Of a stretch of 64,000 bases of DNA, positions 1-64,000 are shown in pieces. The translations under genes and the position numbers were made by a program. The stretch covers positions 618,338 through 682,337 of the forward strand of contig CAWHWI010000003.1 in assembly GCA_963833025.1 (NCBI GenBank), given 5' to 3'. Position 1 is the first letter of the stretch, and every line of letters begins with the position of its first letter. Under the pieces are notes generated by a model. It was given only the letters and a program-made list of their open reading frames with translations. It had not been told where the DNA came from and did not search any database. The stretch is from an uncultured delta proteobacterium (lineage in GTDB: Bacteria > Desulfobacterota > Binatia > Binatales > Binataceae).

Positions 1-294
1 AAACGTACCCACCATCGGGCTTTCGATCAGCTTCTGATTCGGCGCGAGATCGATTTTGCCGGCAGCCTTGCGGCCTTCCTCCGCCGTCGCCTCGACGTGC
101 CGCGTCGCCATCTTGATTGGGGAGGCCGCGCGCGCCGCGACGTGCGCCTCCGAGCCCGACTCGGTAACGTCCACCGACGCGCGTCCGCCGCCGCGAACCA
201 ATCGCACCTTGCCCTTCTTGTCCTCGATTTCGAGTTCGACCAGCCCGTAATCCCGCATCAGGACCAGCAGGGTCTTCAGTTCGCGTACTTCCAT
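1..294 (-). CDS. accB: acetyl-CoA carboxylase biotin carboxyl carrier protein, 5' part only (gene continues past window start)
   Basis: Minus-strand translation from ATG at 294 gives MEVRELKTLLVLMRDYGLVELEIEDKKGKVRLVRGG...LIESPMVGTF. This matches the BCCP N-terminus and the SPMVGTFY motif. GGAG sits about 8 nt upstream. aroQ-accB adjacency is a common arrangement. Confidence 0.8.
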   Translation of the reverse strand, partial: MEVRELKTLLVLMRDYGLVELEIEDKKGKVRLVRGGGRASVDVTESGSEAHVAARAASPIKMATRHVEATAEEGRKAAGKIDLAPNQKLIESPMVGTF

Positions 295-359
295 CGCGTC
301 TCCGTGTCTTTCTGAAACGGCGGCTCGCCTGCCCGCTGGATCGTTGCTCGCCATTGGCG

Positions 360-887
360 TCACCCGCTTCGTCGACGCGACTCCTCGGCCATCGTGCGCG
401 CCGCTCTCAGTGCCAGGCTGTAGCTCTCAGCGCCGAATCCCATGATTCGGCCATGCGCGATATCCGCAATCGTCGAATGATGCCGGAACGGCTCGCGCCG
501 ATAGACGTTGGACAGATGCACTTCGATCACCGGTATATTCACGGCCGAAATCGCGTCGCGAATCGCCACGCTGGTATGCGTGTATGCGCCCGGATTGATC
601 AACAGCACGTCGCACTTGCCGCGCGCCTTCTGAATCCGATCGACGATCCCGCCTTCGCTGTTCGACTGAAACGTTTCGACTTTCATTTCCAGCGTGCGTC
701 CCAGGTTTTTCAGTTCCTTGTCGATATCGGTCAGGCGGGTTCGGCCGTAAACCTCGGGATCGCGCTCGCCGAGGAGATTCAGGTTGGGTCCATGGACCAC
801 CAGTACCGTTATAGGCCCACTCGCACTGCCCGACGCCGCTTGTTCCGCCATTTGCCGGGCCTTAGCCATCTCCGTCCCGCTCCGCAT
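360..887 (-). CDS. aroQ: 3-dehydroquinate dehydratase type II; true start may be an internal Met near 851
   Basis: ORF translation contains [23 protein letters not shown], typical of type II dehydroquinase. Confidence 0.88.
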
Positions 888-1033
888 CCTCTACTTCATT
901 GAACCGCACCCTCCACGCGACTGCAAGCACGCTCTTCGGACACTGTCCACCGGTCAGTAATCACTGGACTAATCAACGCGCGACTTGAGCGCATCCTGAT
1001 ACACTTCGCGACGCGTCGACCTTCCCCCAAGCT

Positions 1034-1160
1034 GTTCTAACAGGGACGAAGTCCCGCATCTTTATCTTAGTACTGGGTGCAGGGGTCACCCCTGCCCAAG
1101 GAGGTGTGGAACCCACGGTGGGTTCCACGTTTCAATTAAATGATTTACCCTTCCCCCTCC
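1034..1160 (+). repeat. multi-hairpin intergenic repeat element, copy 1 (modules B-C-D plus tail)
   Basis: Contains ctaacagggacgaagtcccgcatc, gcaggggtcacccctgc and gtggaacccacggtgggttccac followed by an attaaatgattt-cccttcc tail. Homologous to copies at 22803, 34116, 59631 and 60714. Confidence 0.85.
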
Positions 1161-2023
1161 TCGCTCGATTTGATCGCCCCCTGATACACTTCGCGACGCC
1201 CCATCCCGGTCAGCCGCGCGATCACCGCGCTCGCCTGTTTCAGCCCAAGTCCGGCCTCACGCAGCACCTCGAGCGCTTCATGCACGTCGATTGCGACGTT
1301 TCCCGCGTCCGGCTGCTCCGGCGCGCCCGCGACGACGATTACGATTTCTCCGAGCGCCGGCGTCGCGCGAAACCGCCGTTCCAGCTCACCGAGCGTCCCG
1401 CGCAACGTGCGCTCGTAGGTCTTGGTGATTTCGCAGACGACCGCCGCATCGCGCGATTCCCCGAATGCGGCCGCCATTGCGCCAATCGTATCGGCGACCC
1501 GACGCGCCGCTTCGTAAAAAACCATCGTGCGCGGCTCGCGACGCAGTTCTTCGAGCACCTTGCGTCGCGCCGCGTCGCGGGCCGGAACAAATCCCTCGAA
1601 GGTGAACTTGTCAGTCGGGATTCCCGCAATCGACAGCGCCGCGATCGCCGCCGACGCTCCCGGCACCGCGACGACTCGCACATTTGCCTCCAACGCCGCC
1701 CGCACCAGCCGAAAGCCGGGATCCGAAATCGCGGGCGTGCCCGCGTCGGTGACAAGCGCGATTTTTTCGCCCGCCTTCAGTCGCTCGACGAGCTCCGGCA
1801 CGCGCCGCTCTTCGTTGTGCTCGAAGTGGCTTACCGTCGGCGTGCGAATCTGATGGCGCGCGAGCATCTGCCCGGTGCGCCGCGTGTCCTCGCATGCGAT
1901 CAGCGCGACCTCCGCGAGCGTGCGGATCGCGCGCGCCGAGAGATCGTCGGGATTCCCGATCGGCGTCGCGACCACATACAAAATTCCGCCGGCCTCGGTT
2001 TGTCTATTTGCGCGAGTCGCCAT
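1145..2023 (-). CDS. rsmI: 16S rRNA (cytidine1402-2'-O)-methyltransferase
   Basis: ILYVVATPIGNPDDLSARAIRTL...ACEDTRRTGQML, tetrapyrrole-methylase fold typical of RsmI. Confidence 0.88.
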   Translation of the reverse strand: MATRANRQTEAGGILYVVATPIGNPDDLSARAIRTLAEVALIACEDTRRTGQMLARHQIRTPTVSHFEHNEERRVPELVERLKAGEKIALVTDAGTPAISDPGFRLVRAALEANVRVVAVPGASAAIAALSIAGIPTDKFTFEGFVPARDAARRKVLEELRREPRTMVFYEAARRVADTIGAMAAAFGESRDAAVVCEITKTYERTLRGTLGELERRFRATPALGEIVIVVAGAPEQPDAGNVAIDVHEALEVLREAGLGLKQASAVIARLTGMGRREVYQGAIKSSEEGEG

Positions 2024-2060
2024 TACAATTCACACTGACTATTCGCCCGGAGTAATCAGC

Positions 2061-2924
2061 GTGGCCGCAGGCAAAGCTACTCTCCTCATCTCGTGCATCG
2101 ACCGCCCCGGCATCATCGCCCGCGTCGCCACCCACCTGTTCACGCTCGGCTGCAATATTATCACCTCCGACCAGTACTCCGACGACGAGGACGGCCACTT
2201 CTTCTGGCGCATTCACTTCGAAAGCCTGCGGCTCCCCGTCGGTGAGCTCTCAAAAGAACTCGACGCGTCGATGCCCTCGTTGTTGCCGTGGGAGCGCCTC
2301 AAATGGGCTTGCTTCGACGCCGCCAAACGCGACCGCCTCGTCATTATGGTCTCGCGCCTGCCGCACTGCATGATGGATCTGTTGAGCCGCCATCACGTCG
2401 GCGAGCTCGACGGCGACGTGGTGGGAGTCGTCAGCAATCATCCCGACCTCAAGTCGCTGGTGCGCCCGTTCGAAGTCCCGTTCAAGGTGATTCCGGTTGA
2501 GAAGGATAGCAAGTCGGAGGCGGAAGCCGCGCTCATGAAGCATCTGGTTGAGCTTGGCGCGGACACCGTCGTGCTCGCGCGCTACATGCAGGTGTTATCG
2601 GGCGAATTCCTTCGCGCATGGAACAAGCCGATCGTCAACATTCACCACAGCTTCCTGCCCGCGTTCGCCGGCCAGCGCCCGCACAAGCAGGCGCACGACC
2701 GCGGCGTGAAACTAATCGGCGCGACCGCCCACTACGTGACCGAAGAACTGGACGCCGGCCCGATAATCGCGCAGGCCACCGCTCCGATGACCCATCGCGA
2801 CACCGTCGCCGACCTCGCCCGCAAGGGCAAAGATCTGGAAGTGATGGTCCTGGCCAAAGCCGTCCGAGCCCACCTGAAAAAACAGGTGCTCCTGCACCAT
2901 AACCGAACAATAGTCTTCGAGTAA
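2061..2924 (+). CDS. purU: formyltetrahydrofolate deformylase
   Basis: N-terminal ACT-domain region LLISCIDRPGIIARV and C-terminal formyltransferase motif HHSFLPAF...LIGATAHYVTEELDAGPII. GTG at 2061 with GGAG upstream gives 287 aa. Confidence 0.85.
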   Translation: MAAGKATLLISCIDRPGIIARVATHLFTLGCNIITSDQYSDDEDGHFFWRIHFESLRLPVGELSKELDASMPSLLPWERLKWACFDAAKRDRLVIMVSRLPHCMMDLLSRHHVGELDGDVVGVVSNHPDLKSLVRPFEVPFKVIPVEKDSKSEAEAALMKHLVELGADTVVLARYMQVLSGEFLRAWNKPIVNIHHSFLPAFAGQRPHKQAHDRGVKLIGATAHYVTEELDAGPIIAQATAPMTHRDTVADLARKGKDLEVMVLAKAVRAHLKKQVLLHHNRTIVFE

Positions 2925-2929
2925 CTTCT

Positions 2930-2990
2930 TCCCCTCTCCCTATCAGGGAGAGGTCGCGCCTCCGGCGCGGGTGAGGGTCCTCGCAAAAAG
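2930..2990. terminator. GC-rich tandem hairpins between convergent purU and nuoN; possible bidirectional terminator
   Basis: ctctccctatcagggagag (8-bp stem) followed by gcgcctccggcgc; no clear U tract. Confidence 0.35.
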
Positions 2991-3000
2991 ATGCCCTTCT

Positions 3001-4488
3001 TTACGTCGGTCCGGTAAAAAAACTCAGCGACCGATTCGCAAACGAAATGATTGGCGACCAGTACAGCCCGAACACGATCGTCGCGCAGGCCAGCACTCCC
3101 ATCAGCCCGTAATTCCACGCCTCGAAGCGTACAGTCCCCTCGTCGCCTCGCGGCTGCTCGAAGAACATCATCCGGATCGGCTTCAAGTAGTAATACAAAG
3201 ACACTACTGAATTGAGTATTCCAACAATAGCCAGTATGTAGAACTGACCTTTAATCACAGCAGCAAACAAATAGAATTTCCCGATAAACCCGACCGTCAA
3301 TGGGATACCCGTTAGTGAAAAGAGAAATATAGTCAGTGCGAGCGCCGGAACGATTCCGCCGCGCCACGCCAGCCCGCGATACGCCTCCACATCCTCGCGC
3401 CCGGTCGAGTTCGCCACGATCATCACCACCAGAAACGCGCCCGCATCCATTACATAGTAGGCAAACAGGTAGAAGAGCATCGCGCGAATGCCGTCGTTCG
3501 ACAGCACGACGAATCCCATCAGCGCGTATCCCGCCTGCGCGATACTCGAATACGCCAGCAGCCGCTTCATGTTGGTCTGCTGCAGCGCCGCAAGGTTGCC
3601 GAGCGTCATCGTGATGATGCAAACGAACAGCAGCAGTTGCGGCCAATCGACGCCCGCAAGAGCCGTCCAGCTTCCGCCCGCCGCCAGATGGGAAATCGCG
3701 GGAAAGAAAAATCGCGTCAGCAGCGCAAAGCCCGCCGCCTTCGATCCGATCGCCAGGAACGTCGTGATTGGAATCGGCGCGCCCGTGTAAACGTCCGGCG
3801 CCCACATATGAAACGGCACCGACGACACCTTGTAACCCATCCCGGTCAGGATCAGCACCAACGCGATAAACACGGCGAGCACCGGCAGATGCGCCGGCGT
3901 CGACAGCGCCTTGTTGATCACGCTGAAGTCGAGCGAGCCGGTGATTCCGAAAATCCAGCTCATCCCATAAATCATCGTGCCCGAAGCCACGCCGCCGTAA
4001 ATCAGGTACTTCAGCGCCGCTTCGAGCGAGCGCCGGTTATGCCGCAAAAAACCCGTCAGTATGTACGACGTCAGGCTGACGAACTCAAGCGCGAGATACG
4101 CCATCAGCAGGTTCGCCGACTCCGCCATCAAAAACATCGCAAACGTGCTCGCGAGCAAAATCGCGTAGTACTCGCCCTGGTCGCAGCCTCTCACTTCTTC
4201 CGAGCCAATCGACATCCAGATAGCCACGACCGCAGCCAGTGCGATCAGCGCGCGGAAATAAATCGCGAACGAATCGAACACCAGCATCCGATGGAACAGC
4301 CACGCGCCCGACGACGCCGGCTCCAGGCCAATCGCCACCAACGACGCCGCAGCCGCTATCAGTGCCAGCGCGCCGAGACGCAACTTGTCGCTCACCGCAA
4401 GATCGATGATCACGATGCCCAAAATCCCGGCCACCAGGATCATCTCCGGGACGAAATGTTTCAGGCTCGCGAAGTTTCCGAGATCCAT
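3001..4488 (-). CDS. nuoN: NADH-quinone oxidoreductase subunit N
   Basis: 495-aa polytopic membrane protein MDLGNFASLKHFVPEMILVAGILG...; last gene of the nuo operon. Confidence 0.93.
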   Translation of the reverse strand: MDLGNFASLKHFVPEMILVAGILGIVIIDLAVSDKLRLGALALIAAAASLVAIGLEPASSGAWLFHRMLVFDSFAIYFRALIALAAVVAIWMSIGSEEVRGCDQGEYYAILLASTFAMFLMAESANLLMAYLALEFVSLTSYILTGFLRHNRRSLEAALKYLIYGGVASGTMIYGMSWIFGITGSLDFSVINKALSTPAHLPVLAVFIALVLILTGMGYKVSSVPFHMWAPDVYTGAPIPITTFLAIGSKAAGFALLTRFFFPAISHLAAGGSWTALAGVDWPQLLLFVCIITMTLGNLAALQQTNMKRLLAYSSIAQAGYALMGFVVLSNDGIRAMLFYLFAYYVMDAGAFLVVMIVANSTGREDVEAYRGLAWRGGIVPALALTIFLFSLTGIPLTVGFIGKFYLFAAVIKGQFYILAIVGILNSVVSLYYYLKPIRMMFFEQPRGDEGTVRFEAWNYGLMGVLACATIVFGLYWSPIISFANRSLSFFTGPT

Positions 4489-4508
4489 CTAGTTAGTCCG
4501 AGCCAGAC

Positions 4509-6008
4509 TCAATGAAGCATCGCGACGGCCGCGCCCGAAGTCGACAGCACAACCTGGTTGAGATGCACCAGCGAAGTGTTGAGGAGGCCCAAAATCGCAT
4601 GCGGATAAACGCCGAGTATCAGCACGATCACGCCAAGTGGCACCAGCGTGAACGCCTCGCGAAACGACAAATCCGGAAGGTCCTTGTACTTCTCGTTCAA
4701 CGGCCCAAGATAGATTCGCTGGAACGTCCACAGCAGGTAGCCGGCCGTCAGTATCGCCGTCGCCGCGCCAAACACGACCATCAGCGGATGCGTCTGCCAC
4801 GCTCCGAGCAGCACCAGCACTTCCGAAATAAACGCGGACATCCCCGGCAGTCCCATGCCCGCGAAAAACGCGAAGCCCGTAATCGCCGTATAGATCGGCA
4901 TCTGCTGCGCCAGACCGCCGAAGCCGTTTATCTCGCGATGGTGTGCGCGATCGTAAATCACGCCGACCAGGATAAAGAGCATCGCGGTAATCGTTCCGTG
5001 ATTGAACATCTGCAGCACCGCGCCGTTGATCCCCGCCGCAGTGAACGCCGCCAGCCCGAGCATCACGTAACCCATGTGGCTAATCGACGAATAGGCAATC
5101 AACTTCTTATAGTCAGTCTGCGCCATCGCGCACATCGCGCCGTATACTATGTTGATAGTGCCGATCACCCCAAGGAACAGCCAAGCGAGCTGATAGCTCG
5201 CCGCTGGCAGCACCGCGAAATTGACGCGGAGAATTCCGTAGGTGCCCATTTTCAGTAGTACACCCGCAAGAATCACTGAGATCGCCGTCGGCGCTTCAAC
5301 GTGCGCGTCAGGCAGCCAGGTATGGAACGGGAACGCCGGAATTTTGATCGCGAAGCCGATGAATAGCGCGATCCAAGCTATTCGTTGGAATCCAATTGAG
5401 TAGTGACTCGAATTCGCCGCCAGCTCGGTCAAATCAAACGTCGGAGTCGCGCCATAGTAATACAGTCCGAGCATCGCCAGCAGAATGAGTACTGAGCCGA
5501 GTAGTGTGTACAGAAAGAACTTGATCGCCGCGTACTCGCGTCGCGGACCGCCCCAGATGCCGATGAGAAAATACATCGGCAGCAGCATCACTTCCCAGAA
5601 AATGTAGAACAGGAAGAAATCCAGCGACACGAACACGCCCATCATTCCGGTGTCGAGCATCAACAGCATCGCGTAATAGCCTTTCTCCGCGCGATTGATG
5701 CCGAAGCTCGCGAACACCGAGATGAACATGATGAGCGCGGTCAGCAGGATCATAGAGATGCTGATACCGTCCACGCCGATGAAGTAACTAATGTGGTATG
5801 CGGGCATCCACGACGCTTTCTCGGCGAACTGCACCGCGCTGGTCGTCGTGTCGAAGTTTTCGTAAAGGTAAATTGCGATTAGCAGCTGCGGTATCGTCGC
5901 CGCCACCGCGATCCACTTCGACGCGTTCTTCATCGAGTCGGGCAGCGCGAGAATCAGCACCATCCCGGCGATCGGAACAAAGGTTATCAGCGTAAGCGCG
6001 TGACTCAT
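4509..6008 (-). CDS. nuoM: NADH-quinone oxidoreductase subunit M
   Basis: 499-aa antiporter-like subunit; position and similarity to NuoM. Confidence 0.93.
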   Translation of the reverse strand: MSHALTLITFVPIAGMVLILALPDSMKNASKWIAVAATIPQLLIAIYLYENFDTTTSAVQFAEKASWMPAYHISYFIGVDGISISMILLTALIMFISVFASFGINRAEKGYYAMLLMLDTGMMGVFVSLDFFLFYIFWEVMLLPMYFLIGIWGGPRREYAAIKFFLYTLLGSVLILLAMLGLYYYGATPTFDLTELAANSSHYSIGFQRIAWIALFIGFAIKIPAFPFHTWLPDAHVEAPTAISVILAGVLLKMGTYGILRVNFAVLPAASYQLAWLFLGVIGTINIVYGAMCAMAQTDYKKLIAYSSISHMGYVMLGLAAFTAAGINGAVLQMFNHGTITAMLFILVGVIYDRAHHREINGFGGLAQQMPIYTAITGFAFFAGMGLPGMSAFISEVLVLLGAWQTHPLMVVFGAATAILTAGYLLWTFQRIYLGPLNEKYKDLPDLSFREAFTLVPLGVIVLILGVYPHAILGLLNTSLVHLNQVVLSTSGAAVAMLH

Positions 6009-6060
6009 TTCAGTTTCGCTCTTCCCGTTTTGCCTTGAATTGGCGCGGCCGCCGAATCCG

Positions 6061-8136
6061 TCATGCCCGCGCGACCGCGCGCACCAGCAGTATCAGCATC
6101 ACCGCGGCCAGGATTCCGTAGAGATATCCGTTAATCGAACCGGTCTGCAGCCGCCGGAGCCTGCCGCCAACGTCGAGCGTCAGGTTCGACGCGAAGTTCA
6201 CCAGCCCATCGACTATGTAATGGTCGAATAGTCCAGACAGCCAGGACAGAAATACTATTACCCGCGCCGCGAGATTAACTACTCCGTCAATTATATTCGT
6301 GTCGAACCAGGCCAACGCCCGCGTCGCGAATAGGTATGGCTGAATAACTACTCGATCGTAAAATTCATCGACATAGTATTTGTTGTATACCCATTCGTAA
6401 GGCACTCCGCCGAACATCTGGCTAAAGCGCGCGGGATCGAGCTTCTCTTGCCGATACATCAAATCAGCAAGGTACCATCCAGCGGCCACCACTATGAAAG
6501 TGACACCAGCGAACGTCCCCTCGACCAGATGATTGTGCATTCCCGACTCGGTAACGCGACGCGTGACGTCTGATCTGAGAATGGGCTCAAGGAATTCCTC
6601 GAACGGTTTGAACGCGATGATAAATTCCGGCCACTTCAACCATCCACCGACGACCGAAAGCGTGCCCAGCACAATCAGCACGTAAGCCATGGAGGGCGGC
6701 GATTCGTGCAGATGGTGCTCCTGCTCATGCGTGCCGCGAAATTCGCCGAAGAAAGTCATGTACACCTGACGCGACATGTAGAAGACGGTGAATCCGGCAC
6801 CTAGCAGCAGGAACGCCCACACGACGAAATGCCCATGCGAGAACGCCTGCCATATGATCTCATCTTTGGAGAAGAAGCCGGCAAACGGGAAAATGCCACA
6901 GAGCGCGAAGGTCGCTGCGACGAAGGTCCAGAACGTGATCGGCATCTTATGGCGCAGGCCGCCCATCTTGCGCATGTCCTGCTCGCCGCCCATCGCGTGA
7001 ATCACCGACCCCGATCCCAGGAACAGGCAGGCTTTGAAGAACGCATGCGTCATCAGGTGGAACACGCCGGCCGCGTATGCTCCGACGCCCATCGCCGCGA
7101 ACATGTATCCGAGCTGGCTCACCGTCGAGTACGCGAGCACCTTCTTGATGTCGTTTTGCGCGATGCCAATCGTCGCCGCGAACAGCGCGGTCATACCGCC
7201 CACCAGCGCAATCACGCCCATCGTGAAGGGCGACATCGAAAATAAAAAATTCAGCCGCGCCACCATGTACACGCCTGCCGTCACCATCGTCGCCGCATGG
7301 ATCAGCGCGCTGACCGGAGTCGGCCCGGCCATCGCGTCCGGCAGCCACACGTACAGCGGTATCTGCGCCGACTTTCCGGTCGCGCCGATGAACATCAACA
7401 GCGTGACGAATCCCACCAGCGTGTGCGCCGAATGGTAGCCTGCAAAATTTATCGGCACTCCCGACAGCAACGGCGCGTACTTCGCGACCTCGCGCGTCAC
7501 CAGCGTCGGATGCCCGAGCGCATCGAGTCCCGCGAACAAACTGTACAACGCGATCACGAACGCCAAGTCACCGACGCGGTTCACGATGAACGCCTTGTTG
7601 CCCGCCGTCGTGTTCGCCGTCACCTTGTACCAGAACCCAATCAGCGCGAACGAGCACAGCCCCACGCCTTCCCAACCCACAAACATCAGCCACAGGTTGT
7701 CGCCCAGCACCAGCACCAGCATCGCGAACGTGAACAGGTTGAGCCATCCGAAGAATCGCCAGTAGCCGTCGTCGTCGTGCATGTAGCCGGTCGAGTAGAT
7801 GTGAATCAGGCCGCCGACGCCGGTGATTATCAGCGTCATGATCATAGACAACGGATCGAGCCAGAACGCGATGTCGAGGTTCAGTCCGCCGACGTCGAAC
7901 CACTTCCACAAGTCGTCGAGCATGAAGCGGTTGTCCGGCGGCAACGTGAGCATCGCGAAAAACGCGCGCGCCGCCAGGATGAACGCCAGGATCACGACGC
8001 CGCATCCCACCAGGCTGATCGCGCGCTTGCCGAAGGTCTTCTGCAGCCACGCGCCGGCCAGGAAATTGACCGCCGCGCCCAAAAGCGGCAGCACCACGAT
8101 CAGTCGTATGAACGTAACCGGTATCGGGTGATCCAT
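6061..8136 (-). CDS. nuoL: NADH-quinone oxidoreductase subunit L
   Basis: 691-aa antiporter-like subunit with long C-terminal extension; position in operon. Confidence 0.93.
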   Translation of the reverse strand: MDHPIPVTFIRLIVVLPLLGAAVNFLAGAWLQKTFGKRAISLVGCGVVILAFILAARAFFAMLTLPPDNRFMLDDLWKWFDVGGLNLDIAFWLDPLSMIMTLIITGVGGLIHIYSTGYMHDDDGYWRFFGWLNLFTFAMLVLVLGDNLWLMFVGWEGVGLCSFALIGFWYKVTANTTAGNKAFIVNRVGDLAFVIALYSLFAGLDALGHPTLVTREVAKYAPLLSGVPINFAGYHSAHTLVGFVTLLMFIGATGKSAQIPLYVWLPDAMAGPTPVSALIHAATMVTAGVYMVARLNFLFSMSPFTMGVIALVGGMTALFAATIGIAQNDIKKVLAYSTVSQLGYMFAAMGVGAYAAGVFHLMTHAFFKACLFLGSGSVIHAMGGEQDMRKMGGLRHKMPITFWTFVAATFALCGIFPFAGFFSKDEIIWQAFSHGHFVVWAFLLLGAGFTVFYMSRQVYMTFFGEFRGTHEQEHHLHESPPSMAYVLIVLGTLSVVGGWLKWPEFIIAFKPFEEFLEPILRSDVTRRVTESGMHNHLVEGTFAGVTFIVVAAGWYLADLMYRQEKLDPARFSQMFGGVPYEWVYNKYYVDEFYDRVVIQPYLFATRALAWFDTNIIDGVVNLAARVIVFLSWLSGLFDHYIVDGLVNFASNLTLDVGGRLRRLQTGSINGYLYGILAAVMLILLVRAVARA

Positions 8137-8151
8137 TTTTTCGTTGCTCAG

Positions 8152-8466
8152 CTATCCACGCAGCGACTCGGCCGCGTCGACGTCGATCGTCTTGAAGTTC
8201 TGATAAATCGCCAGCACCACGGCCAACCCGATCACCGCCTCCGCGGCCGCCAGCATGATTACGAAAATCGCGAATATCTGTCCGTCGTATTTGCCGCCGC
8301 CGTAAAACGCAAACGCAAGGTAGTTGATATTGGCGGAATTGAGTATCAACTCGACGCCCATCAGGATTCCAATCGCGTTGCGCCGCGTCAGAACCGTGAA
8401 CAGCCCGAGCGAAAATACGATCAGGCTCAGCACCAGGAAGTGGTCAAGCGTTATTCCTCCGCCCAT
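8152..8466 (-). CDS. nuoK: NADH-quinone oxidoreductase subunit K
   Basis: Internal ATG at 8466 gives the ~104-aa product MGGGITLDHFLVLSLIVFSLGLFTVLTRRNAIGILMGVELILNSANINYLAF.... GGGGGA lies upstream. The longer ORF to 8643 is an upstream extension. Confidence 0.88.
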   Translation of the reverse strand: MGGGITLDHFLVLSLIVFSLGLFTVLTRRNAIGILMGVELILNSANINYLAFAFYGGGKYDGQIFAIFVIMLAAAEAVIGLAVVLAIYQNFKTIDVDAAESLRG

Positions 8467-8483
8467 CCCGATTCCCCCGCTCC

Positions 8484-8999
8484 CTACTCCCTCGCCTCGT
8501 GGCGCGAAATGACTATCGCGCCGATTAGCGCCGCCAGCAGCACCAGCGACGCAACCTCGAACGGCAACACGTAGTCGCCCAGGAACGCATTTCCGATCGC
8601 GTAGGTCGTCGGCGCAGGCGTGACTGCCGCCGCCTGATGCCACTGCGTTCGCCCTATCGCGTACAGCATCACCAGTCCGGCGATACCCACTGTGAAGAGC
8701 GCCGATCCCGTCCCGACCGCGCGATTCGATACCGTCACGTCCGCGATTCCCGCCGTCAGCATCACCGCGAAGATAGTCAGTACCAATATTCCACCGACGT
8801 AGACGAGTAGCTGTACCATCGCGACAAAGTCCGCCGCGAGCAGAATGTATATACCCACTACGCCCATAAACGCGCCGAGCAGCGCGAAGGTCGAATAAAC
8901 TATGTTGCGCGAGAACGCTACTAACATCGCCGACCCCACCGTCAACGCGGCCAGCGCATAGAATATTACCTGAGCGAGCATCTCTTCCCCGCGTTGCAA
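8484..8999 (-). CDS. nuoJ: NADH-quinone oxidoreductase subunit J (start may be Met at 8981)
   Basis: MLAQVIFYALAALTVGSAMLV... membrane subunit, operon position. Confidence 0.88.
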   Translation of the reverse strand: MQRGEEMLAQVIFYALAALTVGSAMLVAFSRNIVYSTFALLGAFMGVVGIYILLAADFVAMVQLLVYVGGILVLTIFAVMLTAGIADVTVSNRAVGTGSALFTVGIAGLVMLYAIGRTQWHQAAAVTPAPTTYAIGNAFLGDYVLPFEVASLVLLAALIGAIVISRHEARE

Positions 9000-9012
9000 G
9001 CAGCCGCGCGCG

Positions 9013-9582
9013 CTAAGCCGGCTCTTCTTCGGCCGGCTTTTCGCCGCCCGGCTGCGCCCATTGATCGAGGTAGGTCATGCCGCGATTCAGAATCGGCGCG
9101 ATTCTCGTGTCGGTCTCCGGCCCCTTCTTGGGCTTGTACGCCATCACCGGATCCGTGACGAAGCGGCGAATCAGGCTCTCCAGCGAATAGTCGGCGCCCT
9201 CGAACTCCGTCGTATGATGTATCGATCCGGTCGGGCACGGCTCGCTGCAGAGCCCGCAGTACATGCACTTTGCGATGTCGATGTCGAATTGCGACAGCAG
9301 CATCTGCCGCGTCTGCGGATCCTTGTCCACCACGATCACGATGCAATCGATCGGGCAGGCGCGCTCGCATGCCAGGCATCCCGTGCAGATTTCCAGATCG
9401 ACTTCCAGGATTCCGCGGTAACGGAACGGCAGCGTGTCCTGCACCCGCACCGGCATCCGGTCCGGATATTGCACCGTGTACGGCTTGCGCATGAAATGCG
9501 ACGCCGTGACCGCCATACCCTCGAATATACTCGAGACTGCGTCTTTTATATTAGTTACGTATTCGGAAACTGCGCTCATCAA
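9013..9582 (-). CDS. nuoI: NADH-quinone oxidoreductase subunit I (2x[4Fe-4S] ferredoxin)
   Basis: Two CxxCxxCxxxCP motifs: CTGCLACERACP and CMYCGLCSEPCP. Confidence 0.93.
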   Translation of the reverse strand: MMSAVSEYVTNIKDAVSSIFEGMAVTASHFMRKPYTVQYPDRMPVRVQDTLPFRYRGILEVDLEICTGCLACERACPIDCIVIVVDKDPQTRQMLLSQFDIDIAKCMYCGLCSEPCPTGSIHHTTEFEGADYSLESLIRRFVTDPVMAYKPKKGPETDTRIAPILNRGMTYLDQWAQPGGEKPAEEEPA

Positions 9583-9588
9583 TAGCCT

Positions 9589-10779
9589 CTATATAGTCGG
9601 ATTGAAGTATACTTCCATCCGCGAACGCCGGAGATAGTATATAACCCGCTGAGTAAACACCGCTGCCAGCGCAATCGCGGCCGCCAACATGATATACCCC
9701 ATCGCCGCGTTGCCGTCGGGCCAAATAGCTACCCACACCGCGGTTCCGATCATATCCACAAACGAAATCGGCACGAAGTATTTCCAGCAAAGCGTCATTA
9801 GCTGATCGATACGCACTCGCGGCAGCGTCGCGCGTATCCACATCGAAACGAACACCAGGATTAGTACTTTGACGTTGAATGTGATCGCCTGAAGTATATT
9901 CATCGCGACTACATTGTTCGTGATGTGCGGGAACTGCCATCCGCCGAGGAACAGCGTCGCGATTATCGCGCCGATGATGAACAGGTTGCCCCATTCCGCC
10001 ATGAAGAAGAACAGGTAGCGCATCCCGCTGTACTCAGTCGCGAAACCCGCTACCAGTTCCGACTCCGCTTCCGGCAAATCGAACGGCGTCCGGTTGCCCT
10101 CGGCCAACGCCGATATATAAAGGATGTTAGCCGCGACGAACGTGAACGGATTCGCGAACAAAAACCAATGCTGCGGCGCCCAGCCCTGCGCGCGAATGAT
10201 TCCCTGCATCGAGAGCGTGCCCGTCATCAGCACCACCGGGAATATCGAAAGCCCCGCCGGTATCTCGTAGCTGACTATCTGCGCCGCCGACCGGATTCCA
10301 CCGATCAGCGACCACTTGTCGTTCGACGCCCATCCCGCCATCAGCACGCCGACCACGGTGAGCGCAGTCACCGACGTCATATAGAGGATGCCCACGTTCA
10401 GGTCCGCCAGTATCAGCGACGACGAGAACGGCATCACCGCCCACGGCAGCGTGAACGCCAGCATCACCAGGTACGGCGCCATCTTGAACAGGGGAGCGTC
10501 GGATTCGTCGGGAATGATGTCTTCCTTGCAGACGTGTTTTACGCCGTCCGCCAGCCACTGGAGGAAACCCTGCGGGCCGACGCGATTCGGACCGACCCGC
10601 GACTGAATTCGCGCCCACACCCGCCGCTCCGCCCAGCTCACGATTCCCGCGAACGGAAACGCGACGCCCAGGAAGACCACCGCGCTCATCACGAACACGA
10701 CGATCGCGGCAACCAGGTGCGGCGACGCGTTCTTGCCGAACGCGCCCGACGCGATCAGATTGTGTACCAGTGTCTCCAT
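9589..10779 (-). CDS. nuoH: NADH-quinone oxidoreductase subunit H
   Basis: [24 protein letters not shown] motif and polytopic membrane protein. Confidence 0.93.
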
Positions 10780-10785
10780 CGAGGA

Positions 10786-11905
10786 TTAGCGATCGATCTC
10801 CGGCGCAATCACGTCCAGGCTCGCGATTAGCGTGACCAGGTCCGCGATCATCAAGCCCGCGCTCAGCTTCTGGATGATTCCCATCGCCGCAAACGATCCC
10901 GTACGTACGTGCACGCGCCACGGATACCCGGTGCCGTCGCTCACGAGGTACCATCCCATGTCGCCGCGTCCGCTCTCGAGCCTGAATCTGACATTCGCCG
11001 GCCGGCGGCTTGAAATTGCGCGCGACTTTCGCGAGCACCGGCCCCCCGGGAATCTTGTGCAGCGCCTGGCGCAGGATCTTCGACGACTCCGCCATCTCGC
11101 GAATCCGCACCACGTAGCGATCCATCGAGTCGCCGAGCTTGCCCCAATGCCCGTCGCCAATCGGCACGTCGAACTCGAACTCGGGATACACCGAATACGG
11201 GATGTCCTTGCGGATGTCCCACTTGATTCCGCACGCACGCAAATTCGGCCCGACCAGGTTGTAGTTGACGGCTTCCTCCGGCGTGATCACTCCGACGTTC
11301 GCCAGCCGCTCGATATAAATTTTGTTCCACGAGATCAGCGCGTTGTATTCCTCGAGAATTGGATCGAAATGATCGAGGTACGCGAGCGCCTTCTCGCGCC
11401 ATCCGGGCGGCAAGTCCCACGCCACGCCGCCGATTCGCATGTAGTTGAACGTGAGCCGCGCGCCGCACAGCTCCTCGATCAAATCGTTGATCATCTCGCG
11501 CTCGCGAATCGCATGCGTGAACGGCGTCACCGCGCCGATATCCATCGCCATCGCGCCCACCGAGAGCAGATGCGACGCGATTCGATTGAACTCCGCCGCG
11601 ATCACGCGACAGTACTCGCCGCGATGCGGCACTTCGATTCCCGCGAGCTTCTCGCACGCCATGCCCCAACCCTGGTTGGTGAACATCGCGCACACGTAAT
11701 CGACGCGATCGGTGTACGGCATGAAGCCGTGGTAGCCGACCTTTTCCGCAATTTTCTCGATCGACCGATGCAGGTAGCCGACGTCGGGGATCGCCTCGCG
11801 CATCACCTCGCCGTCGGCCCGCACCACGAAGCGCAGCACCCCGTGCGTCGACGGATGCTGCGGGCCCATGTTGAGCGTCATTTCTTCGGTGTGCAGCGTG
11901 CTCAT
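10786..11905 (-). CDS. nuoD: NADH-quinone oxidoreductase subunit D; reading frame is interrupted by an apparent single-base insertion near 10990-10996
   Basis: N-terminal ~300 aa ([20 protein letters not shown]...NFKPPAGE) are in one frame. The conserved C-terminus ([20 protein letters not shown]...[13 protein letters not shown], stop at 10786) is in another frame. The junction is gaa-t-gtc. Confidence 0.85.
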
Positions 11906-12411
11906 TTCTTTTTCGTGTCGAGCCGAATTATCGGGCTCTCTCTGACGGTTGAGATTCCGTGGTATTCGGCCGGCTCGACAAAATCCTTGCGTTGCGGATG
12001 ACCGATCCAGTCCTCCGGCATCAGGATTCGCCGCATGTCGCTGTGCCCTTCGAAATTCACGCCGATCAGATCAAAGATTTCGCGCTCCATCCAGTTCGCC
12101 GACTTCCACACGCCCTCGAGCGTCGCAACGCTCGGATTTTCGCGGGGCAGCTTTACCTTCAACACCGCAGTGTGCCGCTTCGAGTAAGAGAACAGGTGAT
12201 AGACCACCTCGATGCGGTCCTTGTAATCGACGCCGGTCTCGTTGGAGAGGCAGTCCATCGCGAGCTGGGGATCCTCGTTCATGAAGCGCCCGACCTCGAC
12301 CACCGACTTCGGATCGATCACCGCAAACGGATCCGGCTTCTTCTCCGAAATTTCCAGCACGCGATCGCCGAACTGGTTTTTCACCCGTTCGAGTATTTGA
12401 AGCGACTCCAT
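11902..12411 (-). CDS. nuoC: NADH-quinone oxidoreductase subunit C (alternative start at 12441 would overlap nuoB)
   Basis: [21 protein letters not shown]...[15 protein letters not shown], 30-kDa subunit family. Confidence 0.88.
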
Positions 12412-12415
12412 CTGC

Positions 12416-12928
12416 TCAGGCTGCGGCCACCTGCTTGCCATTGCCGTTGGGCGAGCGCACCAGCCAGCGCTCGGTCATCATCTTTTCCTGCAGCTTGAGC
12501 AGGCCCTCGGTCAGCGCCTCGGGGCGCGGCGGGCAACCGGGAACGTACACATCGACCGGCAGGATCTTGTCGACGCCGTCGCAGACCGAGTAGGCGAACT
12601 GGAACAGTCCGCCGCAGCTCGCGCACGAGCCCATCGAGATGACGTACTTCGGGTCGGGCATCTGATCGTAAAGCAGCCGTGTCCTGAGCGCCATTTTGAG
12701 CGTCAGCGTGCCCGCCACGATCATCAGGTCCGACTGGCGCGCCGACGCGCGCGGCGTCGCACCGAAACGATCGATGTCAGCGCGCGGGCCGCCCGTATGC
12801 ATCAGCTCGATCGCGCAGCAAGCCAGGCCGAACAGCATGTACCAGATGCTCGATTTGCGCATCCAATTCAGCAGCTCGTCCGTCTTGGTGGTCAAAACGT
12901 AATCGGGAAGCGTGTTCAACAAGGGCAT
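12416..12928 (-). CDS. nuoB: NADH-quinone oxidoreductase subunit B
   Basis: GLACCAIE...MGSCASCGG...VPGCPPRPE cluster N2 motifs. Confidence 0.94.
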
Positions 12929-12939
12929 AAAGACAAACC

Positions 12940-13332
12940 TCAGTCTTCGACCGGTACCTTCTTAATCCATTCCAGGTCGTGCTTGACCCAAACGTAAACC
13001 AGGCCGACGAACAGGATCAGCAGAAAAATTAAAATCTCGCTGAGCGCGTACAGGCGGCGTCCCGAGCGCACCCAGTCCAGGTAAACGGCGGCAATCGGAT
13101 AAACGAATGCGACCTCGACTTCGAACACCACGAAAATCAGCGCAATCAGGTAAAAGCGGACGTTGAAATTGATCCATGCGCGCCCGGTCGGCGGCTCGCC
13201 GCATTCGTAGGGAATCAGCTTCCGATCGTATGGATTTTGCGGCGCCAGCAGCTTCTGCAAGCCGAACATCAGCGCCACGAAGCCGATCCCGATGATCGTC
13301 AGAGCCAGCGGCACGCCAAAATTAAGATACAT
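12940..13332 (-). CDS. nuoA: NADH-quinone oxidoreductase subunit A
   Basis: 130-aa three-helix membrane protein, first gene of nuo cluster. Confidence 0.92.
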
Positions 13333-13448
13333 GCGATGTTACCGAGTCCTCATTAGTTGGACTGGACTAAGCTGTCAAGAAGGATCGCTTCACCTATGGT
13401 CAGTTTTGCTTAAGCCGAGCTTAATTTTGAATCGCCCCGCGGCTAACC

Positions 13449-13709
13449 TTATTTGCGCTCCTTCAGCACCGCCTTCAGCGCCGGTTCGTCCAGCCACGCG
13501 CCATGTCCATTCGGGCAGGCGTGTACGTGGACCCCGTTCTCGGTCTGCGCGACCAGAACCTGCTTGCATTTCGGACACACGTGATGGTGCAGGCGCTCGC
13601 GCATCTTCTCGAGCAGCTCTTCATCGCGCTGTCGCGCCCACTGATCTTCGCGCGCCTTCTCGGCATCGTGCAGCTTGTTACCCAGCCGGTCCTTGTGATC
13701 TTCCGCCAT
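13449..13709 (-). CDS. small zinc-ribbon protein (TFIIB-type zinc finger-like)
   Basis: 86 aa with paired Cys/His ligands HHHVCPKCK...VHACPNGHGAWLD. Confidence 0.55.
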   Translation of the reverse strand: MAEDHKDRLGNKLHDAEKAREDQWARQRDEELLEKMRERLHHHVCPKCKQVLVAQTENGVHVHACPNGHGAWLDEPALKAVLKERK

Positions 13710-13719
13710 GGTCCCGCCC

Positions 13720-14058
13720 TCAGGTCATCTCCTTGATCAGCTTGCCGCTGCGTGCTTTCTCGACCGTCGCCTCGAATTTCGATCCGAGATCGACGCCCAT
13801 CTCCTTGGCCCGCTTCTTTGCCCACAATCCAACGTTGCGCGAGTCGCGATAGTAAGAATCGTCGCGTGGCTTCGACGCGTCGAAACTCGCAAGCCGCGAC
13901 GCCTCGCTCTCGACCACCGCGAACGACGACATCACGCGCCGCAGCCGCGCCGACCCGCACTCGGGACATTCGCGACGCTCGCGGCGCCCTGACGAACCCA
14001 TCACGACGTGCGAGCTGACCAGCCCGCATCGCGCGCATTCGTACTCAAAAATCGGCAT
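13720..14058 (-). CDS. FmdB-family zinc-ribbon protein
   Basis: N-terminus MPIFEYECARCG...RECPECGS is the FmdB zinc-ribbon signature. Confidence 0.7.
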   Translation of the reverse strand: MPIFEYECARCGLVSSHVVMGSSGRRERRECPECGSARLRRVMSSFAVVESEASRLASFDASKPRDDSYYRDSRNVGLWAKKRAKEMGVDLGSKFEATVEKARSGKLIKEMT

Positions 14059-14099
14059 CTAAGGAAACAATATCCTGCCCGCACAACGCCCGCAATTCA

Positions 14100-14510
14100 G
14101 GCAGAATCAAGCGCGGGGCTGCGCGCCCCGCACCCGCGGCAGGGGTGACCCCTGCACCCGGTACGGGGAGAAGAGGCGGCCTTCGCCCTATTCCTAACCT
14201 CTCCTTGTCCGAGGAGAGGTCGGCGCGAGCCGAAGGTGAGCGACGGGAGAGGTGCAACGCTGGCCGAACAGTTGCGCGTATTTGTGCTGCTGTCGGGCGG
14301 TGGAGTCAGTGTCTTTGCATTGCGGTTAAACGAGTCGGTCTGGTGGGCTGTCAGGCGTTGCACCTCACCCGGCGACACCGCTGCGCGGCTTACGCCGACC
14401 TCTCCTCGGACAAGGAGAGGTTAGGAACAGCGCGTCAGCCCGCATCTTTCTTCTTTCTTGAAACTGGGTGCAGGGGTCACCCCTGCCGAGGGTGCGGGGC
14501 GAGGAGCCCC
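14100..14510. repeat. composite foldback element with ~115-bp inverted-repeat arms, each containing an A-module and a C-like hairpin, around a ~170-bp centre
   Basis: Left arm 14100-14220 is the reverse complement of right arm 14394-14510. Both include cctaacctctcc..ggagagg and gcaggggt(c/g)acccctgc. The centre has a nested inverted repeat ggtgcaacgc / gcgttgcacc. Confidence 0.8.
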
Positions 14511-14514
14511 GCGT

Positions 14515-14748
14515 CTAATTCTTCCTCCAGCGCTCGCGGACGTCGAGCGCTGGCCCCGCCAGCGGGTTGCCGACCAGTAGCAGAAGTCCGACCGCGCCGA
14601 CCGCCAGCCCGCATCCAAGCCACCAGAGCGAGCGGTACTCGACGCCGAGTGCCAGCATCGCCAGCGCCCACAACGGAATGATTAGCGAGGCGACGAAGCG
14701 CATCAGCGCGCTAATCGCATGCTCGGCCTGTTCAGCGCGGTCATCCAT
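14515..14748 (-). CDS. small membrane protein (2 predicted TM helices), hypothetical
   Basis: 77-aa ORF with hydrophobic segments LIIPLWALAMLALGV and LAVGAVGLLLLV; stop abuts the foldback element. Confidence 0.4.
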   Translation of the reverse strand: MDDRAEQAEHAISALMRFVASLIIPLWALAMLALGVEYRSLWWLGCGLAVGAVGLLLLVGNPLAGPALDVRERWRKN

Positions 14749-14756
14749 CGATCAAT

Positions 14757-16496
14757 CTATTTAGCCCCTGCAGGCGAAATTTCAAAGAGCGCTGGCGGTC
14801 CGCCACCACCGATCAAATTGGACTTCGCGACGAGTTTAAGCCGCGCCCGATACTCAGGCGTCATAGCGTCCATCTCGCGCGGTGTCGCGATCAGATAGGC
14901 GCACTTGGAACTTTTGATATCAGGAACCGCAGTCCCGTAGTAGTACGACAGCTCGTAGTTGAGGCCGCCCGGAACACACAACTGGTCGCCTCTGACATAC
15001 TGCGCAACGGTCGGCACAAAACTCTTCACGCTGCGCATTTCGGCGAGACGGGGACGCATCGTCATGGTCCAGAAAAGGCAGAGAACAAGCGCGGTGAGAC
15101 CGAATGCAAGGCCGCCTCCGATCGCACTAGGTCCTGTCCGTCGGCTCAGGACCAATACTTCGATCGCGACGGCCGCCAGCCAAACATCGAACAAATCGGA
15201 GACGGGTCTCGCCCAGCGCATCGACTTGAAGAGCGAGTAGTAGGTCGCGTCACTCGATTGAAGGTTGAACTGCGGAAAGTGGCCACGGACTAAGACGATG
15301 AAAATAACTGCGAATATCGGGACCAGCACGAATAGCGCGACGAGTACGTCGCGCAACTTCGATGCTGCGCCGCGTGCGTTCAGCATGAACACCGATGCGC
15401 ACAGAATCGCGATTCCCGGTAGCGCGGGCAGGATGTAATCGTCGCGCTTGACGCTTGCGATCGAAAAAAACAGTAACACTGCGAGCGACATGCTCACCTG
15501 GTAGATCACTACGCGGCGTTTCTCGGCCGCGATCTCACCGGTGTAGAAGGCGAGCGCGGCCGGGAGGATCAGGAGCGTCATCGGGAAAGCGCCGCCTAGC
15601 AGGCGCACGGCAATGAAATAGAAGGGACGATAGCTCTCGCCCGTTCCGCCGAGCCGCTCGGGCATGAAATGCCCGAAATTCTCCGCGAAGATGATCCTGA
15701 GGATTTTGTGGCCGCCAACGATCGCCGCCGGCACGTACCAGGCTGCGCCGATTGCGACTGCAATCGCGACGACCTGCCAGGGCCATCGCTGAAGCAACAG
15801 CGCAATCGGATTGCGGCGCTCCATCAACAGATAGATCGACGCGGCAAGCGCGCACAGCACGATTGCTACCGGGCCTTTGGCTAAGATGCCAAGCCCGAGT
15901 ATCACGCCCACAAAAATCTTCCTGCGCGAAGAGCCCGGTGACGCTGTCGCCTCGTCGAGTAGCGGATAAATCTCCGCGTACGCCGCGAAGAGCAGCAACG
16001 TGAGCAACATGTCGGTCAGTGCTTCGGTCGCGCGCGACGCAAATCCGTAGGTGCCGAGCATCAATAGAAAAGCGAGCCATCCTTCGGATGCGCCGACGTT
16101 GGCAGCCGTCCACGCGAGTACGGCAACTGCGAGCACGGTGCCTGCCACGACAGACACTGCGCGTGCGCGAACCTCGTCGACGGCGCCGCCGGTGGATTTC
16201 GCGACGATTGCTGCGAGCCAGTAAAAGAGCGGAGGCTTGCGATCGTTGAAGCCGTACGCGTCCTGCGGTATCAGCCAGCGCCCGTCGCGAACGATGCTCT
16301 GAATCCACTCGGCCGATTGCGGCTCCGCGTCCTTCTGAAACGGCGCGCTGATTCCCTGCGCGAGAACGACGAAGGCGAACAAGGCGGCAATCGCAAGCAT
16401 CGCAGGATGCAGGACCGCGGCGCGACTCGAGGGCGCGGGAGTTTCGGGAGGCTCGAGAGTCACGGACGGCGGGCCGTCGCGACCGGCTCGAGCCAC
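14757..16496 (-). CDS. glycosyltransferase family 39 (ArnT/PMT-like) membrane protein; start may be internal
   Basis: Polytopic 579-aa protein with DRKPPLFYWL and periplasmic-loop features typical of GT39/ArnT-like transferases. Confidence 0.75.
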   Translation of the reverse strand: MARAGRDGPPSVTLEPPETPAPSSRAAVLHPAMLAIAALFAFVVLAQGISAPFQKDAEPQSAEWIQSIVRDGRWLIPQDAYGFNDRKPPLFYWLAAIVAKSTGGAVDEVRARAVSVVAGTVLAVAVLAWTAANVGASEGWLAFLLMLGTYGFASRATEALTDMLLTLLLFAAYAEIYPLLDEATASPGSSRRKIFVGVILGLGILAKGPVAIVLCALAASIYLLMERRNPIALLLQRWPWQVVAIAVAIGAAWYVPAAIVGGHKILRIIFAENFGHFMPERLGGTGESYRPFYFIAVRLLGGAFPMTLLILPAALAFYTGEIAAEKRRVVIYQVSMSLAVLLFFSIASVKRDDYILPALPGIAILCASVFMLNARGAASKLRDVLVALFVLVPIFAVIFIVLVRGHFPQFNLQSSDATYYSLFKSMRWARPVSDLFDVWLAAVAIEVLVLSRRTGPSAIGGGLAFGLTALVLCLFWTMTMRPRLAEMRSVKSFVPTVAQYVRGDQLCVPGGLNYELSYYYGTAVPDIKSSKCAYLIATPREMDAMTPEYRARLKLVAKSNLIGGGGPPALFEISPAGAK

Positions 16497-17476
16497 AGAT
16501 GCTGCAGTCCGCCGACAGTATCGTATCTCGCCACCTGCATCGAGGCGGCGTTGTGCGCGTAACCGATTCTGCCGCGGCGATCGACGAGAATTATTCCCGC
16601 CTCAGCGCCGGTCGCATCGATCATTTCGGCGATCGCTTCGCGCGCAACCGCCTGGGGCGACGCGTCCGCGAGCGCCAGTACCGCCTCGCGGCAGAGCGCA
16701 GTCAGGATGATCGCCTCGCCCTGCCCGGTCGCCGACGCCGCTCCGAATGCGTGCGCGAAAGTCCCGGCTCCGATCAGCGCCGAGTCTCCCACGCGGCCGA
16801 AGAGTTTGCCAGGCACGCCGCCGGTCGAGGTCGCCGCCGCGATTCCGCCGCGCACATCGACAGCGGCCGCGCCGACCGTGCCATGTCCGATTGCGGCCCG
16901 CGCGGCGGCCTCGGCCTCGAGCATGCCGGTCTGCTGTTTTCGCGTGCGCCATCGTTCGCGCGAGCGCTCGGTAACCATTTCCTCGGGCCGCACCAGCCGG
17001 ATACCGACCTTGCGTGCGAAATTTTCCGCGCCCGCGCCCGCCATCATGATGTGCGGCGAATGTTCCATCACGGCGCGCGCGAGCATGATCGGATTTCGCA
17101 CGCGGCTGACCACGGCAACCGCGCCGGCCGAGACAGTGTAGTCGGCGCCGTTGGAAAGATCGGCGCGGCGCGCGCGTTTGCCGCGATGTGTCGAGTCTAA
17201 GACGGGCTCGGCGAACATCACGGACGCGTCCATTTCGACGTTGCCCTCGGAGTTGAGCAACGAGCCGTAGCCGGCATTGAAGAGCGGATGGTCCTCGAGC
17301 GCCGCGACCGTCGCGACCACGGCTTCAAGCGCGCTGCCGTTGTGGCGAAGAATGCTCGCGCCGAGGCGTATCGCAGCCATCATCGCGCGGCGGCGCTCGG
17401 GACGCTCGGCGCCGGGACCGACGGAACCGGCGCCGCCATGCGCCACGAGCGCGGGACGATTGCGCGCGCGCGCCAT
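16460..17476 (-). CDS. isoaspartyl peptidase / L-asparaginase (Ntn hydrolase)
   Basis: HGGAG...GTVGAAAVD...GAGTF motifs of the asparaginase_2 family. Confidence 0.83.
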   Translation of the reverse strand: MARARNRPALVAHGGAGSVGPGAERPERRRAMMAAIRLGASILRHNGSALEAVVATVAALEDHPLFNAGYGSLLNSEGNVEMDASVMFAEPVLDSTHRGKRARRADLSNGADYTVSAGAVAVVSRVRNPIMLARAVMEHSPHIMMAGAGAENFARKVGIRLVRPEEMVTERSRERWRTRKQQTGMLEAEAAARAAIGHGTVGAAAVDVRGGIAAATSTGGVPGKLFGRVGDSALIGAGTFAHAFGAASATGQGEAIILTALCREAVLALADASPQAVAREAIAEMIDATGAEAGIILVDRRGRIGYAHNAASMQVARYDTVGGLQHLWLEPVATARRP

Positions 17477-17477
17477 C

Positions 17478-18323
17478 TTAGGGTCCGGGACGGCGCCCCC
17501 AGATAAACAGCCGCTTGAAGTCGAATGTCATGGGCCCGGAAGTGCCGTACGCCGCGTTGAGCCGCGCCGTCAACCGGTCGAGAAATTCTTCGTGACGATC
17601 TTTTGGGAGCGCGTCGAGAAACGGCCGCAGGCCGGTCGAGCGGTACCATTGAACAACGTCGGCGGGGCGATCCATCGGATGATGAAACGTCAGGTGATAA
17701 CAGTCGATTCGATCGTAGCCGAGCTTCGCCAGCATCGCGGCGTAAAACTCCGGCGGCTCTTCGTGAAACGCGCGTTCGCGCCCACCCAGCATCGTGTTCC
17801 ACGGCGCCTCGCGCGCAAGCCGGCCGATTTCCATCTTCGCGGTCTCGGTTTCGTTGGCGGGCATCTGCACGACGATCGTTCCGCCCGGACGAAGCGCGTC
17901 GAAGCACGTGGCAAACAATGCGCGATGGTCAGGAATCCATTGAAAGGTCGCGTTCGAGAAGATCAAGGTGTAGACGCGATCGGCGCGAAACTCGGGGACA
18001 TTGAGCAACTCGAAGGAGACGCGACGCTTAAGCTCGGCAGGCTCGGCGTCGAGCAGCTTGCGAGCCGCCTCGACCATCGCGGGTGAGCCGTCGACGCCGA
18101 GCGCCGAGCTATGCGGGCTGCGGCGAGCGAGTTCGAGCGTGTTCTCGCCGGAGCCGCATCCGAGGTCGATGATTTTCTCGTTTTCGTGGTCGTCGAGCTG
18201 CAGGCGCGACAGAATATGCACGACGGGCTCCGCGCGGTAGCGGCGAAAGCGGTTGTAGAGTTCGGGATCCCAATCTGACACGAGCGTCGCCTTCCTGTGA
18301 GGCAGCATAAGTGGCAAGTGCAA
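17478..18323 (-). CDS. class I SAM-dependent methyltransferase (trans-aconitate 2-methyltransferase-like)
   Basis: DLGCGSGENTLELARR motif I and Tam-like length and architecture. Confidence 0.75.
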   Translation of the reverse strand: MHLPLMLPHRKATLVSDWDPELYNRFRRYRAEPVVHILSRLQLDDHENEKIIDLGCGSGENTLELARRSPHSSALGVDGSPAMVEAARKLLDAEPAELKRRVSFELLNVPEFRADRVYTLIFSNATFQWIPDHRALFATCFDALRPGGTIVVQMPANETETAKMEIGRLAREAPWNTMLGGRERAFHEEPPEFYAAMLAKLGYDRIDCYHLTFHHPMDRPADVVQWYRSTGLRPFLDALPKDRHEEFLDRLTARLNAAYGTSGPMTFDFKRLFIWGRRPGP

Positions 18324-18375
18324 CGCTCACAAGCACGCTTGCGGCGGCTTGCGCACTCGTGCACAAGCATAGCGG

Positions 18376-19386
18376 ATGCACGATCGCGCGGAATCTCAAC
18401 CGGCGGCGCCGAAGCGCGGGCCGCGGCGCATCTTTGGCGTCGGCGCGATCCTGCTGAGCGTCCCGGTCCTGCTCTGGATGGGCGCGGCTTTCTTCGTCGC
18501 TCGATCGCTCCGATACCCGGACTTTCTCCGGCGCGGCGGGCAGGACGTCTTCGGCGAGCATGTTGCGTCTTTCCAGGGAGGCTCGATCAAAGACATCGCG
18601 GCCCCGCTCGGCGTCGAGCCGGAGCGACTGGACTGCGGTGTGGTCGAGGAAGACGGTTTTCGCCATCGTCAGGTAAGTGTTATCGGATGGTATTTTCCCG
18701 GTAAGCGGCACGAGGTGGTGGTTATCGTGCCGGCGGAGGGATCGCCGGAAGCCGGCATGATTCCGTACGTGAAGTTTCTGCTGGGCGCCGGCTATTCCGT
18801 GGTCGCAACGTTTAGCGCCAACAGTCGGAGCGACGGAACCGACTGGGGAATGCTCAAGCGCAAACTCGCGCTGGCGACCGCGCACAAGTTGATGCATGAC
18901 GGCTTCGACAAAATCGCGGCGCTCGGAATTTCCGATGGCGCTGCCGGCGCGATCATGGCGCAGGCCGAGCAGCCCGTCTTCACCGCAATCGTCGCCGACA
19001 GCTCCTACGCGAACCTCGAGCAACTGTTCATGCGCAGCCCGTCAATGTCGGGTCTGAATCCCGCGTTCGGCGGCACCGTGATGTGGGAGGCTCAGCTATG
19101 GTTCGGCCGCTCGCCGTACAAGATCTTGCCGGTGACGGACGCGGGCAAGCTCGGCGATTGCTCGTTGCTGATCATTCAGAATCGCGACGACCAGATAACT
19201 CCTCTTGCCGACGGCCAGAGGCTGCTCGCCGCCGCCGGCTTCCGCGCGCAGATGTGGACGGTGCCGTCGGGCGGCCACGGCGACGCGATCTACGAGGATC
19301 CCGCCGGATACGCCGCGCGAGTTGTTAAATTCCTCGACGCGAGTTTTGAGAGTGAAACGCCCACCGCCAAGTCGCAAGCACATTGA
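18376..19386 (+). CDS. membrane-anchored alpha/beta hydrolase
   Basis: N-terminal TM helix, GISDGAAGA nucleophile elbow-like motif, C-terminal His. Confidence 0.65.
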   Translation: MHDRAESQPAAPKRGPRRIFGVGAILLSVPVLLWMGAAFFVARSLRYPDFLRRGGQDVFGEHVASFQGGSIKDIAAPLGVEPERLDCGVVEEDGFRHRQVSVIGWYFPGKRHEVVVIVPAEGSPEAGMIPYVKFLLGAGYSVVATFSANSRSDGTDWGMLKRKLALATAHKLMHDGFDKIAALGISDGAAGAIMAQAEQPVFTAIVADSSYANLEQLFMRSPSMSGLNPAFGGTVMWEAQLWFGRSPYKILPVTDAGKLGDCSLLIIQNRDDQITPLADGQRLLAAAGFRAQMWTVPSGGHGDAIYEDPAGYAARVVKFLDASFESETPTAKSQAH

Positions 19387-19395
19387 CGGCGCGCG

Positions 19396-19440
19396 GAACC
19401 TAACCCCTAACCCCTTCCCTAGAGGGAAGGGGAACCGTCG
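19396..19440. repeat. GC-rich palindrome ccccttccc-taga-gggaagggg preceded by cctaacc cctaacc direct repeat (A-module-like)
   Basis: 9-bp perfect stem between convergent genes; shares the cctaacc motif with the repeat family. Confidence 0.5.
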
Positions 19441-19453
19441 TTGAAAAAAACAG

Positions 19454-20347
19454 CTACATACGAGGCTGGCTTAGATCTACCAGCAGCGTGTTCTTGAGCC
19501 GATCGAACAGTTCGTCGACGTTCCACGGGCCGTTGTTGTAGAGAACCTTGTCGGGCGCGATGTGCCGATAGCGCATGATGCGAAAGCCCGACGCACCGAA
19601 GACCTGGCCGGTGACGTTCGCGGCGTCGTCGCTGGCGAGGAAAACCACAATCGGCGCGACGTTGGCCGGATCGCGCGGCGTGCCCTCGACCTTGTCCGAC
19701 TGCGGGAGGCCGGTTGCGCCGGGCATCCTGCCCGCGGGAATCGTGTCGGTCATTCGCGTCGACGCACCCGGCATGATCGCGTTGACCGTGATTCCATACT
19801 TGTGCAGCGAGTTCGCGCTCGAGTACGTCAGTCCCAGGATTCCCGCCTTGGCCGCGGCGTAGTTGGGTTGGCCGGGACTGCCGAGCGCCGAGTTCGACGA
19901 GAAGTTGATAATCCTGCCGTACTTGCGCTCGCGCATGTGCGCCGATGCGGGTTTGATCGTGCAGTAGTGCCCCTTCAGGTGCACGCGGATCACGTCGTCC
20001 CATTCCTGTTCGGACATGTTGAAGATCATGCGGTCGCGCAGGATGCCGGCGACGTTGACCAGGATATCGAGCTTGCCGAATTCCTTGATCGCCTGGTTGA
20101 CGAGACCCTCGCCGCCTTCGACAGTGGCGATATCCATGTGATTGGAGACGGCGTTGCCGCGCGCGGCCTTTATTTCTTTGACGACGTCGTCAGCAGGCGA
20201 TTGAGTTTCCTTCTGGCCCGCGACTGTGACGCCAAGATCGTTGACGACCACGGCGCATCCCTGCGCGGCGAATGCCCTCGCGATGCCGCGGCCGATGCCG
20301 CGACCGCCGCCGGTGATGGCGGCTACTTTTCCGTCGAGCTTGCCCAT
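19454..20347 (-). CDS. SDR family oxidoreductase
   Basis: TGGGRGIGRGIA Rossmann motif, YxxxK active site. Confidence 0.83.
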   Translation of the reverse strand: MGKLDGKVAAITGGGRGIGRGIARAFAAQGCAVVVNDLGVTVAGQKETQSPADDVVKEIKAARGNAVSNHMDIATVEGGEGLVNQAIKEFGKLDILVNVAGILRDRMIFNMSEQEWDDVIRVHLKGHYCTIKPASAHMRERKYGRIINFSSNSALGSPGQPNYAAAKAGILGLTYSSANSLHKYGITVNAIMPGASTRMTDTIPAGRMPGATGLPQSDKVEGTPRDPANVAPIVVFLASDDAANVTGQVFGASGFRIMRYRHIAPDKVLYNNGPWNVDELFDRLKNTLLVDLSQPRM

Positions 20348-20488
20348 CGGTCAATTCTCCCTTGCGGCATAATGCCGGAATCCAAACGCGCACAGCGTTT
20401 TGGTTCGTGTGTTAAAGCGCTTATACCGCAAAACTTGGCGAACGGAACAGACGCGCCACCACTCCTGTGATGCCGCTTCTCGGCGCGC

Positions 20489-21541
20489 TCACCTGTCCAC
20501 GTGCTCCGTGTAAGGACTGGAAAAGACGAATTCCGTGACGTCGCCCGCGGTCGTGATTCGCCCCACCTTGCCGTTGGGCTCGGTGAACCAGAGGTTGCCG
20601 TCGGGGCCGGCCGTGATGAAAGTTGCCATCGACTTTGCGGGCATCGGGAACGCCGTGAAGTCGCCGCCGGGAGTCAGGCGATAGATCAGTTGCGCGCGAA
20701 TCACAGTGATCCAGAGATTTTTGTCGGCGCCCGCCGCGATTCCGAGAGGCACTCCTGTCGTGGGCAGCGCGAACTCCGTGATGAAACCGTCGGGTGTGAT
20801 CCTGCCAATTTTGCTGGCCTGCGGCTGGGTGAACCACACGTTACCGTCGGCGCCTAGCGCCATCATCGCGGGGCGGCTGTCGGGCAGCAGGATTGCGAAT
20901 TCCTTGACGTTCCCCGAGATGGTGACGCGCGCGATACGATTAACCTTGTCTTCGGCGAACCACAGATTGCCGTCGCTGCCACCGACTATTTCGGCGGGAC
21001 CCGTCCCCTTGAGCAGCTCGATCTCGGTCAGAGTGCCGGTGGTGCTGAGGCGTCCGATGCGATTGCCGGAATGCTCGGTGAACCACAAATTGCCGTCGCG
21101 ACCCGAAGTGATTCCCGCCGGTCCGCTGTCCGAATGAGGCAATTTGACGTACGCGATTTTTCCGTCGGGAGCGACGCGGCCGATGCGGTTGCCGAGCGTA
21201 TCGGTGAACCACACTGCGCCGTCGGGGCCGGCGGTGATTCGCTCGGCGAATCCGTCGGGATCGATCCGAAAACGCTTGGTGGCGCCGTACGGAGTCATCT
21301 GTCCTATCGCGTCGCCCTGGTACTCGGTGAACCACAGGTTGCCGTCGAGGCCCGCCGTGATTGCGTACGGCGCATGCGTGCCGACGGGCGCTCCGGTCGG
21401 CGTCGGCTGCGCGCTCGGAACGGCCGCGGCGCTGATGTTCCCCGAGGGCGACGGTCGCTTCGCGGCGCATCCCGCTACGATCGCGAGCGCGGCGGCAAAA
21501 ATCGTGACCGTCAGTGCGCGGCTGATCGAGGGATTGCTCAA
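20489..21541 (-). CDS. Vgb (streptogramin lyase)-like beta-propeller lipoprotein; likely TTG start at 21541 overlapping upstream stop (TTGA)
   Basis: Signal peptide with lipobox AIVAGC and repeated DGNLWFTE propeller motifs. Confidence 0.68.
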   Translation of the reverse strand: MSNPSISRALTVTIFAAALAIVAGCAAKRPSPSGNISAAAVPSAQPTPTGAPVGTHAPYAITAGLDGNLWFTEYQGDAIGQMTPYGATKRFRIDPDGFAERITAGPDGAVWFTDTLGNRIGRVAPDGKIAYVKLPHSDSGPAGITSGRDGNLWFTEHSGNRIGRLSTTGTLTEIELLKGTGPAEIVGGSDGNLWFAEDKVNRIARVTISGNVKEFAILLPDSRPAMMALGADGNVWFTQPQASKIGRITPDGFITEFALPTTGVPLGIAAGADKNLWITVIRAQLIYRLTPGGDFTAFPMPAKSMATFITAGPDGNLWFTEPNGKVGRITTAGDVTEFVFSSPYTEHVDR

Positions 21542-22725
21542 TTGACGATCCGATTGGCTCTCAACTCGGAAATCTCGCCCGCGCCGAATCCGAACTCGCC
21601 GAGAATTTCGTCGGTGTGCTGTCCCAGGTCGGGCGCATGGCGCCATAACTCCGGCTCGGTGCGCGAAAATCGCGCGGGCGATCGCACGGCGCGGACGCGT
21701 CCCGCCCGTGGATGCTCGTATTCGAAAAACGTTTCATTCGCGACGAACTGCGGATCGTTCCAGATCGAGTCGTAGTCGTTGACCGGCCCGCATGGAACGT
21801 CGGCGGCCTCGATCCGCTCGAGCCAATACGCAGAGGGCTGAGTCGGGAACAGCGTGATCAGGCTCTTGATCGATCGCCTCACTCGGTCCGGCCGCGGCTC
21901 GTCGCCTTCGAACCATTCCGGATGCCCAACCGCCTTGAGAATCGCCGTCCAATGCTTGTCGGTCAGCGGTGCAATCGTAATGAAGCCGTCCGCCGTCTGA
22001 AACGGCTCGAGCGTGTTCATCGACGGTGGCACGCCGGCGTCGTGCGGAAGATAAGTGTGGCGCGACGCCGTGTCGGGCATCAGGTAGTAGGCGACGGCGT
22101 CGATCATCGCGATCTTGAGATGCTGTCCTTTGCCACTGCGCTGCGACTCGGTCAGCGCCGCGAGTATCGAAATTGCTGCCGTCATGGCAGTGACCTTGTC
22201 GCCGAGAATATTCTTGACGGCGCGCGGCCGGCCCTGCGTGCGCTGCGAGGTCATCACTCCCGCCATCCCCTGGATAATCGGATCGTAAGCGGGCTTGTTG
22301 ACCGACGGCCCCGAAAAACCGTAGCCGGCGATCGAGCAATAGACAATTTTCGGATTGCGCGCCGCGACCGCCTCGTAGCCGACGCCCAGCCGATCGACAA
22401 CTCCGGGCCGTACGTTCTGCACGACGACGTCGGCCCGCTCAGCCATCTTGAGAAAGACCTCAGCGGCGCCCGGCTGCTTGAGGTCGAGCATCATCGCGCG
22501 CTTGTTGCGATTCCAGTTCAGGATGCTCACCGTGACGCCGCCACGCTCGCGCCCGGTCAGCATCCGCGACACGTCGCCGTCGGGCGGCTCGATTTTTATT
22601 ACGTCGGCGCCGAGGTCACCGAGCATCATGGTGCAGAACGGTCCCGACACCACCATGCTCAAATCAAGTACGCGGATTCCTTCCAGCGGTCCCATCGATG
22701 CCTCCGGGAAAATTGCTCCAAGCAC
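21538..22725 (-). CDS. CoA transferase family III (CaiB/BaiF)
   Basis: GIRVLDLSMVVSGPFCTMMLGDLGADVIKIEPP signature. Confidence 0.85.
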   Translation of the reverse strand: MLGAIFPEASMGPLEGIRVLDLSMVVSGPFCTMMLGDLGADVIKIEPPDGDVSRMLTGRERGGVTVSILNWNRNKRAMMLDLKQPGAAEVFLKMAERADVVVQNVRPGVVDRLGVGYEAVAARNPKIVYCSIAGYGFSGPSVNKPAYDPIIQGMAGVMTSQRTQGRPRAVKNILGDKVTAMTAAISILAALTESQRSGKGQHLKIAMIDAVAYYLMPDTASRHTYLPHDAGVPPSMNTLEPFQTADGFITIAPLTDKHWTAILKAVGHPEWFEGDEPRPDRVRRSIKSLITLFPTQPSAYWLERIEAADVPCGPVNDYDSIWNDPQFVANETFFEYEHPRAGRVRAVRSPARFSRTEPELWRHAPDLGQHTDEILGEFGFGAGEISELRANRIVN

Positions 22726-22802
22726 TGCCGATCAAACGGCGCAGCCAGTGTTGCTTATAGTTCAACCCTCATTCGACTCACAACGACCTGACGTTTTCCC
22801 CC

Positions 22803-22912
22803 TCTAACTTTTAACAGGGACGAAGTCCCGCATCTTCTCTTAATACTGGGTGCAGGGGTCACCCCTGCCGAAGGAAGCGTGAAACCCACCGCGGGTTTCA
22901 CATCTAATTACG
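22803..22912 (+). repeat. multi-hairpin intergenic repeat element, copy 2 (B-C-D)
   Basis: ttttaacagggacgaagtcccgcatc...gcaggggtcacccctgccgaaggaagcgtgaaacccaccgcgggtttcac. Confidence 0.85.
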
Positions 22913-24449
22913 TGAACCGCCCACTCTTGACTGCGATTTCGCGCAGCTTCACGACGCGCGATTGTATCGCGCGGCTCCGGCGCATCCGCTCCAGCGTCAG
23001 CGGTATCCGATACGTCCAGTTCGAATCGCTGATCGTTCCCGGCCGATTGATTCGCGCACTCCATCCGAACAAATCCTGAATCGGAATGATCACCAGCTGC
23101 GACGGCGCCGCATACAGCATGGCCAGGATTGCATCGCGCGCCGATTCCTCGAGCATCCGGCGCGGATTCACTTTGCCCTCGAGCCCGAGCTCGCGCACGA
23201 ACTTCTCGCGCTCTGCGATAGGCTGCGAATGCCACCAAACGGTCAGAGGTTCAGTGTCATGCGTGCCGGTAGTCGCGAGCGAAAGTTCGGGATAGGTCGA
23301 CGGGCCGAGAAATGGTTCGTCGGCGTGGCCCCAGTCGCGCTCCCACTGCATCACCTTATATCCCGGCACGCCCAGCCGCGTGAGCGATTGGCGCACCCAC
23401 GGCGGCACGGTGCCGAGGTCTTCCGCGATCAGCTCGGTCGCCCCGACCTCCTGCTTGATAGTGCGAATCACTTCTTCGCCCTGGCGCAGTTGATCGACTT
23501 CGTCTATCGGCGTGAAAATTCCCGGCGCGTCCAGTTCGGAGCCGAAATTGAAAGTTCGATAAAGCCCAACGACGTGATCGATTCGAAGCAAATCGTAAAG
23601 CGCGCTGGCATGACGCGCACGCGCGCGCAGCACCTTGAATCCCTCCGCGCGCATCTGAGACCAGTTCGGCAGCGGCAGGCCCCATCGCTGTCCCTTGGGA
23701 TTGAAACCGTCGGGGGGAGCGCCCACGGTGCGCGACAAATCGAACTCGCCCTGGTTTGCCCACACCTCGGCGCTGTCGCTGCACGGCGAGAACGCGAGAT
23801 CTCCGCCGATAAACGCGCCGTGCGACGATGCGTACGCGCGCATCTCCGACCACTGCCGATGCGCGACGAACTGCCAGTGGCAGTACATCTCGATCGCGTC
23901 GGCCAGATCGCGGCGCGCGAGCGCGAGCGCGGCGGAATCGCGCTTCGCAATTTCAGCCGGCCACGTTTCCCAGCTGGTCCAGTTGAAGCGCTCCTTGAGC
24001 GCGCGAAACAGCGCATAGTCATGAAGCCAGTACGAGTTGGCCTCGATGAAGGCGTCGAGCTGCGCGCCGTCATCGCGTCCGCCGCGCGCGCGAGTCGCCC
24101 GGTACGCGCGCTCGAGCAACACAAACTTCTCCCGCCGTGTGATCGCGCGCGGCACAAAGCGCGCCTTCCCGACCGCCTGGCGTGCGCGCGCCTGCACGAC
24201 CCGCCCGACTCCCGGCAGCCCGCTTACCGATATGTACATCGGATCGATCGCCATCACGCTCATCGCGCTGTACGGGCTGAGATCGTCAGGCCCCGTCTCG
24301 TCCAACGGCAGCAGCTGAATCACGCGATGACCCATCGACAGCGCGAAGTCGATCATCGGCGCGAGACTGAGGATTTCGCCGCGTCCGAGATCGTCGCGCG
24401 TGCGAATCGAGAACAGTGGAATCAGGATTCCCGCGGACCGCGTCAGCAT
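22908..24449 (-). CDS. malQ: 4-alpha-glucanotransferase (amylomaltase, GH77)
   Basis: MLTRSAGILIPLFSIRTRDDLGRGEI...GDLAFSP...IIPIQDLFGW GH77 motifs. Confidence 0.9.
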   Translation of the reverse strand: MLTRSAGILIPLFSIRTRDDLGRGEILSLAPMIDFALSMGHRVIQLLPLDETGPDDLSPYSAMSVMAIDPMYISVSGLPGVGRVVQARARQAVGKARFVPRAITRREKFVLLERAYRATRARGGRDDGAQLDAFIEANSYWLHDYALFRALKERFNWTSWETWPAEIAKRDSAALALARRDLADAIEMYCHWQFVAHRQWSEMRAYASSHGAFIGGDLAFSPCSDSAEVWANQGEFDLSRTVGAPPDGFNPKGQRWGLPLPNWSQMRAEGFKVLRARARHASALYDLLRIDHVVGLYRTFNFGSELDAPGIFTPIDEVDQLRQGEEVIRTIKQEVGATELIAEDLGTVPPWVRQSLTRLGVPGYKVMQWERDWGHADEPFLGPSTYPELSLATTGTHDTEPLTVWWHSQPIAEREKFVRELGLEGKVNPRRMLEESARDAILAMLYAAPSQLVIIPIQDLFGWSARINRPGTISDSNWTYRIPLTLERMRRSRAIQSRVVKLREIAVKSGRFT

Positions 24450-24483
24450 CGTGGCAACTTATGCGGTCCGCAGTACCCGCGGT

Positions 24484-25242
24484 TCAAATCACGTAGCCGC
24501 CGTTGGGACTGAGCACCTGGCCAACCATGAACTTGGAGTCCTCGCAGGCCAGGAAAAGCGCCGCGGCCGCGATGTCGCGCGGCTCGCCGAACCGCCCAAT
24601 CGGCGTGATCGCTTCAATCTGCTTCCGCATCTCGCTGTCGACGATCGACGTCATCGGCGTGTCGATGAATCCCGGCGCGATGCAGTTGACCAGGATCCCC
24701 AGCGGCACCACTTCGCGCGCGACCGACTTGGTGAACGCGATGATCCCGCCCTTCGCCGCGCAGTAGTCCGACGCGAACGCCAGCCCCGTGGTCCCGGCGA
24801 TCGATCCCATATTAATGATGCGTCCCGACTGCTTCGGAATCATCACTTTCAGCGCCTCGCGCGTGCAGTAGAACGTCGAGTCAAGATGCGTCGCGAGCAT
24901 CTTGCGCCAGTCCTCGTCGGTCTTTTCGTGAGTGGGAGTCGCCACGCTCGTCTCGCGGCTGCGTGCGATACCCGCGTTGTTGATCAGTATGTCGATAGTG
25001 CCGAACGCCGCGATAAACTCCGCGAACATCTTGCCGACGGCCGCGCTGCTCGATACGTCCGCGACGAACGGCCGCGCCATCCCGCCCGCGCGCTCGATTT
25101 CCGTCACGACATTTTGCGCCGACTCGGGCCTGATGTCGTTGACGCCGATTTTCGCGCCTTCGCGCGCGAACGTCAGTCCCATCTCGCGCCCGAGTCCCGA
25201 GCCGCCGCCGGTGATCAGTACAACTTTGTCCTTGAGCTTCAT
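24484..25242 (-). CDS. SDR family oxidoreductase (3-oxoacyl-ACP reductase-like)
   Basis: MKLKDKVVLITGGGSGLGRE, NNAG motif, YxxxK. Confidence 0.83.
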   Translation of the reverse strand: MKLKDKVVLITGGGSGLGREMGLTFAREGAKIGVNDIRPESAQNVVTEIERAGGMARPFVADVSSSAAVGKMFAEFIAAFGTIDILINNAGIARSRETSVATPTHEKTDEDWRKMLATHLDSTFYCTREALKVMIPKQSGRIINMGSIAGTTGLAFASDYCAAKGGIIAFTKSVAREVVPLGILVNCIAPGFIDTPMTSIVDSEMRKQIEAITPIGRFGEPRDIAAAALFLACEDSKFMVGQVLSPNGGYVI

Positions 25243-25250
25243 CGCCGCCA

Positions 25251-25589
25251 CTACTTCTTGCCTTCCTTGAGTTGCCGCTTCCAGTCCAGCCGCCGCGCCT
25301 CGGCGCCGGCCGCCTCAGCTTCTGGCACCATGCCCTTCTTCTGATAAAACATGCTGAGGTTGGTGTACGCCAGGATGTCTTCCGGCTCCTGCGCGATATA
25401 TTTTTTCGTCAGCTCGATCGCCGCGTCGAGATCGCCCTTGGCCTGGTAGCACATCGTCATTCCGTGGATCGCATCGACGTACTTCGGATCGATCTCGAGC
25501 GCTTTTTTGTAGAGTTCGATCGCTTCGTCGAACTTGTCGTCGGCGTATGCGTCGATCGCTTCGTCGTATAGTTCTTCTTTGTCGGGCAT
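25251..25589 (-). CDS. tetratricopeptide repeat protein
   Basis: TPR-like repeats AIELYKKALEIDPKYVDA.... Confidence 0.65.
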   Translation of the reverse strand: MPDKEELYDEAIDAYADDKFDEAIELYKKALEIDPKYVDAIHGMTMCYQAKGDLDAAIELTKKYIAQEPEDILAYTNLSMFYQKKGMVPEAEAAGAEARRLDWKRQLKEGKK

Positions 25590-25658
25590 CCCGGACCTCC
25601 GCTGGATGCGCGCCGCATATCGCGCACACCCACCCTCTTATATACTAGACTCTGCGCT

Positions 25659-25976
25659 ATGGAGAATTCGCCCGCACCGACCGAAGCCGACGTTTACGAA
25701 GTGCTGCGCGAGTGCTACGACCCCGAGATTCCCGTCAATCTCGTCGACCTCGGACTCATCTACGGCGTCGCGATCGACAACCGCGTCGTCAACGTCACGA
25801 TGACGCTCACCGCGCCGGGCTGCCAGATGGGCATGTCGATCACGCAGGACATCCAGGACAAGCTGCTCGGCATCCCCGGCTGCGACGACGCCTGCGTCGA
25901 AATCGTGTGGGATCCGCCATGGACGCCGCACATGATGAGCGACGCCGCAAAAAAACAACTAAAGATCGACGACTAG
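25659..25976 (+). CDS. Fe-S cluster assembly protein (DUF59/MIP18 family, SufT-like)
   Basis: EVLRECYDPEIPVNLVDLGLIY...TAPGCQMG DUF59 signature. Confidence 0.8.
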   Translation: MENSPAPTEADVYEVLRECYDPEIPVNLVDLGLIYGVAIDNRVVNVTMTLTAPGCQMGMSITQDIQDKLLGIPGCDDACVEIVWDPPWTPHMMSDAAKKQLKIDD

Positions 25977-26212
25977 TCTTCCGCTACGATTCGCAGATCG
26001 GCAGTCACCGGCAATTCAAACAAGTCGCCGCGTAAGAGCCGCGTCGAGAAGAACAAACCCTCGACGTTCTCGATTTCGCGCGATTCAGGATTGAGCCGCA
26101 CCACGACTTCGTCGGGTGACTCCTCCGACTCCTGCGCCGGATATGGATCGCGCTTGTTGATGTACAAGATGTCGGCATCGCGGTCGTATTTGAAACTTAA
26201 CTTCGCTTCCAT
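25973..26212 (-). CDS. DUF2283 domain protein
   Basis: KYDRDADILYI motif. Confidence 0.6.
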   Translation of the reverse strand: MEAKLSFKYDRDADILYINKRDPYPAQESEESPDEVVVRLNPESREIENVEGLFFSTRLLRGDLFELPVTADLRIVAED

Positions 26213-26240
26213 TCGACATCTCCTAGTTGCCGCTCGCCTT

Positions 26241-27854
26241 TCAATCCGGATCGATCAGCACGCCCGGATTAAGAATCCCGCGCGGATCGAGCGCTCGCTT
26301 CGCGGCCTTCAGCGCCAGCGCGAATCCATCTGGACGTTGACGATCGTACCACGGCCGATGATGTCGCCCGACCGCATGATGATGCGTGATCGTGCCGCCC
26401 AGCTTTATGAGCCTGTCCGACACCGCAGCCTTTATCTCATCCCATTGCTCGATCTCGGAGCCGCGCTTCCCCGGCGCGAGGATCGTGTAGTACGGCGCCG
26501 GCCCGTCGGGATAAACGTGCGTGAATCGGCACGTCACCGTGCCCTTGCCGCATACTCGCGCGATCGCCTCGCGCGCGCACTCCATCATCTGGCGATGGAA
26601 TTCCGGGAATCGCTCCCACGTGATCGACGTCTCGAACGTGTCGCTCACCATTCCCATCGCGGCCACCGTGTCCATCAGGTACGGCGCGTTCAGAAACGCG
26701 TTGCGCCACGCGCCCGCCGATCCCTCGTGCGTCGCCTCGGCGTCGGTGCGAGTCTTCGCCGCATCGGCCGGAATTTTTCCGCCATGATCGGCGCAGCACT
26801 CCAGCGCCCGCTTCATCCACGGCTCCAGCGGATGGTCCGCGGACTCGAATGCGAGCACCAGCACGGCCTCGTCGCCGTTACCCGCGCCGGAGTTGAACGC
26901 CTCGCCTTCGTCGAGCACGCGGCAGTTCGCCGGATAGATTCCCGCCTGCGAAATCTGTCGCACCGCGTCCGCCGCCTTGAAAATACTCGGAAACGGCACC
27001 GACGCGCCCGCGCGAAACGTCGGCCGATCCTGAAGCCGCATCCACGCCTCGGTGATGATGCCGAGAATTCCCTCGGAGCCGATGAACATCCGATCCGGGC
27101 TCGGACCCGCGCCCGAGCCGGGCAAGCGGCGCGACTCGACGATTCCCGCCGGCGTCACGACACGCAGCGATTCGACGAAGTCGTCGATATGCGTGTAGAG
27201 CGTCGCGAAATGCCCGCCAGAGCGTGTCGCGATCCATCCGCCGAGGGTAGAGAACTCGAACGACTGCGGAAAATGCCGAATCGTCAGGCCATGCGGCTTC
27301 AACTGCGCGTCGAGCGCCGGACCGTACACCCCGGCCTGGATTCGCGCTGCGCGCGAGACCTTGTCGACCTCGACGACCTTGCCCAAGTGCATCAGATCGA
27401 TCGACACCGCGCCGCGATAGCGGTCGCCTGCGGGCGGCTCTACGCCACCGACGACGCTCAAGCCGCCGCCATATGGCATTGCCGCAATATTCGCGCCGTC
27501 GCACCATTCGAGCACGCGGATCAACTCTTTCTCATCGCGCGGAAATGCGACGACGTCGATCGGATTCGGGTAGTCGCGCCGGAACGCGCGCCTTATATCG
27601 CGCGAGCCCTTGCCGTACGTATGTCCCGCTCGCTCGTGCGTGGCCGTCGAGCAAATCCCCTCGAGCGCCGACGGCGGCTTGACGCGCGGCGCGCGCAGAT
27701 TCAGCTCGCTTTCCTTCGGCGGCGGCGTGAGCTCGAGCGGCCCGAGCCCGAATCGCTTGGCCATTCGCTCGGCCATATGCTTTTGCTGTTCGGGAGTCGG
27801 CCCCTGGTCCTCGTAGCCCCATCCCCAGAACTTTCGCTTGCGATTCTCGGCCAT
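26241..27854 (-). CDS. FAD-linked oxidase (alkyldihydroxyacetonephosphate synthase-like)
   Basis: N-terminal KFWGWGYEDQ motif and FAD-binding PCMH domain features. Confidence 0.78.
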   Translation of the reverse strand: MAENRKRKFWGWGYEDQGPTPEQQKHMAERMAKRFGLGPLELTPPPKESELNLRAPRVKPPSALEGICSTATHERAGHTYGKGSRDIRRAFRRDYPNPIDVVAFPRDEKELIRVLEWCDGANIAAMPYGGGLSVVGGVEPPAGDRYRGAVSIDLMHLGKVVEVDKVSRAARIQAGVYGPALDAQLKPHGLTIRHFPQSFEFSTLGGWIATRSGGHFATLYTHIDDFVESLRVVTPAGIVESRRLPGSGAGPSPDRMFIGSEGILGIITEAWMRLQDRPTFRAGASVPFPSIFKAADAVRQISQAGIYPANCRVLDEGEAFNSGAGNGDEAVLVLAFESADHPLEPWMKRALECCADHGGKIPADAAKTRTDAEATHEGSAGAWRNAFLNAPYLMDTVAAMGMVSDTFETSITWERFPEFHRQMMECAREAIARVCGKGTVTCRFTHVYPDGPAPYYTILAPGKRGSEIEQWDEIKAAVSDRLIKLGGTITHHHAVGRHHRPWYDRQRPDGFALALKAAKRALDPRGILNPGVLIDPD

Positions 27855-27997
27855 CGGATTGGTCCTCGCGATACTCGACGTTGCTGACAGCCGCGATTCT
27901 GCGCCCGCCGCGCCCGCGGGGGCAACCGCATCGTTCTCGCTTGCGCGCGAGTTGGCGTCGTCGTATCAGTCGAATATCTTCGCCGAGGTAGACCATC

Positions 27998-28885
27998 ATG
28001 AGCGATATCGACACGACAATTTCCGCGGCGGATCCACATCCGCGCAAAAAACTCGAGCTCATCAACACCTGGATTTCGTATGCCGACACCGGCGCCGGGG
28101 ATCCGATCGTGTTTCTCCACGGCAACCCGACCTCGTCGTACTTGTGGCGCAACATAATCCCGCACCTCGCGCCGCATGCGCGATGCGTCGCGCCTGATCT
28201 CATCGGGATGGGCGCGTCCGGGCGGTCTGCGACCGGCGCGTATCGCTTCGAGGATCATTCGCGGCACCTCGACGCCTTCTTCGAGGGCCTCAATCTCAAG
28301 CGCAACGTCACGCTCGTCGTGCACGACTGGGGCTCCGCGCTGGGCTTTCACTGGGCCGCGCGCCATCCCGAGTCCGTCAAGGGAATCGCTTACATGGAGG
28401 CGCTCGTCAGGCCGCTGCAATGGTCGGAATGGTCGAATGCCGCCGTCAACGTCTTCAAGGCGCTTCGCAGTCCGGCCGGTGACGACATGATTTTGAAAAA
28501 TAATTTTTTCGTCGAGGTCATCCTGCCGCGCAGCGTCATCCGCAAGCTCAGCGATGAGGAAATGAGCGCGTACCGAAAACCTTTCCTGCAGCCTGGCGAG
28601 TCGCGGCGCCCGACGCTCACCTGGCCGCGCGAAATACCGCTCGAAGGCGAGCCCGCCGACGTCGTCGCGATCGCCGACCGCTATTCGCGATGGCTCGAAA
28701 AAAGCGCGATACCGAAGTTGTTCGTCAACGCCGACCCCGGCGCCATCCTGACCGGCGCTCAGCGCGAGTACTGCCGCAGATGGCCGAATCAGCGCGAGGT
28801 GACGGTCAAGGGCATCCACTTCATCCAGGAAGATTCGCCCCACGAGATCGGACGCGCGCTCGCCGATTGGTACAAATCGATCTGA
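27998..28885 (+). CDS. haloalkane dehalogenase-like alpha/beta hydrolase
   Basis: HGNPTSSYLWRN and VVHDWGS motifs of haloalkane dehalogenase subfamily II. Confidence 0.83.
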   Translation: MSDIDTTISAADPHPRKKLELINTWISYADTGAGDPIVFLHGNPTSSYLWRNIIPHLAPHARCVAPDLIGMGASGRSATGAYRFEDHSRHLDAFFEGLNLKRNVTLVVHDWGSALGFHWAARHPESVKGIAYMEALVRPLQWSEWSNAAVNVFKALRSPAGDDMILKNNFFVEVILPRSVIRKLSDEEMSAYRKPFLQPGESRRPTLTWPREIPLEGEPADVVAIADRYSRWLEKSAIPKLFVNADPGAILTGAQREYCRRWPNQREVTVKGIHFIQEDSPHEIGRALADWYKSI

Positions 28886-28904
28886 AAAAAATAGTTGCGG
28901 GCCA

Positions 28905-28958
28905 CCACTTGACATGCGCCGTGACCGGATGTATTTAACCTGTAGGTTATTTAACTGA
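28905..28958 (+). promoter_or_regulatory. putative sigma70-type promoter with overlapping palindromic and direct-repeat operator candidate for the ArsR-family regulator
   Basis: TTGACA (28909-28914), a 17-nt spacer, then TATTTA. Palindrome TAACCTGTAGGTTA (28936-28949) follows. tatttaac occurs twice (28932, 28948). Confidence 0.4.
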
Positions 28959-29339
28959 ATGGTTCAGCAGCACACATCGTCCGAGCACCTCAACGCGACT
29001 TTCTCGGCGCTCGCCGATCCCACTCGCCGCGCGATCCTCGCTCGCCTCGCGTCGGGCGAGACTTCCGTGTCCGAGCTGGCCGAGCCCTTCGAGATGAGCA
29101 TGCCCGCCATCTCCAAGCACCTGAAGGTGCTGCAGCGCGCGGGCCTGATCGAACGCGGCCGCGAGGCGCAATGGCGTCCGTGCCGGCTCGCCGCCGGTCC
29201 GCTCAAGGACGCCTCGGACTGGCTCGATCGCTATCGCCGTTTCTGGGAGGAGAGCTTCGATCGCCTCGAGGATTATCTGCGCGAGCTGCAGAAGCGCGAA
29301 TCACAAAAGAAGGAGACCAAAAATGGCCGCAAAAAGTAG
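28959..29339 (+). CDS. ArsR/SmtB family transcriptional regulator
   Basis: FSALADPTRRAILARLASGETSVSELAE...SMPAISKHLKVLQRAGLI wHTH. Confidence 0.85.
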   Translation: MVQQHTSSEHLNATFSALADPTRRAILARLASGETSVSELAEPFEMSMPAISKHLKVLQRAGLIERGREAQWRPCRLAAGPLKDASDWLDRYRRFWEESFDRLEDYLRELQKRESQKKETKNGRKK

Positions 29340-29844
29340 CGCCGCCGCTCAATCCGACTCGCGCGAGCTGGTCGTCACCCGCGTCCTCGACGCGCCGCGC
29401 GCCCTGGTGTGGAAAGCACTCACCGAGCCCGAGCGCCTCGAGCACTGGTGGGGGCCGAAGGGCTTCACTTCAAAGGTCCACAAGCTCGAGCTGCGCCCCG
29501 GCGGCATCTTCCTCTACAGCCAACGCACGCCTGACGGCCGCGAGATGTGGGGCAAATGGGTCTATCGCGAAATCGTCGCGCCCGAGCGGCTGGTGAGCGT
29601 CTCTTCCTTCACCGATGAGAAGGGTAATTCGATCCCGCATCCTTTGATCCCGAACTGGCCGCTGGAGATTCTGGGCGTGTCCACGTTCACCGAGCGTCAG
29701 GGCAAGACCACGATGGTCGTGCGGATGGTCCCGGTAAACGCGACCGAGTCGGAGCGCAAGACTTTCGAAGAACACCTCAATTGGATGGAAGAGGGTTTTG
29801 CCGGAACTCTCGAAAAGCTCGACAAATACCTGGCGTCACTCTGA
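29323..29844 (+). CDS. SRPBCC/AHSA1 (Aha1-like) domain protein, paralog 1
   Basis: RVLDAPRALVWKALTEPERLEHWWGPKGF signature. Confidence 0.8.
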   Translation: MAAKSSAAAQSDSRELVVTRVLDAPRALVWKALTEPERLEHWWGPKGFTSKVHKLELRPGGIFLYSQRTPDGREMWGKWVYREIVAPERLVSVSSFTDEKGNSIPHPLIPNWPLEILGVSTFTERQGKTTMVVRMVPVNATESERKTFEEHLNWMEEGFAGTLEKLDKYLASL

Positions 29845-29878
29845 GGCATCATCACCAACAGGCTGAAGGAGAGCAGCT

Positions 29879-29989
29879 ATGCAACTCAATCCCTATCTGA
29901 ACTTCGATGGCAACTGCGCCGCCGCGTTCAAGTTCGTCGATCAATTCGGCACGCCCTGGATGATCAACTGCGAGGGCGAAGCGCGATGA
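29879..29989 (+). pseudogene. 36-codon remnant of a PhnB/VOC-like gene (N-terminus only), translationally coupled (ATGA) to next gene
   Basis: MQLNPYLNFDGNCAAAFKFVDQFG matches the conserved N-terminus of PhnB-like VOC proteins, then stops. GAAGGAG SD upstream. Confidence 0.5.
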
Positions 29990-30480
29990 CTTCCGCAAGG
30001 CCGACGATATCCGATTCCGCGCCGGAAGATACCTCGGATCGCGAGATCGTCGTCACCCGAGTTTTCGACGCGCCGCGAGCGCTCGTGTTCAAGTTGTGGA
30101 CTGATCCGCAACATGTCGCGCGATGGTGGGGGCCGAATGGCTTTAGCACCACGACTTATGAGATGGACGTGCGGCCGGGCGGCGTGTGGCGCTTCGTCAT
30201 GCACGGACCCGACGGCCGGGATTATCAGAACAAGGTCGCATATGTCGAAATCGCCGAGCCCGAGCGACTGGTTTACAAGCATGTCTCCGGTCCGCAATTT
30301 CAAATGACGGTGACCTTTGCCGACGCCGGCGACAAGACGAGGCTCACGGCGCGGATGCTCTTCGAGTCAGCCACCCTGCGCAACAAGGTCATCGAAGAAT
30401 TCGGGGCCGTCGAGGGACTCAAGCAGACTCTCGGACGCCTCGACGATTATGTGAACCATACTAAGGAGAGCATCCGATGA
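29986..30480 (+). CDS. SRPBCC/AHSA1 domain protein, paralog 2
   Basis: RVFDAPRALVFKLWTDPQHVARWWGPNGF. Confidence 0.8.
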   Translation: MTSARPTISDSAPEDTSDREIVVTRVFDAPRALVFKLWTDPQHVARWWGPNGFSTTTYEMDVRPGGVWRFVMHGPDGRDYQNKVAYVEIAEPERLVYKHVSGPQFQMTVTFADAGDKTRLTARMLFESATLRNKVIEEFGAVEGLKQTLGRLDDYVNHTKESIR

Positions 30481-30929
30481 CTTCAAACACCGAAGTTACA
30501 GTTGGCGATCGCGAGCTCACCATCACGCGCATCTTCGACGCGCCCCGCCCGCTGGTTTTCTTCGCGTGGTCAAGACCCAAACATCTGATGCGTTGGTTCG
30601 CGCCCAACAACTTCACCGTGTCGGAGTGCGAGATGGACTTCCGCGAGGGCGGAAAGTTCCGGCTGTGCATGCGCGGCTTCGGCAAGGACCATTGGATGAA
30701 CGGCGTCTTTCGCGAAATCGTCAAGCCGGAGCGAATCGTCTGGAGCAGCTTGTTGGATAACGACACCAACGAAGTGGTCACGACGGCGACGTTCACCGTT
30801 ATGGGCGGCGGCAAGACCATGCTCACAGTGCATCAGACCTACTCGATCGAAACTGATTCGACCCGCGGTGCACCACAGGGATGGTCCGAAACCCTCGATC
30901 ATCTCGCCGAATTACTGGCGGACGCCTGA
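30477..30929 (+). CDS. SRPBCC/AHSA1 domain protein, paralog 3
   Basis: RIFDAPRPLVFFAWSRPKHLMRWFAP; ATGA overlap with paralog 2. Confidence 0.8.
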   Translation: MTSNTEVTVGDRELTITRIFDAPRPLVFFAWSRPKHLMRWFAPNNFTVSECEMDFREGGKFRLCMRGFGKDHWMNGVFREIVKPERIVWSSLLDNDTNEVVTTATFTVMGGGKTMLTVHQTYSIETDSTRGAPQGWSETLDHLAELLADA

Positions 30930-30954
30930 CGGAATCGACTGAAGGAGAATTATT

Positions 30955-31425
30955 ATGGGAGCAGCAGTTAACCTGGTAAGCGAGCCTGCGGATCGCGTGC
31001 TTAAAATCGAGCGCGTCTTCGACGCGCCGCGCAGTCTCGTCTTCAAAGCCTGGACCGAGCCCGAGCACATCGCGAAATGGTGGGGTCCGCGCGGCTTCAC
31101 CAGCACCGTTCTCAAAAACGATCTGCGCCCGGGCGGCGCCTATCGAATCCACATGCGCGGACCCGACGGCGATCACTGGACGCAGGGCATCTATCGCGAA
31201 GTGGTCCCTCCCGAGCGGCTGGTCATGGTCGGGAGCTGGGCCGATGCGCAGGGCAATCCAACGCGCCCCGAAACGACGCTGACGCTGCTGTTCGAGGATC
31301 TCGGCGGCAAGACCAAGCTCACTCTGCACAACGCGGTCTTCGAATCGGTCACGGCGCGCGATTTGCACCAGGGCGGATGGACCAGCGCGCTCGATTGTCT
31401 CGCCGAATACCTGGCAACTGCCTGA
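30955..31425 (+). CDS. SRPBCC/AHSA1 domain protein, paralog 4
   Basis: RVFDAPRSLVFKAWTEPEHIAKWWGPRGF. Confidence 0.8.
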   Translation: MGAAVNLVSEPADRVLKIERVFDAPRSLVFKAWTEPEHIAKWWGPRGFTSTVLKNDLRPGGAYRIHMRGPDGDHWTQGIYREVVPPERLVMVGSWADAQGNPTRPETTLTLLFEDLGGKTKLTLHNAVFESVTARDLHQGGWTSALDCLAEYLATA

Positions 31426-31449
31426 ACTACGCTGACGCTTTTCCTCGAG

Positions 31450-32580
31450 GTGATTATGGAGCACGCCGAATCAATCACGCCACAAAGCGGCGACCTGATC
31501 GTGATTGTCGGGACCGTCAAGGGCCTGTTCATTTTCAGCAGCGATCGCAATCGCCGCCAGTTCCGCATCGCCGGGCCCTACTTCAAGGGTCAGGCGGTTT
31601 ATTCGACGGCGTATCTTCCGGACGGGCGAGCGCCGCGCATCCTCGTCGGCCACATGAGTATGCACTGGGGCGCGCTGGTGAGCTGGTCGGACGATTTCGG
31701 CGCGAACTGGCACGAGCCCGACGACGGCAATGTCAAGTTTCCCGCCGGCAGCGGTCTCACGTTGAATGCGGTGTGGGCGCTCGAGCCCGCCCCGCTCATC
31801 GGCCCTGACGTAGTATTCGCGGGCGCCGATCCCGCCGCGCTCTATCGCTCCGATGATCGCGGCGAGACGTTTCATCCCGTCGAGTCCCTGCTCAATCATC
31901 CCGAGCGTCCGTACTGGATGCCCGGAGCCGGCGGGCTCTGCCTGCATACCATCCTGCCCGACCCGCGCGATCCGAAGCGTATCCTCGTCGGCATTTCGTC
32001 GGCCGGTATGTATCGCAGCGACGACGGCGGTGAGTCGTGGACGCGCCGCAACAAGGGCGTGAAGATGGAGGGCGGTCCGCCGCACGCGCCGCATTTCGGT
32101 CCGCAATGCGCGCACAAGATGCGCTACGATGCGAAAAATCCCGCGCGCATCTACCTCCAGAATCACCCCGGCGTCTATCGCAGCGACGACGGCGGTGATT
32201 CATGGATCGATATCGCCGCAGGACTGCCGTCGGTGTTCGGCTTTCCCCTGGTCGCCCATCCCAGCCTCGGCGATACCGCGTACCTGATACCGCTCGAATC
32301 CGATCAGTTTCGCGTGCCGCTCGAAGGCGCCGTCAAGGTCTGGCGAACGCGCGACGCCGGCGCGTCATGGGAGCCGCTCGGGGTCGGCCTCCCCCAACGC
32401 GACTGCTATTTCTCCGTGCTCCGCGACGCGTTCGCGTCCGACCGCCTCTCTCCCGCGGGGCTCTATTTCGGCACGCGCGGCGGACAACTGTTCGCGTCGC
32501 GCGACGAAGGAGAGAGTTGGAATTCGATCGCGGATTGGCTGCCCGCGGTGCTGTGCGTGAAAGCCGTCGAGGTCGCCTGA
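31450..32580 (+). CDS. BNR/Asp-box repeat protein (sialidase/Ycf48-like beta-propeller)
   Basis: Repeated YRSDDGGESW / YRSDDRGETF Asp-box motifs. Confidence 0.7.
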   Translation: MIMEHAESITPQSGDLIVIVGTVKGLFIFSSDRNRRQFRIAGPYFKGQAVYSTAYLPDGRAPRILVGHMSMHWGALVSWSDDFGANWHEPDDGNVKFPAGSGLTLNAVWALEPAPLIGPDVVFAGADPAALYRSDDRGETFHPVESLLNHPERPYWMPGAGGLCLHTILPDPRDPKRILVGISSAGMYRSDDGGESWTRRNKGVKMEGGPPHAPHFGPQCAHKMRYDAKNPARIYLQNHPGVYRSDDGGDSWIDIAAGLPSVFGFPLVAHPSLGDTAYLIPLESDQFRVPLEGAVKVWRTRDAGASWEPLGVGLPQRDCYFSVLRDAFASDRLSPAGLYFGTRGGQLFASRDEGESWNSIADWLPAVLCVKAVEVA

Positions 32581-32588
32581 GACCGGTG

Positions 32589-32873
32589 ATGCTCTTTCAT
32601 CTGCCATCTGCGCTCCGTCGATTTGCCCGCGACAGCGAGGTCGTCGAGATGCGGCTACCGCTCGACGCGCGAATGACGATTGGCGAGGCCTTCGTGATGC
32701 TCGGCCGCGACTATCCCGGAATCCGGCAGCGCGTGCTCGACGATCAGAACAATATCCGCCGCCACGTCAACGTATTCGTCAACGGCGAGAACGTGCGCTT
32801 CATGCAAGGTGGCTCGACGCAGGTTTCGAATAGTTCCGAAGTGTGGATTTACCCGGCGCTTTCAGGTGGATGA
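32589..32873 (+). CDS. MoaD/ThiS-family ubiquitin-like protein ending in Gly-Gly
   Basis: 94 aa, ...VNVFVNGENV...SEVWIYPALSGG-stop; 8 nt after the BNR gene stop. Confidence 0.72.
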   Translation: MLFHLPSALRRFARDSEVVEMRLPLDARMTIGEAFVMLGRDYPGIRQRVLDDQNNIRRHVNVFVNGENVRFMQGGSTQVSNSSEVWIYPALSGG

Positions 32874-32956
32874 CTTGTCGATTTCGGGATCCGTCGAACG
32901 ACTATACAGCAGAGAAGTCGAGAGACTGAGTCAAAGTATTTCGCGAGGATAAAGTC

Positions 32957-33205
32957 ATGCGGATCAGCAAACATCACTTAGGCATCGGTTTCGAAGTGTG
33001 GAACGCTCAACAGAGCTGGTTCTGGTTCGTGGCCAATACCAGTCGCAACGGCATGATTGGCGCGGCCGCTACCGAATCAGATGCGGTGCGCGAGGCGCAT
33101 GCGTCGATCGAAGAGATTTCCAATTCGAATATGCGGGCAGGCTGGGAATGTTCGCTCGGCAAGCTCGCGAAGTATCTCGCGTCTGTCTGCGACGCGACCG
33201 CATAA
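32957..33205 (+). CDS. hypothetical small protein
   Basis: 82-aa ORF with GAGGA SD 8 nt upstream; no recognisable family. Confidence 0.45.
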   Translation: MRISKHHLGIGFEVWNAQQSWFWFVANTSRNGMIGAAATESDAVREAHASIEEISNSNMRAGWECSLGKLAKYLASVCDATA

Positions 33206-33214
33206 TAGCTCAAA

Positions 33215-34105
33215 ATGCAAAACCCGCAGGAATACTATAAGAGCGAAGGGCCAATGACAGCTCTGGGAGCGCACGCGGAAGAATTCCGCGCGATGCCCAC
33301 GGACCTCGCCTCGCTATGCGAGGTCGTACAGGGCTTGCTGATTCATCGCGATATTGCGCCATGGCTGTACGGCCTCACGCTGACCGAGGCGCAGCGCGAC
33401 GACGGCAACATCCGCCCGATCGCGAAAATGCTGACGCGCATTCACGAGCTCGATTCGCGCCCGATCACGAGCGCGCGCGACGTCGGCCACCGGCTCCCCA
33501 GCGTATGCCGTCATTTTTCGCTGATGCTCAGCGCCATACTCCGGTATCAGGGCATACCGGCGCGGCCGCGATGCGGCTTCGGCGCCTACTTCACGCCGGG
33601 CAAGTTCGAAGACCATTGGGTGTGCGAGTATTGGAACGCCGGCGAGAAGCGCTGGATATTGGTGGACGCGCAGCTCGACTCGATTCAGCGCAAAGCCTTG
33701 AACATCAATTTCAACCCGCTCGACGTGCCGCGCGACCGCTTCATAATCGCGGGCAACGCGTGGCAGATGTGCCGCACCGGCGCCGCCGATCCCGCCAACT
33801 TCGGGCTCACGCACGTCCACCTGCAGGGGATGTGGTTCATCGCCGGCAACGTGGTCCGCGATCTCGCGTCGCTCAACAAAATGGAACTGCTACCATGGGA
33901 CGTCTGGGGCTTGATGGATATGAACGACGCCGCACTGACCGACGAGAAAAAATCCCTACTCGATCGCGTCGCAACTCTAACCCTCGCGGGCGACAACGCG
34001 TTCCCCGAAGTCCGCGCAATCTACAACGACGATCGCCTCCGCGTCCCACCACTTGTCTTCAACGCACTGCGCAACGCCCCCGAACCAATCGCGAGCGAGA
34101 ACTAA
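33215..34105 (+). CDS. transglutaminase-like cysteine protease domain protein (start may be ATG 33254)
   Basis: CRHFSLMLSAILRYQGIPARPRCGF...HWVCEYW...WILVDAQ, consistent with the Cys-His-Asp transglutaminase core. Confidence 0.72.
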   Translation: MQNPQEYYKSEGPMTALGAHAEEFRAMPTDLASLCEVVQGLLIHRDIAPWLYGLTLTEAQRDDGNIRPIAKMLTRIHELDSRPITSARDVGHRLPSVCRHFSLMLSAILRYQGIPARPRCGFGAYFTPGKFEDHWVCEYWNAGEKRWILVDAQLDSIQRKALNINFNPLDVPRDRFIIAGNAWQMCRTGAADPANFGLTHVHLQGMWFIAGNVVRDLASLNKMELLPWDVWGLMDMNDAALTDEKKSLLDRVATLTLAGDNAFPEVRAIYNDDRLRVPPLVFNALRNAPEPIASEN

Positions 34106-34115
34106 CGCTTAACAA

Positions 34116-34230
34116 GTTCTAACAGGGACGAAGTCCCGCATCTTCTCTTGGTACTGCGTGCAGGGGTCACCCCTGCCGAAGGAAGCGTGAAACCCACCGC
34201 GGGTTTCACATTCAATTGAGTTCCTCCGCC
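34116..34230 (+). repeat. multi-hairpin intergenic repeat element, copy 3 (B-C-D)
   Basis: gttctaacagggacgaagtcccgcatc...gcaggggtcacccctgccgaaggaagcgtgaaacccaccgcgggtttcacattcaattga. Confidence 0.85.
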
Positions 34231-34240
34231 CTCTCCTGTC

Positions 34241-35752
34241 TCACCGACCGCCCGCTGCTGGCGCCGGCGCCGCCGGGCGCGACGGCTTTGGCATGTGGAT
34301 GTAGAGCTTGTCCGCCGCCGGACGGCCGTCGGTATGCATCGACGGCGGACGCATCGCGTACTTCACTTCGCGCGCGTGCTCGGCGAACTGCCGATCCGGG
34401 TTGTACACGCTGTTGAACTTCCACAGCATCTTGATGAAGTTGGTCTGCCCCTTCAGCGCGAGCTTGCCCGCGATCGACGCTACCGACTTCAGCGCCGCGA
34501 ACCCAAGATGCTTGCGGTTGAGCACGTCCTGCGTCTTCACCAGCTCCTGGTAGAACTGCAGCAGCGGCAACTTGGTCGGCAGCACCGCGTGCTGGATGTC
34601 GTACAGCCGGTAGTCGAGCGTCGTCAGCTTGCGCGATTCGGTGAACCACAGCTCGGTGCCGGGATACGGCGTCGCCACCGTCAGATGAACGATCTCGGGG
34701 ATGCTGATCGCCCATTCGCGAATCACCTCGAAGCGCTTCACGTCCCACGACGGGTCCGCGATCAGGTTGACCGCGACGGTCAAGCCAATCTCGCGCGCCA
34801 CTTCGAGCGCCTTGAAGTTGACGCCCATCGACGAGCGCTTGCGATGCAGCTTCAGGCCTTCTTCGTCGATCGCTTCGAGGCCCAGGAACATGTACTCCAT
34901 GCCGAGCTTGCGCCAGTAGCGGAACACTTCCGGATTGCGGCACAGTACGTCGGCGCGAGTCTCGAGGTAGTACTGCTTTTTGATTTTGCGCTTTTCGATT
35001 TCGTGCCCGATCGCGAATCCATGCTCCGGATGGATGAACGCGACGTCGTCCACGATGAAGACGTTCGGCTCTTTGATCGACAGCATGTCTTCGGCCGCCG
35101 CTTCCGGCGTCGATTTGCGGTAGCTGCGTCCGTAAAACGTCCACGCGCTGCAGAACGAGCAATCCCACGGGCATCCGCGGGTGAACTCGATCGACGCGCA
35201 CGGATCGAGCACGCCGATAAAATATTTGTTGCGCCGGCGCCCGAGATCGCGCGCGGGAAAAAACTTGTCGAGATCGTCGAGCATGACCGGCGTCGGCCCG
35301 GAGCCTTGCGTCGTCAACACGCCCGGAACTTTGCCAATCGAGCCGGTGCCGATTGCGTCGAGGAGCATCGGGGTCGCCGTCTCGCCCTCGCCGCGGATGA
35401 CCGCGTCGATCGCGCCGTCCGCATGCTCCAGAATTTCGTCGGCGACGAAGGAGCCGCTGTGCCCGCCGGTGAAGACGAAGCAGTCCTTCATCAGGCGCTT
35501 CACGTCCTTGGCGAGATCGATCACCTCGGGCACGTTGGCGAGGTAGTTGAGCGAGAAGCCGACCGCATTGGGCCGGAAGCTCTCGAGCTCGGCAAACAGA
35601 TCACGATGCTTGAAAATCTGCAGGTCGAGGATTCTGACGTCATGGCCGGCCGCGCGCGTGGCCGCCGCCACCCGCTCCATTCCCAGCGGTTCGAGCCGCA
35701 AATAAATCTCGCTGTACATAAGCGGACTTGGATGTACGAATAGGACCCGCAT
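34241..35752 (-). CDS. B12-binding domain radical SAM protein (candidate hopanoid-associated HpnJ-like)
   Basis: N-terminal B12-binding region (VLFVHPSPLMYSEIYLRL) and CxxxCxxC motif FTRGCPWDCSFC. Lies near hpn genes. Confidence 0.78.
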   Translation of the reverse strand: MRVLFVHPSPLMYSEIYLRLEPLGMERVAAATRAAGHDVRILDLQIFKHRDLFAELESFRPNAVGFSLNYLANVPEVIDLAKDVKRLMKDCFVFTGGHSGSFVADEILEHADGAIDAVIRGEGETATPMLLDAIGTGSIGKVPGVLTTQGSGPTPVMLDDLDKFFPARDLGRRRNKYFIGVLDPCASIEFTRGCPWDCSFCSAWTFYGRSYRKSTPEAAAEDMLSIKEPNVFIVDDVAFIHPEHGFAIGHEIEKRKIKKQYYLETRADVLCRNPEVFRYWRKLGMEYMFLGLEAIDEEGLKLHRKRSSMGVNFKALEVAREIGLTVAVNLIADPSWDVKRFEVIREWAISIPEIVHLTVATPYPGTELWFTESRKLTTLDYRLYDIQHAVLPTKLPLLQFYQELVKTQDVLNRKHLGFAALKSVASIAGKLALKGQTNFIKMLWKFNSVYNPDRQFAEHAREVKYAMRPPSMHTDGRPAADKLYIHMPKPSRPAAPAPAAGGR

Positions 35753-36480
35753 TAGATTCCCTCCAGCGCCGCGTTTTTCAGACCCGCGACGCCTTCGCGC
35801 AATTCGCTAATCTTCGGTCGCGATTATCCCCGCCTGACCAATCGGCCAGTGGCGATTGGGAGCATCCTAATATTCTGACCGAGGCAATGAAATAGCGCCA
35901 CTGCGCCAAAACCGGCTTCGTGCTATTAATAGTTCTTATGGCCACGCGCGATGCTCCCCAGCCGGGCGGGTACCGATTCATCGCCGTTATTTTTATCGCG
36001 ATACTGATCGACGCCTTCCTGTTGGCGCAGGTGCACGCAAACTTTCTTCACGACCACGGCTACGACCCCTTCCCTCGACACCCCGCCGTCGCCAGGCTCG
36101 TACCACCCTGACGCCGCGGATTGCGCACCGAGTTCAGGGATGAACTGTTCAGCCTGACGCCGGCTGATTGGACCTGCTACACATAGAGCATGGACTACTG
36201 TCAGGATGCCGCAAACTCGCGCCGCTGGCACACAGTCGTGTGGAGCCCGCTTCCGACGAAAAATGAATTTTGACGGAACGAAGCTACCGATAGTGGCTGA
36301 GCCGTCTGAAGACACACCATATGGTATGAGATTGCTGTTTTCGACTGAACTCGGTTAGTCGAAAACGCCTGTATCTAAGTATGATCCCACCCCAATTCCA
36401 CCTTGACTCGCGAGCGCGAGCGCCGGAGTTTTGGCTCAAGGCTGACTATTCTAAAAAATCTAAAAAAATTCGGAGAAACC

Positions 36481-37494
36481 ATGCATTACTCGAAATTGGG
36501 CAAAACCGGAATCACCGTCTCTCGCATCTGCCTCGGATGTATGAGCTACGGCGATAAGAAATGGCGCGACTGGGTGCTGACGATGGACGAGGCGCGCGAA
36601 CACTTCGCAGCCGCCGTCGAGTCGGGGATCAATTTCTTCGACACGGCCAACGTCTACTCGGTCGGCGCGAGCGAGGAGGTCACCGGGCGATGGCTCGGCG
36701 AGATGGCGAAGCGCGACGAGATCGTCGTCGCGACCAAGGTGCACGGCCCAATGGCGTCGGGTCTCAATCGCGCGGGCCTCAGCCGCAAAAATATCCTCGA
36801 AGCGTGCGACGCGTCGCTGCGCCGCCTCAAAATGGATTTCATCGACCTCTACCAAATCCATCGATGGGACTACACGACGCCGATCGAGGAAACGCTCGAG
36901 GCGCTCGACTCGTTGGTGCGCGCCGGCAAGGTGCGCTATCTCGGCGCGAGCTCGATGGCGGCGTGGCAGTTCGCCAAGGCGCTCGCGATACAAAAGGAAA
37001 ACGGCTGGCACCGCTTCATCTCGATGCAAAACCATTACAACCTCGTCTATCGCGAAGAGGAACGCGAGATGAATCCTCTCTGCCTCGACAACGGCGTCGG
37101 CTTGATCCCGTGGAGCCCGCTCGCGCGCGGATTCCTGGCGGGCAATCGCGAAAAAGGCGGCAGCGGTCCGACCGCCCGCGCGAAGACCGACGATTTCGCC
37201 AAGAATATGTACTTCCGCGAGTACGACTTCGAAGTGCTGAGCGTGGTCGAGCAGATCGCCAAGGAGCGCAGCGTCACGCCATCGCAGATCGCGTGCGCGT
37301 GGATCCTGCAGGCGCCGGGCGTCACCGCGCCGATAATAGGCGCGACCAAGCTCGCGCATCTGAAGGAGGCAATCGCGGCCGTCGACGTGAAACTCACCGC
37401 GGACGAAGTCGCCGCGCTCGAAAAGCCGTACCGGCCGCATCCGATTCTCGGCCACGAACAGCCGCGACCGTCGCGCATGGTCCAGGCGCGCTGA
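36481..37494 (+). CDS. aldo/keto reductase
   Basis: MHYSKLGKTGITVSRICLGCMSYG...IDLYQIHRWD AKR signatures; GGAGAAACC SD. Confidence 0.9.
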   Translation: MHYSKLGKTGITVSRICLGCMSYGDKKWRDWVLTMDEAREHFAAAVESGINFFDTANVYSVGASEEVTGRWLGEMAKRDEIVVATKVHGPMASGLNRAGLSRKNILEACDASLRRLKMDFIDLYQIHRWDYTTPIEETLEALDSLVRAGKVRYLGASSMAAWQFAKALAIQKENGWHRFISMQNHYNLVYREEEREMNPLCLDNGVGLIPWSPLARGFLAGNREKGGSGPTARAKTDDFAKNMYFREYDFEVLSVVEQIAKERSVTPSQIACAWILQAPGVTAPIIGATKLAHLKEAIAAVDVKLTADEVAALEKPYRPHPILGHEQPRPSRMVQAR

Positions 37495-37585
37495 CCGCGG
37501 CCTATGGCCAGCAGGAATAGAAGTTAAAGCGTTGCTTGAGATTACCCGTGCGGGCGGCAGCGGTGCCGAAACTGGAGAAAATGAG

Positions 37586-37999
37586 ATGGAGATCAACGGC
37601 GTCGCGCATGTGATGCTCACGGTCAGCAACTTCGAGGCGTGCTTTCCATTCTACGAAAAGCTGCTTATGTATCTCGGCCTCAAGCCCGTCATGCGCAGCG
37701 AAGAGATGCTGTACTGCGTGGGCGGAAGGACGGCGGTGGGAATCATGCGCGGCGACGATTCTTATCGCGCTGAAAAATTCCAGCAGCGGCGCGTCGGGTT
37801 GCATCACGTGTGTCTGCGCGCGCGCGAGCGTGGCGACGTCGACGAGATTTACAGCTTCCTCAAAACGATCGGCGCAAAGATTGTGCATCCGCCGGAGGCC
37901 GGCCCGTGGGCGCCGGGATACTACTCGGTGTTGTTCGAAGATCCCGACGGCATCCGCCTCGAGGTGAATCATGTGCCGGGCAAAGGTCTGCTGGCGTGA
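37586..37999 (+). CDS. VOC (glyoxalase/bleomycin resistance/dioxygenase) family protein
   Basis: MEINGVAHVMLTVSNFEACFPFY...GLHHVCL; GGAGAAA SD before ATG 37586. Confidence 0.7.
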   Translation: MEINGVAHVMLTVSNFEACFPFYEKLLMYLGLKPVMRSEEMLYCVGGRTAVGIMRGDDSYRAEKFQQRRVGLHHVCLRARERGDVDEIYSFLKTIGAKIVHPPEAGPWAPGYYSVLFEDPDGIRLEVNHVPGKGLLA

Positions 38000-38009
38000 T
38001 GCGATTGTT

Positions 38010-38720
38010 CTACGAGCGGTCGAGCTTTGCGCGCAGGCGCGAGGCCAGATCTGGCGCGGAGGTTTCGTGTTTGAAATAGACGAAGATTTCATCAGCGCTC
38101 GACGCGAGACGATCGAGATTCTTCACCCATTCGTCGAGGCCCGCGTCGTCGTAGGTTTCTTTGCGCAGGCGGACGTAGACGTATGGCGCGGTTCGCTCGA
38201 GTGGCGACGCGAGCTTTTCTGTTTCCGCGATGCAAAGCGCGACGCTATGGTCTGCGAGCGCGGTCATGACGGAGTCGTCGAACCAGCTTCGATTTCTGAA
38301 TTCGAATGCTGCGCGGACCCTGCCCTTCACAATCGCGAGAAAGTCGCGCAGCAGCGGGAGATCGAGTTTCAAGTCGGGCGGGAGCTGGAACAGTGCGGGC
38401 GCGAGCCGCTCGCCCATGACCGACGCGCGCTCGATGAACGTGTCGGTGGTCTCTTTGACGTCGCGCAGCTTGGCGAAGTGCGTGATGCGCTGCGGGGCCT
38501 TGAGCGCGAAGCGAAAATTCGCCGGCGTACGCGCGGCCCATCCTTCCAGCATCGCGCTCTTCGGCATCGCGCGGAACGTGTAGTTGATCTCGACCGTCGG
38601 CATCCGCTCGGCGTAGTACTCGAGCATTTTGGCGCCGGGGAGTTTCTCCGGATAAAAGCCCCCAAGCCATTCCTTGTACGAAAAGCCCGAGGTGCCGATC
38701 AGGATGTCCGCCTTCGCCAT
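38010..38720 (-). CDS. DUF72 (YecE-like) domain protein
   Basis: ILIGTSGFSYKEWLGGFYP...ALFQLPP DUF72 signature. Confidence 0.8.
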   Translation of the reverse strand: MAKADILIGTSGFSYKEWLGGFYPEKLPGAKMLEYYAERMPTVEINYTFRAMPKSAMLEGWAARTPANFRFALKAPQRITHFAKLRDVKETTDTFIERASVMGERLAPALFQLPPDLKLDLPLLRDFLAIVKGRVRAAFEFRNRSWFDDSVMTALADHSVALCIAETEKLASPLERTAPYVYVRLRKETYDDAGLDEWVKNLDRLASSADEIFVYFKHETSAPDLASRLRAKLDRS

Positions 38721-38766
38721 CGCGCCATCCTAGCCTATGCCGAAGTTCGGTCGAGAGCCCGACAGT

Positions 38767-39939
38767 CTATTGGCTGCGTCCCTCGACCAGTTTGCGCAGG
38801 CGCTCAGCGCCTTCCTTCGCGACCTGCTCCTGCTCCGGGTTGCTCCCAGAGCCATCGAGGTCGAGCAAGTCATAATACAGCCTGCCTTGCAGCTTCGCGA
38901 CTTCGTTGACGAAGGTCGTGCCGTAATCGCGCTCCGGATCGCCCATCGCAAACGCCTGCCGCGTGATCGTCCAGCTCTCGGGGCGCAGTTGCCGCGCGCG
39001 CTTGAAGTATGGCACCGCGTCCGGCGCGTGACCGGTCTCGCACAGATACTCCGCCAGCCTGAAGTACGCGGCGGCTTGCGCATGCTCGCGGGTCGGCAGT
39101 TTGAGCTTGCGTTTCACCTCGCCGGGCTTCATCACGAAGCGGCTGTTCGCGCCGAGCTTCGCCCAATCTCGAAGCGCGTCGAGATATCGCGCCGAATCGA
39201 GACCGGTGATCGCGCGGAAGGTGTCGAGCGCGTACGCGACTTCGTTGGGCCGCACGATCGCTCCCGATTCATCGATCCACACGGCGGTCGGCACGTTGAC
39301 CATGTTGTAGAGTTCGGCGACGACGTGCCGGGTGTCGATCAACGAAGGATGCGCCGGCTTGCCGGCCTTGATGAACGGGCCTGCCGCGGCGGCGCCGCCG
39401 GTGTCGAGCGCGACCGTGACAATCGTGAAGTTGAGATCCTTGAGTTCTTCGTACAGCGCCTGCCACCCGGGCAGGTCAAGGGAGCATCCTCACCAGGACG
39501 CCCATGCCAGTAAAAGGACTTTCTTGCCGCGGTAGTCCGACAGGCGATGCAGTTTGCCTTCAAGGTCGGGCAATTGAAAATCAGGAGCTTCGAGCGAGCC
39601 CAGCGCGTTGTCGCGCTCGGCGGCGTCGGCGCCGAAGTACCATACGCGATTCTTTTGGTCGCCGGCCCACGGCTTGCCCATCTGGTCGGCGAGCGCGGTG
39701 AAGTTGAGCCACGCCGCGCCGTCATGCTTCGAGGAGAATTGGTTCTCGCGTCCCGGCGGAATCGGCACGCACAAATCGCCGCGGCAGATTCCCTCCGGCT
39801 TGAGCTCCCATTCCGCGAGCTTTTTCAGTTCCGCCGCGTCGAGCCACAACGCATTCGAGTCCGCGATCGCGCGCTCGAAATGCAGCGGCTTGTCGTCGTG
39901 AATGATCGTGGCGGCGCCCGGCGTTGATTCAGTTGTCAT
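38767..39939 (-). CDS. thioredoxin-fold (redoxin/TlpA-like) protein with in-frame TGA at 39490-39492 in the active-site position; candidate selenoprotein, or split pseudogene
   Basis: Upstream part ends ...DYRGKKVLLLAWASW-TGA. The same frame continues GCSLDLPGWQALYEEL...VPTAVWIDESG (Trx-fold cis-Pro region) to the stop at 38767. GGGAGGA SD before ATG 39939. Confidence 0.6.
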
Positions 39940-39956
39940 CGAATCGTCCTCCCGGT

Positions 39957-42524
39957 TCATCCCTTCAGCGTGGCCTGCAGATTTTTGCCTTCGCGTTTGC
40001 GGAATCCGACCGCGACGCTCAGCCGCTCGAGGTGTTGATCGATTATCTTGCCGCCGAGACGCACGCGATGCTCGACGAAGAACTTCTTGACCTCGTCCTC
40101 GCGATCGAGCAGCGCGACAACCGCTTCGCACATCCGCGGCAGCGCGTTGTCGGGATACTTTTGAATCATCTCGTCCCAATGCGCGCGCGCAAAATCCCAC
40201 GCTTCGTAGCGGCTCGCGGGATTGAGCAGCAGCGAATGCATCAGGTACGGCGCGTTTTGCGTCCGCACCTGCCCGTCGAGCGTCATCTCCATGGTTTTTT
40301 TCAGCAGTTCGCGATCGCGGAAATTCGCCAGCGCGAACAGGTAGCGCTGCTCTTCCTGCGGCGTGCGCGGCGCTTTGAACTTTCGCTTGAACTCCTCGTA
40401 ACGCGCGGCGTCGCCCGAGTGCGCGAGGATATTTACCAGCGGCGGCACTAAATCACGATCCGCGGACTCGGGATTGTCCTCGAAGCGCGCGTACAGATCG
40501 CGTGCACGCTTCTGCACCTCGGGATCGTCGCCGAGCGTGCCGAGCGCGCCGATGAGCGTGCCACGCAGTTGGCGCACAAGCTCGCTCTCGCCGGGCTTTG
40601 GCTCCCAGCCGAGACGCGCGGCGGCGGGACCGACACTCTCGCGCACGGTTGCAGCGAGCGCGGGCCGGTCGCCGTCGGACGCGATCATGTCGAGGTATGC
40701 GAACGCACCGATCAAGGCGCGCCACACGTTGATGTCGGTTTCGTTGGTGAACAACCGCGCCATCTTGAGGAACTCGCTGAGCGGGCCCAGACCCGCGACG
40801 GTCGCCGACCACGTATCGCTCACCAGCCCGAACCGCTCGATCGGTTGCAGCGCGCCAAGGTTCTTCGTAATCGCCGCGAGCAACTGCGGCGCGTAGTGCA
40901 CGCGATAGAATCCGTGGCCGCCCTCGTTCAGCAGCGCCCATTCGAGCTTGCCCGGGATATCGACGGTCGTCTCTTTCGTGGTGAGCAGCACCTTGTGGGT
41001 CGCGACGCCCTTGTCCGTCTTCGCGCGAACCATCACGGGCACATGCCAAAGCTGATTGTTGTCCTCGACGAGATAGAAGAAGCGTCGCTGAGAAAGTTTC
41101 AGTCCGCGGCCGTCGGGGGCTGGCGACGCGTCGATGATCGGGAAGCCGGGCTGGAAAATCCACGAGTCCATCATCTTGCGCACGGGCTCGCGCGACGCCG
41201 CCTCGAGCGCGTCCCACAGGTCGCCGGTCTCGGTGTTGCTGAACTGATGCTTCTTGAGGTAAAGGCGAATGCCGTCGCGAAAAATGTCGGCGCCAAGGAA
41301 CTGCTCGAGCATCCGCAACACGGCCGCGCCCTTCTCGTAGGTCAGGATGTCGAACATCGCGCGGCAATCCTCGGGACTGCGCACCTCGTATTCGATCGGG
41401 CGCGTGCTGCGCAGTCCGTCGATCGCCATCGCGGCCGCGCGCGAGACGCTGAAGCTCTCCCATCGCTTCCACTCCGGCTTCCACGCGTCGACCGCGAGCA
41501 TTTCCATGAAGGTGGCGAACGCCTCGTTGAGCCAGATGCCGTTCCACCATCGCATCGTGACGAGATCGCCGAACCACATGTGCGCGTTCTCGTGCGAGAC
41601 GACGTCGGCGACGCGCTCGAGCTCGGCGCGCGACGCGGATTTTTCGTCGGCAAGCAGCGCGGTCTCGCGAAAAGTAATCGCGCCGAGATTTTCCATCGCG
41701 CCCGATGCGAAGTCGGGAATCGCGATCAGGTCGAGCTTGTCGCCGGGATACTTGAGGCCGTAGTAGCCGGCGAAATATTTGAGCGAGAACGCGCCGATCT
41801 GCTTCGCCCAACTGGTCAGCGACTCCTTGTCGGGAACGTGAACGATGCGCAGCGGCGTGCCCGCATCGACCGGCGCGGTCGCATCGAACTCGCCGACGAT
41901 GAACGCGACGAGGTAGGTGGACATCGCGATCGTCTCCTTGAAGACGACCTCCTTCTTGCCGCCGGCCAGCTTGCGCTCGCTCTCCTGTCCGCCATTGGAA
42001 ATCGCGGTCAGGCCCTCATCGACGACGAGGGTCACTTTGTAACTCGCCTTGAGCTCGGGCTCGTCCCAACACGGAAACGCGCGGCGCGCGTCGGTGGATT
42101 CGAACTGCGTCGTCGCAGCGACATGCGTGTTGCCGGAAGCGTCGTGGTACTGGCTGCGATAAAAGCCGTGCAGCTTGTCGTTCAGGATTCCGCGAAATGC
42201 AATCTTCAGCGTCCATTCGCCCGGCGAAAGTTTCCCGGCGAATCGCAGATGCGCGCGTTCCCTGGCCGCTTCCATCTCGGCCTTCGCGGTGAGCGATTTT
42301 CCGCCGCGCTCCGCGGTGACCTGGTCGATTTCCAGCTCGAGCGCGTTCAGCACGACGTCGTCGGTCGCTTCGTTGACGACGACGGCGATATTCACTTCGC
42401 CTTGAAACGTGAACGCCTTGAGATCGGGCGTAAGGCGAATGTCGTAGCGCCTGGGCGTGACGTTTTTCGGCAGGCGATAGTCCTGCGACGTATCGGCGAG
42501 GGGAGCTCCATCCTGATCGAGCAT
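39957..42524 (-). CDS. pepN: aminopeptidase N (M1 family metallopeptidase)
   Basis: GAMEN exopeptidase motif and HENAHMW(x18)E zinc-binding motif (HExxH-x18-E). Confidence 0.92.
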   Translation of the reverse strand: MLDQDGAPLADTSQDYRLPKNVTPRRYDIRLTPDLKAFTFQGEVNIAVVVNEATDDVVLNALELEIDQVTAERGGKSLTAKAEMEAARERAHLRFAGKLSPGEWTLKIAFRGILNDKLHGFYRSQYHDASGNTHVAATTQFESTDARRAFPCWDEPELKASYKVTLVVDEGLTAISNGGQESERKLAGGKKEVVFKETIAMSTYLVAFIVGEFDATAPVDAGTPLRIVHVPDKESLTSWAKQIGAFSLKYFAGYYGLKYPGDKLDLIAIPDFASGAMENLGAITFRETALLADEKSASRAELERVADVVSHENAHMWFGDLVTMRWWNGIWLNEAFATFMEMLAVDAWKPEWKRWESFSVSRAAAMAIDGLRSTRPIEYEVRSPEDCRAMFDILTYEKGAAVLRMLEQFLGADIFRDGIRLYLKKHQFSNTETGDLWDALEAASREPVRKMMDSWIFQPGFPIIDASPAPDGRGLKLSQRRFFYLVEDNNQLWHVPVMVRAKTDKGVATHKVLLTTKETTVDIPGKLEWALLNEGGHGFYRVHYAPQLLAAITKNLGALQPIERFGLVSDTWSATVAGLGPLSEFLKMARLFTNETDINVWRALIGAFAYLDMIASDGDRPALAATVRESVGPAAARLGWEPKPGESELVRQLRGTLIGALGTLGDDPEVQKRARDLYARFEDNPESADRDLVPPLVNILAHSGDAARYEEFKRKFKAPRTPQEEQRYLFALANFRDRELLKKTMEMTLDGQVRTQNAPYLMHSLLLNPASRYEAWDFARAHWDEMIQKYPDNALPRMCEAVVALLDREDEVKKFFVEHRVRLGGKIIDQHLERLSVAVGFRKREGKNLQATLKG

Positions 42525-42640
42525 CTGTTCTCTCTTCCTTATATGTGCAGATCGAGTCTCGAAACGTGAAAAATGAAAATTGCGGGACGCGGGCCTCGTA
42601 ACAGCTAGCCTAGTTCAAACCTTGCCGCAGGGCGAGCCAT

Positions 42641-43156
42641 TCATTCGCCGGCGAGCCGCAGCGGACGCTCCATCCACACAACGTCCCAGTAGCGGTCGAA
42701 CTTGCGGCCGCATTCGGTGAAGACGCCGACATCGGTGAAGCCGAACTTGCGATGCAACTTGATCGAGGCCTCGTTGGGAAGCGTGATGCCGGCAAAAAGG
42801 CGATTAATGTCCTCGTTCTTCAGCGCGTCGAAAAGCGTGCGGTACAAAATCGAACCGATTCCGAGGCCCTTCGCGTCGTATGCACAATAGATCGACGTCG
42901 CGACGCTCGTGTCGTACGCCGCTCGGTCGTGAAACTGCCCCGAGTATGCATAGCCAGCGACCCGGCCACTGTCTTCCGCGACGACCATGCGATGGCGCTT
43001 GGTGCCGGTATGCTCGTCGAACCACCCGACGCGCTGCTCGACCGTCCAAGGCTGGACGTCGAACGTGATCGGTGTGTTGACGATGTAGTAGTTGTAAATC
43101 TCGGTCAGGCGCGGCAGGTCGTCGCGGACCGCGGGCCGAATTTTTACGTCCGCCAT
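42641..43156 (-). CDS. GNAT family N-acetyltransferase (PAT-like)
   Basis: Acetyl-CoA binding region RMVVAEDSGRVAGYA...GLGIGSILY. Confidence 0.8.
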   Translation of the reverse strand: MADVKIRPAVRDDLPRLTEIYNYYIVNTPITFDVQPWTVEQRVGWFDEHTGTKRHRMVVAEDSGRVAGYAYSGQFHDRAAYDTSVATSIYCAYDAKGLGIGSILYRTLFDALKNEDINRLFAGITLPNEASIKLHRKFGFTDVGVFTECGRKFDRYWDVVWMERPLRLAGE

Positions 43157-43219
43157 GAAGTTGTCTCCTGCGCGGAAAGTTTTCGTCGATTGACAGGCAA
43201 CGCGAGATGCAAAGTTGAA

Positions 43220-44089
43220 TCAAGCGGCGATTTTGCTCTTCGCAAGATCGGCAAACGTGATCAGCTCGATTCCATTTCGAGCGATCGCATCGCGCACGCG
43301 CGCGCTGGTGAGAATCTCGACCTCGAGCTGCGCCTCGGGCGCGGGCGGGACTCCGCCGATATCGGCGGCCGGATGAAAATAAAGCTCCGTCGCACCATCG
43401 CGGATACGATCGATCACGCCCACGACATAGTCCTCGCTCAGATGACCGCTCTGATGAAGTCCAAACAGCGCGTCGGTCGAGGTTAGGCCGCGTTCTGTCA
43501 TCATGCGGTGTGTTCGGCGCGACAGCGTGCGGAAAATGATCGACTCGACGAGCTTACGCGGCGCATTGTCGCGGCGCAGCCGGATCGTTGTCATCACGCG
43601 CTCGCGCGGCAGCCTGATGCACGGCACTTTGTATTCCACCGCGAGGTCAACCAGAATATCGGCGAACAGCGGATGGACGTGGAAGTTCAGATGGCCGTCG
43701 ATATGGTTGAGGTAGCCGACCAGCTCGAGATGCCGCTCGACTTGCGCGCGCAGCTCGTCGGTCATCGCGGCGCGCATCGAGCGGTCGAAAAAATATCGCA
43801 TCCCCGCAGTCACGGGACTGTCGATGAACTCGCCCGAGGCGTTGACCGCGGCGCCGAGCCTCGAGGCATCGAGCACACTGCGTCCGCGGCATACAACGGC
43901 ATGCAGCCCCACGTCGAGCGCGGGATCGTCGCGTGCCAACTCGGCAGCGGCACGCGCGGCAGGCTCGGCGACCATCAGGCTCGCACTGCGCAAAATTCCG
44001 TCGCGACGCGCGCGCATGACGCCGGCGTTGACCTCAGGCGACAAGCCGAAGTCGTCGGCGTTAACGATCAGGCGCTTCAAACCGCCCAA
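43220..44089 (-). CDS. hpnK: ChbG/HpnK (YdjC-like) family deacetylase, hopanoid-associated
   Basis: N-terminal LIVNADDFGLS hallmark of YdjC/HpnK; divergent from hpnG. Confidence 0.75.
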   Translation of the reverse strand: MGGLKRLIVNADDFGLSPEVNAGVMRARRDGILRSASLMVAEPAARAAAELARDDPALDVGLHAVVCRGRSVLDASRLGAAVNASGEFIDSPVTAGMRYFFDRSMRAAMTDELRAQVERHLELVGYLNHIDGHLNFHVHPLFADILVDLAVEYKVPCIRLPRERVMTTIRLRRDNAPRKLVESIIFRTLSRRTHRMMTERGLTSTDALFGLHQSGHLSEDYVVGVIDRIRDGATELYFHPAADIGGVPPAPEAQLEVEILTSARVRDAIARNGIELITFADLAKSKIAA

Positions 44090-44184
44090 CCGTGGTCACT
44101 GAAAAGGAACACCGGCACAATTTTGCTAGCATCGCACGGTTCGCTCAAGCGCTGACTCCGAAAAATCAAAATGAGACGACGCGA

Positions 44185-44988
44185 TTGATTCTTCTCTTTT
44201 ACGCCTTCGCACGCGAGATCGCGCCTTTCAAGCGCCGACTGCGAAATCGCACTCCGCTCGCTCTGGACGGCTTACATGGCTTTCGCGCAGAGATCGGCGG
44301 CAAACAGTTTGCCATTGTCGGGCACGGAATCGGTCATCGGCGCGCGACCGAAACCGCGCGCCGCGCGTTCGATTTGATGCCCGGGGCGGAGTTGGTGATC
44401 GGCACGGGCGTCGTCGGCGCGCTCTCGAGTGGACTGAAGCCGGGCGACCTCGTTCTCTCCGACCGCGTTCTGACAATTGACGCTGACGGGCGAGTTGAGG
44501 AACAAATGACCGCCGTCGGCGACGCGCATCTGCGCGCAACCGGCCGCGCGCTTGCGTCCGCAGGTATCGCATACTCGACCGGCGCGATTTTGACATCGCA
44601 TCGCGTGCTCGCGACGGGCGCCGAGAAACGCCGCGCCAAGGAAAGCACCGGCGCGATCGCCGTGGACATGGAAACCGCCGCGATAGCCGCGGAAGCCGCC
44701 GTGCGCGGACTCCCGTTCGTCGCGATTCGCGCGGTGCTCGACGAAGTTGACGACGAAGTGGTCGGCGCCGCGATGGCCGACCAGGACGGCAACGTGCGGC
44801 CGCTCGCCGCGACGTCCTACCTCCTGCGCAATCCGGGCACTATGCTCAAGCTGCCGCGGATGATTCGAAACCTCTCGCGCGCGACTGCCGCAATCGCCGA
44901 CGCACTCACGGCGATCGCGCACGACGGCAAGGTTCCCGCGGCGGCTAAGCGTGCTCTCGCGCCGGCGGAGCGAAAGCGCCCGCGCTGA
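44185..44988 (+). CDS. hpnG: hopanoid-associated phosphorylase (PNP/MTA-nucleosidase family); start uncertain (44092 or TTG 44185)
   Basis: Nucleoside phosphorylase-like fold motifs GIGHRRA...AVDMETAAIA. Confidence 0.7.
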   Translation: MILLFYAFAREIAPFKRRLRNRTPLALDGLHGFRAEIGGKQFAIVGHGIGHRRATETARRAFDLMPGAELVIGTGVVGALSSGLKPGDLVLSDRVLTIDADGRVEEQMTAVGDAHLRATGRALASAGIAYSTGAILTSHRVLATGAEKRRAKESTGAIAVDMETAAIAAEAAVRGLPFVAIRAVLDEVDDEVVGAAMADQDGNVRPLAATSYLLRNPGTMLKLPRMIRNLSRATAAIADALTAIAHDGKVPAAAKRALAPAERKRPR

Positions 44989-45739
44989 AACCGCCGTCAA
45001 TCGGCACCGCGACGCCCGTGATGAAGCCCGCCTCGTCCGACGCGAGGAACGCCGCCAGCGCGCCGACCTCTTCCGGCTTGCCGTTGCGCCCCAGTGGATG
45101 CATGTTGCCGGTGCGCTCCCAAACTAACTGCGACGCGCCGGCGGGAACGGTGTTGCAATTCTCGGCGATCGGCGTTTCGATCACGCCTGGGCAAATCGAC
45201 ACGCATCGAATCTTGTGACGCGCGAAGTCGAGCGCGATTCCCTTCGACATGATCACGACGCCGCCCTTCGCCGCCTGGTAGGCGCCGAGATTCGGCACGC
45301 CTTCGATGCCCGCGCCGCTGGCGGTGTTGATAATCACGCCGCCGCCCTGCTTGATCATTTGTGGGATCGCATACTTGCAGCCGAAAAATACGCCTTTCAG
45401 GCACACGTCCACGACCCAGTCCCATTCTTCCTCGCTCGTGTCCACGACAGTTTTGGGCACGAAGACGCCGGCGTTGTTGAACAGGATGTCGAGACGGCCG
45501 AACGCGGCGATCGTTTCGTTGACCATGCGCTCGACTTCGGCGCCGATTCGCACGTCCACCGATATCGATTTCGCGACGCCGCCCGCCTTCTCGATCTCAG
45601 CCGCGGTGTTGCTCGCCGTTTCCGCGCGCACGTCGGCGACCATCACCTTCGCGCCTTCTTGCGCGAACCGAATCGCGCTGGCGCGCCCGATTCCCGAACC
45701 CGCGCCGGTTATCAACGCAACCTTGTCCTTGAGCAGCAT
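44945..45739 (-). CDS. SDR family oxidoreductase
   Basis: MLLKDKVALITGAGSGIGRA, NNAG, YxxxK. Confidence 0.83.
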   Translation of the reverse strand: MLLKDKVALITGAGSGIGRASAIRFAQEGAKVMVADVRAETASNTAAEIEKAGGVAKSISVDVRIGAEVERMVNETIAAFGRLDILFNNAGVFVPKTVVDTSEEEWDWVVDVCLKGVFFGCKYAIPQMIKQGGGVIINTASGAGIEGVPNLGAYQAAKGGVVIMSKGIALDFARHKIRCVSICPGVIETPIAENCNTVPAGASQLVWERTGNMHPLGRNGKPEEVGALAAFLASDEAGFITGVAVPIDGGFSAGAFAPPAREHA

Positions 45740-45817
45740 GCTGAGTCACCTCGCCCGCCTAACCTTGGCTCGACGATCGACGCTTGCCACAGTTGGCGAA
45801 AATTTGGAAGGGCGGCG

Positions 45818-46717
45818 CTACGCGGTGGCGCGATGCAACTCGTGCTTGCGACCGCTCGTTGGCTTCCAGACAGGAAGATCGCGCTCGTAGGGAAAATCCG
45901 CGAGATGGCGTTCGATGGCGGCGGCGTCGCCCCAGGATTCGCGGCGGGTGAGGATGTGAATCGCGAGCACGGTGAACGGCAGATAGATAAACACGGCAGC
46001 CCACCCGATATTCGGCGCGTTGACTCGGAACAGCATCGCGATTCCGAAGATCACGATCCCTGCGTAGAGCGCCGGCCCCAGCAGCGCGCGCGAGGGCATG
46101 ACGGGAACCGAGCCGGCCGGCTTGTTCGCGCCGCGATTGAGTGCAGCGTCGAGCCACTGGAAAATCGCAATTGTGATCGCGGCGACGAAATACCATCCAA
46201 GATAGTTGCTGATCGGCACGCCGAAGTGCGGCCCCGGCGGATCGTACCAGAAAATTTTGCCGAGGAACCATCTTTCGCCGAGCACGCTCAACGGATCGAC
46301 GACCATGTCCACCATCACCATGAACAGCGCCGCCATCAGCCATACGCGCGGCGCTCGGCGAATCTCCCACGTGTCGAGAATCCGAATATCAACACCGCGC
46401 TGATAAAGCGGCGAACTCAGCAACAGCGCGACGGTGTAGCTGGCGAACGCGAGGAACGTGAACGACAGCGAATCCATGAACGGCACGCCGAACACCCAAA
46501 TCTCGCGCGCGCGACTCGCGTCAATATAGTGATACAGCCCGAATGGGAATCCGTTGTGGACCGAAGACCACTCGCACGCGAGCGACACGGCGTAGGTCAG
46601 CACCGTAAACAGCAGCGTCGTGCGCAGGCCAAAGTTCACAATCGCGATCAAGAGAAAACTCGCCAGGAAGATGAACACGTACGGGCGCAGCGCGATCGTG
46701 GATAGCAGCAGATGCAT
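45818..46717 (-). CDS. polytopic membrane protein (carotenoid-biosynthesis-protein/DUF422-like), downstream of hpnA
   Basis: 299 aa with ~7 hydrophobic helices; family assignment tentative. Confidence 0.45.
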   Translation of the reverse strand: MHLLLSTIALRPYVFIFLASFLLIAIVNFGLRTTLLFTVLTYAVSLACEWSSVHNGFPFGLYHYIDASRAREIWVFGVPFMDSLSFTFLAFASYTVALLLSSPLYQRGVDIRILDTWEIRRAPRVWLMAALFMVMVDMVVDPLSVLGERWFLGKIFWYDPPGPHFGVPISNYLGWYFVAAITIAIFQWLDAALNRGANKPAGSVPVMPSRALLGPALYAGIVIFGIAMLFRVNAPNIGWAAVFIYLPFTVLAIHILTRRESWGDAAAIERHLADFPYERDLPVWKPTSGRKHELHRATA

Positions 46718-46725
46718 CGCGGGGC

Positions 46726-47730
46726 CTATGCGGCGCTCTTGGTCGTCCCTTTGGATCTGAAAAATTCTATCGCCGACGCAATCGCCGCGTCGATCGGCCC
46801 CGGCGAATAGCCCAGCTCCGCGCGCGCCTTCGACGAGTCGAAAAACATCCGCTTGCGCGCCATCCGCACCTCGGTCAGACTGGCGCGCGGCGCGCGGCGC
46901 GTGACGGTGCGCGCGAACGCTTCAGCGCCCAGCGCATAGCCGAGAGCCACCGCGTAAGGAATTCGGATCTTCGGCGCAGGCAGCCCGGAAATTGCTGCGA
47001 GCCGTCCAAGAAATTCCTTGAGCGTGAGATTGTCGCCGCCCAGAATATATTTCTCGCCGATTCGGCCGCGCTCCGCCGCCAGCAGATGGCCGCGCGCGAC
47101 ATCCTCGACATCGACAATGTTCAACCCCGTTTCTAGATACGCGGGCATCCGCCGGCTCAGAAAGTCTACGATGATTCGGCCGGTCGGCGTCGGCTTGAAG
47201 TCGAGCGCGCCAATAGGCGTCGACGGATTCACGATCACCACCGGCGCGCCGGCGCGCGCGGCTTCCAGCGCCGCCTGCTCCGCCAGATACTTCGATCGCT
47301 TGTAGTGACCCGGCATGTCGGCGAGCGACGACGGCGTGTCCTCGCGTCCCGCTCCGCCGTGCGGAATCCCGAGCGCCCCCACCGTGCTGGTGTGAACGAT
47401 TCGCGAAACTCCCGCGGTGACCGCGGCCCGGATAACATACTGCGTGCCGGTAACGTTGGTCGCATACATCGGCGCCGAATCTGTAAGCCAGAGCCGGTAA
47501 TCCGCGGCGACGTGATAAACTTCGTCGCATCCCTTCACCGCGCCTTCGACCGAATCGAAGTACCGGAGATCGCCGCGCACCACCTCGATCGGCAGACCTA
47601 CCAGCGCGCTCAAATCCGCGTTCTCGCGCACCAGCACTCGTACCCGATCGCCTCGGGCAAGCAACGCCCGTACCACGTGGCAACCAACGAATCCGTTGCC
47701 GCCCGTCACCAATGCTAACTTGGTAGTCAT
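46726..47730 (-). CDS. hpnA: hopanoid-associated NAD-dependent sugar epimerase/dehydratase
   Basis: LVTGGNGFVGCHVVRALLARGD Rossmann N-terminus and YxxxK motif; operon context. Confidence 0.75.
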   Translation of the reverse strand: MTTKLALVTGGNGFVGCHVVRALLARGDRVRVLVRENADLSALVGLPIEVVRGDLRYFDSVEGAVKGCDEVYHVAADYRLWLTDSAPMYATNVTGTQYVIRAAVTAGVSRIVHTSTVGALGIPHGGAGREDTPSSLADMPGHYKRSKYLAEQAALEAARAGAPVVIVNPSTPIGALDFKPTPTGRIIVDFLSRRMPAYLETGLNIVDVEDVARGHLLAAERGRIGEKYILGGDNLTLKEFLGRLAAISGLPAPKIRIPYAVALGYALGAEAFARTVTRRAPRASLTEVRMARKRMFFDSSKARAELGYSPGPIDAAIASAIEFFRSKGTTKSAA

Positions 47731-47746
47731 TCGACTCGACGAATAG

Positions 47747-49111
47747 CTATTCGGCGGCCCGCGCGATTACGGCGGCGGCTGCGGCCCGTCCCGAAATCAC
47801 CGCGCTCTCAATCGTCGCCGGCAGCCCGGTCTGTATCCAGTCGCCGGCCAAAAAGAAATTCGCAATCGGCGTTTTCGCCATTGGACGCAGCTCATGCGAT
47901 CGAAGGTCTGGCGCCATCGTCGCGTTTTTCTCCTTCAGCACCAGCGACTTGACGACCTTCGCCGCGCGCGATACTGGAATCATCGCGTGGAGATCGTTTA
48001 TAACGATATCGAGGATCTCCTGGTTGCTGCGATCGACCAGCTTCCGCGCGCCGCTGATCACGAAGCTCAAGTAGCCCGGATGCGCCTCGCCGCGCTGCGC
48101 GAATATCTGACGTTTGTTGAATAGCCACTGAGTAGTGGTGCCGATAAACCCGATGAACGGTGAATTAGTCACTTCGCGATCGAGCCAGACGTGGACGCAG
48201 ATGATCGGCGAGCTCGAAAGACCTGTAAAGCGCGAGAAGAATGGATCTGCGACCGCGTTCTCGGGCAGAAACCGGAGCAGCTGAGGCGCCGGGACCGCGC
48301 TGATGAAGTCCGACGCCTCGATTCGCCGCCCGTCGCGAAGCCGCACGCTTTCGACCTGGCCCCGCTCGCCAACTTCCAGCATCTCGACGATCGAATGCGT
48401 CGCCACCGTCCCGCCGGCGCGCTCGACCAGCCGCTTCGCGCCCGTGCAGTACAAGTCGGTGAGGCCGACGCGGGAGTAAACGAACGCCGAGTCGCGGCGG
48501 CGCGAAAAAAACGCGCGCTTCAGGACTTCGGCCAATAGCTGCGCCGACGACAATTCCGGCTCGTCGTTCAGCGTCGCGATCGACATCGGGTACCAGAAGC
48601 ACCGGCGCGCGTGTTCCGACTGCCCGAGGCGATCCATCAGTTGCGCAACGGTCATAGTGCGGAGTTCGCCGCCGCCAAACCGTCTCATCGTGAGCATGCG
48701 AAGGCCGCCGCGCATAACGGAGATTCGCTCCGCGACACTCAGATGCCGGTAGCCGAGCAACGCCGCCGTCATGTGCAGCGGCCCTGGCAGCCGCGCCGTT
48801 TTCAGAGTCGCGCTCTGTCCGGGACCTGCGAGCATTTCGATCTCCAAATCCTCGTGAAACACCAACTGGTCGTACGCACCGATCCGCTTGAGGAAGTCGA
48901 GCGTCTCGCCGTAACAGCCCATCAGGACGTGCTGTCCGTTGTCGACGAAATCGCCGGTGTCCGCATCGGCGAACGAATACGCGCGCCCGCCGAGCGCCGG
49001 TTTTCCCTCGAGCACCGTGACCCGCATGCCGCGCTCCGCCAGCGCGACCGCGGCGCTGAGCCCGGCGAACCCGGCGCCGATCACGACCGTGTCTTTGATT
49101 ACGCGCGCCAT
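47747..49111 (-). CDS. hpnE: hydroxysqualene dehydroxylase (FAD-dependent amine-oxidase fold)
   Basis: VVIGAGFAGLSAAVALAERGMRVTVLEGKPALGGRA FAD dinucleotide-binding motif; adjacent to the two squalene-synthase-like genes. Confidence 0.8.
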   Translation of the reverse strand: MARVIKDTVVIGAGFAGLSAAVALAERGMRVTVLEGKPALGGRAYSFADADTGDFVDNGQHVLMGCYGETLDFLKRIGAYDQLVFHEDLEIEMLAGPGQSATLKTARLPGPLHMTAALLGYRHLSVAERISVMRGGLRMLTMRRFGGGELRTMTVAQLMDRLGQSEHARRCFWYPMSIATLNDEPELSSAQLLAEVLKRAFFSRRRDSAFVYSRVGLTDLYCTGAKRLVERAGGTVATHSIVEMLEVGERGQVESVRLRDGRRIEASDFISAVPAPQLLRFLPENAVADPFFSRFTGLSSSPIICVHVWLDREVTNSPFIGFIGTTTQWLFNKRQIFAQRGEAHPGYLSFVISGARKLVDRSNQEILDIVINDLHAMIPVSRAAKVVKSLVLKEKNATMAPDLRSHELRPMAKTPIANFFLAGDWIQTGLPATIESAVISGRAAAAAVIARAAE

Positions 49112-50035
49112 TTATCCGCGCAGCGAGCCGAAGCGGCCCACCGCCCACGCCCGGCCGACCAGGTAAAGCTTGTGCGGCGCGGAGAGGCTGTGGCGGCGGT
49201 CGAGCACGCGATAATTCGACTTGACGATTCGTCCGAGCAACGCGGCGTAGATCAGCCGCATCGCCTCCGCGGTCAACAGCGTCGCGCGATCTTCCGGCGC
49301 CAGCGCGCGCCGCGCCGCCGCGTAGAGTTCCTGCGCGCGTCGCGCCTCGAAGTCCATCAGGTTGACGAAGTTCGGCGTGTACACGCCGCCGATGATTTCC
49401 TCCTCGCTCACGTTAAATCGCGCGAGGTCTTCGAGCGGAAGATAAATTCGCCCGCGCGCCGCGTCCTCTCGCACGTCGCGAATAATATTCGTCAACTGAA
49501 GCGCGAGCCCGAGGTTCTCCGCGTAGGACTTCGCCGACGGATTGCGGTAGCCGAAAATCTCGATGCAGATGAGGCCGAGCGCCGACGCAACGCGATAGCA
49601 GTACGGCCGCAGCTCTTCCCAGCTTTGGTAGCGGTTGCGCGAGAGATCCATCTCCACGCCGTTGATGATTTCCTCGAACAGCTCCCGCGGAATGTTGAAT
49701 CGCCGCGCGCTATCGGTGAGCGCGCGTGAGAGAGCACGTGTCGGCGCGCCCGCATACACCCGGTCGAGTTCCTCGCGCCACCGCTTGAGCTGCAGCGCCG
49801 GCTCGCGAATCGATTCGTCGTCGGCGATATCGTCGATGAAGCGGCAGAATGCATAAACGGCGTGGAGCGCGCGGCGCCGTTCGGGCGGTAGCAGGATGAA
49901 CGCGTAGTAAAAGCTCGACCGCGAGCGCCGCGTGATTTCCGCGCAGCGTTCATAGTCGGCTTCGAGCGACGTGCCGTCGCGCCCGGCCGCTTGCTCGACG
50001 CCGGCGTCGCCGCCGTCAGACTTCAAGTCGTCCAC
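49112..50035 (-). CDS. hpnD: squalene/phytoene synthase family enzyme, presqualene diphosphate synthase-like
   Basis: YAFCRFIDDIADD and second Asp-rich motif region; HpnD assigned by gene order. Confidence 0.72.
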   Translation of the reverse strand: MDDLKSDGGDAGVEQAAGRDGTSLEADYERCAEITRRSRSSFYYAFILLPPERRRALHAVYAFCRFIDDIADDESIREPALQLKRWREELDRVYAGAPTRALSRALTDSARRFNIPRELFEEIINGVEMDLSRNRYQSWEELRPYCYRVASALGLICIEIFGYRNPSAKSYAENLGLALQLTNIIRDVREDAARGRIYLPLEDLARFNVSEEEIIGGVYTPNFVNLMDFEARRAQELYAAARRALAPEDRATLLTAEAMRLIYAALLGRIVKSNYRVLDRRHSLSAPHKLYLVGRAWAVGRFGSLRG

Positions 50036-50942
50036 GAATCGCGCTCCATCCGAGTTTCAGGTAGTCGAGTTTCGCTAATTCCGGACGCATCCGGAACACG
50101 TCGTAGTTGACGCGATCGATCGCGCGCAATATCGCCAGCCCGCCGCCCGCGAACATCACGATGTCGCGCCGCAGCCGCTTGTCGACGCGCTTGTGCAATT
50201 CTCCGCCCTCGACCAGCATCGCGCGCGCGACTCCCACCTCATGACGCATCAACTCCACGAATTCGCGCGACGACGTATGCGCCGCCAGATCGGCCGGCGT
50301 CACACCGAATCGTTCCATGTCGCGCCGCGGAAAATAAATTCTCCCCTTGTCGAGATCGACCGCAACGTCCTGCCAGAAATTGGCGAGCTGCAGGCCGCTG
50401 CAGACCAGATCCGACAGATGCTGCCGTTCGGGGTCGCGGTAGCCGAACAAATAAAGCACCAGCCGACCGACCGGGTTCGCCGAGTAGCGCGAATAGCCGA
50501 GCAGAGCTTCGAGCGTGTCGAAGCCCTTGAAATCCACGTCAGATCGAAACGCCGTCAGCAGGTCCTTGAACGGCTCGCGCGGAATATCAAAGCGGCGCAC
50601 CGTATCCGCCAGCGCGATAAACACCGGATGGCGCGGCGTGCCGGCGTACGCCAAATCGAGCTCGCGCTCCCATTGGTCGAGCATCTCGCGGTCATGATGC
50701 TCGTCGGCAAAGTCGTCGGCCATCCTCGCGTACGCATAAATCGCATACATGTGCGGGCGCATCTCGCGCGGCATCAGCCACGACGCGACGGTGAAATTTT
50801 CGTAGTGCGACTTCGCCAGCCGCGCGCAAAATTCGTACGCGCTCGCAACGTCGAACGTTCCCGGCGGCATCGACGCGTCACGCACCGCGCTCGATGTGTA
50901 CGACGCTGCTCCGCCCTGCACGTTGGCCCGCGCGCTTGCCAT
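50016..50942 (-). CDS. hpnC: squalene/phytoene synthase family enzyme, hydroxysqualene synthase-like
   Basis: HYENFTVAS...YARMADDFADE motifs; first of the SQS-like pair. Confidence 0.72.
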   Translation of the reverse strand: MASARANVQGGAASYTSSAVRDASMPPGTFDVASAYEFCARLAKSHYENFTVASWLMPREMRPHMYAIYAYARMADDFADEHHDREMLDQWERELDLAYAGTPRHPVFIALADTVRRFDIPREPFKDLLTAFRSDVDFKGFDTLEALLGYSRYSANPVGRLVLYLFGYRDPERQHLSDLVCSGLQLANFWQDVAVDLDKGRIYFPRRDMERFGVTPADLAAHTSSREFVELMRHEVGVARAMLVEGGELHKRVDKRLRRDIVMFAGGGLAILRAIDRVNYDVFRMRPELAKLDYLKLGWSAIRGRLEV

Positions 50943-50946
50943 CGTC

Positions 50947-52116
50947 TCAGGCTGCGACCGGTCGCGCTCCGATAAGTTCGCGCGCGGTGGCTCGCGCCCA
51001 TCCGTCGGTTTCGAGCAGATCTTCGATTGTTCGCGCCGCGGGATTGTGATGCCGATTCATCACCGTCTCGATATGACGCGGGATGTCCACGAATCGCACG
51101 CGCCCGGCCAGAAAACTCGCCACCAGTTCCTCGTTGGCGGCGTTGAGGCACGCGGTCATCGTGTTCCCCGCCGCCAGCGCCTCGTACGCGAGCCGCAGAC
51201 ACGGGAAGCGCCGCAGGTCGGGCTCCTCGAATGTCAGCCGCGAATTTTCCGCGAGCGAGAGCGGCTTCAGATGCGTCATCGGCAGCCGCTCCGGGTACGC
51301 CAGCGCGTACGCGACCGGAATCGCCATGTCGGGAATCGCCATCTCCGCGATCACCGAGCCGTCGATCATTTCCACCATCGAATGGATCACGCTCTGCGGA
51401 TGGATCACCACCGAGACTTCGCCCGCCTTGAGATCGAACAGCCAGCGCGCCTCGATCACCTCGAGCCCCTTGTTCATCAGCGTCGCGGAATCGATCGTAA
51501 TCTTGCTGCCCATCACCCAGGTTGGATGCTTCAGCGCTTGCTCGACCGTGATCGATTCGAAGCTATCGGTCGGCAGCTCGCGGAACGGCCCGCCCGACGC
51601 GGTCAGAATGATCCGCTTCATCGACTCGCGCCCGCGTCCTTCCAGGCATTGAAAAATCGCGTTGTGCTCGCTGTCCACCGGCAGCAGCCGCACTCGATTC
51701 TCGCGCACCGCCGCCGTGATCAGCTCGCCCGCAATCACCAGCACTTCCTTGTTGGCGAACGCGATGTCCTTGCCGGCCTTGATCGCGGCAAGCGTCGGCT
51801 GCAGGCCCATCGCACCGACCAGCGCCGACATCACCAGCTTCGCCTCGGGATGCGTCGCCACCGCGATCGCGCCGTCGAGTCCGTGCACAATCGTCACGCG
51901 CTGCGCACCGAGACGCGTCGCGAGTTCGCGCGCGAGTTCGGGCGTCGCGACCGACACGAGTTCGGGATGAAAGCGCTTCACTTGCTCAGTCAGCAGATCG
52001 AGGTTGCGTCCCGCCGCCATCGCGACCACGCGAAATCGATCGCTGAATCGGCCGGCCACGTCCAGCGTCGTGACGCCGACCGATCCGGTTGAGCCGAGAA
52101 TTGAAATCGCTTTCAT
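50947..52116 (-). CDS. dxr: 1-deoxy-D-xylulose 5-phosphate reductoisomerase
   Basis: ISILGSTGSVGVTTLDV...LLPVDSEHNAIFQCL signature. Confidence 0.92.
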   Translation of the reverse strand: MKAISILGSTGSVGVTTLDVAGRFSDRFRVVAMAAGRNLDLLTEQVKRFHPELVSVATPELARELATRLGAQRVTIVHGLDGAIAVATHPEAKLVMSALVGAMGLQPTLAAIKAGKDIAFANKEVLVIAGELITAAVRENRVRLLPVDSEHNAIFQCLEGRGRESMKRIILTASGGPFRELPTDSFESITVEQALKHPTWVMGSKITIDSATLMNKGLEVIEARWLFDLKAGEVSVVIHPQSVIHSMVEMIDGSVIAEMAIPDMAIPVAYALAYPERLPMTHLKPLSLAENSRLTFEEPDLRRFPCLRLAYEALAAGNTMTACLNAANEELVASFLAGRVRFVDIPRHIETVMNRHHNPAARTIEDLLETDGWARATARELIGARPVAA

Positions 52117-52126
52117 CGCGACTCGC

Positions 52127-54085
52127 TCAATGTGCCGCCGTCTCCGCCAGCCTCCGACGGAACCGCCCGAGCGCCATCAGCGGAAAGTAATGCGGGTACA
52201 TGTGGTAGCGAAGATAAAAATGATTCGGAAACCCGTTGCCGGTCGATTCTCTTTCGTCCCACGCGCCCTCGTCGTTCTGCCGCTCTGAGAGCCACTGCGC
52301 GCCGCGCATCGCAGGTTCGGTGATCTCCGACTCGCCCGCGATCAATCCGATTAGCGCCCACGCCGTTTGCGACGCGGTGCTGGTCCCGCGTCCGTGCCAC
52401 GCCGGATCTTTGTCCGACAGCGGGCTCTCGCCCCAGCCGCCGTCGGGATTCTGCTTCGACTTGAGCCACGCGACCGCACGCTTGATCCACGGCTCGTTGA
52501 TATCGACGCCGATCGCGCACAGCCCCGCCAGCGCCGAGTACGTACCGTAAATATAGTTGATACCCCAGCGTCCCCACCATCCACCCGCCGGCGATTGATT
52601 TTTCTTGAGCCAGTCGATCGCGTTCTTCGCCACCGGATGGTTGCTGCGGTAGCCGACCGAGGCCATCATCTCGAGCACATGGCCCGTGAGATCGGGGCAC
52701 GACGGATCAGTCACCGCTTCGACGTCCGCCAGCGGCAGATGATTGAGCCAGGTTGAATTGTTGTCGGCATCGAATGCCGCGAAGCCGCCGTCCTTCGACT
52801 GCATTCCCATCACCCAGTTCGCGCCGGCGCGGATCGCGCGTTCCCTCGCCGCGGCATCGTCGGCTTTCGAGTCCGCCATCACCGACAGGATCACCGCCGA
52901 ATCGTCCACGTCAGGATAGCAATCGTTGTAAAACTCGAACGCCCATCCGCCCGGCTCGAGCGCGGGCCGTTTCACCGACCAATCTCCCTTCTTGAAAATC
53001 TGATGATCGATCAGCCATTGCGACGTGTGCTTGAGCGCCGGGTGGTCGCCAGGCAATCCCGAGTCCAGCAACGCCCGTCCCGCCAGCGCCGTGTCCCAGT
53101 TGACCGACACGCACGGCATGTACATGTCGTTGTCGCTGAAATGCCAAATCAGTTCGTGCGATGCCTCGATCGCTTTCTTCAGCACCGGATGGTCGTTGCG
53201 GTAGCCGTTGGCTTTCAGAGCCATCGCGCTCAGCAGGTAGCACGGCTCGATTCCACCCCATGAGCCGTTGGCCTCCTGATGCTCGAGGAGCCAGTTTTCC
53301 GTGCGCCGCAGCGCACGTGCGCGCAAGGATTTGATTTGGTGCCGATCGTAAAGGCGCAGCGCCTTGTCGGCGAAATTGAGCGCGTTGCGCAGCGACAGCA
53401 ATTGTTTTCCGCGCGGCTGTTTGAACTTCGTGAAATGCGGCGGCTCGATGTACAGCTCGAGCACTCCCCGCTGGTAGTCGATTTTTTTCTCGGGACGCGC
53501 CGCCTGCAGCATCATCAGTCCCATCATTGTCCCGCGCGCCCACGATCCCAGCTCGTAAATATTGAACGGGAACCAGTTCGGAAAGAGCGCCAGCTCTACC
53601 GGCAGCGCGGCCGTCGCATCCCACGTTATCTGCCCCATCGACGCGAGGTAAAAGCGCGCGAGCGTCCCGCAGTTGACGATGCCGCCCTTCGACAGAATCC
53701 AGCGGCGCGCAGCCGCCAGCGGCTCGTCACCAGCGCGCATGCCGGTGAGCTTCAGCGCAAAATAACTTTCGATGGTCGTCGACAGATACCCTTCGCCGCC
53801 CTGGTAGAGCGCCCAACTCCCGTCCGGACTCTGCGTGTCCAGCAGATACTTCTTCAGCCGCGCTTCGAGCTCGACGTCAACCGTGTCCATGAAATGGTTG
53901 AAGATGATGAACTCCGCGTTCATCTCCGCATTCGCCTCGAGCGGCGCGTGCCAGTAGCCCTCGGGCTTCTGCAGCGCCAGCAGCGCGCGCTGGGCGCGAT
54001 CGACGGTGTAGTCAATCTTCGCGACGAACTCGTCATGCGGCGACATCGCAATCGCCGTGTTTCCAATTTCAATTGCCTGGCTCAT
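52127..54085 (-). CDS. shc: squalene-hopene cyclase
   Basis: 652 aa with multiple QW motifs (e.g. QNPDGGWGE, QSPDGSW) and DxDDTA-type active site region (DVDDSAV). Confidence 0.95.
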   Translation of the reverse strand: MSQAIEIGNTAIAMSPHDEFVAKIDYTVDRAQRALLALQKPEGYWHAPLEANAEMNAEFIIFNHFMDTVDVELEARLKKYLLDTQSPDGSWALYQGGEGYLSTTIESYFALKLTGMRAGDEPLAAARRWILSKGGIVNCGTLARFYLASMGQITWDATAALPVELALFPNWFPFNIYELGSWARGTMMGLMMLQAARPEKKIDYQRGVLELYIEPPHFTKFKQPRGKQLLSLRNALNFADKALRLYDRHQIKSLRARALRRTENWLLEHQEANGSWGGIEPCYLLSAMALKANGYRNDHPVLKKAIEASHELIWHFSDNDMYMPCVSVNWDTALAGRALLDSGLPGDHPALKHTSQWLIDHQIFKKGDWSVKRPALEPGGWAFEFYNDCYPDVDDSAVILSVMADSKADDAAARERAIRAGANWVMGMQSKDGGFAAFDADNNSTWLNHLPLADVEAVTDPSCPDLTGHVLEMMASVGYRSNHPVAKNAIDWLKKNQSPAGGWWGRWGINYIYGTYSALAGLCAIGVDINEPWIKRAVAWLKSKQNPDGGWGESPLSDKDPAWHGRGTSTASQTAWALIGLIAGESEITEPAMRGAQWLSERQNDEGAWDERESTGNGFPNHFYLRYHMYPHYFPLMALGRFRRRLAETAAH

Positions 54086-54138
54086 CTTTCACCCTTGCTT
54101 CGACTTAAGCCCACCCGTGAGCGCTCGCCGCGACCCGC

Positions 54139-55206
54139 TTACGGAATCACGGCGCATTTCAGAACTACTCCACGTTCGAGCATCTCAAACACTTCGGTCA
54201 GATCGTCAAGCCGCATTCGCGCGTTGACGATCGCGCCGGCATTCAGCGCACGCCCCGCCAGCAACTCGTAAGCGCGCCGCACGTCGCGCGGCCGAAAGTG
54301 AAACGGCGCCATCAACGTCAGATTGTCGTAATGCATCCGGCGTGTATCGACGCTGAGCGCAGTGCCTTCCGGACAGCCGCCGAAAAATACCACCCGCCCT
54401 CCGCGACGCACCCGCGCCAGCGCATCCTGCCATCCCTCGACTTGCCCCGTGCACTCGATCACCATGTCGGGGCCGAAGCCGCCGTTGAGCCGCGCGATTT
54501 CTGCGGCCGCATCGACGCTCCGCGCGTCGACGACGCGGTCCGCGCCCAAATCCTGCGCCCACTTCAGCCGCTCGGCGCCGCGCCCCACGACCGTCACCTC
54601 GCGCACGCCGGCCGCCTTCAGCACCAGCATGTGCAACAGGCCGAACGCGCCGCCGCCGATTATCGCCACCGTCTCGTGTTTGTCGGGACGTGCCATCTCC
54701 TGCGCGTACACCACGCACGAGAGCGGCTCGAGCAGCGCCGCTTCCTCGAACGGCAGATCCCCGGGTTTGATAAACGTGTTGCGCGCGACGACGTGCGCCG
54801 GCAACAGCAGCATGTCCGCGTACCCGCCATGCACCATTCGCCCGACCGCGTCGTCGCAAAGATTTTCCTGGCCATGCTGGCAGTAAAAACAGATTCCGCA
54901 CGGCGCAGTCGGCGCCGCCATGATTTCGTCGCCGGCCTTGAACGCCGTCACGCCCTCGCCCGCTTCGACCACGACGCCGGAAAACTCATGCCCGAATGGC
55001 ATCGGAAGTTTCCACATCGGATGTCCGCGCCGAAAGGTTTTCAGATCGGTGCCGCAACTCAATGTGCAGCGAATTTGAATCAGCAATTCGCCAGGCCCCG
55101 GATGCGGCGCGACGTAATCGCGCAACTCGAGGCGTCCCGGCTCGACCAGCACGGCCTGGCGCGAACGCGCGCCCGCTATTTCCGCCGCCGCTTCGAACGC
55201 GCTCAC
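54139..55206 (-). CDS. zinc-binding alcohol dehydrogenase (MDR family); GTG start overlapping ispA stop (GTGA)
   Basis: CGTDLKTFRRGHP...GHEFSGVVVEAGEGV zinc motif; GGGAFG Rossmann. Confidence 0.8.
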   Translation of the reverse strand: MSAFEAAAEIAGARSRQAVLVEPGRLELRDYVAPHPGPGELLIQIRCTLSCGTDLKTFRRGHPMWKLPMPFGHEFSGVVVEAGEGVTAFKAGDEIMAAPTAPCGICFYCQHGQENLCDDAVGRMVHGGYADMLLLPAHVVARNTFIKPGDLPFEEAALLEPLSCVVYAQEMARPDKHETVAIIGGGAFGLLHMLVLKAAGVREVTVVGRGAERLKWAQDLGADRVVDARSVDAAAEIARLNGGFGPDMVIECTGQVEGWQDALARVRRGGRVVFFGGCPEGTALSVDTRRMHYDNLTLMAPFHFRPRDVRRAYELLAGRALNAGAIVNARMRLDDLTEVFEMLERGVVLKCAVIP

Positions 55207-56180
55207 AGCTTGCGCTCCACGACGAACGTCGCGATATGCCGCAACGCGTCGGCGCGAGCGCCGAAGTCCGCAATCGCGCGATGAGCGCGGGTCTCGAGCT
55301 CGCGCGCCAGGTCCATCGAGCGCTCGATTCCCAGTATCGCCGGATACGTCGCCTTGCCGCGCTCGAAGTCCTTTTGCGTGCGCTTGCCCATCTGCTCGGG
55401 CGTGCCTTGAACGTCCAGCAAATCGTCGACGACCTGGAACGCCAACCCGAGCGCGCGCGCGTACGCGTCGAGCGACTCGATCTGCGATGTGGTCCCGCCG
55501 CCCAGGCGCGCACCGCCGCGCACCGACGCCAGGAACAGCGCCCCGGTCTTCTTGCCGTGCAGTTCTTCGAGCTCCTCGACCGTCTTCGACTTGCCCTCGC
55601 CGAGCAGATCGATCACCTGCCCCGCGACCATCCCGCTCGATCCCGCCGCCGTCGCGAGCTCCGCGACTGTCTCGAGCACCAGTGCCGGCGACGCGCTCCG
55701 GTCCGCCGACAGCGCCAGCACCTTGAATGCGTCCGTCAACAGCGCGTCGCCCGCGAGCGTCGCGATCGCTTCGCCGTAGACTTTGTGATTGGTCGGGCGT
55801 CCGCGCCGCATGTCGTCGTCGTCCATGCATGGCAGGTCGTCGTGGATCAGCGAGTAGGTGTGAATCATCTCGACTGCGCACGCGAGGCCCATCGCCGCTT
55901 CGATCTTGCCGCCGACCGCTTCGCACGCCGCAAGCACGAGCACCGGCCGCAGCCGCTTGCCGCCCGCCAGCAGCGAGTAGCGCATCGCTTCATGCAAGCG
56001 GGCCGCCGCGCCGGTAGGTTCCTCGACGCTATGTTTGAGCGCGAGCTCGATCGTGCGAGCGCGCTCCTTCAAATAGCTGTGCAAGTCGAACACGTTTCGT
56101 CTCTTATTGGATGCGGGCGACGCTTCTTTGATGCGGGATTTTTCCGCACGCGAACCTCCCCGCGCATCGCGAGCACTCAC
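55203..56180 (-). CDS. ispA: polyprenyl (farnesyl/geranylgeranyl) diphosphate synthase
   Basis: FARM LIHDDLPCMDDDDMRRG and SARM VVDDLLD. Confidence 0.87.
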   Translation of the reverse strand: MSARDARGGSRAEKSRIKEASPASNKRRNVFDLHSYLKERARTIELALKHSVEEPTGAAARLHEAMRYSLLAGGKRLRPVLVLAACEAVGGKIEAAMGLACAVEMIHTYSLIHDDLPCMDDDDMRRGRPTNHKVYGEAIATLAGDALLTDAFKVLALSADRSASPALVLETVAELATAAGSSGMVAGQVIDLLGEGKSKTVEELEELHGKKTGALFLASVRGGARLGGGTTSQIESLDAYARALGLAFQVVDDLLDVQGTPEQMGKRTQKDFERGKATYPAILGIERSMDLARELETRAHRAIADFGARADALRHIATFVVERKL

Positions 56181-56199
56181 GGGTTATCCGCTCGATTTC

Positions 56200-57204
56200 T
56201 CACGCCACGTAGTGCCGCACCATCCGCCACGAGTCCTTCAGATTCTTCCCGAACTCGAGCGCCACGGTGCCTTCGAATCCCGAATGCAGCTTGCAGTCGC
56301 GGCAGCGAAAATCCTGCTTGGTGCGATAGTACTCCCAATCCGTCGCCGCGTGCATCTCGTCGAGCGTCTTGTAGTGCCCGTTCGTGATCAGGTAGCAAGG
56401 CCCTTTCCATCCTTGCGGATTGCGCGTCACCGTCGTCCACGGACTGCACTGCATGTCGCGTTTGCCGACCAGGTAGTCCAGGTAAATCGGCGTGTTGATT
56501 ATCTTGTAGTCGTTCGCCATGTCGCGGACCTTGAAGAACTTCGCCGGCATCTCTTCCTTCTTCAGATACTCGTCGTCGTTCTGCAGCACCTGGTAGTGAT
56601 AGCCGGGACTGAGCAGCATCCCATCGACGCCCAGGCTGGTCAGGTACTTGACCATGTCCTCGAGCTCCTGGCCACTGGTCTCGCGGAACACGGTCGTGTT
56701 GGTCTGCACCCGGTAGCCCTTCTCCTTCAGCATCTTGATCATCTTCACGACGATGTCGAAATGCCCCTGCCTGTCGGTCACGCGATCGTTGGTCTCGCGC
56801 ATCCCGTCCAGATGCAGGTTGAAGCTGAGGTACGGACTGGGCGCCACCTGCTTGACGAATCGCTCGAGCAGAATCGCGTTCGTACAAATCATCACGTGAC
56901 GCTTCTGATCCTCGATCAGCCCTCGCGTCAGCGCCGCGATATGCTTGTACATCAGCGGCTCGCCGCCGCAGATCGACACGATCGGCGCGCCCGCCTCCTC
57001 CGCCGAATGCAGCGCCTCGTCGAGCGGCATCATGTCGCGGATCGTGTCCTTGTACTCGACGATTCGCCCGCATCCGATACATGCCAGGTTGCACGCATGC
57101 AGCGGTTCGAGCATCAGTACCAGTGGAAAATATTTTTCGCCCGCCCGCTTCTTCGCGCGGATGTAGCGGCCCAAGTCGATCATCTGTCTCAGCGGAATGC
57201 GCAT
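56200..57204 (-). CDS. hpnH: adenosyl-hopene transferase (hopanoid-associated radical SAM protein)
   Basis: CNLACIGC radical SAM motif in a ~334-aa HpnH-like protein; operon context. Confidence 0.85.
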   Translation of the reverse strand: MRIPLRQMIDLGRYIRAKKRAGEKYFPLVLMLEPLHACNLACIGCGRIVEYKDTIRDMMPLDEALHSAEEAGAPIVSICGGEPLMYKHIAALTRGLIEDQKRHVMICTNAILLERFVKQVAPSPYLSFNLHLDGMRETNDRVTDRQGHFDIVVKMIKMLKEKGYRVQTNTTVFRETSGQELEDMVKYLTSLGVDGMLLSPGYHYQVLQNDDEYLKKEEMPAKFFKVRDMANDYKIINTPIYLDYLVGKRDMQCSPWTTVTRNPQGWKGPCYLITNGHYKTLDEMHAATDWEYYRTKQDFRCRDCKLHSGFEGTVALEFGKNLKDSWRMVRHYVA

Positions 57205-57237
57205 AGCTCTCCTGCGATCAGGTTGAAGAAAAAAAAT

Positions 57238-57948
57238 TTAGGAGGACGGCGTGCTGCCGCCCTCCGATGTGGATGTCGCCGACGGACCGAACAGCCACTC
57301 GCCCACCATCGCCACCGCCCCTTCGGGGTCGATCGCATTTGCGCCCATGAACAAATATTCGATCAGCAATCCGTTCAGCGCCGACAGCAGGAACGCCGCC
57401 GCCGACTCGGGAGTCGTCCGCCGCGCGCAGATTCCCTTCTGCTGCGCGCCCGCGATCAGCTCGACCAGCATCGCGCGATACCCGCTGTAGAGCTTGAGCA
57501 CCTGCTCGTTCATGCTCTCCGACAGCTTCTGGTCGTGAAGCATCTGTGCCAGAAAAAAACGCACCGAGCTCGCGTTGTCGCGCACGAACGACAGGTACGA
57601 CTCGACCAGCTTCTCGATCTGCGCGCGCTCGTCCATCACCGCCGCTTCTTCCGCAAAATCGATAAAGTACGGCTCCAGCAGACGGTTCAGCACCGCCACG
57701 AACAGCTCTTCCTTGGTCTTGAAATGCCAGAAAATCAGTGCCTTGCTGACGTGCGCCTCGCGCGCCACTTCCGACATCGACGTCTCATGAAACCCGCGAC
57801 TGGCAAACAGCCGCATCGCCGCCTTCAGGATCTCGTCGCGCGAATCCTGAGACACCGTCCGCGGCTCCGCAATACCCACTTTGATCTGCGAAACGCCCAT
57901 ATCCCGGCTTCCGACCCCCGCTCTACTCCTATCGTCGCCAGTAGCCAC
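57238..57948 (-). CDS. TetR/AcrR family transcriptional regulator
   Basis: N-terminal HTH ...FASRGFHETSMSEVAREAHVSKALIFWHF. Confidence 0.8.
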   Translation of the reverse strand: MATGDDRSRAGVGSRDMGVSQIKVGIAEPRTVSQDSRDEILKAAMRLFASRGFHETSMSEVAREAHVSKALIFWHFKTKEELFVAVLNRLLEPYFIDFAEEAAVMDERAQIEKLVESYLSFVRDNASSVRFFLAQMLHDQKLSESMNEQVLKLYSGYRAMLVELIAGAQQKGICARRTTPESAAAFLLSALNGLLIEYLFMGANAIDPEGAVAMVGEWLFGPSATSTSEGGSTPSS

Positions 57949-58137
57949 AAAAATTCGCCCGATACGCGCTAAACCGAGCCGCCGTCATCCTGCGGTCTCG
58001 AAATAGCCGCTAACCATTCGGTCAATGGAAACTTGCCCGTCACACTCTCGAAAGTCAAGAGCGACAGTCCGAGCGGTCAGTCGGTCAGCGCGAACAAAAT
58101 GTTCCGCGCGAAACTATTTCGCTCTAACTATTTGATT

Positions 58138-59169
58138 TTATGGGAGATTTATCTCAACGCCGCAGCCAATAGATGACTTCCGCGCAGCGTCAATTAGCAC
58201 CAGTGCAACACGCGCCTCGGCTAGGTTACGCTTCGCGACAACGGAATTGGTTCCTTCGGTGACCGCTCGCTCGAACTCCTCTGCCACCCCGCCGAACCAC
58301 GCCGAATGGTACGAGTCGTCGGCCATGTCCGCCTCCGACAGGTCTTCGACCTTCCCGGACCGATCGGTAAGCGTCACCCGATCCCCCTCAATCTCGATAC
58401 ACGCGCGCTCTCCATAGATTAACGCCGAGGTCCTGCGCACCGGCGCGCGCCACGAAAGATGTGCCCGGGAGAACGATCCGTCTCCGAAACGGATTCGCAC
58501 GTCCGCAACATCATCGACGTCCACGCCCGCTGGCGATTCGAGCCGCGCCGAAACCGACACCGGTTTTTCGTAGCCTATAAGCCAATACATAAGGTAGAAG
58601 ACGTGCCATCCGTGATCGATCAGAATCCCGCCCCCCGACGCCGCCGACGCCCGCCACTTCCCGCCGCTGCCGCCAGCGCCGGCTGGCTCGGTCCTCAGTC
58701 GATCGATCGACACAAATCGAATCGCGCCCAGCATGCCGGTCTCGATCGCGCGCCGCGCAGCTGCGTACGATGGCGCGTACTTCCAATTGTGAACGCACAT
58801 CAGAATGCGCCCCTTCTCCGCCGCGAGCGCGGCAAGTTCATCGAACTCGCCAAGCGAAAGCGCAAGCGGCTTCTCGACCATCACATGCGCCCCCGCGCCC
58901 AATGCAGCGAGAGCAGCCTGATGATGCATCCCAGGCGGGCTCGCAACATCCACAAAATCAGGCGCCTCGCCGTCAAGCATCAGCTCGAGGTCGTCATACA
59001 CGCGAACACTCTTGATAAGCCGAATAGCCTCGTGCCGCCGCTCGGAAACAGGATCATGAACCGCGCAGATAGAAACATTCTCGCGCAAGCGCCACCCCGG
59101 CAGATGAGCCCGAGCAGCGACCTCGCCAAACCCGGAAAAAGCCCCCCGCAATTTTGATTCGATAGCCAC
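58138..59169 (-). CDS. Gfo/Idh/MocA family oxidoreductase
   Basis: N-terminal Rossmann fold and EKP motif (HVMVEKPLALS). Confidence 0.8.
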   Translation of the reverse strand: MAIESKLRGAFSGFGEVAARAHLPGWRLRENVSICAVHDPVSERRHEAIRLIKSVRVYDDLELMLDGEAPDFVDVASPPGMHHQAALAALGAGAHVMVEKPLALSLGEFDELAALAAEKGRILMCVHNWKYAPSYAAARRAIETGMLGAIRFVSIDRLRTEPAGAGGSGGKWRASAASGGGILIDHGWHVFYLMYWLIGYEKPVSVSARLESPAGVDVDDVADVRIRFGDGSFSRAHLSWRAPVRRTSALIYGERACIEIEGDRVTLTDRSGKVEDLSEADMADDSYHSAWFGGVAEEFERAVTEGTNSVVAKRNLAEARVALVLIDAARKSSIGCGVEINLP

Positions 59170-59363
59170 CGCGCCGCTAAGTGTCGACTAAAGCGATCGC
59201 CCGAGCAAGTTAGCCCGCAGCACGAACTCTGCACCGCAGCAGAAACACGGCATCTGCGCCGTCGCATTCGTCCCGATTCACCCAGCAATCGCTCACTCCC
59301 CTACAATGGCAGCGCTCTTGCTCTCTACCTCAACGAACGCGCAAGCGGGAGGACAAACGAATA

Positions 59364-59603
59364 ATGTTCGCATGGATTCTAATCGGACTAATCTCGGGAT
59401 GGCTGGCCGGCAAAATCCTCAACGGCAACGGCTACGGAATGATGTGCGACATCGGACTAGGCCTGCTCGGCGGAGTAGTCGGCGGAATGATATTTCAAGT
59501 GCTGGGCGTGCAAGCCCACAACTTCATAGGCGCCATCCTGATGTCCACGGCAGGCGCCACCGCACTGGTGGTAGCAACCAGGATACTACGCGACGAAATC
59601 TGA
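59364..59603 (+). CDS. GlsB/YeaQ/YmgE family small membrane protein
   Basis: MFAWILIGLISGWLAGKIL...GLLGGVVGGMIF; GGGAGGA SD. Confidence 0.82.
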   Translation: MFAWILIGLISGWLAGKILNGNGYGMMCDIGLGLLGGVVGGMIFQVLGVQAHNFIGAILMSTAGATALVVATRILRDEI

Positions 59604-59630
59604 AAAAGTCTTCTCGTATTTCTTGTCCTG

Positions 59631-59797
59631 ATCCTAAGCTCTCCTTGTCCGAGGAGAGGTTAGGATCTTCCCCTTTACAAACTTCTAACAGGGACGAAGT
59701 CCCGCATCTTTCTTAGCACTGGGTGCAGGGGTCACCCCTGCCGAAGGAAGTGTGAAACCCACCGCGGGTTTCACATTAAACAATTGATTTCCCCTTC
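59631..59797 (+). repeat. multi-hairpin intergenic repeat element, copy 4, full length (A-B-C-D-tail)
   Basis: tcctaagctctccttgtccgaggagaggttagga...ctaacagggacgaagtcccgcatc...gcaggggtcacccctgc...gtgaaacccaccgcgggtttcacattaaacaattgatttcccc. Confidence 0.88.
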
Positions 59798-60649
59798 CTA
59801 TACATACAACGACGCGATCTTCTTCAGCGTCCCCTCCGCACTCTCGAACGTGAGAGCTCCCAACCCCGCGACAAACCGCCCCGCGCCCGCCGCGGCAAAC
59901 TCCTTCAGCCCGTCCTGCACCTGCGCGCGATCGCCGCGGATTCCGCCCATGATCGTGATGTCCAACTCCGCGAAATTCCTGCCGGCCGCCGCGCACTCGC
60001 GCTTGAGTTCATCGACGCGCGTTTTCAATTGCGCCGCGTTCAACGCGATAGGGCACCATCCGTCCGCCCACTTCGCCACGCGCTTGAGCGCGTTCTTGTC
60101 CAGGCTGCCGATCAGCACGGGAGGCCCCGACTTCTGCGCCGGTTTCGGCAGCGACTTCACCGGCGGAAACTTGACGTACTTGCCGTCGCATGACGATTGA
60201 TCTTCGGTCCACAGCTTGCGCATCGCGGCGACAATCTCGGCGGTTTCGCTCCAGCGATGAGGGAAATCGACGCCGAACAAATCGCTCTCCTCGCGCAGCC
60301 ATCCCGCGCCGATCCCGAACAGCAAGCGGCCGCCCGAGTACGTGTCCAGAGTCGCGATCTGCTTGGCCAGCGCAAGCGGCTCATGCTCCGGGACGAGACA
60401 GATTCCGGTGGCAAGTTTCAGATTTTTGGTAACCGCAGCCGCCATGCTGAGCGCGATCATCTGATCGGCCATCGTGAAGTACTGCGGCGGAATCGGCCCT
60501 CCGGTAGGAAACTGCTGGACGGGATTAGCGGGCATCGCCGGATGCTCAGGCACCCAAATCGACTCGAACCCAAGCGATTCTGCGACTCGTGCAAATTCCG
60601 CAGGATGAGCATTCGTGCCGGTGAACGGCGTCAGCAATCCAATTTTCAT
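59798..60649 (-). CDS. LLM class (luciferase-like) F420-dependent oxidoreductase
   Basis: MKIGLLTPF...LPKPAQ.. LLM fold; AAGGAG SD before ATG 60649. Confidence 0.8.
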   Translation of the reverse strand: MKIGLLTPFTGTNAHPAEFARVAESLGFESIWVPEHPAMPANPVQQFPTGGPIPPQYFTMADQMIALSMAAAVTKNLKLATGICLVPEHEPLALAKQIATLDTYSGGRLLFGIGAGWLREESDLFGVDFPHRWSETAEIVAAMRKLWTEDQSSCDGKYVKFPPVKSLPKPAQKSGPPVLIGSLDKNALKRVAKWADGWCPIALNAAQLKTRVDELKRECAAAGRNFAELDITIMGGIRGDRAQVQDGLKEFAAAGAGRFVAGLGALTFESAEGTLKKIASLYV

Positions 60650-60713
60650 TTTTTCTCTCCTTGTCAGAGTCCCCAGTTCTAACAAATCCTCCCGTGAATA
60701 ACCTCACGCCCGG

Positions 60714-60882
60714 GTCCTAACCTTTCCTTGTCCGAGGAGAGGTTAGGATCTTCCCCTAACAAAGTTCTAACAGGGACGAAGTCCCGCATCTTTTCTTAGT
60801 ACTGGGTGCAGGGGTCACCCCTGCCCAAGGAAGCGTGAAACCCAGGAGGAGTTTCACATTAAATTAAGTGATTTCCCGTTCC
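60714..60882 (+). repeat. multi-hairpin intergenic repeat element, copy 5, full length (A-B-C-D-tail)
   Basis: gtcctaacctttccttgtccgaggagaggttagga...gttctaacagggacgaagtcccgcatc...gcaggggtcacccctgc...gtgaaacccaggaggagtttcacattaaattaagtgatttccc. Confidence 0.88.
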
Positions 60883-61359
60883 CTATTTCCACCCGAAGAA
60901 ATCCTTCGCAGTGACGAACTTCGCGACGCCGGCTGCTTCGCCCGCCAGCCGGTCGACTTCCTGATCGCCGACCATTGTCGACGACGCCAGATCGACGCCG
61001 TACAAATCCGCGAGCTCCGTGATCATGCCGCCCTTCGGCTTGCGACATTCGCAGTAGTCGTCGTCCGTATGCTGGCAGACTTGCCATCCGGTCAGGATAT
61101 CGCCGAGTTGGTTGTCGAGTTCCTCGAGCGCAGCCTCGACTTTCTCCGCCGTGAGACGGCCGCGCCGGATTCCGGCCTGGTTGGTCACGACGAACATCAG
61201 ACGGTTATGCAGTGGCCGGAGCTTCTCGGCCACGCCGGGCAGCAGTTCGACTACGATATTTCCGTCGGCGTCGAGCGGAATCTCGCGCGACTCGTTCAGC
61301 TTGACGAGCGTGCCGCCCAGATCGAAGAACAGCGCCGCGTTGCCATTCGGATTGGCCAT
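60883..61359 (-). CDS. HAD-IIIA family phosphatase (GmhB/histidinol-phosphatase-like)
   Basis: FFDLGGTLV motif I and VTNQAG motif II. Confidence 0.72.
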   Translation of the reverse strand: MANPNGNAALFFDLGGTLVKLNESREIPLDADGNIVVELLPGVAEKLRPLHNRLMFVVTNQAGIRRGRLTAEKVEAALEELDNQLGDILTGWQVCQHTDDDYCECRKPKGGMITELADLYGVDLASSTMVGDQEVDRLAGEAAGVAKFVTAKDFFGWK

Positions 61360-61374
61360 CGAAAAAGATTTCGC

Positions 61375-62751
61375 TTACGCGTGGCGCCAGTCAACGTGGT
61401 CGCGAACGTGCGCGAACACTTCGTCCATTATTTCGACGCCGGCTTCGGCCTGCGCCTCGGTAATCACCAGCGACGGGTTGATTCGAATCTTTGGAAAGTA
61501 ACCCATGATCACCAGCCCGCGCTTCAGGCATTCGGTGAAGATCAGCTCGGTGACTTTTTTGCTGAACAGTTCCCTGGTTTCGAGATCCCGCACCAGCTCG
61601 ACGCCTATCAGCAGCCCCTTGCCGCGGACGTCGCCGACAAATTCGTATTTTTCCTTGAGCTGCACCAGCCGCGACAGCATCATCGCGCCGACCTTGCGCG
61701 CGTTTTCCACCAGATGCTGCCGCTGAATTGCGCCGATCGTTTCCGACACCGCGACCGCCGCCAGCGGATTTCCGCCGTAGCTCGACGACGACGCGCTCGG
61801 CTTGCCGAACGGCTCCGCCTTGCCCAGCTCATCGCTAAGCAACACGCCCGAAACCGGGAATCCCGAGCCCATCCCCTTGCCGACGGTGACGATATCGGGA
61901 CGAGTGCCGCTGTGCTCGACGCCCCACCATTTTCCGGTCCGTCCGAAGCCGGTGATCATCTCGTCGGCAATCAACAGCGCGCCGAAATCCTTCGCCACCG
62001 ACTTGACCGCGGGCAGCCAGTCGTCGGGCGGAATCACGTTGCCGGCCGTGCCCTGCATCGGCTCGGCGACGATCGCGGCGAGCGCGCCGCTGGAACTCAT
62101 CTTGATCTGCTGACGCGCAAAATCGACGCAGTAAAGCCCGCAGTCTGGATACTTCAGCTTGAACGGGCATCGGTAGCAGTCCGCGTACGGAACCGTATAT
62201 TGCCCGCCCTGCAACGGCCCGTAGCCTTGCTTCGATTCGTCGCCGATAAGTCCCAAAACGCCGCCGGTCTTGCCATGGAACCCGCCCCAGAAACTCACCG
62301 CCTCATGCTTGCCGGTCGCGGAACGCGCCAGCCTGAGAGCGGCTTCGACCGCCTCGGCGCCGCCGCTATACAGATGTGCGCGAGTAAGTCCCGCGGGCGC
62401 GACTTCGGCCAGCGCCTTGAACGCGGCCGCGCGCTCTTTGGTCGCAAACGTGCCGACTATCAGCCGCGACGCCTGCTTGGACAGCGCCTGCGCGAGGCCA
62501 GGATGCGCATGACCCAGGCTCGCGACCGCAACTCCCGCGAAGAAATCGACGTAGGTGTTGCCGTCGGCGTCGGTGAGGGTTGCGCCCTCGCCATGATCGA
62601 ACGCGAGGCCGGCGAGCAGCGAGATTCGCTGGCGGCCCGGCGCGATATATTTTTGTTCGAGGTCGAAGATCTCCTTCGACTTGGGTCCCGGAACTGATGT
62701 CTTGATTGAAGGAAGCTTTCCGTTGGTGGTTGTCTTCAAGGTGGTTGTCAT
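61375..62751 (-). CDS. class III (PLP-dependent) aminotransferase; candidate hopanoid aminotransferase HpnO-like
   Basis: GGAEAVEAALRLAR, ADEMITGFGRTG and VTVGKGMGSG (PLP-binding Lys) signatures. Confidence 0.83.
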   Translation of the reverse strand: MTTTLKTTTNGKLPSIKTSVPGPKSKEIFDLEQKYIAPGRQRISLLAGLAFDHGEGATLTDADGNTYVDFFAGVAVASLGHAHPGLAQALSKQASRLIVGTFATKERAAAFKALAEVAPAGLTRAHLYSGGAEAVEAALRLARSATGKHEAVSFWGGFHGKTGGVLGLIGDESKQGYGPLQGGQYTVPYADCYRCPFKLKYPDCGLYCVDFARQQIKMSSSGALAAIVAEPMQGTAGNVIPPDDWLPAVKSVAKDFGALLIADEMITGFGRTGKWWGVEHSGTRPDIVTVGKGMGSGFPVSGVLLSDELGKAEPFGKPSASSSSYGGNPLAAVAVSETIGAIQRQHLVENARKVGAMMLSRLVQLKEKYEFVGDVRGKGLLIGVELVRDLETRELFSKKVTELIFTECLKRGLVIMGYFPKIRINPSLVITEAQAEAGVEIMDEVFAHVRDHVDWRHA

Positions 62752-62798
62752 TAAATGGTGTGCGATTCGATTCCTCGTTTTAATTACCGGCGCGATTT

Positions 62799-63620
62799 CT
62801 AGCGCGGGCGACCCAGCAGACTTATCGCACGGCGCGCAATCGCGCGAGCGGCCGGTCCGCGCACGCGACTGTAGCTGGGCCAGTCGTTAAAATCGATAAT
62901 CGCAAACCGATCGCCACTCAAGACCGCGTCTCCGCCCCACGCTTCGAGTCCGAGCGCGCCGGCGGCAGCCGAAGCCGCTTCCGACAGCGCGCGCACGGCG
63001 GCTTCGGCAACTTCCTCGCCGTCGGGATGCACGCTGAAATGCGCCCCGCCGCTGACGCCGTAGAATTTGACGACGCGGCCGAGCACTTCCTGCTGCACGT
63101 ATGCGAAGCGGATTCCGCGCCGCGCGAAGTTGGCCAAAATCGACTCGATCTCGGCGCGATCGGCCGCATGCTGCACGTCTTCGGGCGCCAGCGCATGCAA
63201 GTCGCCGCGCTTGACGAACACGCCCGCCGACAAATCAAGGCCGGCCAGTTTGCGCGCATCGAGTGGCTCGTCCGCCGCGATCAGCGCCCCCGGCGGAGTC
63301 GGCACGCCGGCGCGCTCGAGGCCGGGCGCGAGCAGGTCGCGGTAACAGTTGCGAATCGACAACGCGGAGTTGATCGCGACCGCGCCCGCCTGCTCGACTG
63401 CGGCCAGCCGCTTGAGCGCGCGCGGGCCCTGGCACATCGGCAGCACGAGATCCACGCGCGGCGCTGCGCCCGACGCGAAGCTCACCGCATCGACCGCATC
63501 GGTCTCGACCCCTTCGCGCTTCAGCTCCGCCAGGGTCGCGTCGAGAATCGCGGCGTCGGCCTCAACCTTGCCCGGTGAAAACTCGGGTTCCCGGTAAATT
63601 CCCAAAGCTCGATTGCTCAT
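62799..63620 (-). CDS. hypothetical protein, possibly ATP-grasp-like
   Basis: 273-aa ORF co-oriented and near-contiguous with neighbours; only weak ATP-grasp-like features. Confidence 0.35.
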   Translation of the reverse strand: MSNRALGIYREPEFSPGKVEADAAILDATLAELKREGVETDAVDAVSFASGAAPRVDLVLPMCQGPRALKRLAAVEQAGAVAINSALSIRNCYRDLLAPGLERAGVPTPPGALIAADEPLDARKLAGLDLSAGVFVKRGDLHALAPEDVQHAADRAEIESILANFARRGIRFAYVQQEVLGRVVKFYGVSGGAHFSVHPDGEEVAEAAVRALSEAASAAAGALGLEAWGGDAVLSGDRFAIIDFNDWPSYSRVRGPAARAIARRAISLLGRPR

Positions 63621-64000
63621 GGCATCTTCCGTATTGCGAGGCGCGCGGCGTCGAGGTCCGACGCTTCATCCACGTCGATCGATCCTTCGATCTCGATCGC
63701 ATCCAGCCGCATCCCGCGTTCGATGATCATCGCGAGGAAGCGGCGGAGTGCGTCGAGGCCCGTGCGGCGCGCATCGGCGGCGAAGTTGAAAATGCTGGTC
63801 GACAGGAAATACAGTCCCGCCGTCACCAAAGAAGTCTGACCGCTACCCAGCCGCTGGATCAAGCCGTTTTCTGTTACATCTGCGAAAAGCGGTTTGGCCT
63901 CACCACGCCATCGCGTGACGGCCAGCACGCCCACCAGACTTTTGTCGCCACACTCCTCGATTTTCCGCCGCGACTCATTAACAAAACGCGCCAATTCCGC
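63617..64000 (-). CDS. sugar-phosphate nucleotidyltransferase, 3' part only (gene continues past window end)
   Basis: C-terminal region GLYFLSTSIF...IEIEGSIDV resembles NDP-sugar pyrophosphorylases; N-terminus outside window. Confidence 0.45.
   Translation of the reverse strand, partial: AELARFVNESRRKIEECGDKSLVGVLAVTRWRGEAKPLFADVTENGLIQRLGSGQTSLVTAGLYFLSTSIFNFAADARRTGLDALRRFLAMIIERGMRLDAIEIEGSIDVDEASDLDAARLAIRKMP

Follow-up and report, generated by a model that had tools for sequence, protein, structure and literature searches.

E. coli BIMEs combine one palindrome with other short motifs and occur as singlets, inverted pairs and clusters, and the REP/BIME elements of E. coli, transcribed in 3' untranslated regions or between operon genes, stabilize the mRNA upstream of them and guard its 3' end. 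The Binatota are abundant in soil and peat, are uncultured and are known solely as metagenome bins. The definitions of REPs and REPINs used here are those of Bertels and Rainey (2011; PMC3116915) and of PMC3337134.

A family of intergenic repeats was investigated in a 64,000-nucleotide stretch of Binataceae DNA (hereafter, the window; 61.8% G+C). The family is real and previously undescribed, but it is of the familiar REP/BIME/REPIN sort; literature searches with the hairpin sequence and for Binatota repeats found no relevant description. Like the E. coli REP/BIME elements, the repeats contain a short GC-rich palindrome that is dense in intergenic DNA, form a mosaic of singlets, inverted pairs and clusters, have compensated stems and lie mainly after genes, with some copies no more than ~15 nt from the stop codon. 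The Binataceae sequence is unrelated to that of E. coli, however, and the host belongs to another phylum. The Binataceae unit also differs in being a ~105-nt cassette of three hairpins, of which the flanking ones are interchangeable, in being polar, with its D end against a stop codon, and in showing linker-loop covariation suggestive of a pseudoknot; neither a GTAG-type 5' tetranucleotide nor (in ~1 Mb of flanking sequence) a cognate RAYT was found.

The REPIN-RAYT systems offer a second comparison. As in REPINs, an inverted two-unit doublet forms a long hairpin and behaves as a single indel unit (locus L080 compared with L016; L-numbers denote loci in other genomes that contain the 22-nt core of the repeat), and copies persist vertically at orthologous sites. 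Whereas REPINs are doublets of ~100 nt, the Binataceae copies are mostly singlets and their doublets span ~270-430 nt, and approximate probes detected no RAYT gene in ~1 Mb of Binataceae flanks. The Correia repeat-enclosed elements of Neisseria are likewise small mobile intergenic repeats that place hairpins or terminator-like signals beside genes and can alter 3' ends. They carry terminal inverted repeats and TA target duplications, in contrast to the Binataceae units, which have neither.

Repeat copies in the window

Motif searches of the 64-kb window returned seven matches to the palindrome of hairpin C (GCAGGGG-NNN-CCCCTGC) where 0.01 was expected, five to the B motif (ACAGGGACGAAGTCCCGCATCTT; 0 expected) and five to the D palindrome (0.04 expected). 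Five full copies could be aligned across ~105 nt, from TTCTAACA through the AT-rich tail, and were located at 1034-1160, 22803-22912, 34116-34230, 59680-59797 and 60760-60882. All have the order B1-C-D1 and lie on the plus strand, and with motif counts this far above expectation the set of plus-strand B-C-D copies given in the preliminary description is borne out. A 176-nt copy was predicted to fold into four hairpins (-69.4 kcal/mol, z = -4.95), and the four palindromes named in that description (A, B, C and D) fold in prediction as it had claimed. The opposite strand of the same copy was predicted to fold about equally well.

The gene context of every locus, with the flanking genes of copies 1 and 3-6 confirmed by Pfam, agreed with the earlier statement that the copies are intergenic; this holds for all seven C hairpins. 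Copy 1 (B1 1043-1055, C 1079-1095, D1 1106-1128, then the AT-rich tail) carries the GTGGAACCC/GGGTTCCAC variant of D1 with a type II linker and loop. Its neighbours are the minus-strand genes aroQ and rsmI, and the stop codon (1145-1147) of the rsmI-like gene (1145-2023, minus strand) is within its tail. Copy 3 (B1 22817-22829, C 22852-22868, D1 22879-22901) is placed similarly between a CoA-transferase gene and malQ, both on the minus strand, with the stop codon (22908-22910) of the 4-alpha-glucanotransferase gene (22908-24449, minus strand) within the tail. Copies 4 and 5 are both between convergent genes: copy 4 (B1 34125-34137, C 34160-34176, D1 34187-34209) separates genes at 33215-34105 (plus) and 34241-35752 (minus), and the T1-type tail of copy 5 (B1 59691-59703, C 59725-59741, D1 59752-59774) runs up to the stop codon (59798-59800) of a luciferase-like gene on the minus strand. 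Copy 6 (B1 60773-60785, C 60808-60824, D1 60835-60857), in which D1 has one stem mismatch and the loop AGGAG, separates two minus-strand genes, for a HAD hydrolase and the luciferase-like protein, and its T1 tail runs up to the stop codon of the former (60883-60885). The luciferase-like gene thus has a near-identical element on each side (59400-61100).

At all six loci in the window, a gene on the minus strand has its stop codon next to the D end or within it. The B-C-D copies do all lie on the plus strand, as previously described, but the accompanying statement that this is regardless of gene direction is misleading, as the D ends abut minus-strand stops. The uniform orientation arises because the window contains a run of minus-strand genes.

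The sixth locus (copy 2), at 14.1-14.5 kb, had been described as a composite version of the element at 14100-14510. A repeat is indeed present there, but it is a nested inverted repeat with two C-D2 units on opposite strands. The left arm (14099-14162) is on the minus strand and comprises a D2 hairpin and a C hairpin (14139-14155) whose loop reads TGA on the plus strand, so one C hairpin of the doublet is a minus-strand hairpin. The right arm (14463-14526, plus strand) comprises a C hairpin (14470-14486) and a D2 hairpin (14490-14516) followed by AATTCTTCC, and adjoins the stop of an ORF at 14515-14748 (minus strand). The two arms are 88% complementary. Between them is an unstranded nested insert (14184-14434), in which two module A palindromes in inverted orientation (14184-14232 and 14386-14434) enclose a further inverted repeat (14241-14260 and 14355-14374). 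The insert is missing from the orthologous doublets in L034, L035 and L080, and orthologous and similar doublets elsewhere have B1 hairpins centrally, not a module A pair.

Module A (CCTCTCC(C)-loop-(G)GGAGAGG) constitutes a palindrome family in its own right, independent of B-C-D. It was found alone at 2933-2953 of the window, and in other genomes it is mostly kilobases away from hairpin C. The unstranded module A palindrome beside copy 5 (59627-59674) is absent at the orthologous site in L053; that beside copy 6 (60710-60757) is represented in L053 by a diverged A-like palindrome, and this orthologue additionally contains ~210 nt of palindromic inserts. The preliminary description had counted module A among the four modules of the element, which is corrected by the solo copy, the distance from C elsewhere and the absence at the copy-5 orthologue.

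Mosaic composition and terminator-like modules

An exact search with the 22-nt core (GGGTGCAGGGGTCACCCCTGCC), using one genome per species, matched at least 117 stretches; the further copies that the preliminary description expected in related genomes therefore exist. Among the matches listed, nearly all came from soil and peat MAGs labelled Candidatus Binatus, Binataceae or 'uncultured delta proteobacterium', whereas six came from the alphaproteobacterium Polymorphobacter. Rfam gave no match in the window at the gathering threshold, and its single match at E-values up to 10 was a chance-level viroid motif (E = 0.96), so neither of the outcomes that the preliminary description had named as refuting, a lack of further copies or a match to a well-characterized family, was obtained.

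In 148 copies among the matches listed, the constant part is only hairpin C with its flanks (ACTGGGT ... C), i.e., ACTGGGT-GCAGGGG-TCA-CCCCTGC-C. Its 5' partner is B1 (GGGAC-GAA-GTCCC, then GCATCTT), B2 (GCAAAATGGCG-TCCT-CGCCATTTTGC, which presents an A-tract, hairpin and T-tract whichever strand is read) or another hairpin, and its 3' partner is D1, D2 (GCGGGGC-GCGCA-GCCCCGC, then a T-rich tail), D3 or none. The combinations among the matches listed included B1-D1 (40), B2-D1 (28), other-D1 (27), B2-D3 (11) and B1-D2 (8), with more besides. The D-side end varies also, having a tail of type T1, a tail of type T2 or almost no tail. C units were found as singlets (as are most D1 copies among the matches listed), inverted doublets and tandem arrays; in the arrays, which occur at some loci, units of a variable hairpin plus C are repeated with a period of 55-85 nt, and one array member has a compensatory change within C (GCAGGGC...GCCCTGC). 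Two properties by which REP/BIME elements are recognized are thus present: a short palindrome that has many copies (at least 117 stretches elsewhere) and lies between genes (all seven C hairpins of the window), and its occurrence as singlets, inverted pairs and clusters with other motifs.

The Polymorphobacter hairpin is identical over the 22 nt but has flanks of its own, and converging stop codons are found at a distance of 12-36 nt. Its opposite strand has the form of a canonical terminator, a long GC stem with TTGTTTG after it. This arrangement suggests either that a hairpin-specific factor is shared between the two groups or that C may have originated as a terminator stem.

The preliminary description had stated that U tracts are absent after all of the hairpins, which is incorrect, and that terminator function is not evident. 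T-rich tracts do follow two of the hairpins, GCATCTTTTCTT coming after B1 and AATTCTTCC after D2. A terminator scan flagged both modules on the plus strand, although terminator-like sites were no more numerous over the whole window than in shuffled sequence. The second part of the statement is too strong for B1, B2 and D2. These modules resemble intrinsic (Rho-independent) terminators, B2 being a bidirectional arrangement of A-tract, GC hairpin and T-tract, and B1 and D2 being GC hairpins with T-rich tracts. They differ from such terminators in that the B1 stem is only five pairs long and in forming part of a dispersed cassette of three hairpins, in which C and D1 have no T tract in Binataceae. 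Termination is therefore plausible for B1, B2 and D2 only.

Stem maintenance and linker-loop covariation

Base pairs were counted in an alignment of 96 D1-type copies, drawn from the matches listed. Standard pairs occupied 95% of cells, compared with 35-56% when the 3' partners were slid by 1-3 columns. Pairs of the D1 stem switch between UA and CG (82/11), between AU and GC (74/19) and between GC and AU, and B1 occurs in the covarying forms GGGAC/GTCCC, GGGGC/GCCCC and GGCC-GTAA-GGCC.

A further covariation links the linker to the D1 loop. Column 37, one base on from the position directly after the C stem, covaries with column 61, the third base of the D1 loop: the pair is G:C in 45 of the D1-type copies, C:G in 39 and something else in three, and the adjacent C:G pair is kept in 88 of 96. 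In a third subfamily the linker is one base shorter and CGC faces the loop GCG. The pairing bases are kept although the rest of the loop is free to vary (with C:G, 11 loop variants occur), both pair states are present on both D1 stem backgrounds, and both bases have switched jointly between species at three orthologous sites. These observations argue against a mere pair of clonal subfamilies. The covariation was read as a pseudoknot of 2-3 bp that would dock the D1 loop at the base of hairpin C, in which case hairpin C would stack on the short helix between the junction and the D1 loop. Gene conversion among the copies could make this covariation look stronger than it is. A tertiary pair between linker and loop is not known from REP elements and points to selection on a folded RNA, against the REP/BIME reading.

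The strand on which such selection might act was not indicated by the wobble pairs of the D1 stem, which are balanced (five G-U and three A-C), and of the two possible stem extensions one favours the plus sense and the other the minus sense of the element. A linker-tail helix (GGAAG/CTTCC) is a plausible pairing for which no covariation could be demonstrated. An HDV-like ribozyme on the reverse strand (with the tail as P1, D1' as P3/L3, the junction as P1.1 and C' as P4) was also considered, and was rejected since the D1 stem has 9-12 bp compared with 3 bp in P3 and no HDV-family model scored.

Persistence, gene context and competing explanations

The window is syntenic with four of the listed loci at 81-93% nucleotide identity, and copies 2-6 are kept at syntenic sites in L034, L094, L071 and L053. 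Third-codon-position identity in the flanking genes of the same species pairs is 0.71-0.86, whereas the identity of the element core, scored for three copies, is 0.85-0.93; nearby intergenic DNA outside the elements is barely alignable between the same species. As the same sites are occupied in species with third-position identity of just 0.71-0.86, the copies are old and predate the species splits, and their similarity reflects constraint or homogenization. The high identity among copies had been taken as a sign of recent spread, which is not supported, since for five of the window's six loci the corresponding site is occupied in diverged species.

Gains or losses of units could be seen directly at some loci. 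In L016 two convergent genes have abutting stops (TAG|TCA), and in L080 a 271-nt inverted C-D2 doublet is located precisely between the two stops, having been gained or lost whole, as is expected of the mobile unit of a REPIN. C-D1 singlets show indels also: L088, L108 and L001 carry units that are missing at the syntenic sites of L090, L055 and L082, respectively. Neither target-site duplications nor terminal inverted repeats were found at the four filled/empty junction pairs, and single units do not have complementary ends. A tblastn search of ~1 Mb of flanks with a RAYT-like consensus and an IS200 TnpA sequence, both approximate, gave no match below E = 0.4 to a RAYT-like or IS200 transposase, which is weak evidence against a full REP/REPIN assignment, for which a cognate RAYT (Y1 transposase) gene flanked by the repeats is the defining partner. 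An ORF listing combined with Pfam found no transposase between inverted copies, only housekeeping genes (NAD-binding epimerase, MFS transporter, PGK, TIM and a beta-propeller protein).

Gene orientation outside the window was taken from a composition-based gene call at loci among the matches listed. At these loci the D1 end faced a stop codon in 37 cases, a gene start in 18 and neither in 17; the B side faced 20 stops and 21 starts. The stops are 28-68 nt from hairpin C, i.e., within the tail or just past it, and at several loci the converging gene terminates at a stop codon supplied by the tail, such as the TAA in ACTTAA. The D ends that face gene starts look genuine, with -10-like boxes in the interval from element to start codon, and about one third of D ends being directed at a promoter and gene start, not a stop, counts against a role at 3' ends. 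Two readings of the flanks were discarded. TGTTAGAAC, the reverse of the 5' flank of B1, was considered as a promoter, but B1 faces 13 stops and 10 starts; the tail was considered as an IHF site, but it matches the consensus only partially and only when of T1 type.

The units are probably lineage-specific, REP/BIME-like mosaic intergenic repeats of the Binataceae (phylum Binatota), that is, non-coding, non-autonomous DNA that is mobile and is kept at gene 3' ends. A constant hairpin C would be joined to interchangeable 5' (B1, B2 and others) and 3' (D1, D2 and D3) hairpins, and units would come and go, either singly or in the form of REPIN-like inverted doublets, inserting at gene 3' ends with the D end preferentially against the stop codon. 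After insertion they would persist across species, their stems preserved through compensatory change. They may be transcribed within 3' untranslated regions, where, by analogy with E. coli REP/BIME elements, the stacked hairpins may end or insulate transcription and shield the 3' end of the message. B1, B2 and D2 may act as terminators, and C-D1 may form a stable pseudoknotted cap.

Selection, not selfish mobility, would have multiplied the units if the C-D1 core, with B, were primarily a functional structured RNA, i.e., a pseudoknotted cis-acting 3'-UTR or small-RNA module such as an exonuclease-resistant cap or a protein-binding site. Such an RNA would account for the three complementary linker/loop solutions (CG/CG, CC/GG and CGC/GCG) amid otherwise variable loops, for the joint switching of both bases between orthologous copies, for the unrelated hairpins in the B position (where structure but not sequence is kept), for B1 loops that on the pattern strand (GAA, GAAA and GUAA) resemble GNRA loops, and for conservation of syntenic copies at or beyond the level of synonymous sites. 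It is nevertheless considered unlikely, as the window lacks an Rfam match, the wobble pairs give no consistent strand signal, a conserved promoter is absent, and orientation relative to the neighbouring gene is only ~2:1; module shuffling, inverted doublets, tandem arrays and indel polymorphism are typical of repeat DNA, and gene conversion between subfamilies could inflate the covariation. The narrower proposal that C-D1 is a compact pseudoknotted RNA fold, selected as a novel module for 3'-end protection or termination-coupled regulation and delivered immediately after the stops of hundreds of Binataceae genes by a stop-targeting element that has neither RAYT nor terminal repeats, is likewise doubtful.

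Transposition models fare less well. Miniature derivatives of IS200/IS605- or RAYT-type single-strand DNA transposons, moved as folded strands and oriented by replication, would have hairpin-rich ends and would lack terminal inverted repeats and target duplications, as observed; the negative GC skew in element orientation (72 of 103 loci), the mobility of the inverted doublet as one unit and the presence of the 22-nt hairpin outside the phylum, in the unrelated Polymorphobacter, as transfer of a hairpin-specific enzyme would predict, are also consistent with such an origin. However, consecutive copies within one 8-kb locus lie on the same strand in 18 cases and on opposite strands in 15, which is incompatible with strict replichore orientation and indicates that orientation is set by the local gene. 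The B, C and D hairpins are mutually unrelated, which is not so for the hairpins at the two ends of IS200/IS605 elements, the D-side end is not a fixed sequence (T1, T2 or almost no tail), and the approximate probes found no Y1 transposase in the ~1 Mb of sampled flanks. The strict replication orientation, similar subterminal hairpins and fixed target tetranucleotide of IS200/IS605 elements were therefore not seen, and this origin is improbable. The repeats had also been called 'MITE/REP-like', of which the REP-like half stands, given the high-copy intergenic palindromes, and the MITE half fails for want of terminal inverted repeats and duplications. A classical MITE would be a recently spread deletion derivative of a DDE-transposase IS, with terminal inverted repeats and target-site duplications, and the small, uniform, intergenic and multi-copy elements, together with the long inverted repeats bounding the 14.1-14.5 kb composite, bear some likeness to one. 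That reading is contradicted, and very improbable: the two ends of a single unit (GTTCTAACA... and ...AAGTGATTTCCCCTTCCC) do not form an inverted repeat, four filled/empty comparisons gave no target duplication, the composite has complete C-D2 units, not transposon ends, as its inverted arms, and the copies are old, being common to species with 14-29% third-position divergence.

As REP/BIME-like repeats, the family adds a new phylum to those with this type of organization and that of REPINs, and apparently does so with no obvious RAYT. At about one copy per 10 kb, it fragments assemblies, marks the ends of transcription units, is a source of stop codons for adjacent genes and is usable as a lineage marker. 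Further work is merited by two testable oddities: the covarying linker-loop pair, and insertion at the exact position of stop codons. Should both the pseudoknot and the role at 3' ends be real, the Binataceae repeats would be a natural system for the study of mobile hairpins becoming gene-end signals.

Module A and other small palindromic elements

Module A constitutes a second palindromic repeat family, of the form CCTCTCC[C]-loop-[G]GGAGAGG, and is often trailed by a further small hairpin and then by GAAGGTGAGGG. It occurs in the window at 2925-2985, 14184-14434, 59627-59674 and 60710-60757; the palindrome at 2933-2953 is a stand-alone copy with convergent genes on either side. Among the Binataceae loci listed, 33 further copies were found, most of them at a distance from hairpin C.

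Close to copy 6 of the hairpin C family, a second B1 5' flank (AGTTCTAACAAAT, 60676-60688) is present without the B1 hairpin. This flank lies ~30 nt upstream of the start of the luciferase-like gene and is kept in the orthologous locus L053, and its reverse complement, TGTTAGAAC, is similar to an extended -10 box. The L053 DNA orthologous to that left of copy 6 holds an additional insert of ~210 nt (L053 5400-5620), which has no counterpart in the window and carries long terminal inverted repeats (TTCAGCGCGCC...GATTTAAGATTCTG / CAGAATCTTGAATC...GCGCGCTGAA). The insert has the appearance of one more small palindromic element, nested on the B side.

Hairpin C in tandem arrays and outside Binataceae

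Tandem arrays built of units of a variable hairpin plus hairpin C, with a period of 55-85 nt, were observed in three matched loci from other genomes (L055 732-883; L059 3191-3379; L057 2212-2290 and 3323-3400). In one array unit, hairpin C has undergone compensatory change and reads GCAGGGC...GCCCTGC.

The 22-nt hairpin C is also found, identical, in the alphaproteobacterial genus Polymorphobacter (L004, L029, L054, L064, L068 and L073 among the matches listed), where the conserved flanks differ. There it is positioned 12-36 nt past converging stop codons, and on the opposite strand its long GC stem followed by TTGTTTG resembles a canonical intrinsic terminator.

The element was also present on four viral-classed IMG/VR contigs among the matches listed (L118-L121). 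Two of these, L118 and L121, are syntenic with L032, a Binataceae chromosomal locus, and are therefore probably chromosomal fragments rather than phage.

Coding repeats and a classical terminator in the window

Four paralogous ORFs, each of ~150-173 aa, lie in tandem at 29323-31425 (29323-29844, 29986-30480, 30477-30929 and 30955-31425) and explain several families of direct repeats picked up by the repeat scan of the window. A further coding repeat at 20500-21400 (period 123-126 nt, ~8 copies, core TCGGTGAACCACAGGTTGCCGTCG) sits within the minus-strand ORF 20489-21646; a repeat-domain protein, possibly a propeller, is therefore suggested as the product.

At 57231-57265 on the minus strand, a canonical intrinsic terminator with a 10-bp GC stem and then TAAATTTTTT shares sequence with the stop codon of ORF 57238-57948. 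This genome does make use of classical terminators set tightly against the ends of genes.

What the first reader, a model, noticed from the sequence alone, without database searches (positions are those of the whole stretch)
59798..60685. F420-dependent LLM oxidoreductase gene bracketed by two full-length direct copies of the repeat
The only two full A-B-C-D copies in the window (59631-59797 and 60714-60882) directly flank a single gene in the same orientation. The element tails end exactly at the gene's stop codon on one side and at the neighbouring HAD gene's stop on the other. This element-gene-element arrangement resembles a composite cassette that could be excised or duplicated by recombination between the direct repeats.
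Basis: partly seen in the sequence, partly recalled or inferred. Interest (0 to 1): 0.55.

Follow-up and report, generated by a model that had tools for sequence, protein, structure and literature searches.

The report
Dispersed hairpin repeats flanking an ordinary gene
The two repeats around the oxidoreductase gene are real, but they are two members of a common family of small hairpin-forming repeats that settle just after gene ends in Candidatus Binatus genomes, and the gene between them is an old resident of the locus rather than a mobile cassette.

Summary
Two direct ~176-nt copies (59623-59798 and 60705-60882, about 90% identical) bracket a TIGR03619-type F420-dependent LLM gene (59798-60649, minus strand). 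Each copy ends at a stop codon.

The copies belong to a dispersed modular repeat made of four hairpins, A-B-C-D. It has 7 copies in this window and more than 130 in sampled Candidatus Binatus/Binataceae genomes.

- The hairpins covary.
- There are no terminal inverted repeats, target duplications, ORFs or Rfam matches.
- The D end tends to abut the stop codon of a converging gene.

Synteny argues against a cassette. Every LLM orthologue (79-96% aa) sits directly after the same HAD phosphatase gene, and many have no element, or only fragments, in either spacer. The nearest relative (L059, about 92% nt) shares the element-gene-element layout, and its LLM is under purifying selection (dN/dS 0.08).

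The elements therefore colonised two adjacent spacers of a stable gene. Module content and subfamily differ even at orthologous sites, which points to turnover or ectopic conversion.

One metagenome contig (L148) has HAD, a single element and the downstream gene with no LLM. This is compatible with a repeat-mediated deletion but does not prove one.

Verdict: a new member of the REP/BIME-like kind, of modest interest.

The parts
59623..59798 (+). Repeat copy E1 (A 59630-59667, B 59691-59703, C 59725-59741, D 59752-59774, AT-rich tail 59775-59797). It lies between the converging stops of the 79-aa gene and LLM.
   Evidence: nhmmer E=2.6e-54; sequence; independent hairpins in the fold, z=-3.7 and -4.7
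60705..60882 (+). Repeat copy E2 (A 60713-60750, B 60773-60785, C 60808-60824, D 60835-60857, tail 60858-60882). It lies between the HAD stop and the LLM leader.
   Evidence: nhmmer E=7e-57; sequence; fold
59798..60649 (-). TIGR03619-family F420-dependent LLM-class oxidoreductase gene, 283 aa. It is the ancestral neighbour of the HAD gene.
   Evidence: Pfam PF00296; TIGR03619 at 242.8 bits against a cut-off of 166.9; orthologue synteny; dN/dS 0.076 against L059
60650..60704 (-). The LLM gene's own leader and RBS (…GGATTTGTTAGAACTGGGGACTCTGACAAGGAGAGAAAAAATG). It is not part of E2 and is shared with relatives that lack E2.
   Evidence: Spacer comparison: L003, L154, L140 and L125 carry the same ATTTGTTAGAA…AGGAG leader
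60883..61359 (-). HAD-IIIA phosphatase gene (histidinol-phosphatase/GmhB-like). Its stop abuts the tail of E2.
   Evidence: Pfam; NCBIfam TIGR01662 at 68.6 bits against 44.6
59364..59603 (+). 79-aa membrane protein gene (weak match to the Transglycosylase-associated family). It converges on LLM.
   Evidence: the ORF listing; Pfam PF04226 below cut-off; conserved in relatives
1017..1154 (+). B-C-D copy. Its tail supplies the last codons and the stop (TAA 1145-1147) of rsmI.
14093..14228 (-). Variant copy (A, C, alternative D), forming the left arm of a ~440-nt palindrome.
14384..14527 (+). Variant copy (A, C, alternative D), forming the right arm of the palindrome. Its tail overlaps the stop of a minus-strand gene at 14515.
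22788..22923 (+). B-C-D copy. The stop (TAA 22908-22910) of the minus-strand gene lies inside the element tail.
34092..34233 (+). B-C-D copy between converging genes (stops at 34105 and 34241).

Best explanation
E1 and E2 are two members of a dispersed, non-coding, modular repeat family specific to Candidatus Binatus/Binataceae. A unit is a fixed series of short GC-rich hairpins followed by an AT-rich tail with stop codons in all three frames. The core is B-C-D. The A palindrome is a separable add-on that also occurs alone or as inverted doublets.

Copies accumulate in the short spacers just after genes. Most often the D end and tail lie against, or overlap, the stop codon of the gene that reads into it.

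Shown:
- The two spacers on either side of the LLM gene were colonised separately.
- The gene itself is an old, selected member of an aminotransferase-HAD-LLM block next to hopanoid genes.
- It is flanked by two copies because two neighbouring spacers happen to be occupied. This layout was already present in the common ancestor with the nearest sampled species.
- Copies turn over: modules are gained and lost, and orthologous sites hold different subfamilies.

Inferred:
- The family behaves like REP/BIME-type selfish DNA. It spreads or is homogenised through its DNA hairpins, by an unidentified trans-acting enzyme and/or ectopic gene conversion.
- It survives where it does least harm, at gene 3' ends.
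- Any effect on mRNA ends is secondary.
- Crossing-over between E1 and E2 would delete LLM. It is possible but rare or counter-selected.
For: Family and copy number:
- 7 copies in 64 kb.
- The 22-nt C hairpin is found in more than 117 stretches, almost all from Binatus/Binataceae MAGs.
- About 137-159 profile hits with variable module content.

Structure:
- Pairs are standard (Watson-Crick or G-T) in 91-99% of cells in register, against 18-70% when the partner is slid by 1-3 columns.
- Changes are mostly on both sides, for example D 134-150 AT 101 / GC 22 and D 132-152 TA 111 / CG 14.
- There is no strand bias in wobble pairs: 39 G-T against 45 A-C. This fits DNA-level palindromes.
- Folds show separate hairpins.

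No coding capacity, TIRs or TSDs and no Rfam family.

Position:
- The D end is within 80 nt of a converging stop in 66 of 107 copies.
- In tandem spacers the D:stop/AB:start arrangement occurs 16 times and the reverse 5 times.
- Only 2 copies lie between two gene starts.
- Stops lie inside the element in window copies 1017 and 22788 and in L127, L143, L134 and L148.

Gene stability:
- HAD-LLM adjacency holds in all orthologous loci.
- Element-free spacers occur in many of them.
- L059 shares both elements at 91-93% nt identity.
- LLM dN/dS is 0.076.

Chance: with 6 of 68 spacers occupied, P(some adjacent pair) = 0.38.

Turnover:
- L059's E1 lacks A and carries the GCGGAACCC/GGGTTCCGC D subfamily.
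- E1(window) against E2(L059) is 94.8%, against 84.3% for the orthologous pair.
Against: - No mobilising enzyme was found. The whole source genome could not be searched, and a motif scan of 1.43 Mb of sampled loci found no RAYT-like ORF (this is a weak test).
- Most window copies sit at orthologous sites in relatives at about 90% identity. Recent transposition is therefore not demonstrated, and selection for a host function could equally explain their persistence.
- The orientation bias relative to the upstream gene is what a functional 3'-UTR element would show.
- That the only two full A-B-C-D copies are neighbours has P of about 0.03 under random placement. This hints at local exchange rather than pure coincidence.
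- Gene calls for the context statistics are crude (GC3-filtered ORFs).
Confidence: 0.72

Rival explanations
1. One reading: element-LLM-element is a recombination cassette. Homologous recombination between the two direct repeats excises the gene, leaving one hybrid element, or amplifies it. The gene's presence or copy number would then vary between strains.
For: - The direct repeats are 1083 nt apart with exact blocks of 33, 29 and 25 nt.
- There is evidence that copies exchange sequence.
- Contig L148 has HAD, one element, then Tga-GFO without LLM.
- The HAD 3' end with its element is a synteny breakpoint in close relatives. groESL follows in at least 9 contigs.
Against: - LLM is fixed next to HAD in all orthologous loci, often without elements.
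- The double-flanked state has persisted in two species over dS = 0.24 with dN/dS 0.076.
- No amplification was seen.
- The exact-protein look-ups found only one other sample, with no HAD-Tga junction contig.
- L148 is a single short contig from another lineage. Its HAD-element junction is shared with L134, which has a different downstream sequence, and it holds an extra inverted partial copy.
Confidence: 0.15
2. The repeats are host-selected RNA elements of 3' untranslated regions. Transcribed with the upstream gene in the order D, C, B, A, their hairpins would protect the mRNA 3' end, or attenuate or terminate transcription. This would explain their fixed orientation against stop codons and their conservation. 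It does not exclude a selfish origin.
For: - The D end abuts a converging stop in 62% of copies, with a 16:5 orientation bias in tandem spacers.
- Hairpin stems are maintained by compensatory changes.
- Copies are retained at orthologous sites.
- Orthologous E2 copies differ by about 9% and E1 copies by about 16%, against a third-codon-position difference of 14% in LLM. This is at most a weak sign of constraint.
Against: - No hairpin is followed by a U-run in the sense of the upstream gene. The only terminator-like site (B plus TCTTTCTT) is on the opposite strand.
- Wobble pairs show no strand preference.
- Orthologous genes do well without the element.
- E2 sits inside what is a 24-35-nt, probably co-transcribed, HAD-LLM junction in relatives, yet LLM stays under selection.
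- Element presence and content vary widely between close relatives.
Confidence: 0.3
3. The repeats are attC-like recombination sites and the genes they follow are integron-type cassettes.
For: There is a superficial likeness: a structured repeat directly after the stop codon of a gene, in a fixed orientation, on both sides of a single gene.
Against: - Copies are scattered singly at 1.0, 14.1, 22.8, 34.1, 59.6 and 60.7 kb among housekeeping genes such as rsmI and hopanoid genes, not in an array.
- The element folds as separate hairpins, not as one long bulged hairpin pairing its two ends.
- The bracketed gene is syntenic across species.
Confidence: 0.02
4. The duplication is an assembly artefact, with a repeat collapsed or copied by the assembler.
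For: Short-read contigs from SRR28023468 break inside both repeats, so the short-read data alone cannot order the pieces.
Against: - The two copies differ at about 10% of positions and have different unique flanks.
- L001 reads from inside E1, through LLM, into E2 at 100% identity.
- An independent MAG of another species (L059) has the same layout.
Confidence: 0.02

Closest known systems
REP sequences, BIME mosaics, and REPIN/RAYT systems of Enterobacteria and Pseudomonas (definitions from PMC3337134; BIME from my own knowledge)
   Same: - Short GC-rich imperfect palindromes that are extragenic, occur in many copies and are specific to a clade.
- They are concentrated after gene ends and rare between diverging genes.
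- They are assembled into variable mosaics with other motifs.
- They have no target-site duplication, and their presence varies between close relatives.
- Inverted doublets exist for some modules (window 14085-14535).
   Different: - The unit here is a 120-176-nt ordered series of three or four different hairpins plus a tail, not a single 20-40-nt palindrome or an inverted doublet.
- No RAYT gene has been linked to it.
- No conserved GTAG-type 5' motif was seen across subfamilies.
Modular structured intergenic repeats such as pneumococcal BOX (boxA-boxB-boxC), enterobacterial ERIC and mycobacterial MIRU (from my own knowledge; not tested here)
   Same: - Repeats of 100-200 nt built from modules.
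- They are predicted to fold.
- They lie in transcribed spacers and sometimes overlap the stop codon of the upstream gene (as MIRU does).
- Module number varies between copies.
   Different: There is no sequence relationship, and the host phylum is different. Terminal inverted repeats (BOX, ERIC) are absent here, and there is no tandem unit variation of the MIRU type.
Composite transposons or gene cassettes bounded by direct repeats
   Same: One gene lies between two like-oriented copies of a repeat.
   Different: - The repeats are 176 nt without any ORF.
- The gene is ancestral at the locus and is never seen elsewhere.
- Relatives have the gene without the repeats.
Integron gene cassettes (ORF plus attC)
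   Same: A structured repeat starts at the stop codon of the gene it follows, in a fixed orientation.
   Different: There is no array and no sign of cassette shuffling. The element is a string of separate hairpins rather than one attC hairpin.

Membership tests
REP / REPIN-RAYT | Short imperfect palindromes, extragenic, many copies per genome | tested here: met
   7 copies in 64 kb; more than 117 stretches in Binatus/Binataceae MAGs; hairpins with 91-99% standard pairing and compensatory changes
REP / REPIN-RAYT | [quoted passage not shown] | tested here: not met
   E1 and E2 fold as four different hairpins in direct order. An inverted doublet exists only at 14085-14535 (ssDNA fold z=-16.5) and for module A in L140.
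REP / REPIN-RAYT | A cognate RAYT (HUH/Y1 transposase) gene flanked by the repeats | not testable with these tools
   The source genome is available only as this window and 8-kb pieces. A motif scan of 1.43 Mb found nothing, and ORFs between inverted C hairpins in L024 and L081 are unrelated. None of this is a valid genome-wide test.
REP / REPIN-RAYT | Insertion without target-site duplication | tested here: met
   The longest shared word between the left and right flanks of 117 copies has a mean of 6.4, against 6.2 for mismatched flank pairs. The one long duplication (window copy 1017) is a leftover of a different rsmI allele.
BIME-like mosaic | Palindromic units combined with other conserved motifs in arrangements that vary from locus to locus | tested here: met
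   Copies occur as C-D, B-C-D, A-B-C-D, solo A, C-B, and head-to-head pairs.
MITE | Terminal inverted repeats plus target-site duplication | tested here: not met
   Only intra-module palindromes were found; there is no pairing of the two element ends. No TSD was found.
Composite transposon or mobile cassette | Flanking repeats are insertion sequences or carry a recombinase, and the bracketed gene travels with them | tested here: not met
   There is no credible ORF in the 176-nt repeats. LLM orthologues always lie next to HAD, often without repeats.
Integron cassette (attC) | Cassette array next to intI/attI, with the attC folding as one bulged hairpin through paired end boxes | tested here: not met
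   Copies are dispersed singly and form separate hairpins. intI was not searched genome-wide.
Intrinsic terminator | GC-rich hairpin followed by a U-run in the sense of the upstream gene | tested here: not met
   Only the B hairpin on the + strand qualifies, which is antisense to LLM and HAD. The count is no higher than in shuffles (3 against 3.0).
Any Rfam family | Match at gathering score | tested here: not met
   There were 0 matches in the window. The best sub-threshold hit was 20.1 bits against 40, E=1.
TIGR03619 F420-dependent LLM oxidoreductase (the bracketed gene) | Score above the curated cut-off | tested here: met
   242.8 bits against 166.9; PF00296 at 174.6 bits

The most novel reading that the evidence does not exclude
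The family is an undescribed kind of 3'-end-seeking modular element.
- It inserts at or into the last codons of genes and brings its own stop codons.
- It is continually rewritten by ectopic conversion.
- It marks the points where gene order breaks in Binatia, for example HAD followed by LLM, by groESL or by Tga in lineages 93-96% identical upstream.
- Its core C hairpin is shared with an unrelated REP-like unit in Polymorphobacter (Alphaproteobacteria), which could point to a common hairpin-recognising enzyme acting across phyla.

Under this reading the LLM-less contig L148 would be a real product of recombination between flanking copies.
Probability: 0.15. Interest if true: 0.55.

Novelty: new member of a known kind. 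Interest (0 to 1): 0.27.

Why it matters
The specific claim, a gene cassette, carries little weight. The gene is an ordinary, vertically inherited oxidoreductase and the flanking repeats are bystanders.

The repeat family itself is a useful practical finding for an uncultured soil phylum:
- It explains why short-read assemblies of Binatus break at gene ends.
- It alters the C-termini and stop codons of real genes, which matters for annotation.
- It offers natural markers for strain typing.
- It may contribute to gene-order change.

If a cognate enzyme were found, it would extend REP-like systems to Binatota.

Tried and rejected
- **Target-site duplications.** A systematic flank comparison of 117 copies showed nothing above the control.
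- **The 39-nt imperfect duplication around window copy 1017.** It looked like a long TSD. Orthologues show that the downstream piece (…RREVYQDALKSRVD*) is the common ancestral rsmI end, while the in-use end (…QGAIKSSEEGEG*) is a different allele truncated by the element. I rejected it as a TSD.
- **RAYT search.** A motif search over 1.43 Mb gave no hits, and inspecting ORFs between inverted C hairpins found nothing relevant. This is inconclusive because whole genomes were not available.
- **Rfam.** Nothing was found at gathering or at permissive thresholds. No tRNA was found. A plasmid BLAST of the element gave no match.
- **Literature.** No paper links Binatus to such repeats. The search for REPs near termination codons returned nothing usable.
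- **Exact-protein look-ups** of the window's HAD, LLM and 79-aa proteins, to find strain variants. Only one other sample was found, and its contigs break in the repeats.
- **Local duplication of E1 from E2.** They are each other's best match (89.8%), but only marginally above copies in other genomes (88.6%).
- **Chimeric origin of L148.** Its protein identities to the window (AT 92%, GFO 81%) match the pattern seen for the single-genome locus L002 (AT 93%, GFO 82%), so this gives no evidence of a chimera. A misjoin through the repeat cannot be excluded.
- **First fold call.** It failed on a length limit.
Full report
**Observation.** Two like-oriented copies of a ~176-nt sequence lie at 59623-59798 (E1) and 60705-60882 (E2). 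The repeat finder gives three ungapped blocks at 89-93% identity with offsets of 1082-1084 nt. A profile built from the window copies scores them at E=2.6e-54 and 7e-57.

Each copy contains four separate palindromes plus an AT-rich tail:
- A: TCCTAACCTCTCC…GGAGAGGTTAGGA
- B: GGGAC-GAA-GTCCC
- C: GCAGGGG-TCA-CCCCTGC
- D: GTGAAACCC…GGGTTTCAC

The tail of E1 runs up to the TAG of the minus-strand LLM gene (59798-59800). The tail of E2 runs up to the TAG of the minus-strand HAD gene (60883-60885).

The window holds five further copies: 1017-1154, 14093-14228(-), 14384-14527, 22788-22923 and 34092-34233. None has the full A-B-C-D series.

The only correction concerns the gene. It almost certainly starts at ATG 60649 (283 aa, like every orthologue). 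The 55 nt between it and E2 are its own leader.

The gene is a TIGR03619-family F420-dependent LLM oxidoreductase: 242.8 bits against a cut-off of 166.9, and PF00296.

A short-read assembly of another run (SRR28023468) reproduces the gene and the adjoining repeat edges at 100% identity, and breaks inside both repeats.

**What the repeat is.** Source names on homologues place the window in Candidatus Binatus/Binataceae.

Nearly all were Binatus/Binataceae MAGs. Profile searches of those pieces gave about 137-159 copies of varying make-up: C-D only, B-C-D, A-B-C-D, and head-to-head pairs.

The stems are maintained:
- 91-99% of cells form standard (Watson-Crick or G-T) pairs in register, against 18-70% when the partner column is slid.
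- Substitutions are mainly two-sided. Examples are D 134-150 AT 101 / GC 22, D 132-152 TA 111 / CG 14, and B 72-78 AT 59 / GC 5 / CG 4.
- G-T and A-C mispairs are equally frequent (39 against 45). Neither strand is therefore favoured as an RNA, which fits palindromes acting at the DNA level or young copies.

The single-strand folds show separate hairpins rather than one long hairpin joining the ends.

The element has none of the following:
- a credible ORF;
- terminal inverted repeats;
- target-site duplications above the control;
- an Rfam match;
- a plasmid match.

The only terminator-like site is the B hairpin read on the + strand, which is antisense to LLM and HAD.

**Position rule.** I used crude GC3-filtered ORF calls on 107 copies that have a D end.
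- The D end lies within 80 nt of the stop codon of a gene reading into it in 66 copies.
- It lies next to a start codon in about 27 copies.
- In spacers between same-strand genes, the arrangement 'D at the upstream stop, A/B towards the downstream start' outnumbers the reverse 16 to 5.
- Only 2 copies lie between two starts.

An earlier count gave 41 of 109 D ends within 15 nt of a converging stop, against 1 for same-strand stops.

The element often supplies the stop itself. This is so for rsmI at 1145-1147 and the gene ending at 22908. In relatives, the HAD gene ends in TGA inside the loop of a C hairpin (L127, L143, L141) or in the tail (L134, L148).

Part of this adjacency is trivial, because empty spacers are only 20-50 nt long. 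The orientation bias is not trivial.

**Is the LLM gene a cassette?** No. I collected orthologous loci in three ways: through LLM homologues, through 80 metagenome loci found with the HAD protein, and from the genome scan (L059).

In every locus with an LLM orthologue (79-96% aa) the gene lies directly after the same aminotransferase-HAD pair. More distant relatives (60-67% aa) still have an LLM within 0.2-2 kb of HAD. The partner on the other side varies: the 79-aa gene on either strand, an MFS gene, or an SDR gene.

The HAD-LLM spacer:
- 24-35 nt and free of the element in L158, L163, L162 and L002.
- Only the 14-nt tail in L124.
- A solo A module in L003 and L154.
- C-B in L127.
- D-C in L128, L131, L133, L137 and L159.
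- D-C-B in L149.
- A near-full element in the window, L129 and L155.

The LLM to 79-aa-gene spacer:
- 18-50 nt and empty in L193, L131, L159, L137, L133, L154 and L002.
- An element in the opposite orientation, serving the other gene's stop, in L158.
- An unrelated palindromic repeat in L126, L135 and L128.
- D-C-B plus a different hairpin in L003.

The gene is therefore the constant and the repeats are the variable.

**Age and stability of the double-flanked state.** L059 comes from a MAG of another species. It is 91-93% identical over window 58264-64000 and has the same order, HAD-E2-LLM-E1-79aa.

LLM differs there by dS 0.24 with dN/dS 0.076. The gene has thus been kept under selection, with direct repeats on both sides, in both lineages.

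With 6 of 68 spacers occupied in the window, the chance that some two occupied spacers are adjacent is 0.38. The chance that the two full-length copies are the adjacent ones is 0.03.

That second figure, together with three further observations, suggests sequence exchange between copies (ectopic or local gene conversion, or re-insertion) rather than pure coincidence of form:
- The A modules of E1 and E2 in the window are nearly identical, whereas L059's E1 has no A.
- L059's E1 carries a different D subfamily, GCGGAACCC/GGGTTCCGC.
- The window's E1 is closer to L059's E2 (94.8%) than to its own orthologue (84.3%).

**The candidate scar.** One 3.4-kb metagenome contig, L148, reads aminotransferase, HAD, one D-C-B element, then the 79-aa gene, GFO and TetR. 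LLM is absent. This is what an E2 x E1 crossover would leave.

Four cautions apply:
- The contig belongs to a lineage about 85% identical to the window.
- Its HAD-element junction, which includes an altered HAD C-terminus (WAKGRT*), is shared with L134 and L136. L134 continues differently after the element.
- Next to the 79-aa gene it carries an additional, degenerate, inverted C-D fragment.
- Its upstream half is 93-96% identical to contigs in which HAD is followed by LLM (L127) or by groES-groEL (L143, L145, L132 and others; at least 9 contigs).

The HAD 3' end, with its repeat, is thus a general rearrangement point in this clade. The loss of LLM in L148 is one of several outcomes there.

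A misjoin through the repeat in a short-read assembly cannot be excluded. However, the divergence pattern of L148's genes does not suggest a chimera.

No deletion junction was found for the window's own species, because only one other sample carries it.

**Mechanism.**

Shown:
- The family is high-copy, modular and hairpin-constrained.
- It lacks coding capacity, TIRs and TSDs.
- It is concentrated at gene 3' ends in a preferred orientation.
- It is variable between close relatives.
- It is subject to subfamily switching at orthologous sites.

Inferred:
- The family works like REP/BIME-type selfish DNA.
- Its DNA hairpins are the features that are recognised or exchanged.
- It persists at gene ends because insertions there are tolerated.
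- Effects on mRNA 3' ends are possible and not excluded.
- The E1/E2 pair around LLM has no cassette function.
- Crossing-over between E1 and E2 is physically possible, since the exact blocks are at most 33 nt. It would remove a selected gene.

**Comparison with known systems.** The closest kind is the REP/BIME/REPIN world (definitions in PMC3337134).

Features shared with REP/BIME:
- extragenic GC-rich palindromes;
- high copy number;
- mosaic arrangement;
- no TSD;
- avoidance of divergent promoters.

Features not met or not testable:
- The unit is not an inverted doublet, except at 14085-14535.
- No RAYT could be sought genome-wide.

The element is not a MITE, a composite transposon, an integron cassette, an intrinsic terminator or an Rfam family (see the membership table). 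I file it as a new member of a known kind.

**Verdict.** The cassette interpretation is largely not supported, with a residual, unproven possibility of repeat-mediated loss. Interest is modest.

Noticed in passing
window 14085-14535: A ~440-nt near-perfect palindrome built from two inverted variant copies (C, an alternative D hairpin, and A) around a central spacer. The ssDNA fold is -176.5 kcal/mol against -95.4 ± 4.9 for shuffles (z = -16.5). In the orthologous site of L040 (about 90% identity) the outer C/D arms are conserved, but the ~250-nt centre is replaced by B-type hairpins.
   Followed up: partly
window 985-1014 and 1161-1200 (flanking copy 1017-1154): The 3' end of rsmI is present twice.
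- The in-use end (…RREVYQGAIKSSEEGEG*) takes its last codons and stop from the element tail.
- A leftover (…RREVYQDALKSRVD*) on the far side of the element matches the C-terminus common in other Binatus (…DALKSRDDDSSDD).
This looks like an imprecise allele replacement at the element, not a target duplication.
   Followed up: partly
L127:3405-3430, L143:4465-4490, L141:2290-2310, L134:4470-4490, L148:1215-1240: In several relatives the HAD gene's last codons and stop codon are supplied by the repeat. TGA lies in the loop of the C hairpin (FFGWQG*, FFGQG*), or the C-terminus is extended to WAKERT*/WAKGRT* and ends in the element tail.
   Followed up: partly
L143, L145, L132, L141-L144, L150, L151, L174 (downstream of HAD): In lineages 93-96% identical to L148 and L127 across the aminotransferase-HAD genes, HAD is followed by repeat fragments and then groES-groEL (with a CIRCE-like inverted repeat) instead of LLM. 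Gene order therefore breaks exactly at the HAD 3' end.
   Followed up: partly
L126, L135, L128, L129, L155, L149, L141 (spacers around LLM and HAD): A second, unrelated palindromic repeat family (…TTTGTGTCATTCTGAGCGAAGCGAAGAATCCCGGATC… with its inverted partner) occupies the same spacers in other relatives. L059 holds yet another nested palindrome of ~215 nt in the HAD-LLM spacer.
   Followed up: no
L010, L035, L060, L070, L074, L079 (Polymorphobacter, Alphaproteobacteria): The identical 22-nt C hairpin (GGGTGCAGGGGTCACCCCTGCC) recurs in Polymorphobacter genomes inside a different conserved unit (AAACAAYC-hairpin-CGCCGGAGGC), without the B or D modules. It may reflect convergence or a shared hairpin-recognising factor.
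   Followed up: partly
L124:1568-1601: In the closest metagenome HAD orthologue (94% aa), the HAD-LLM spacer holds only the first 14 nt of the element tail (GGAAGGGGAAATCA), joined directly to the LLM ribosome-binding site. It may be a deletion footprint of the element.
   Followed up: no
window 52127-57204 and 61375-63620: The LLM gene sits in a hopanoid-related neighbourhood: squalene-hopene cyclase (709 bits), an FPP/GGPP synthase, and HpnH adenosyl-hopene transferase (380 bits). A TetR regulator and a GFO/IDH/MocA oxidoreductase lie on one side, and a class-III aminotransferase and a HAD-IIIA phosphatase on the other.
   Followed up: partly
window 59743-59751, 60826-60834; copies: The linker between the C and D hairpins reads AAGGAAG or AAGGAGG on the element strand. 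On the strand of the upstream gene it therefore reads CTTCCTT or CCTCCTT, which resembles the anti-Shine-Dalgarno end of 16S rRNA. In the gene-sense fold it pairs with the tail that follows the stop codon.
   Followed up: no
window 20550-21365: Seven to eight repeats with a 123/126-nt period (…TCGGTGAACCACAGGTTGCCGTCG…) lie inside coding sequence. They probably encode a repeated protein domain.
   Followed up: no
window 29320-31425: Four tandem paralogous genes of about 150-170 aa share 63-126-nt blocks at 64-86% identity.
   Followed up: no
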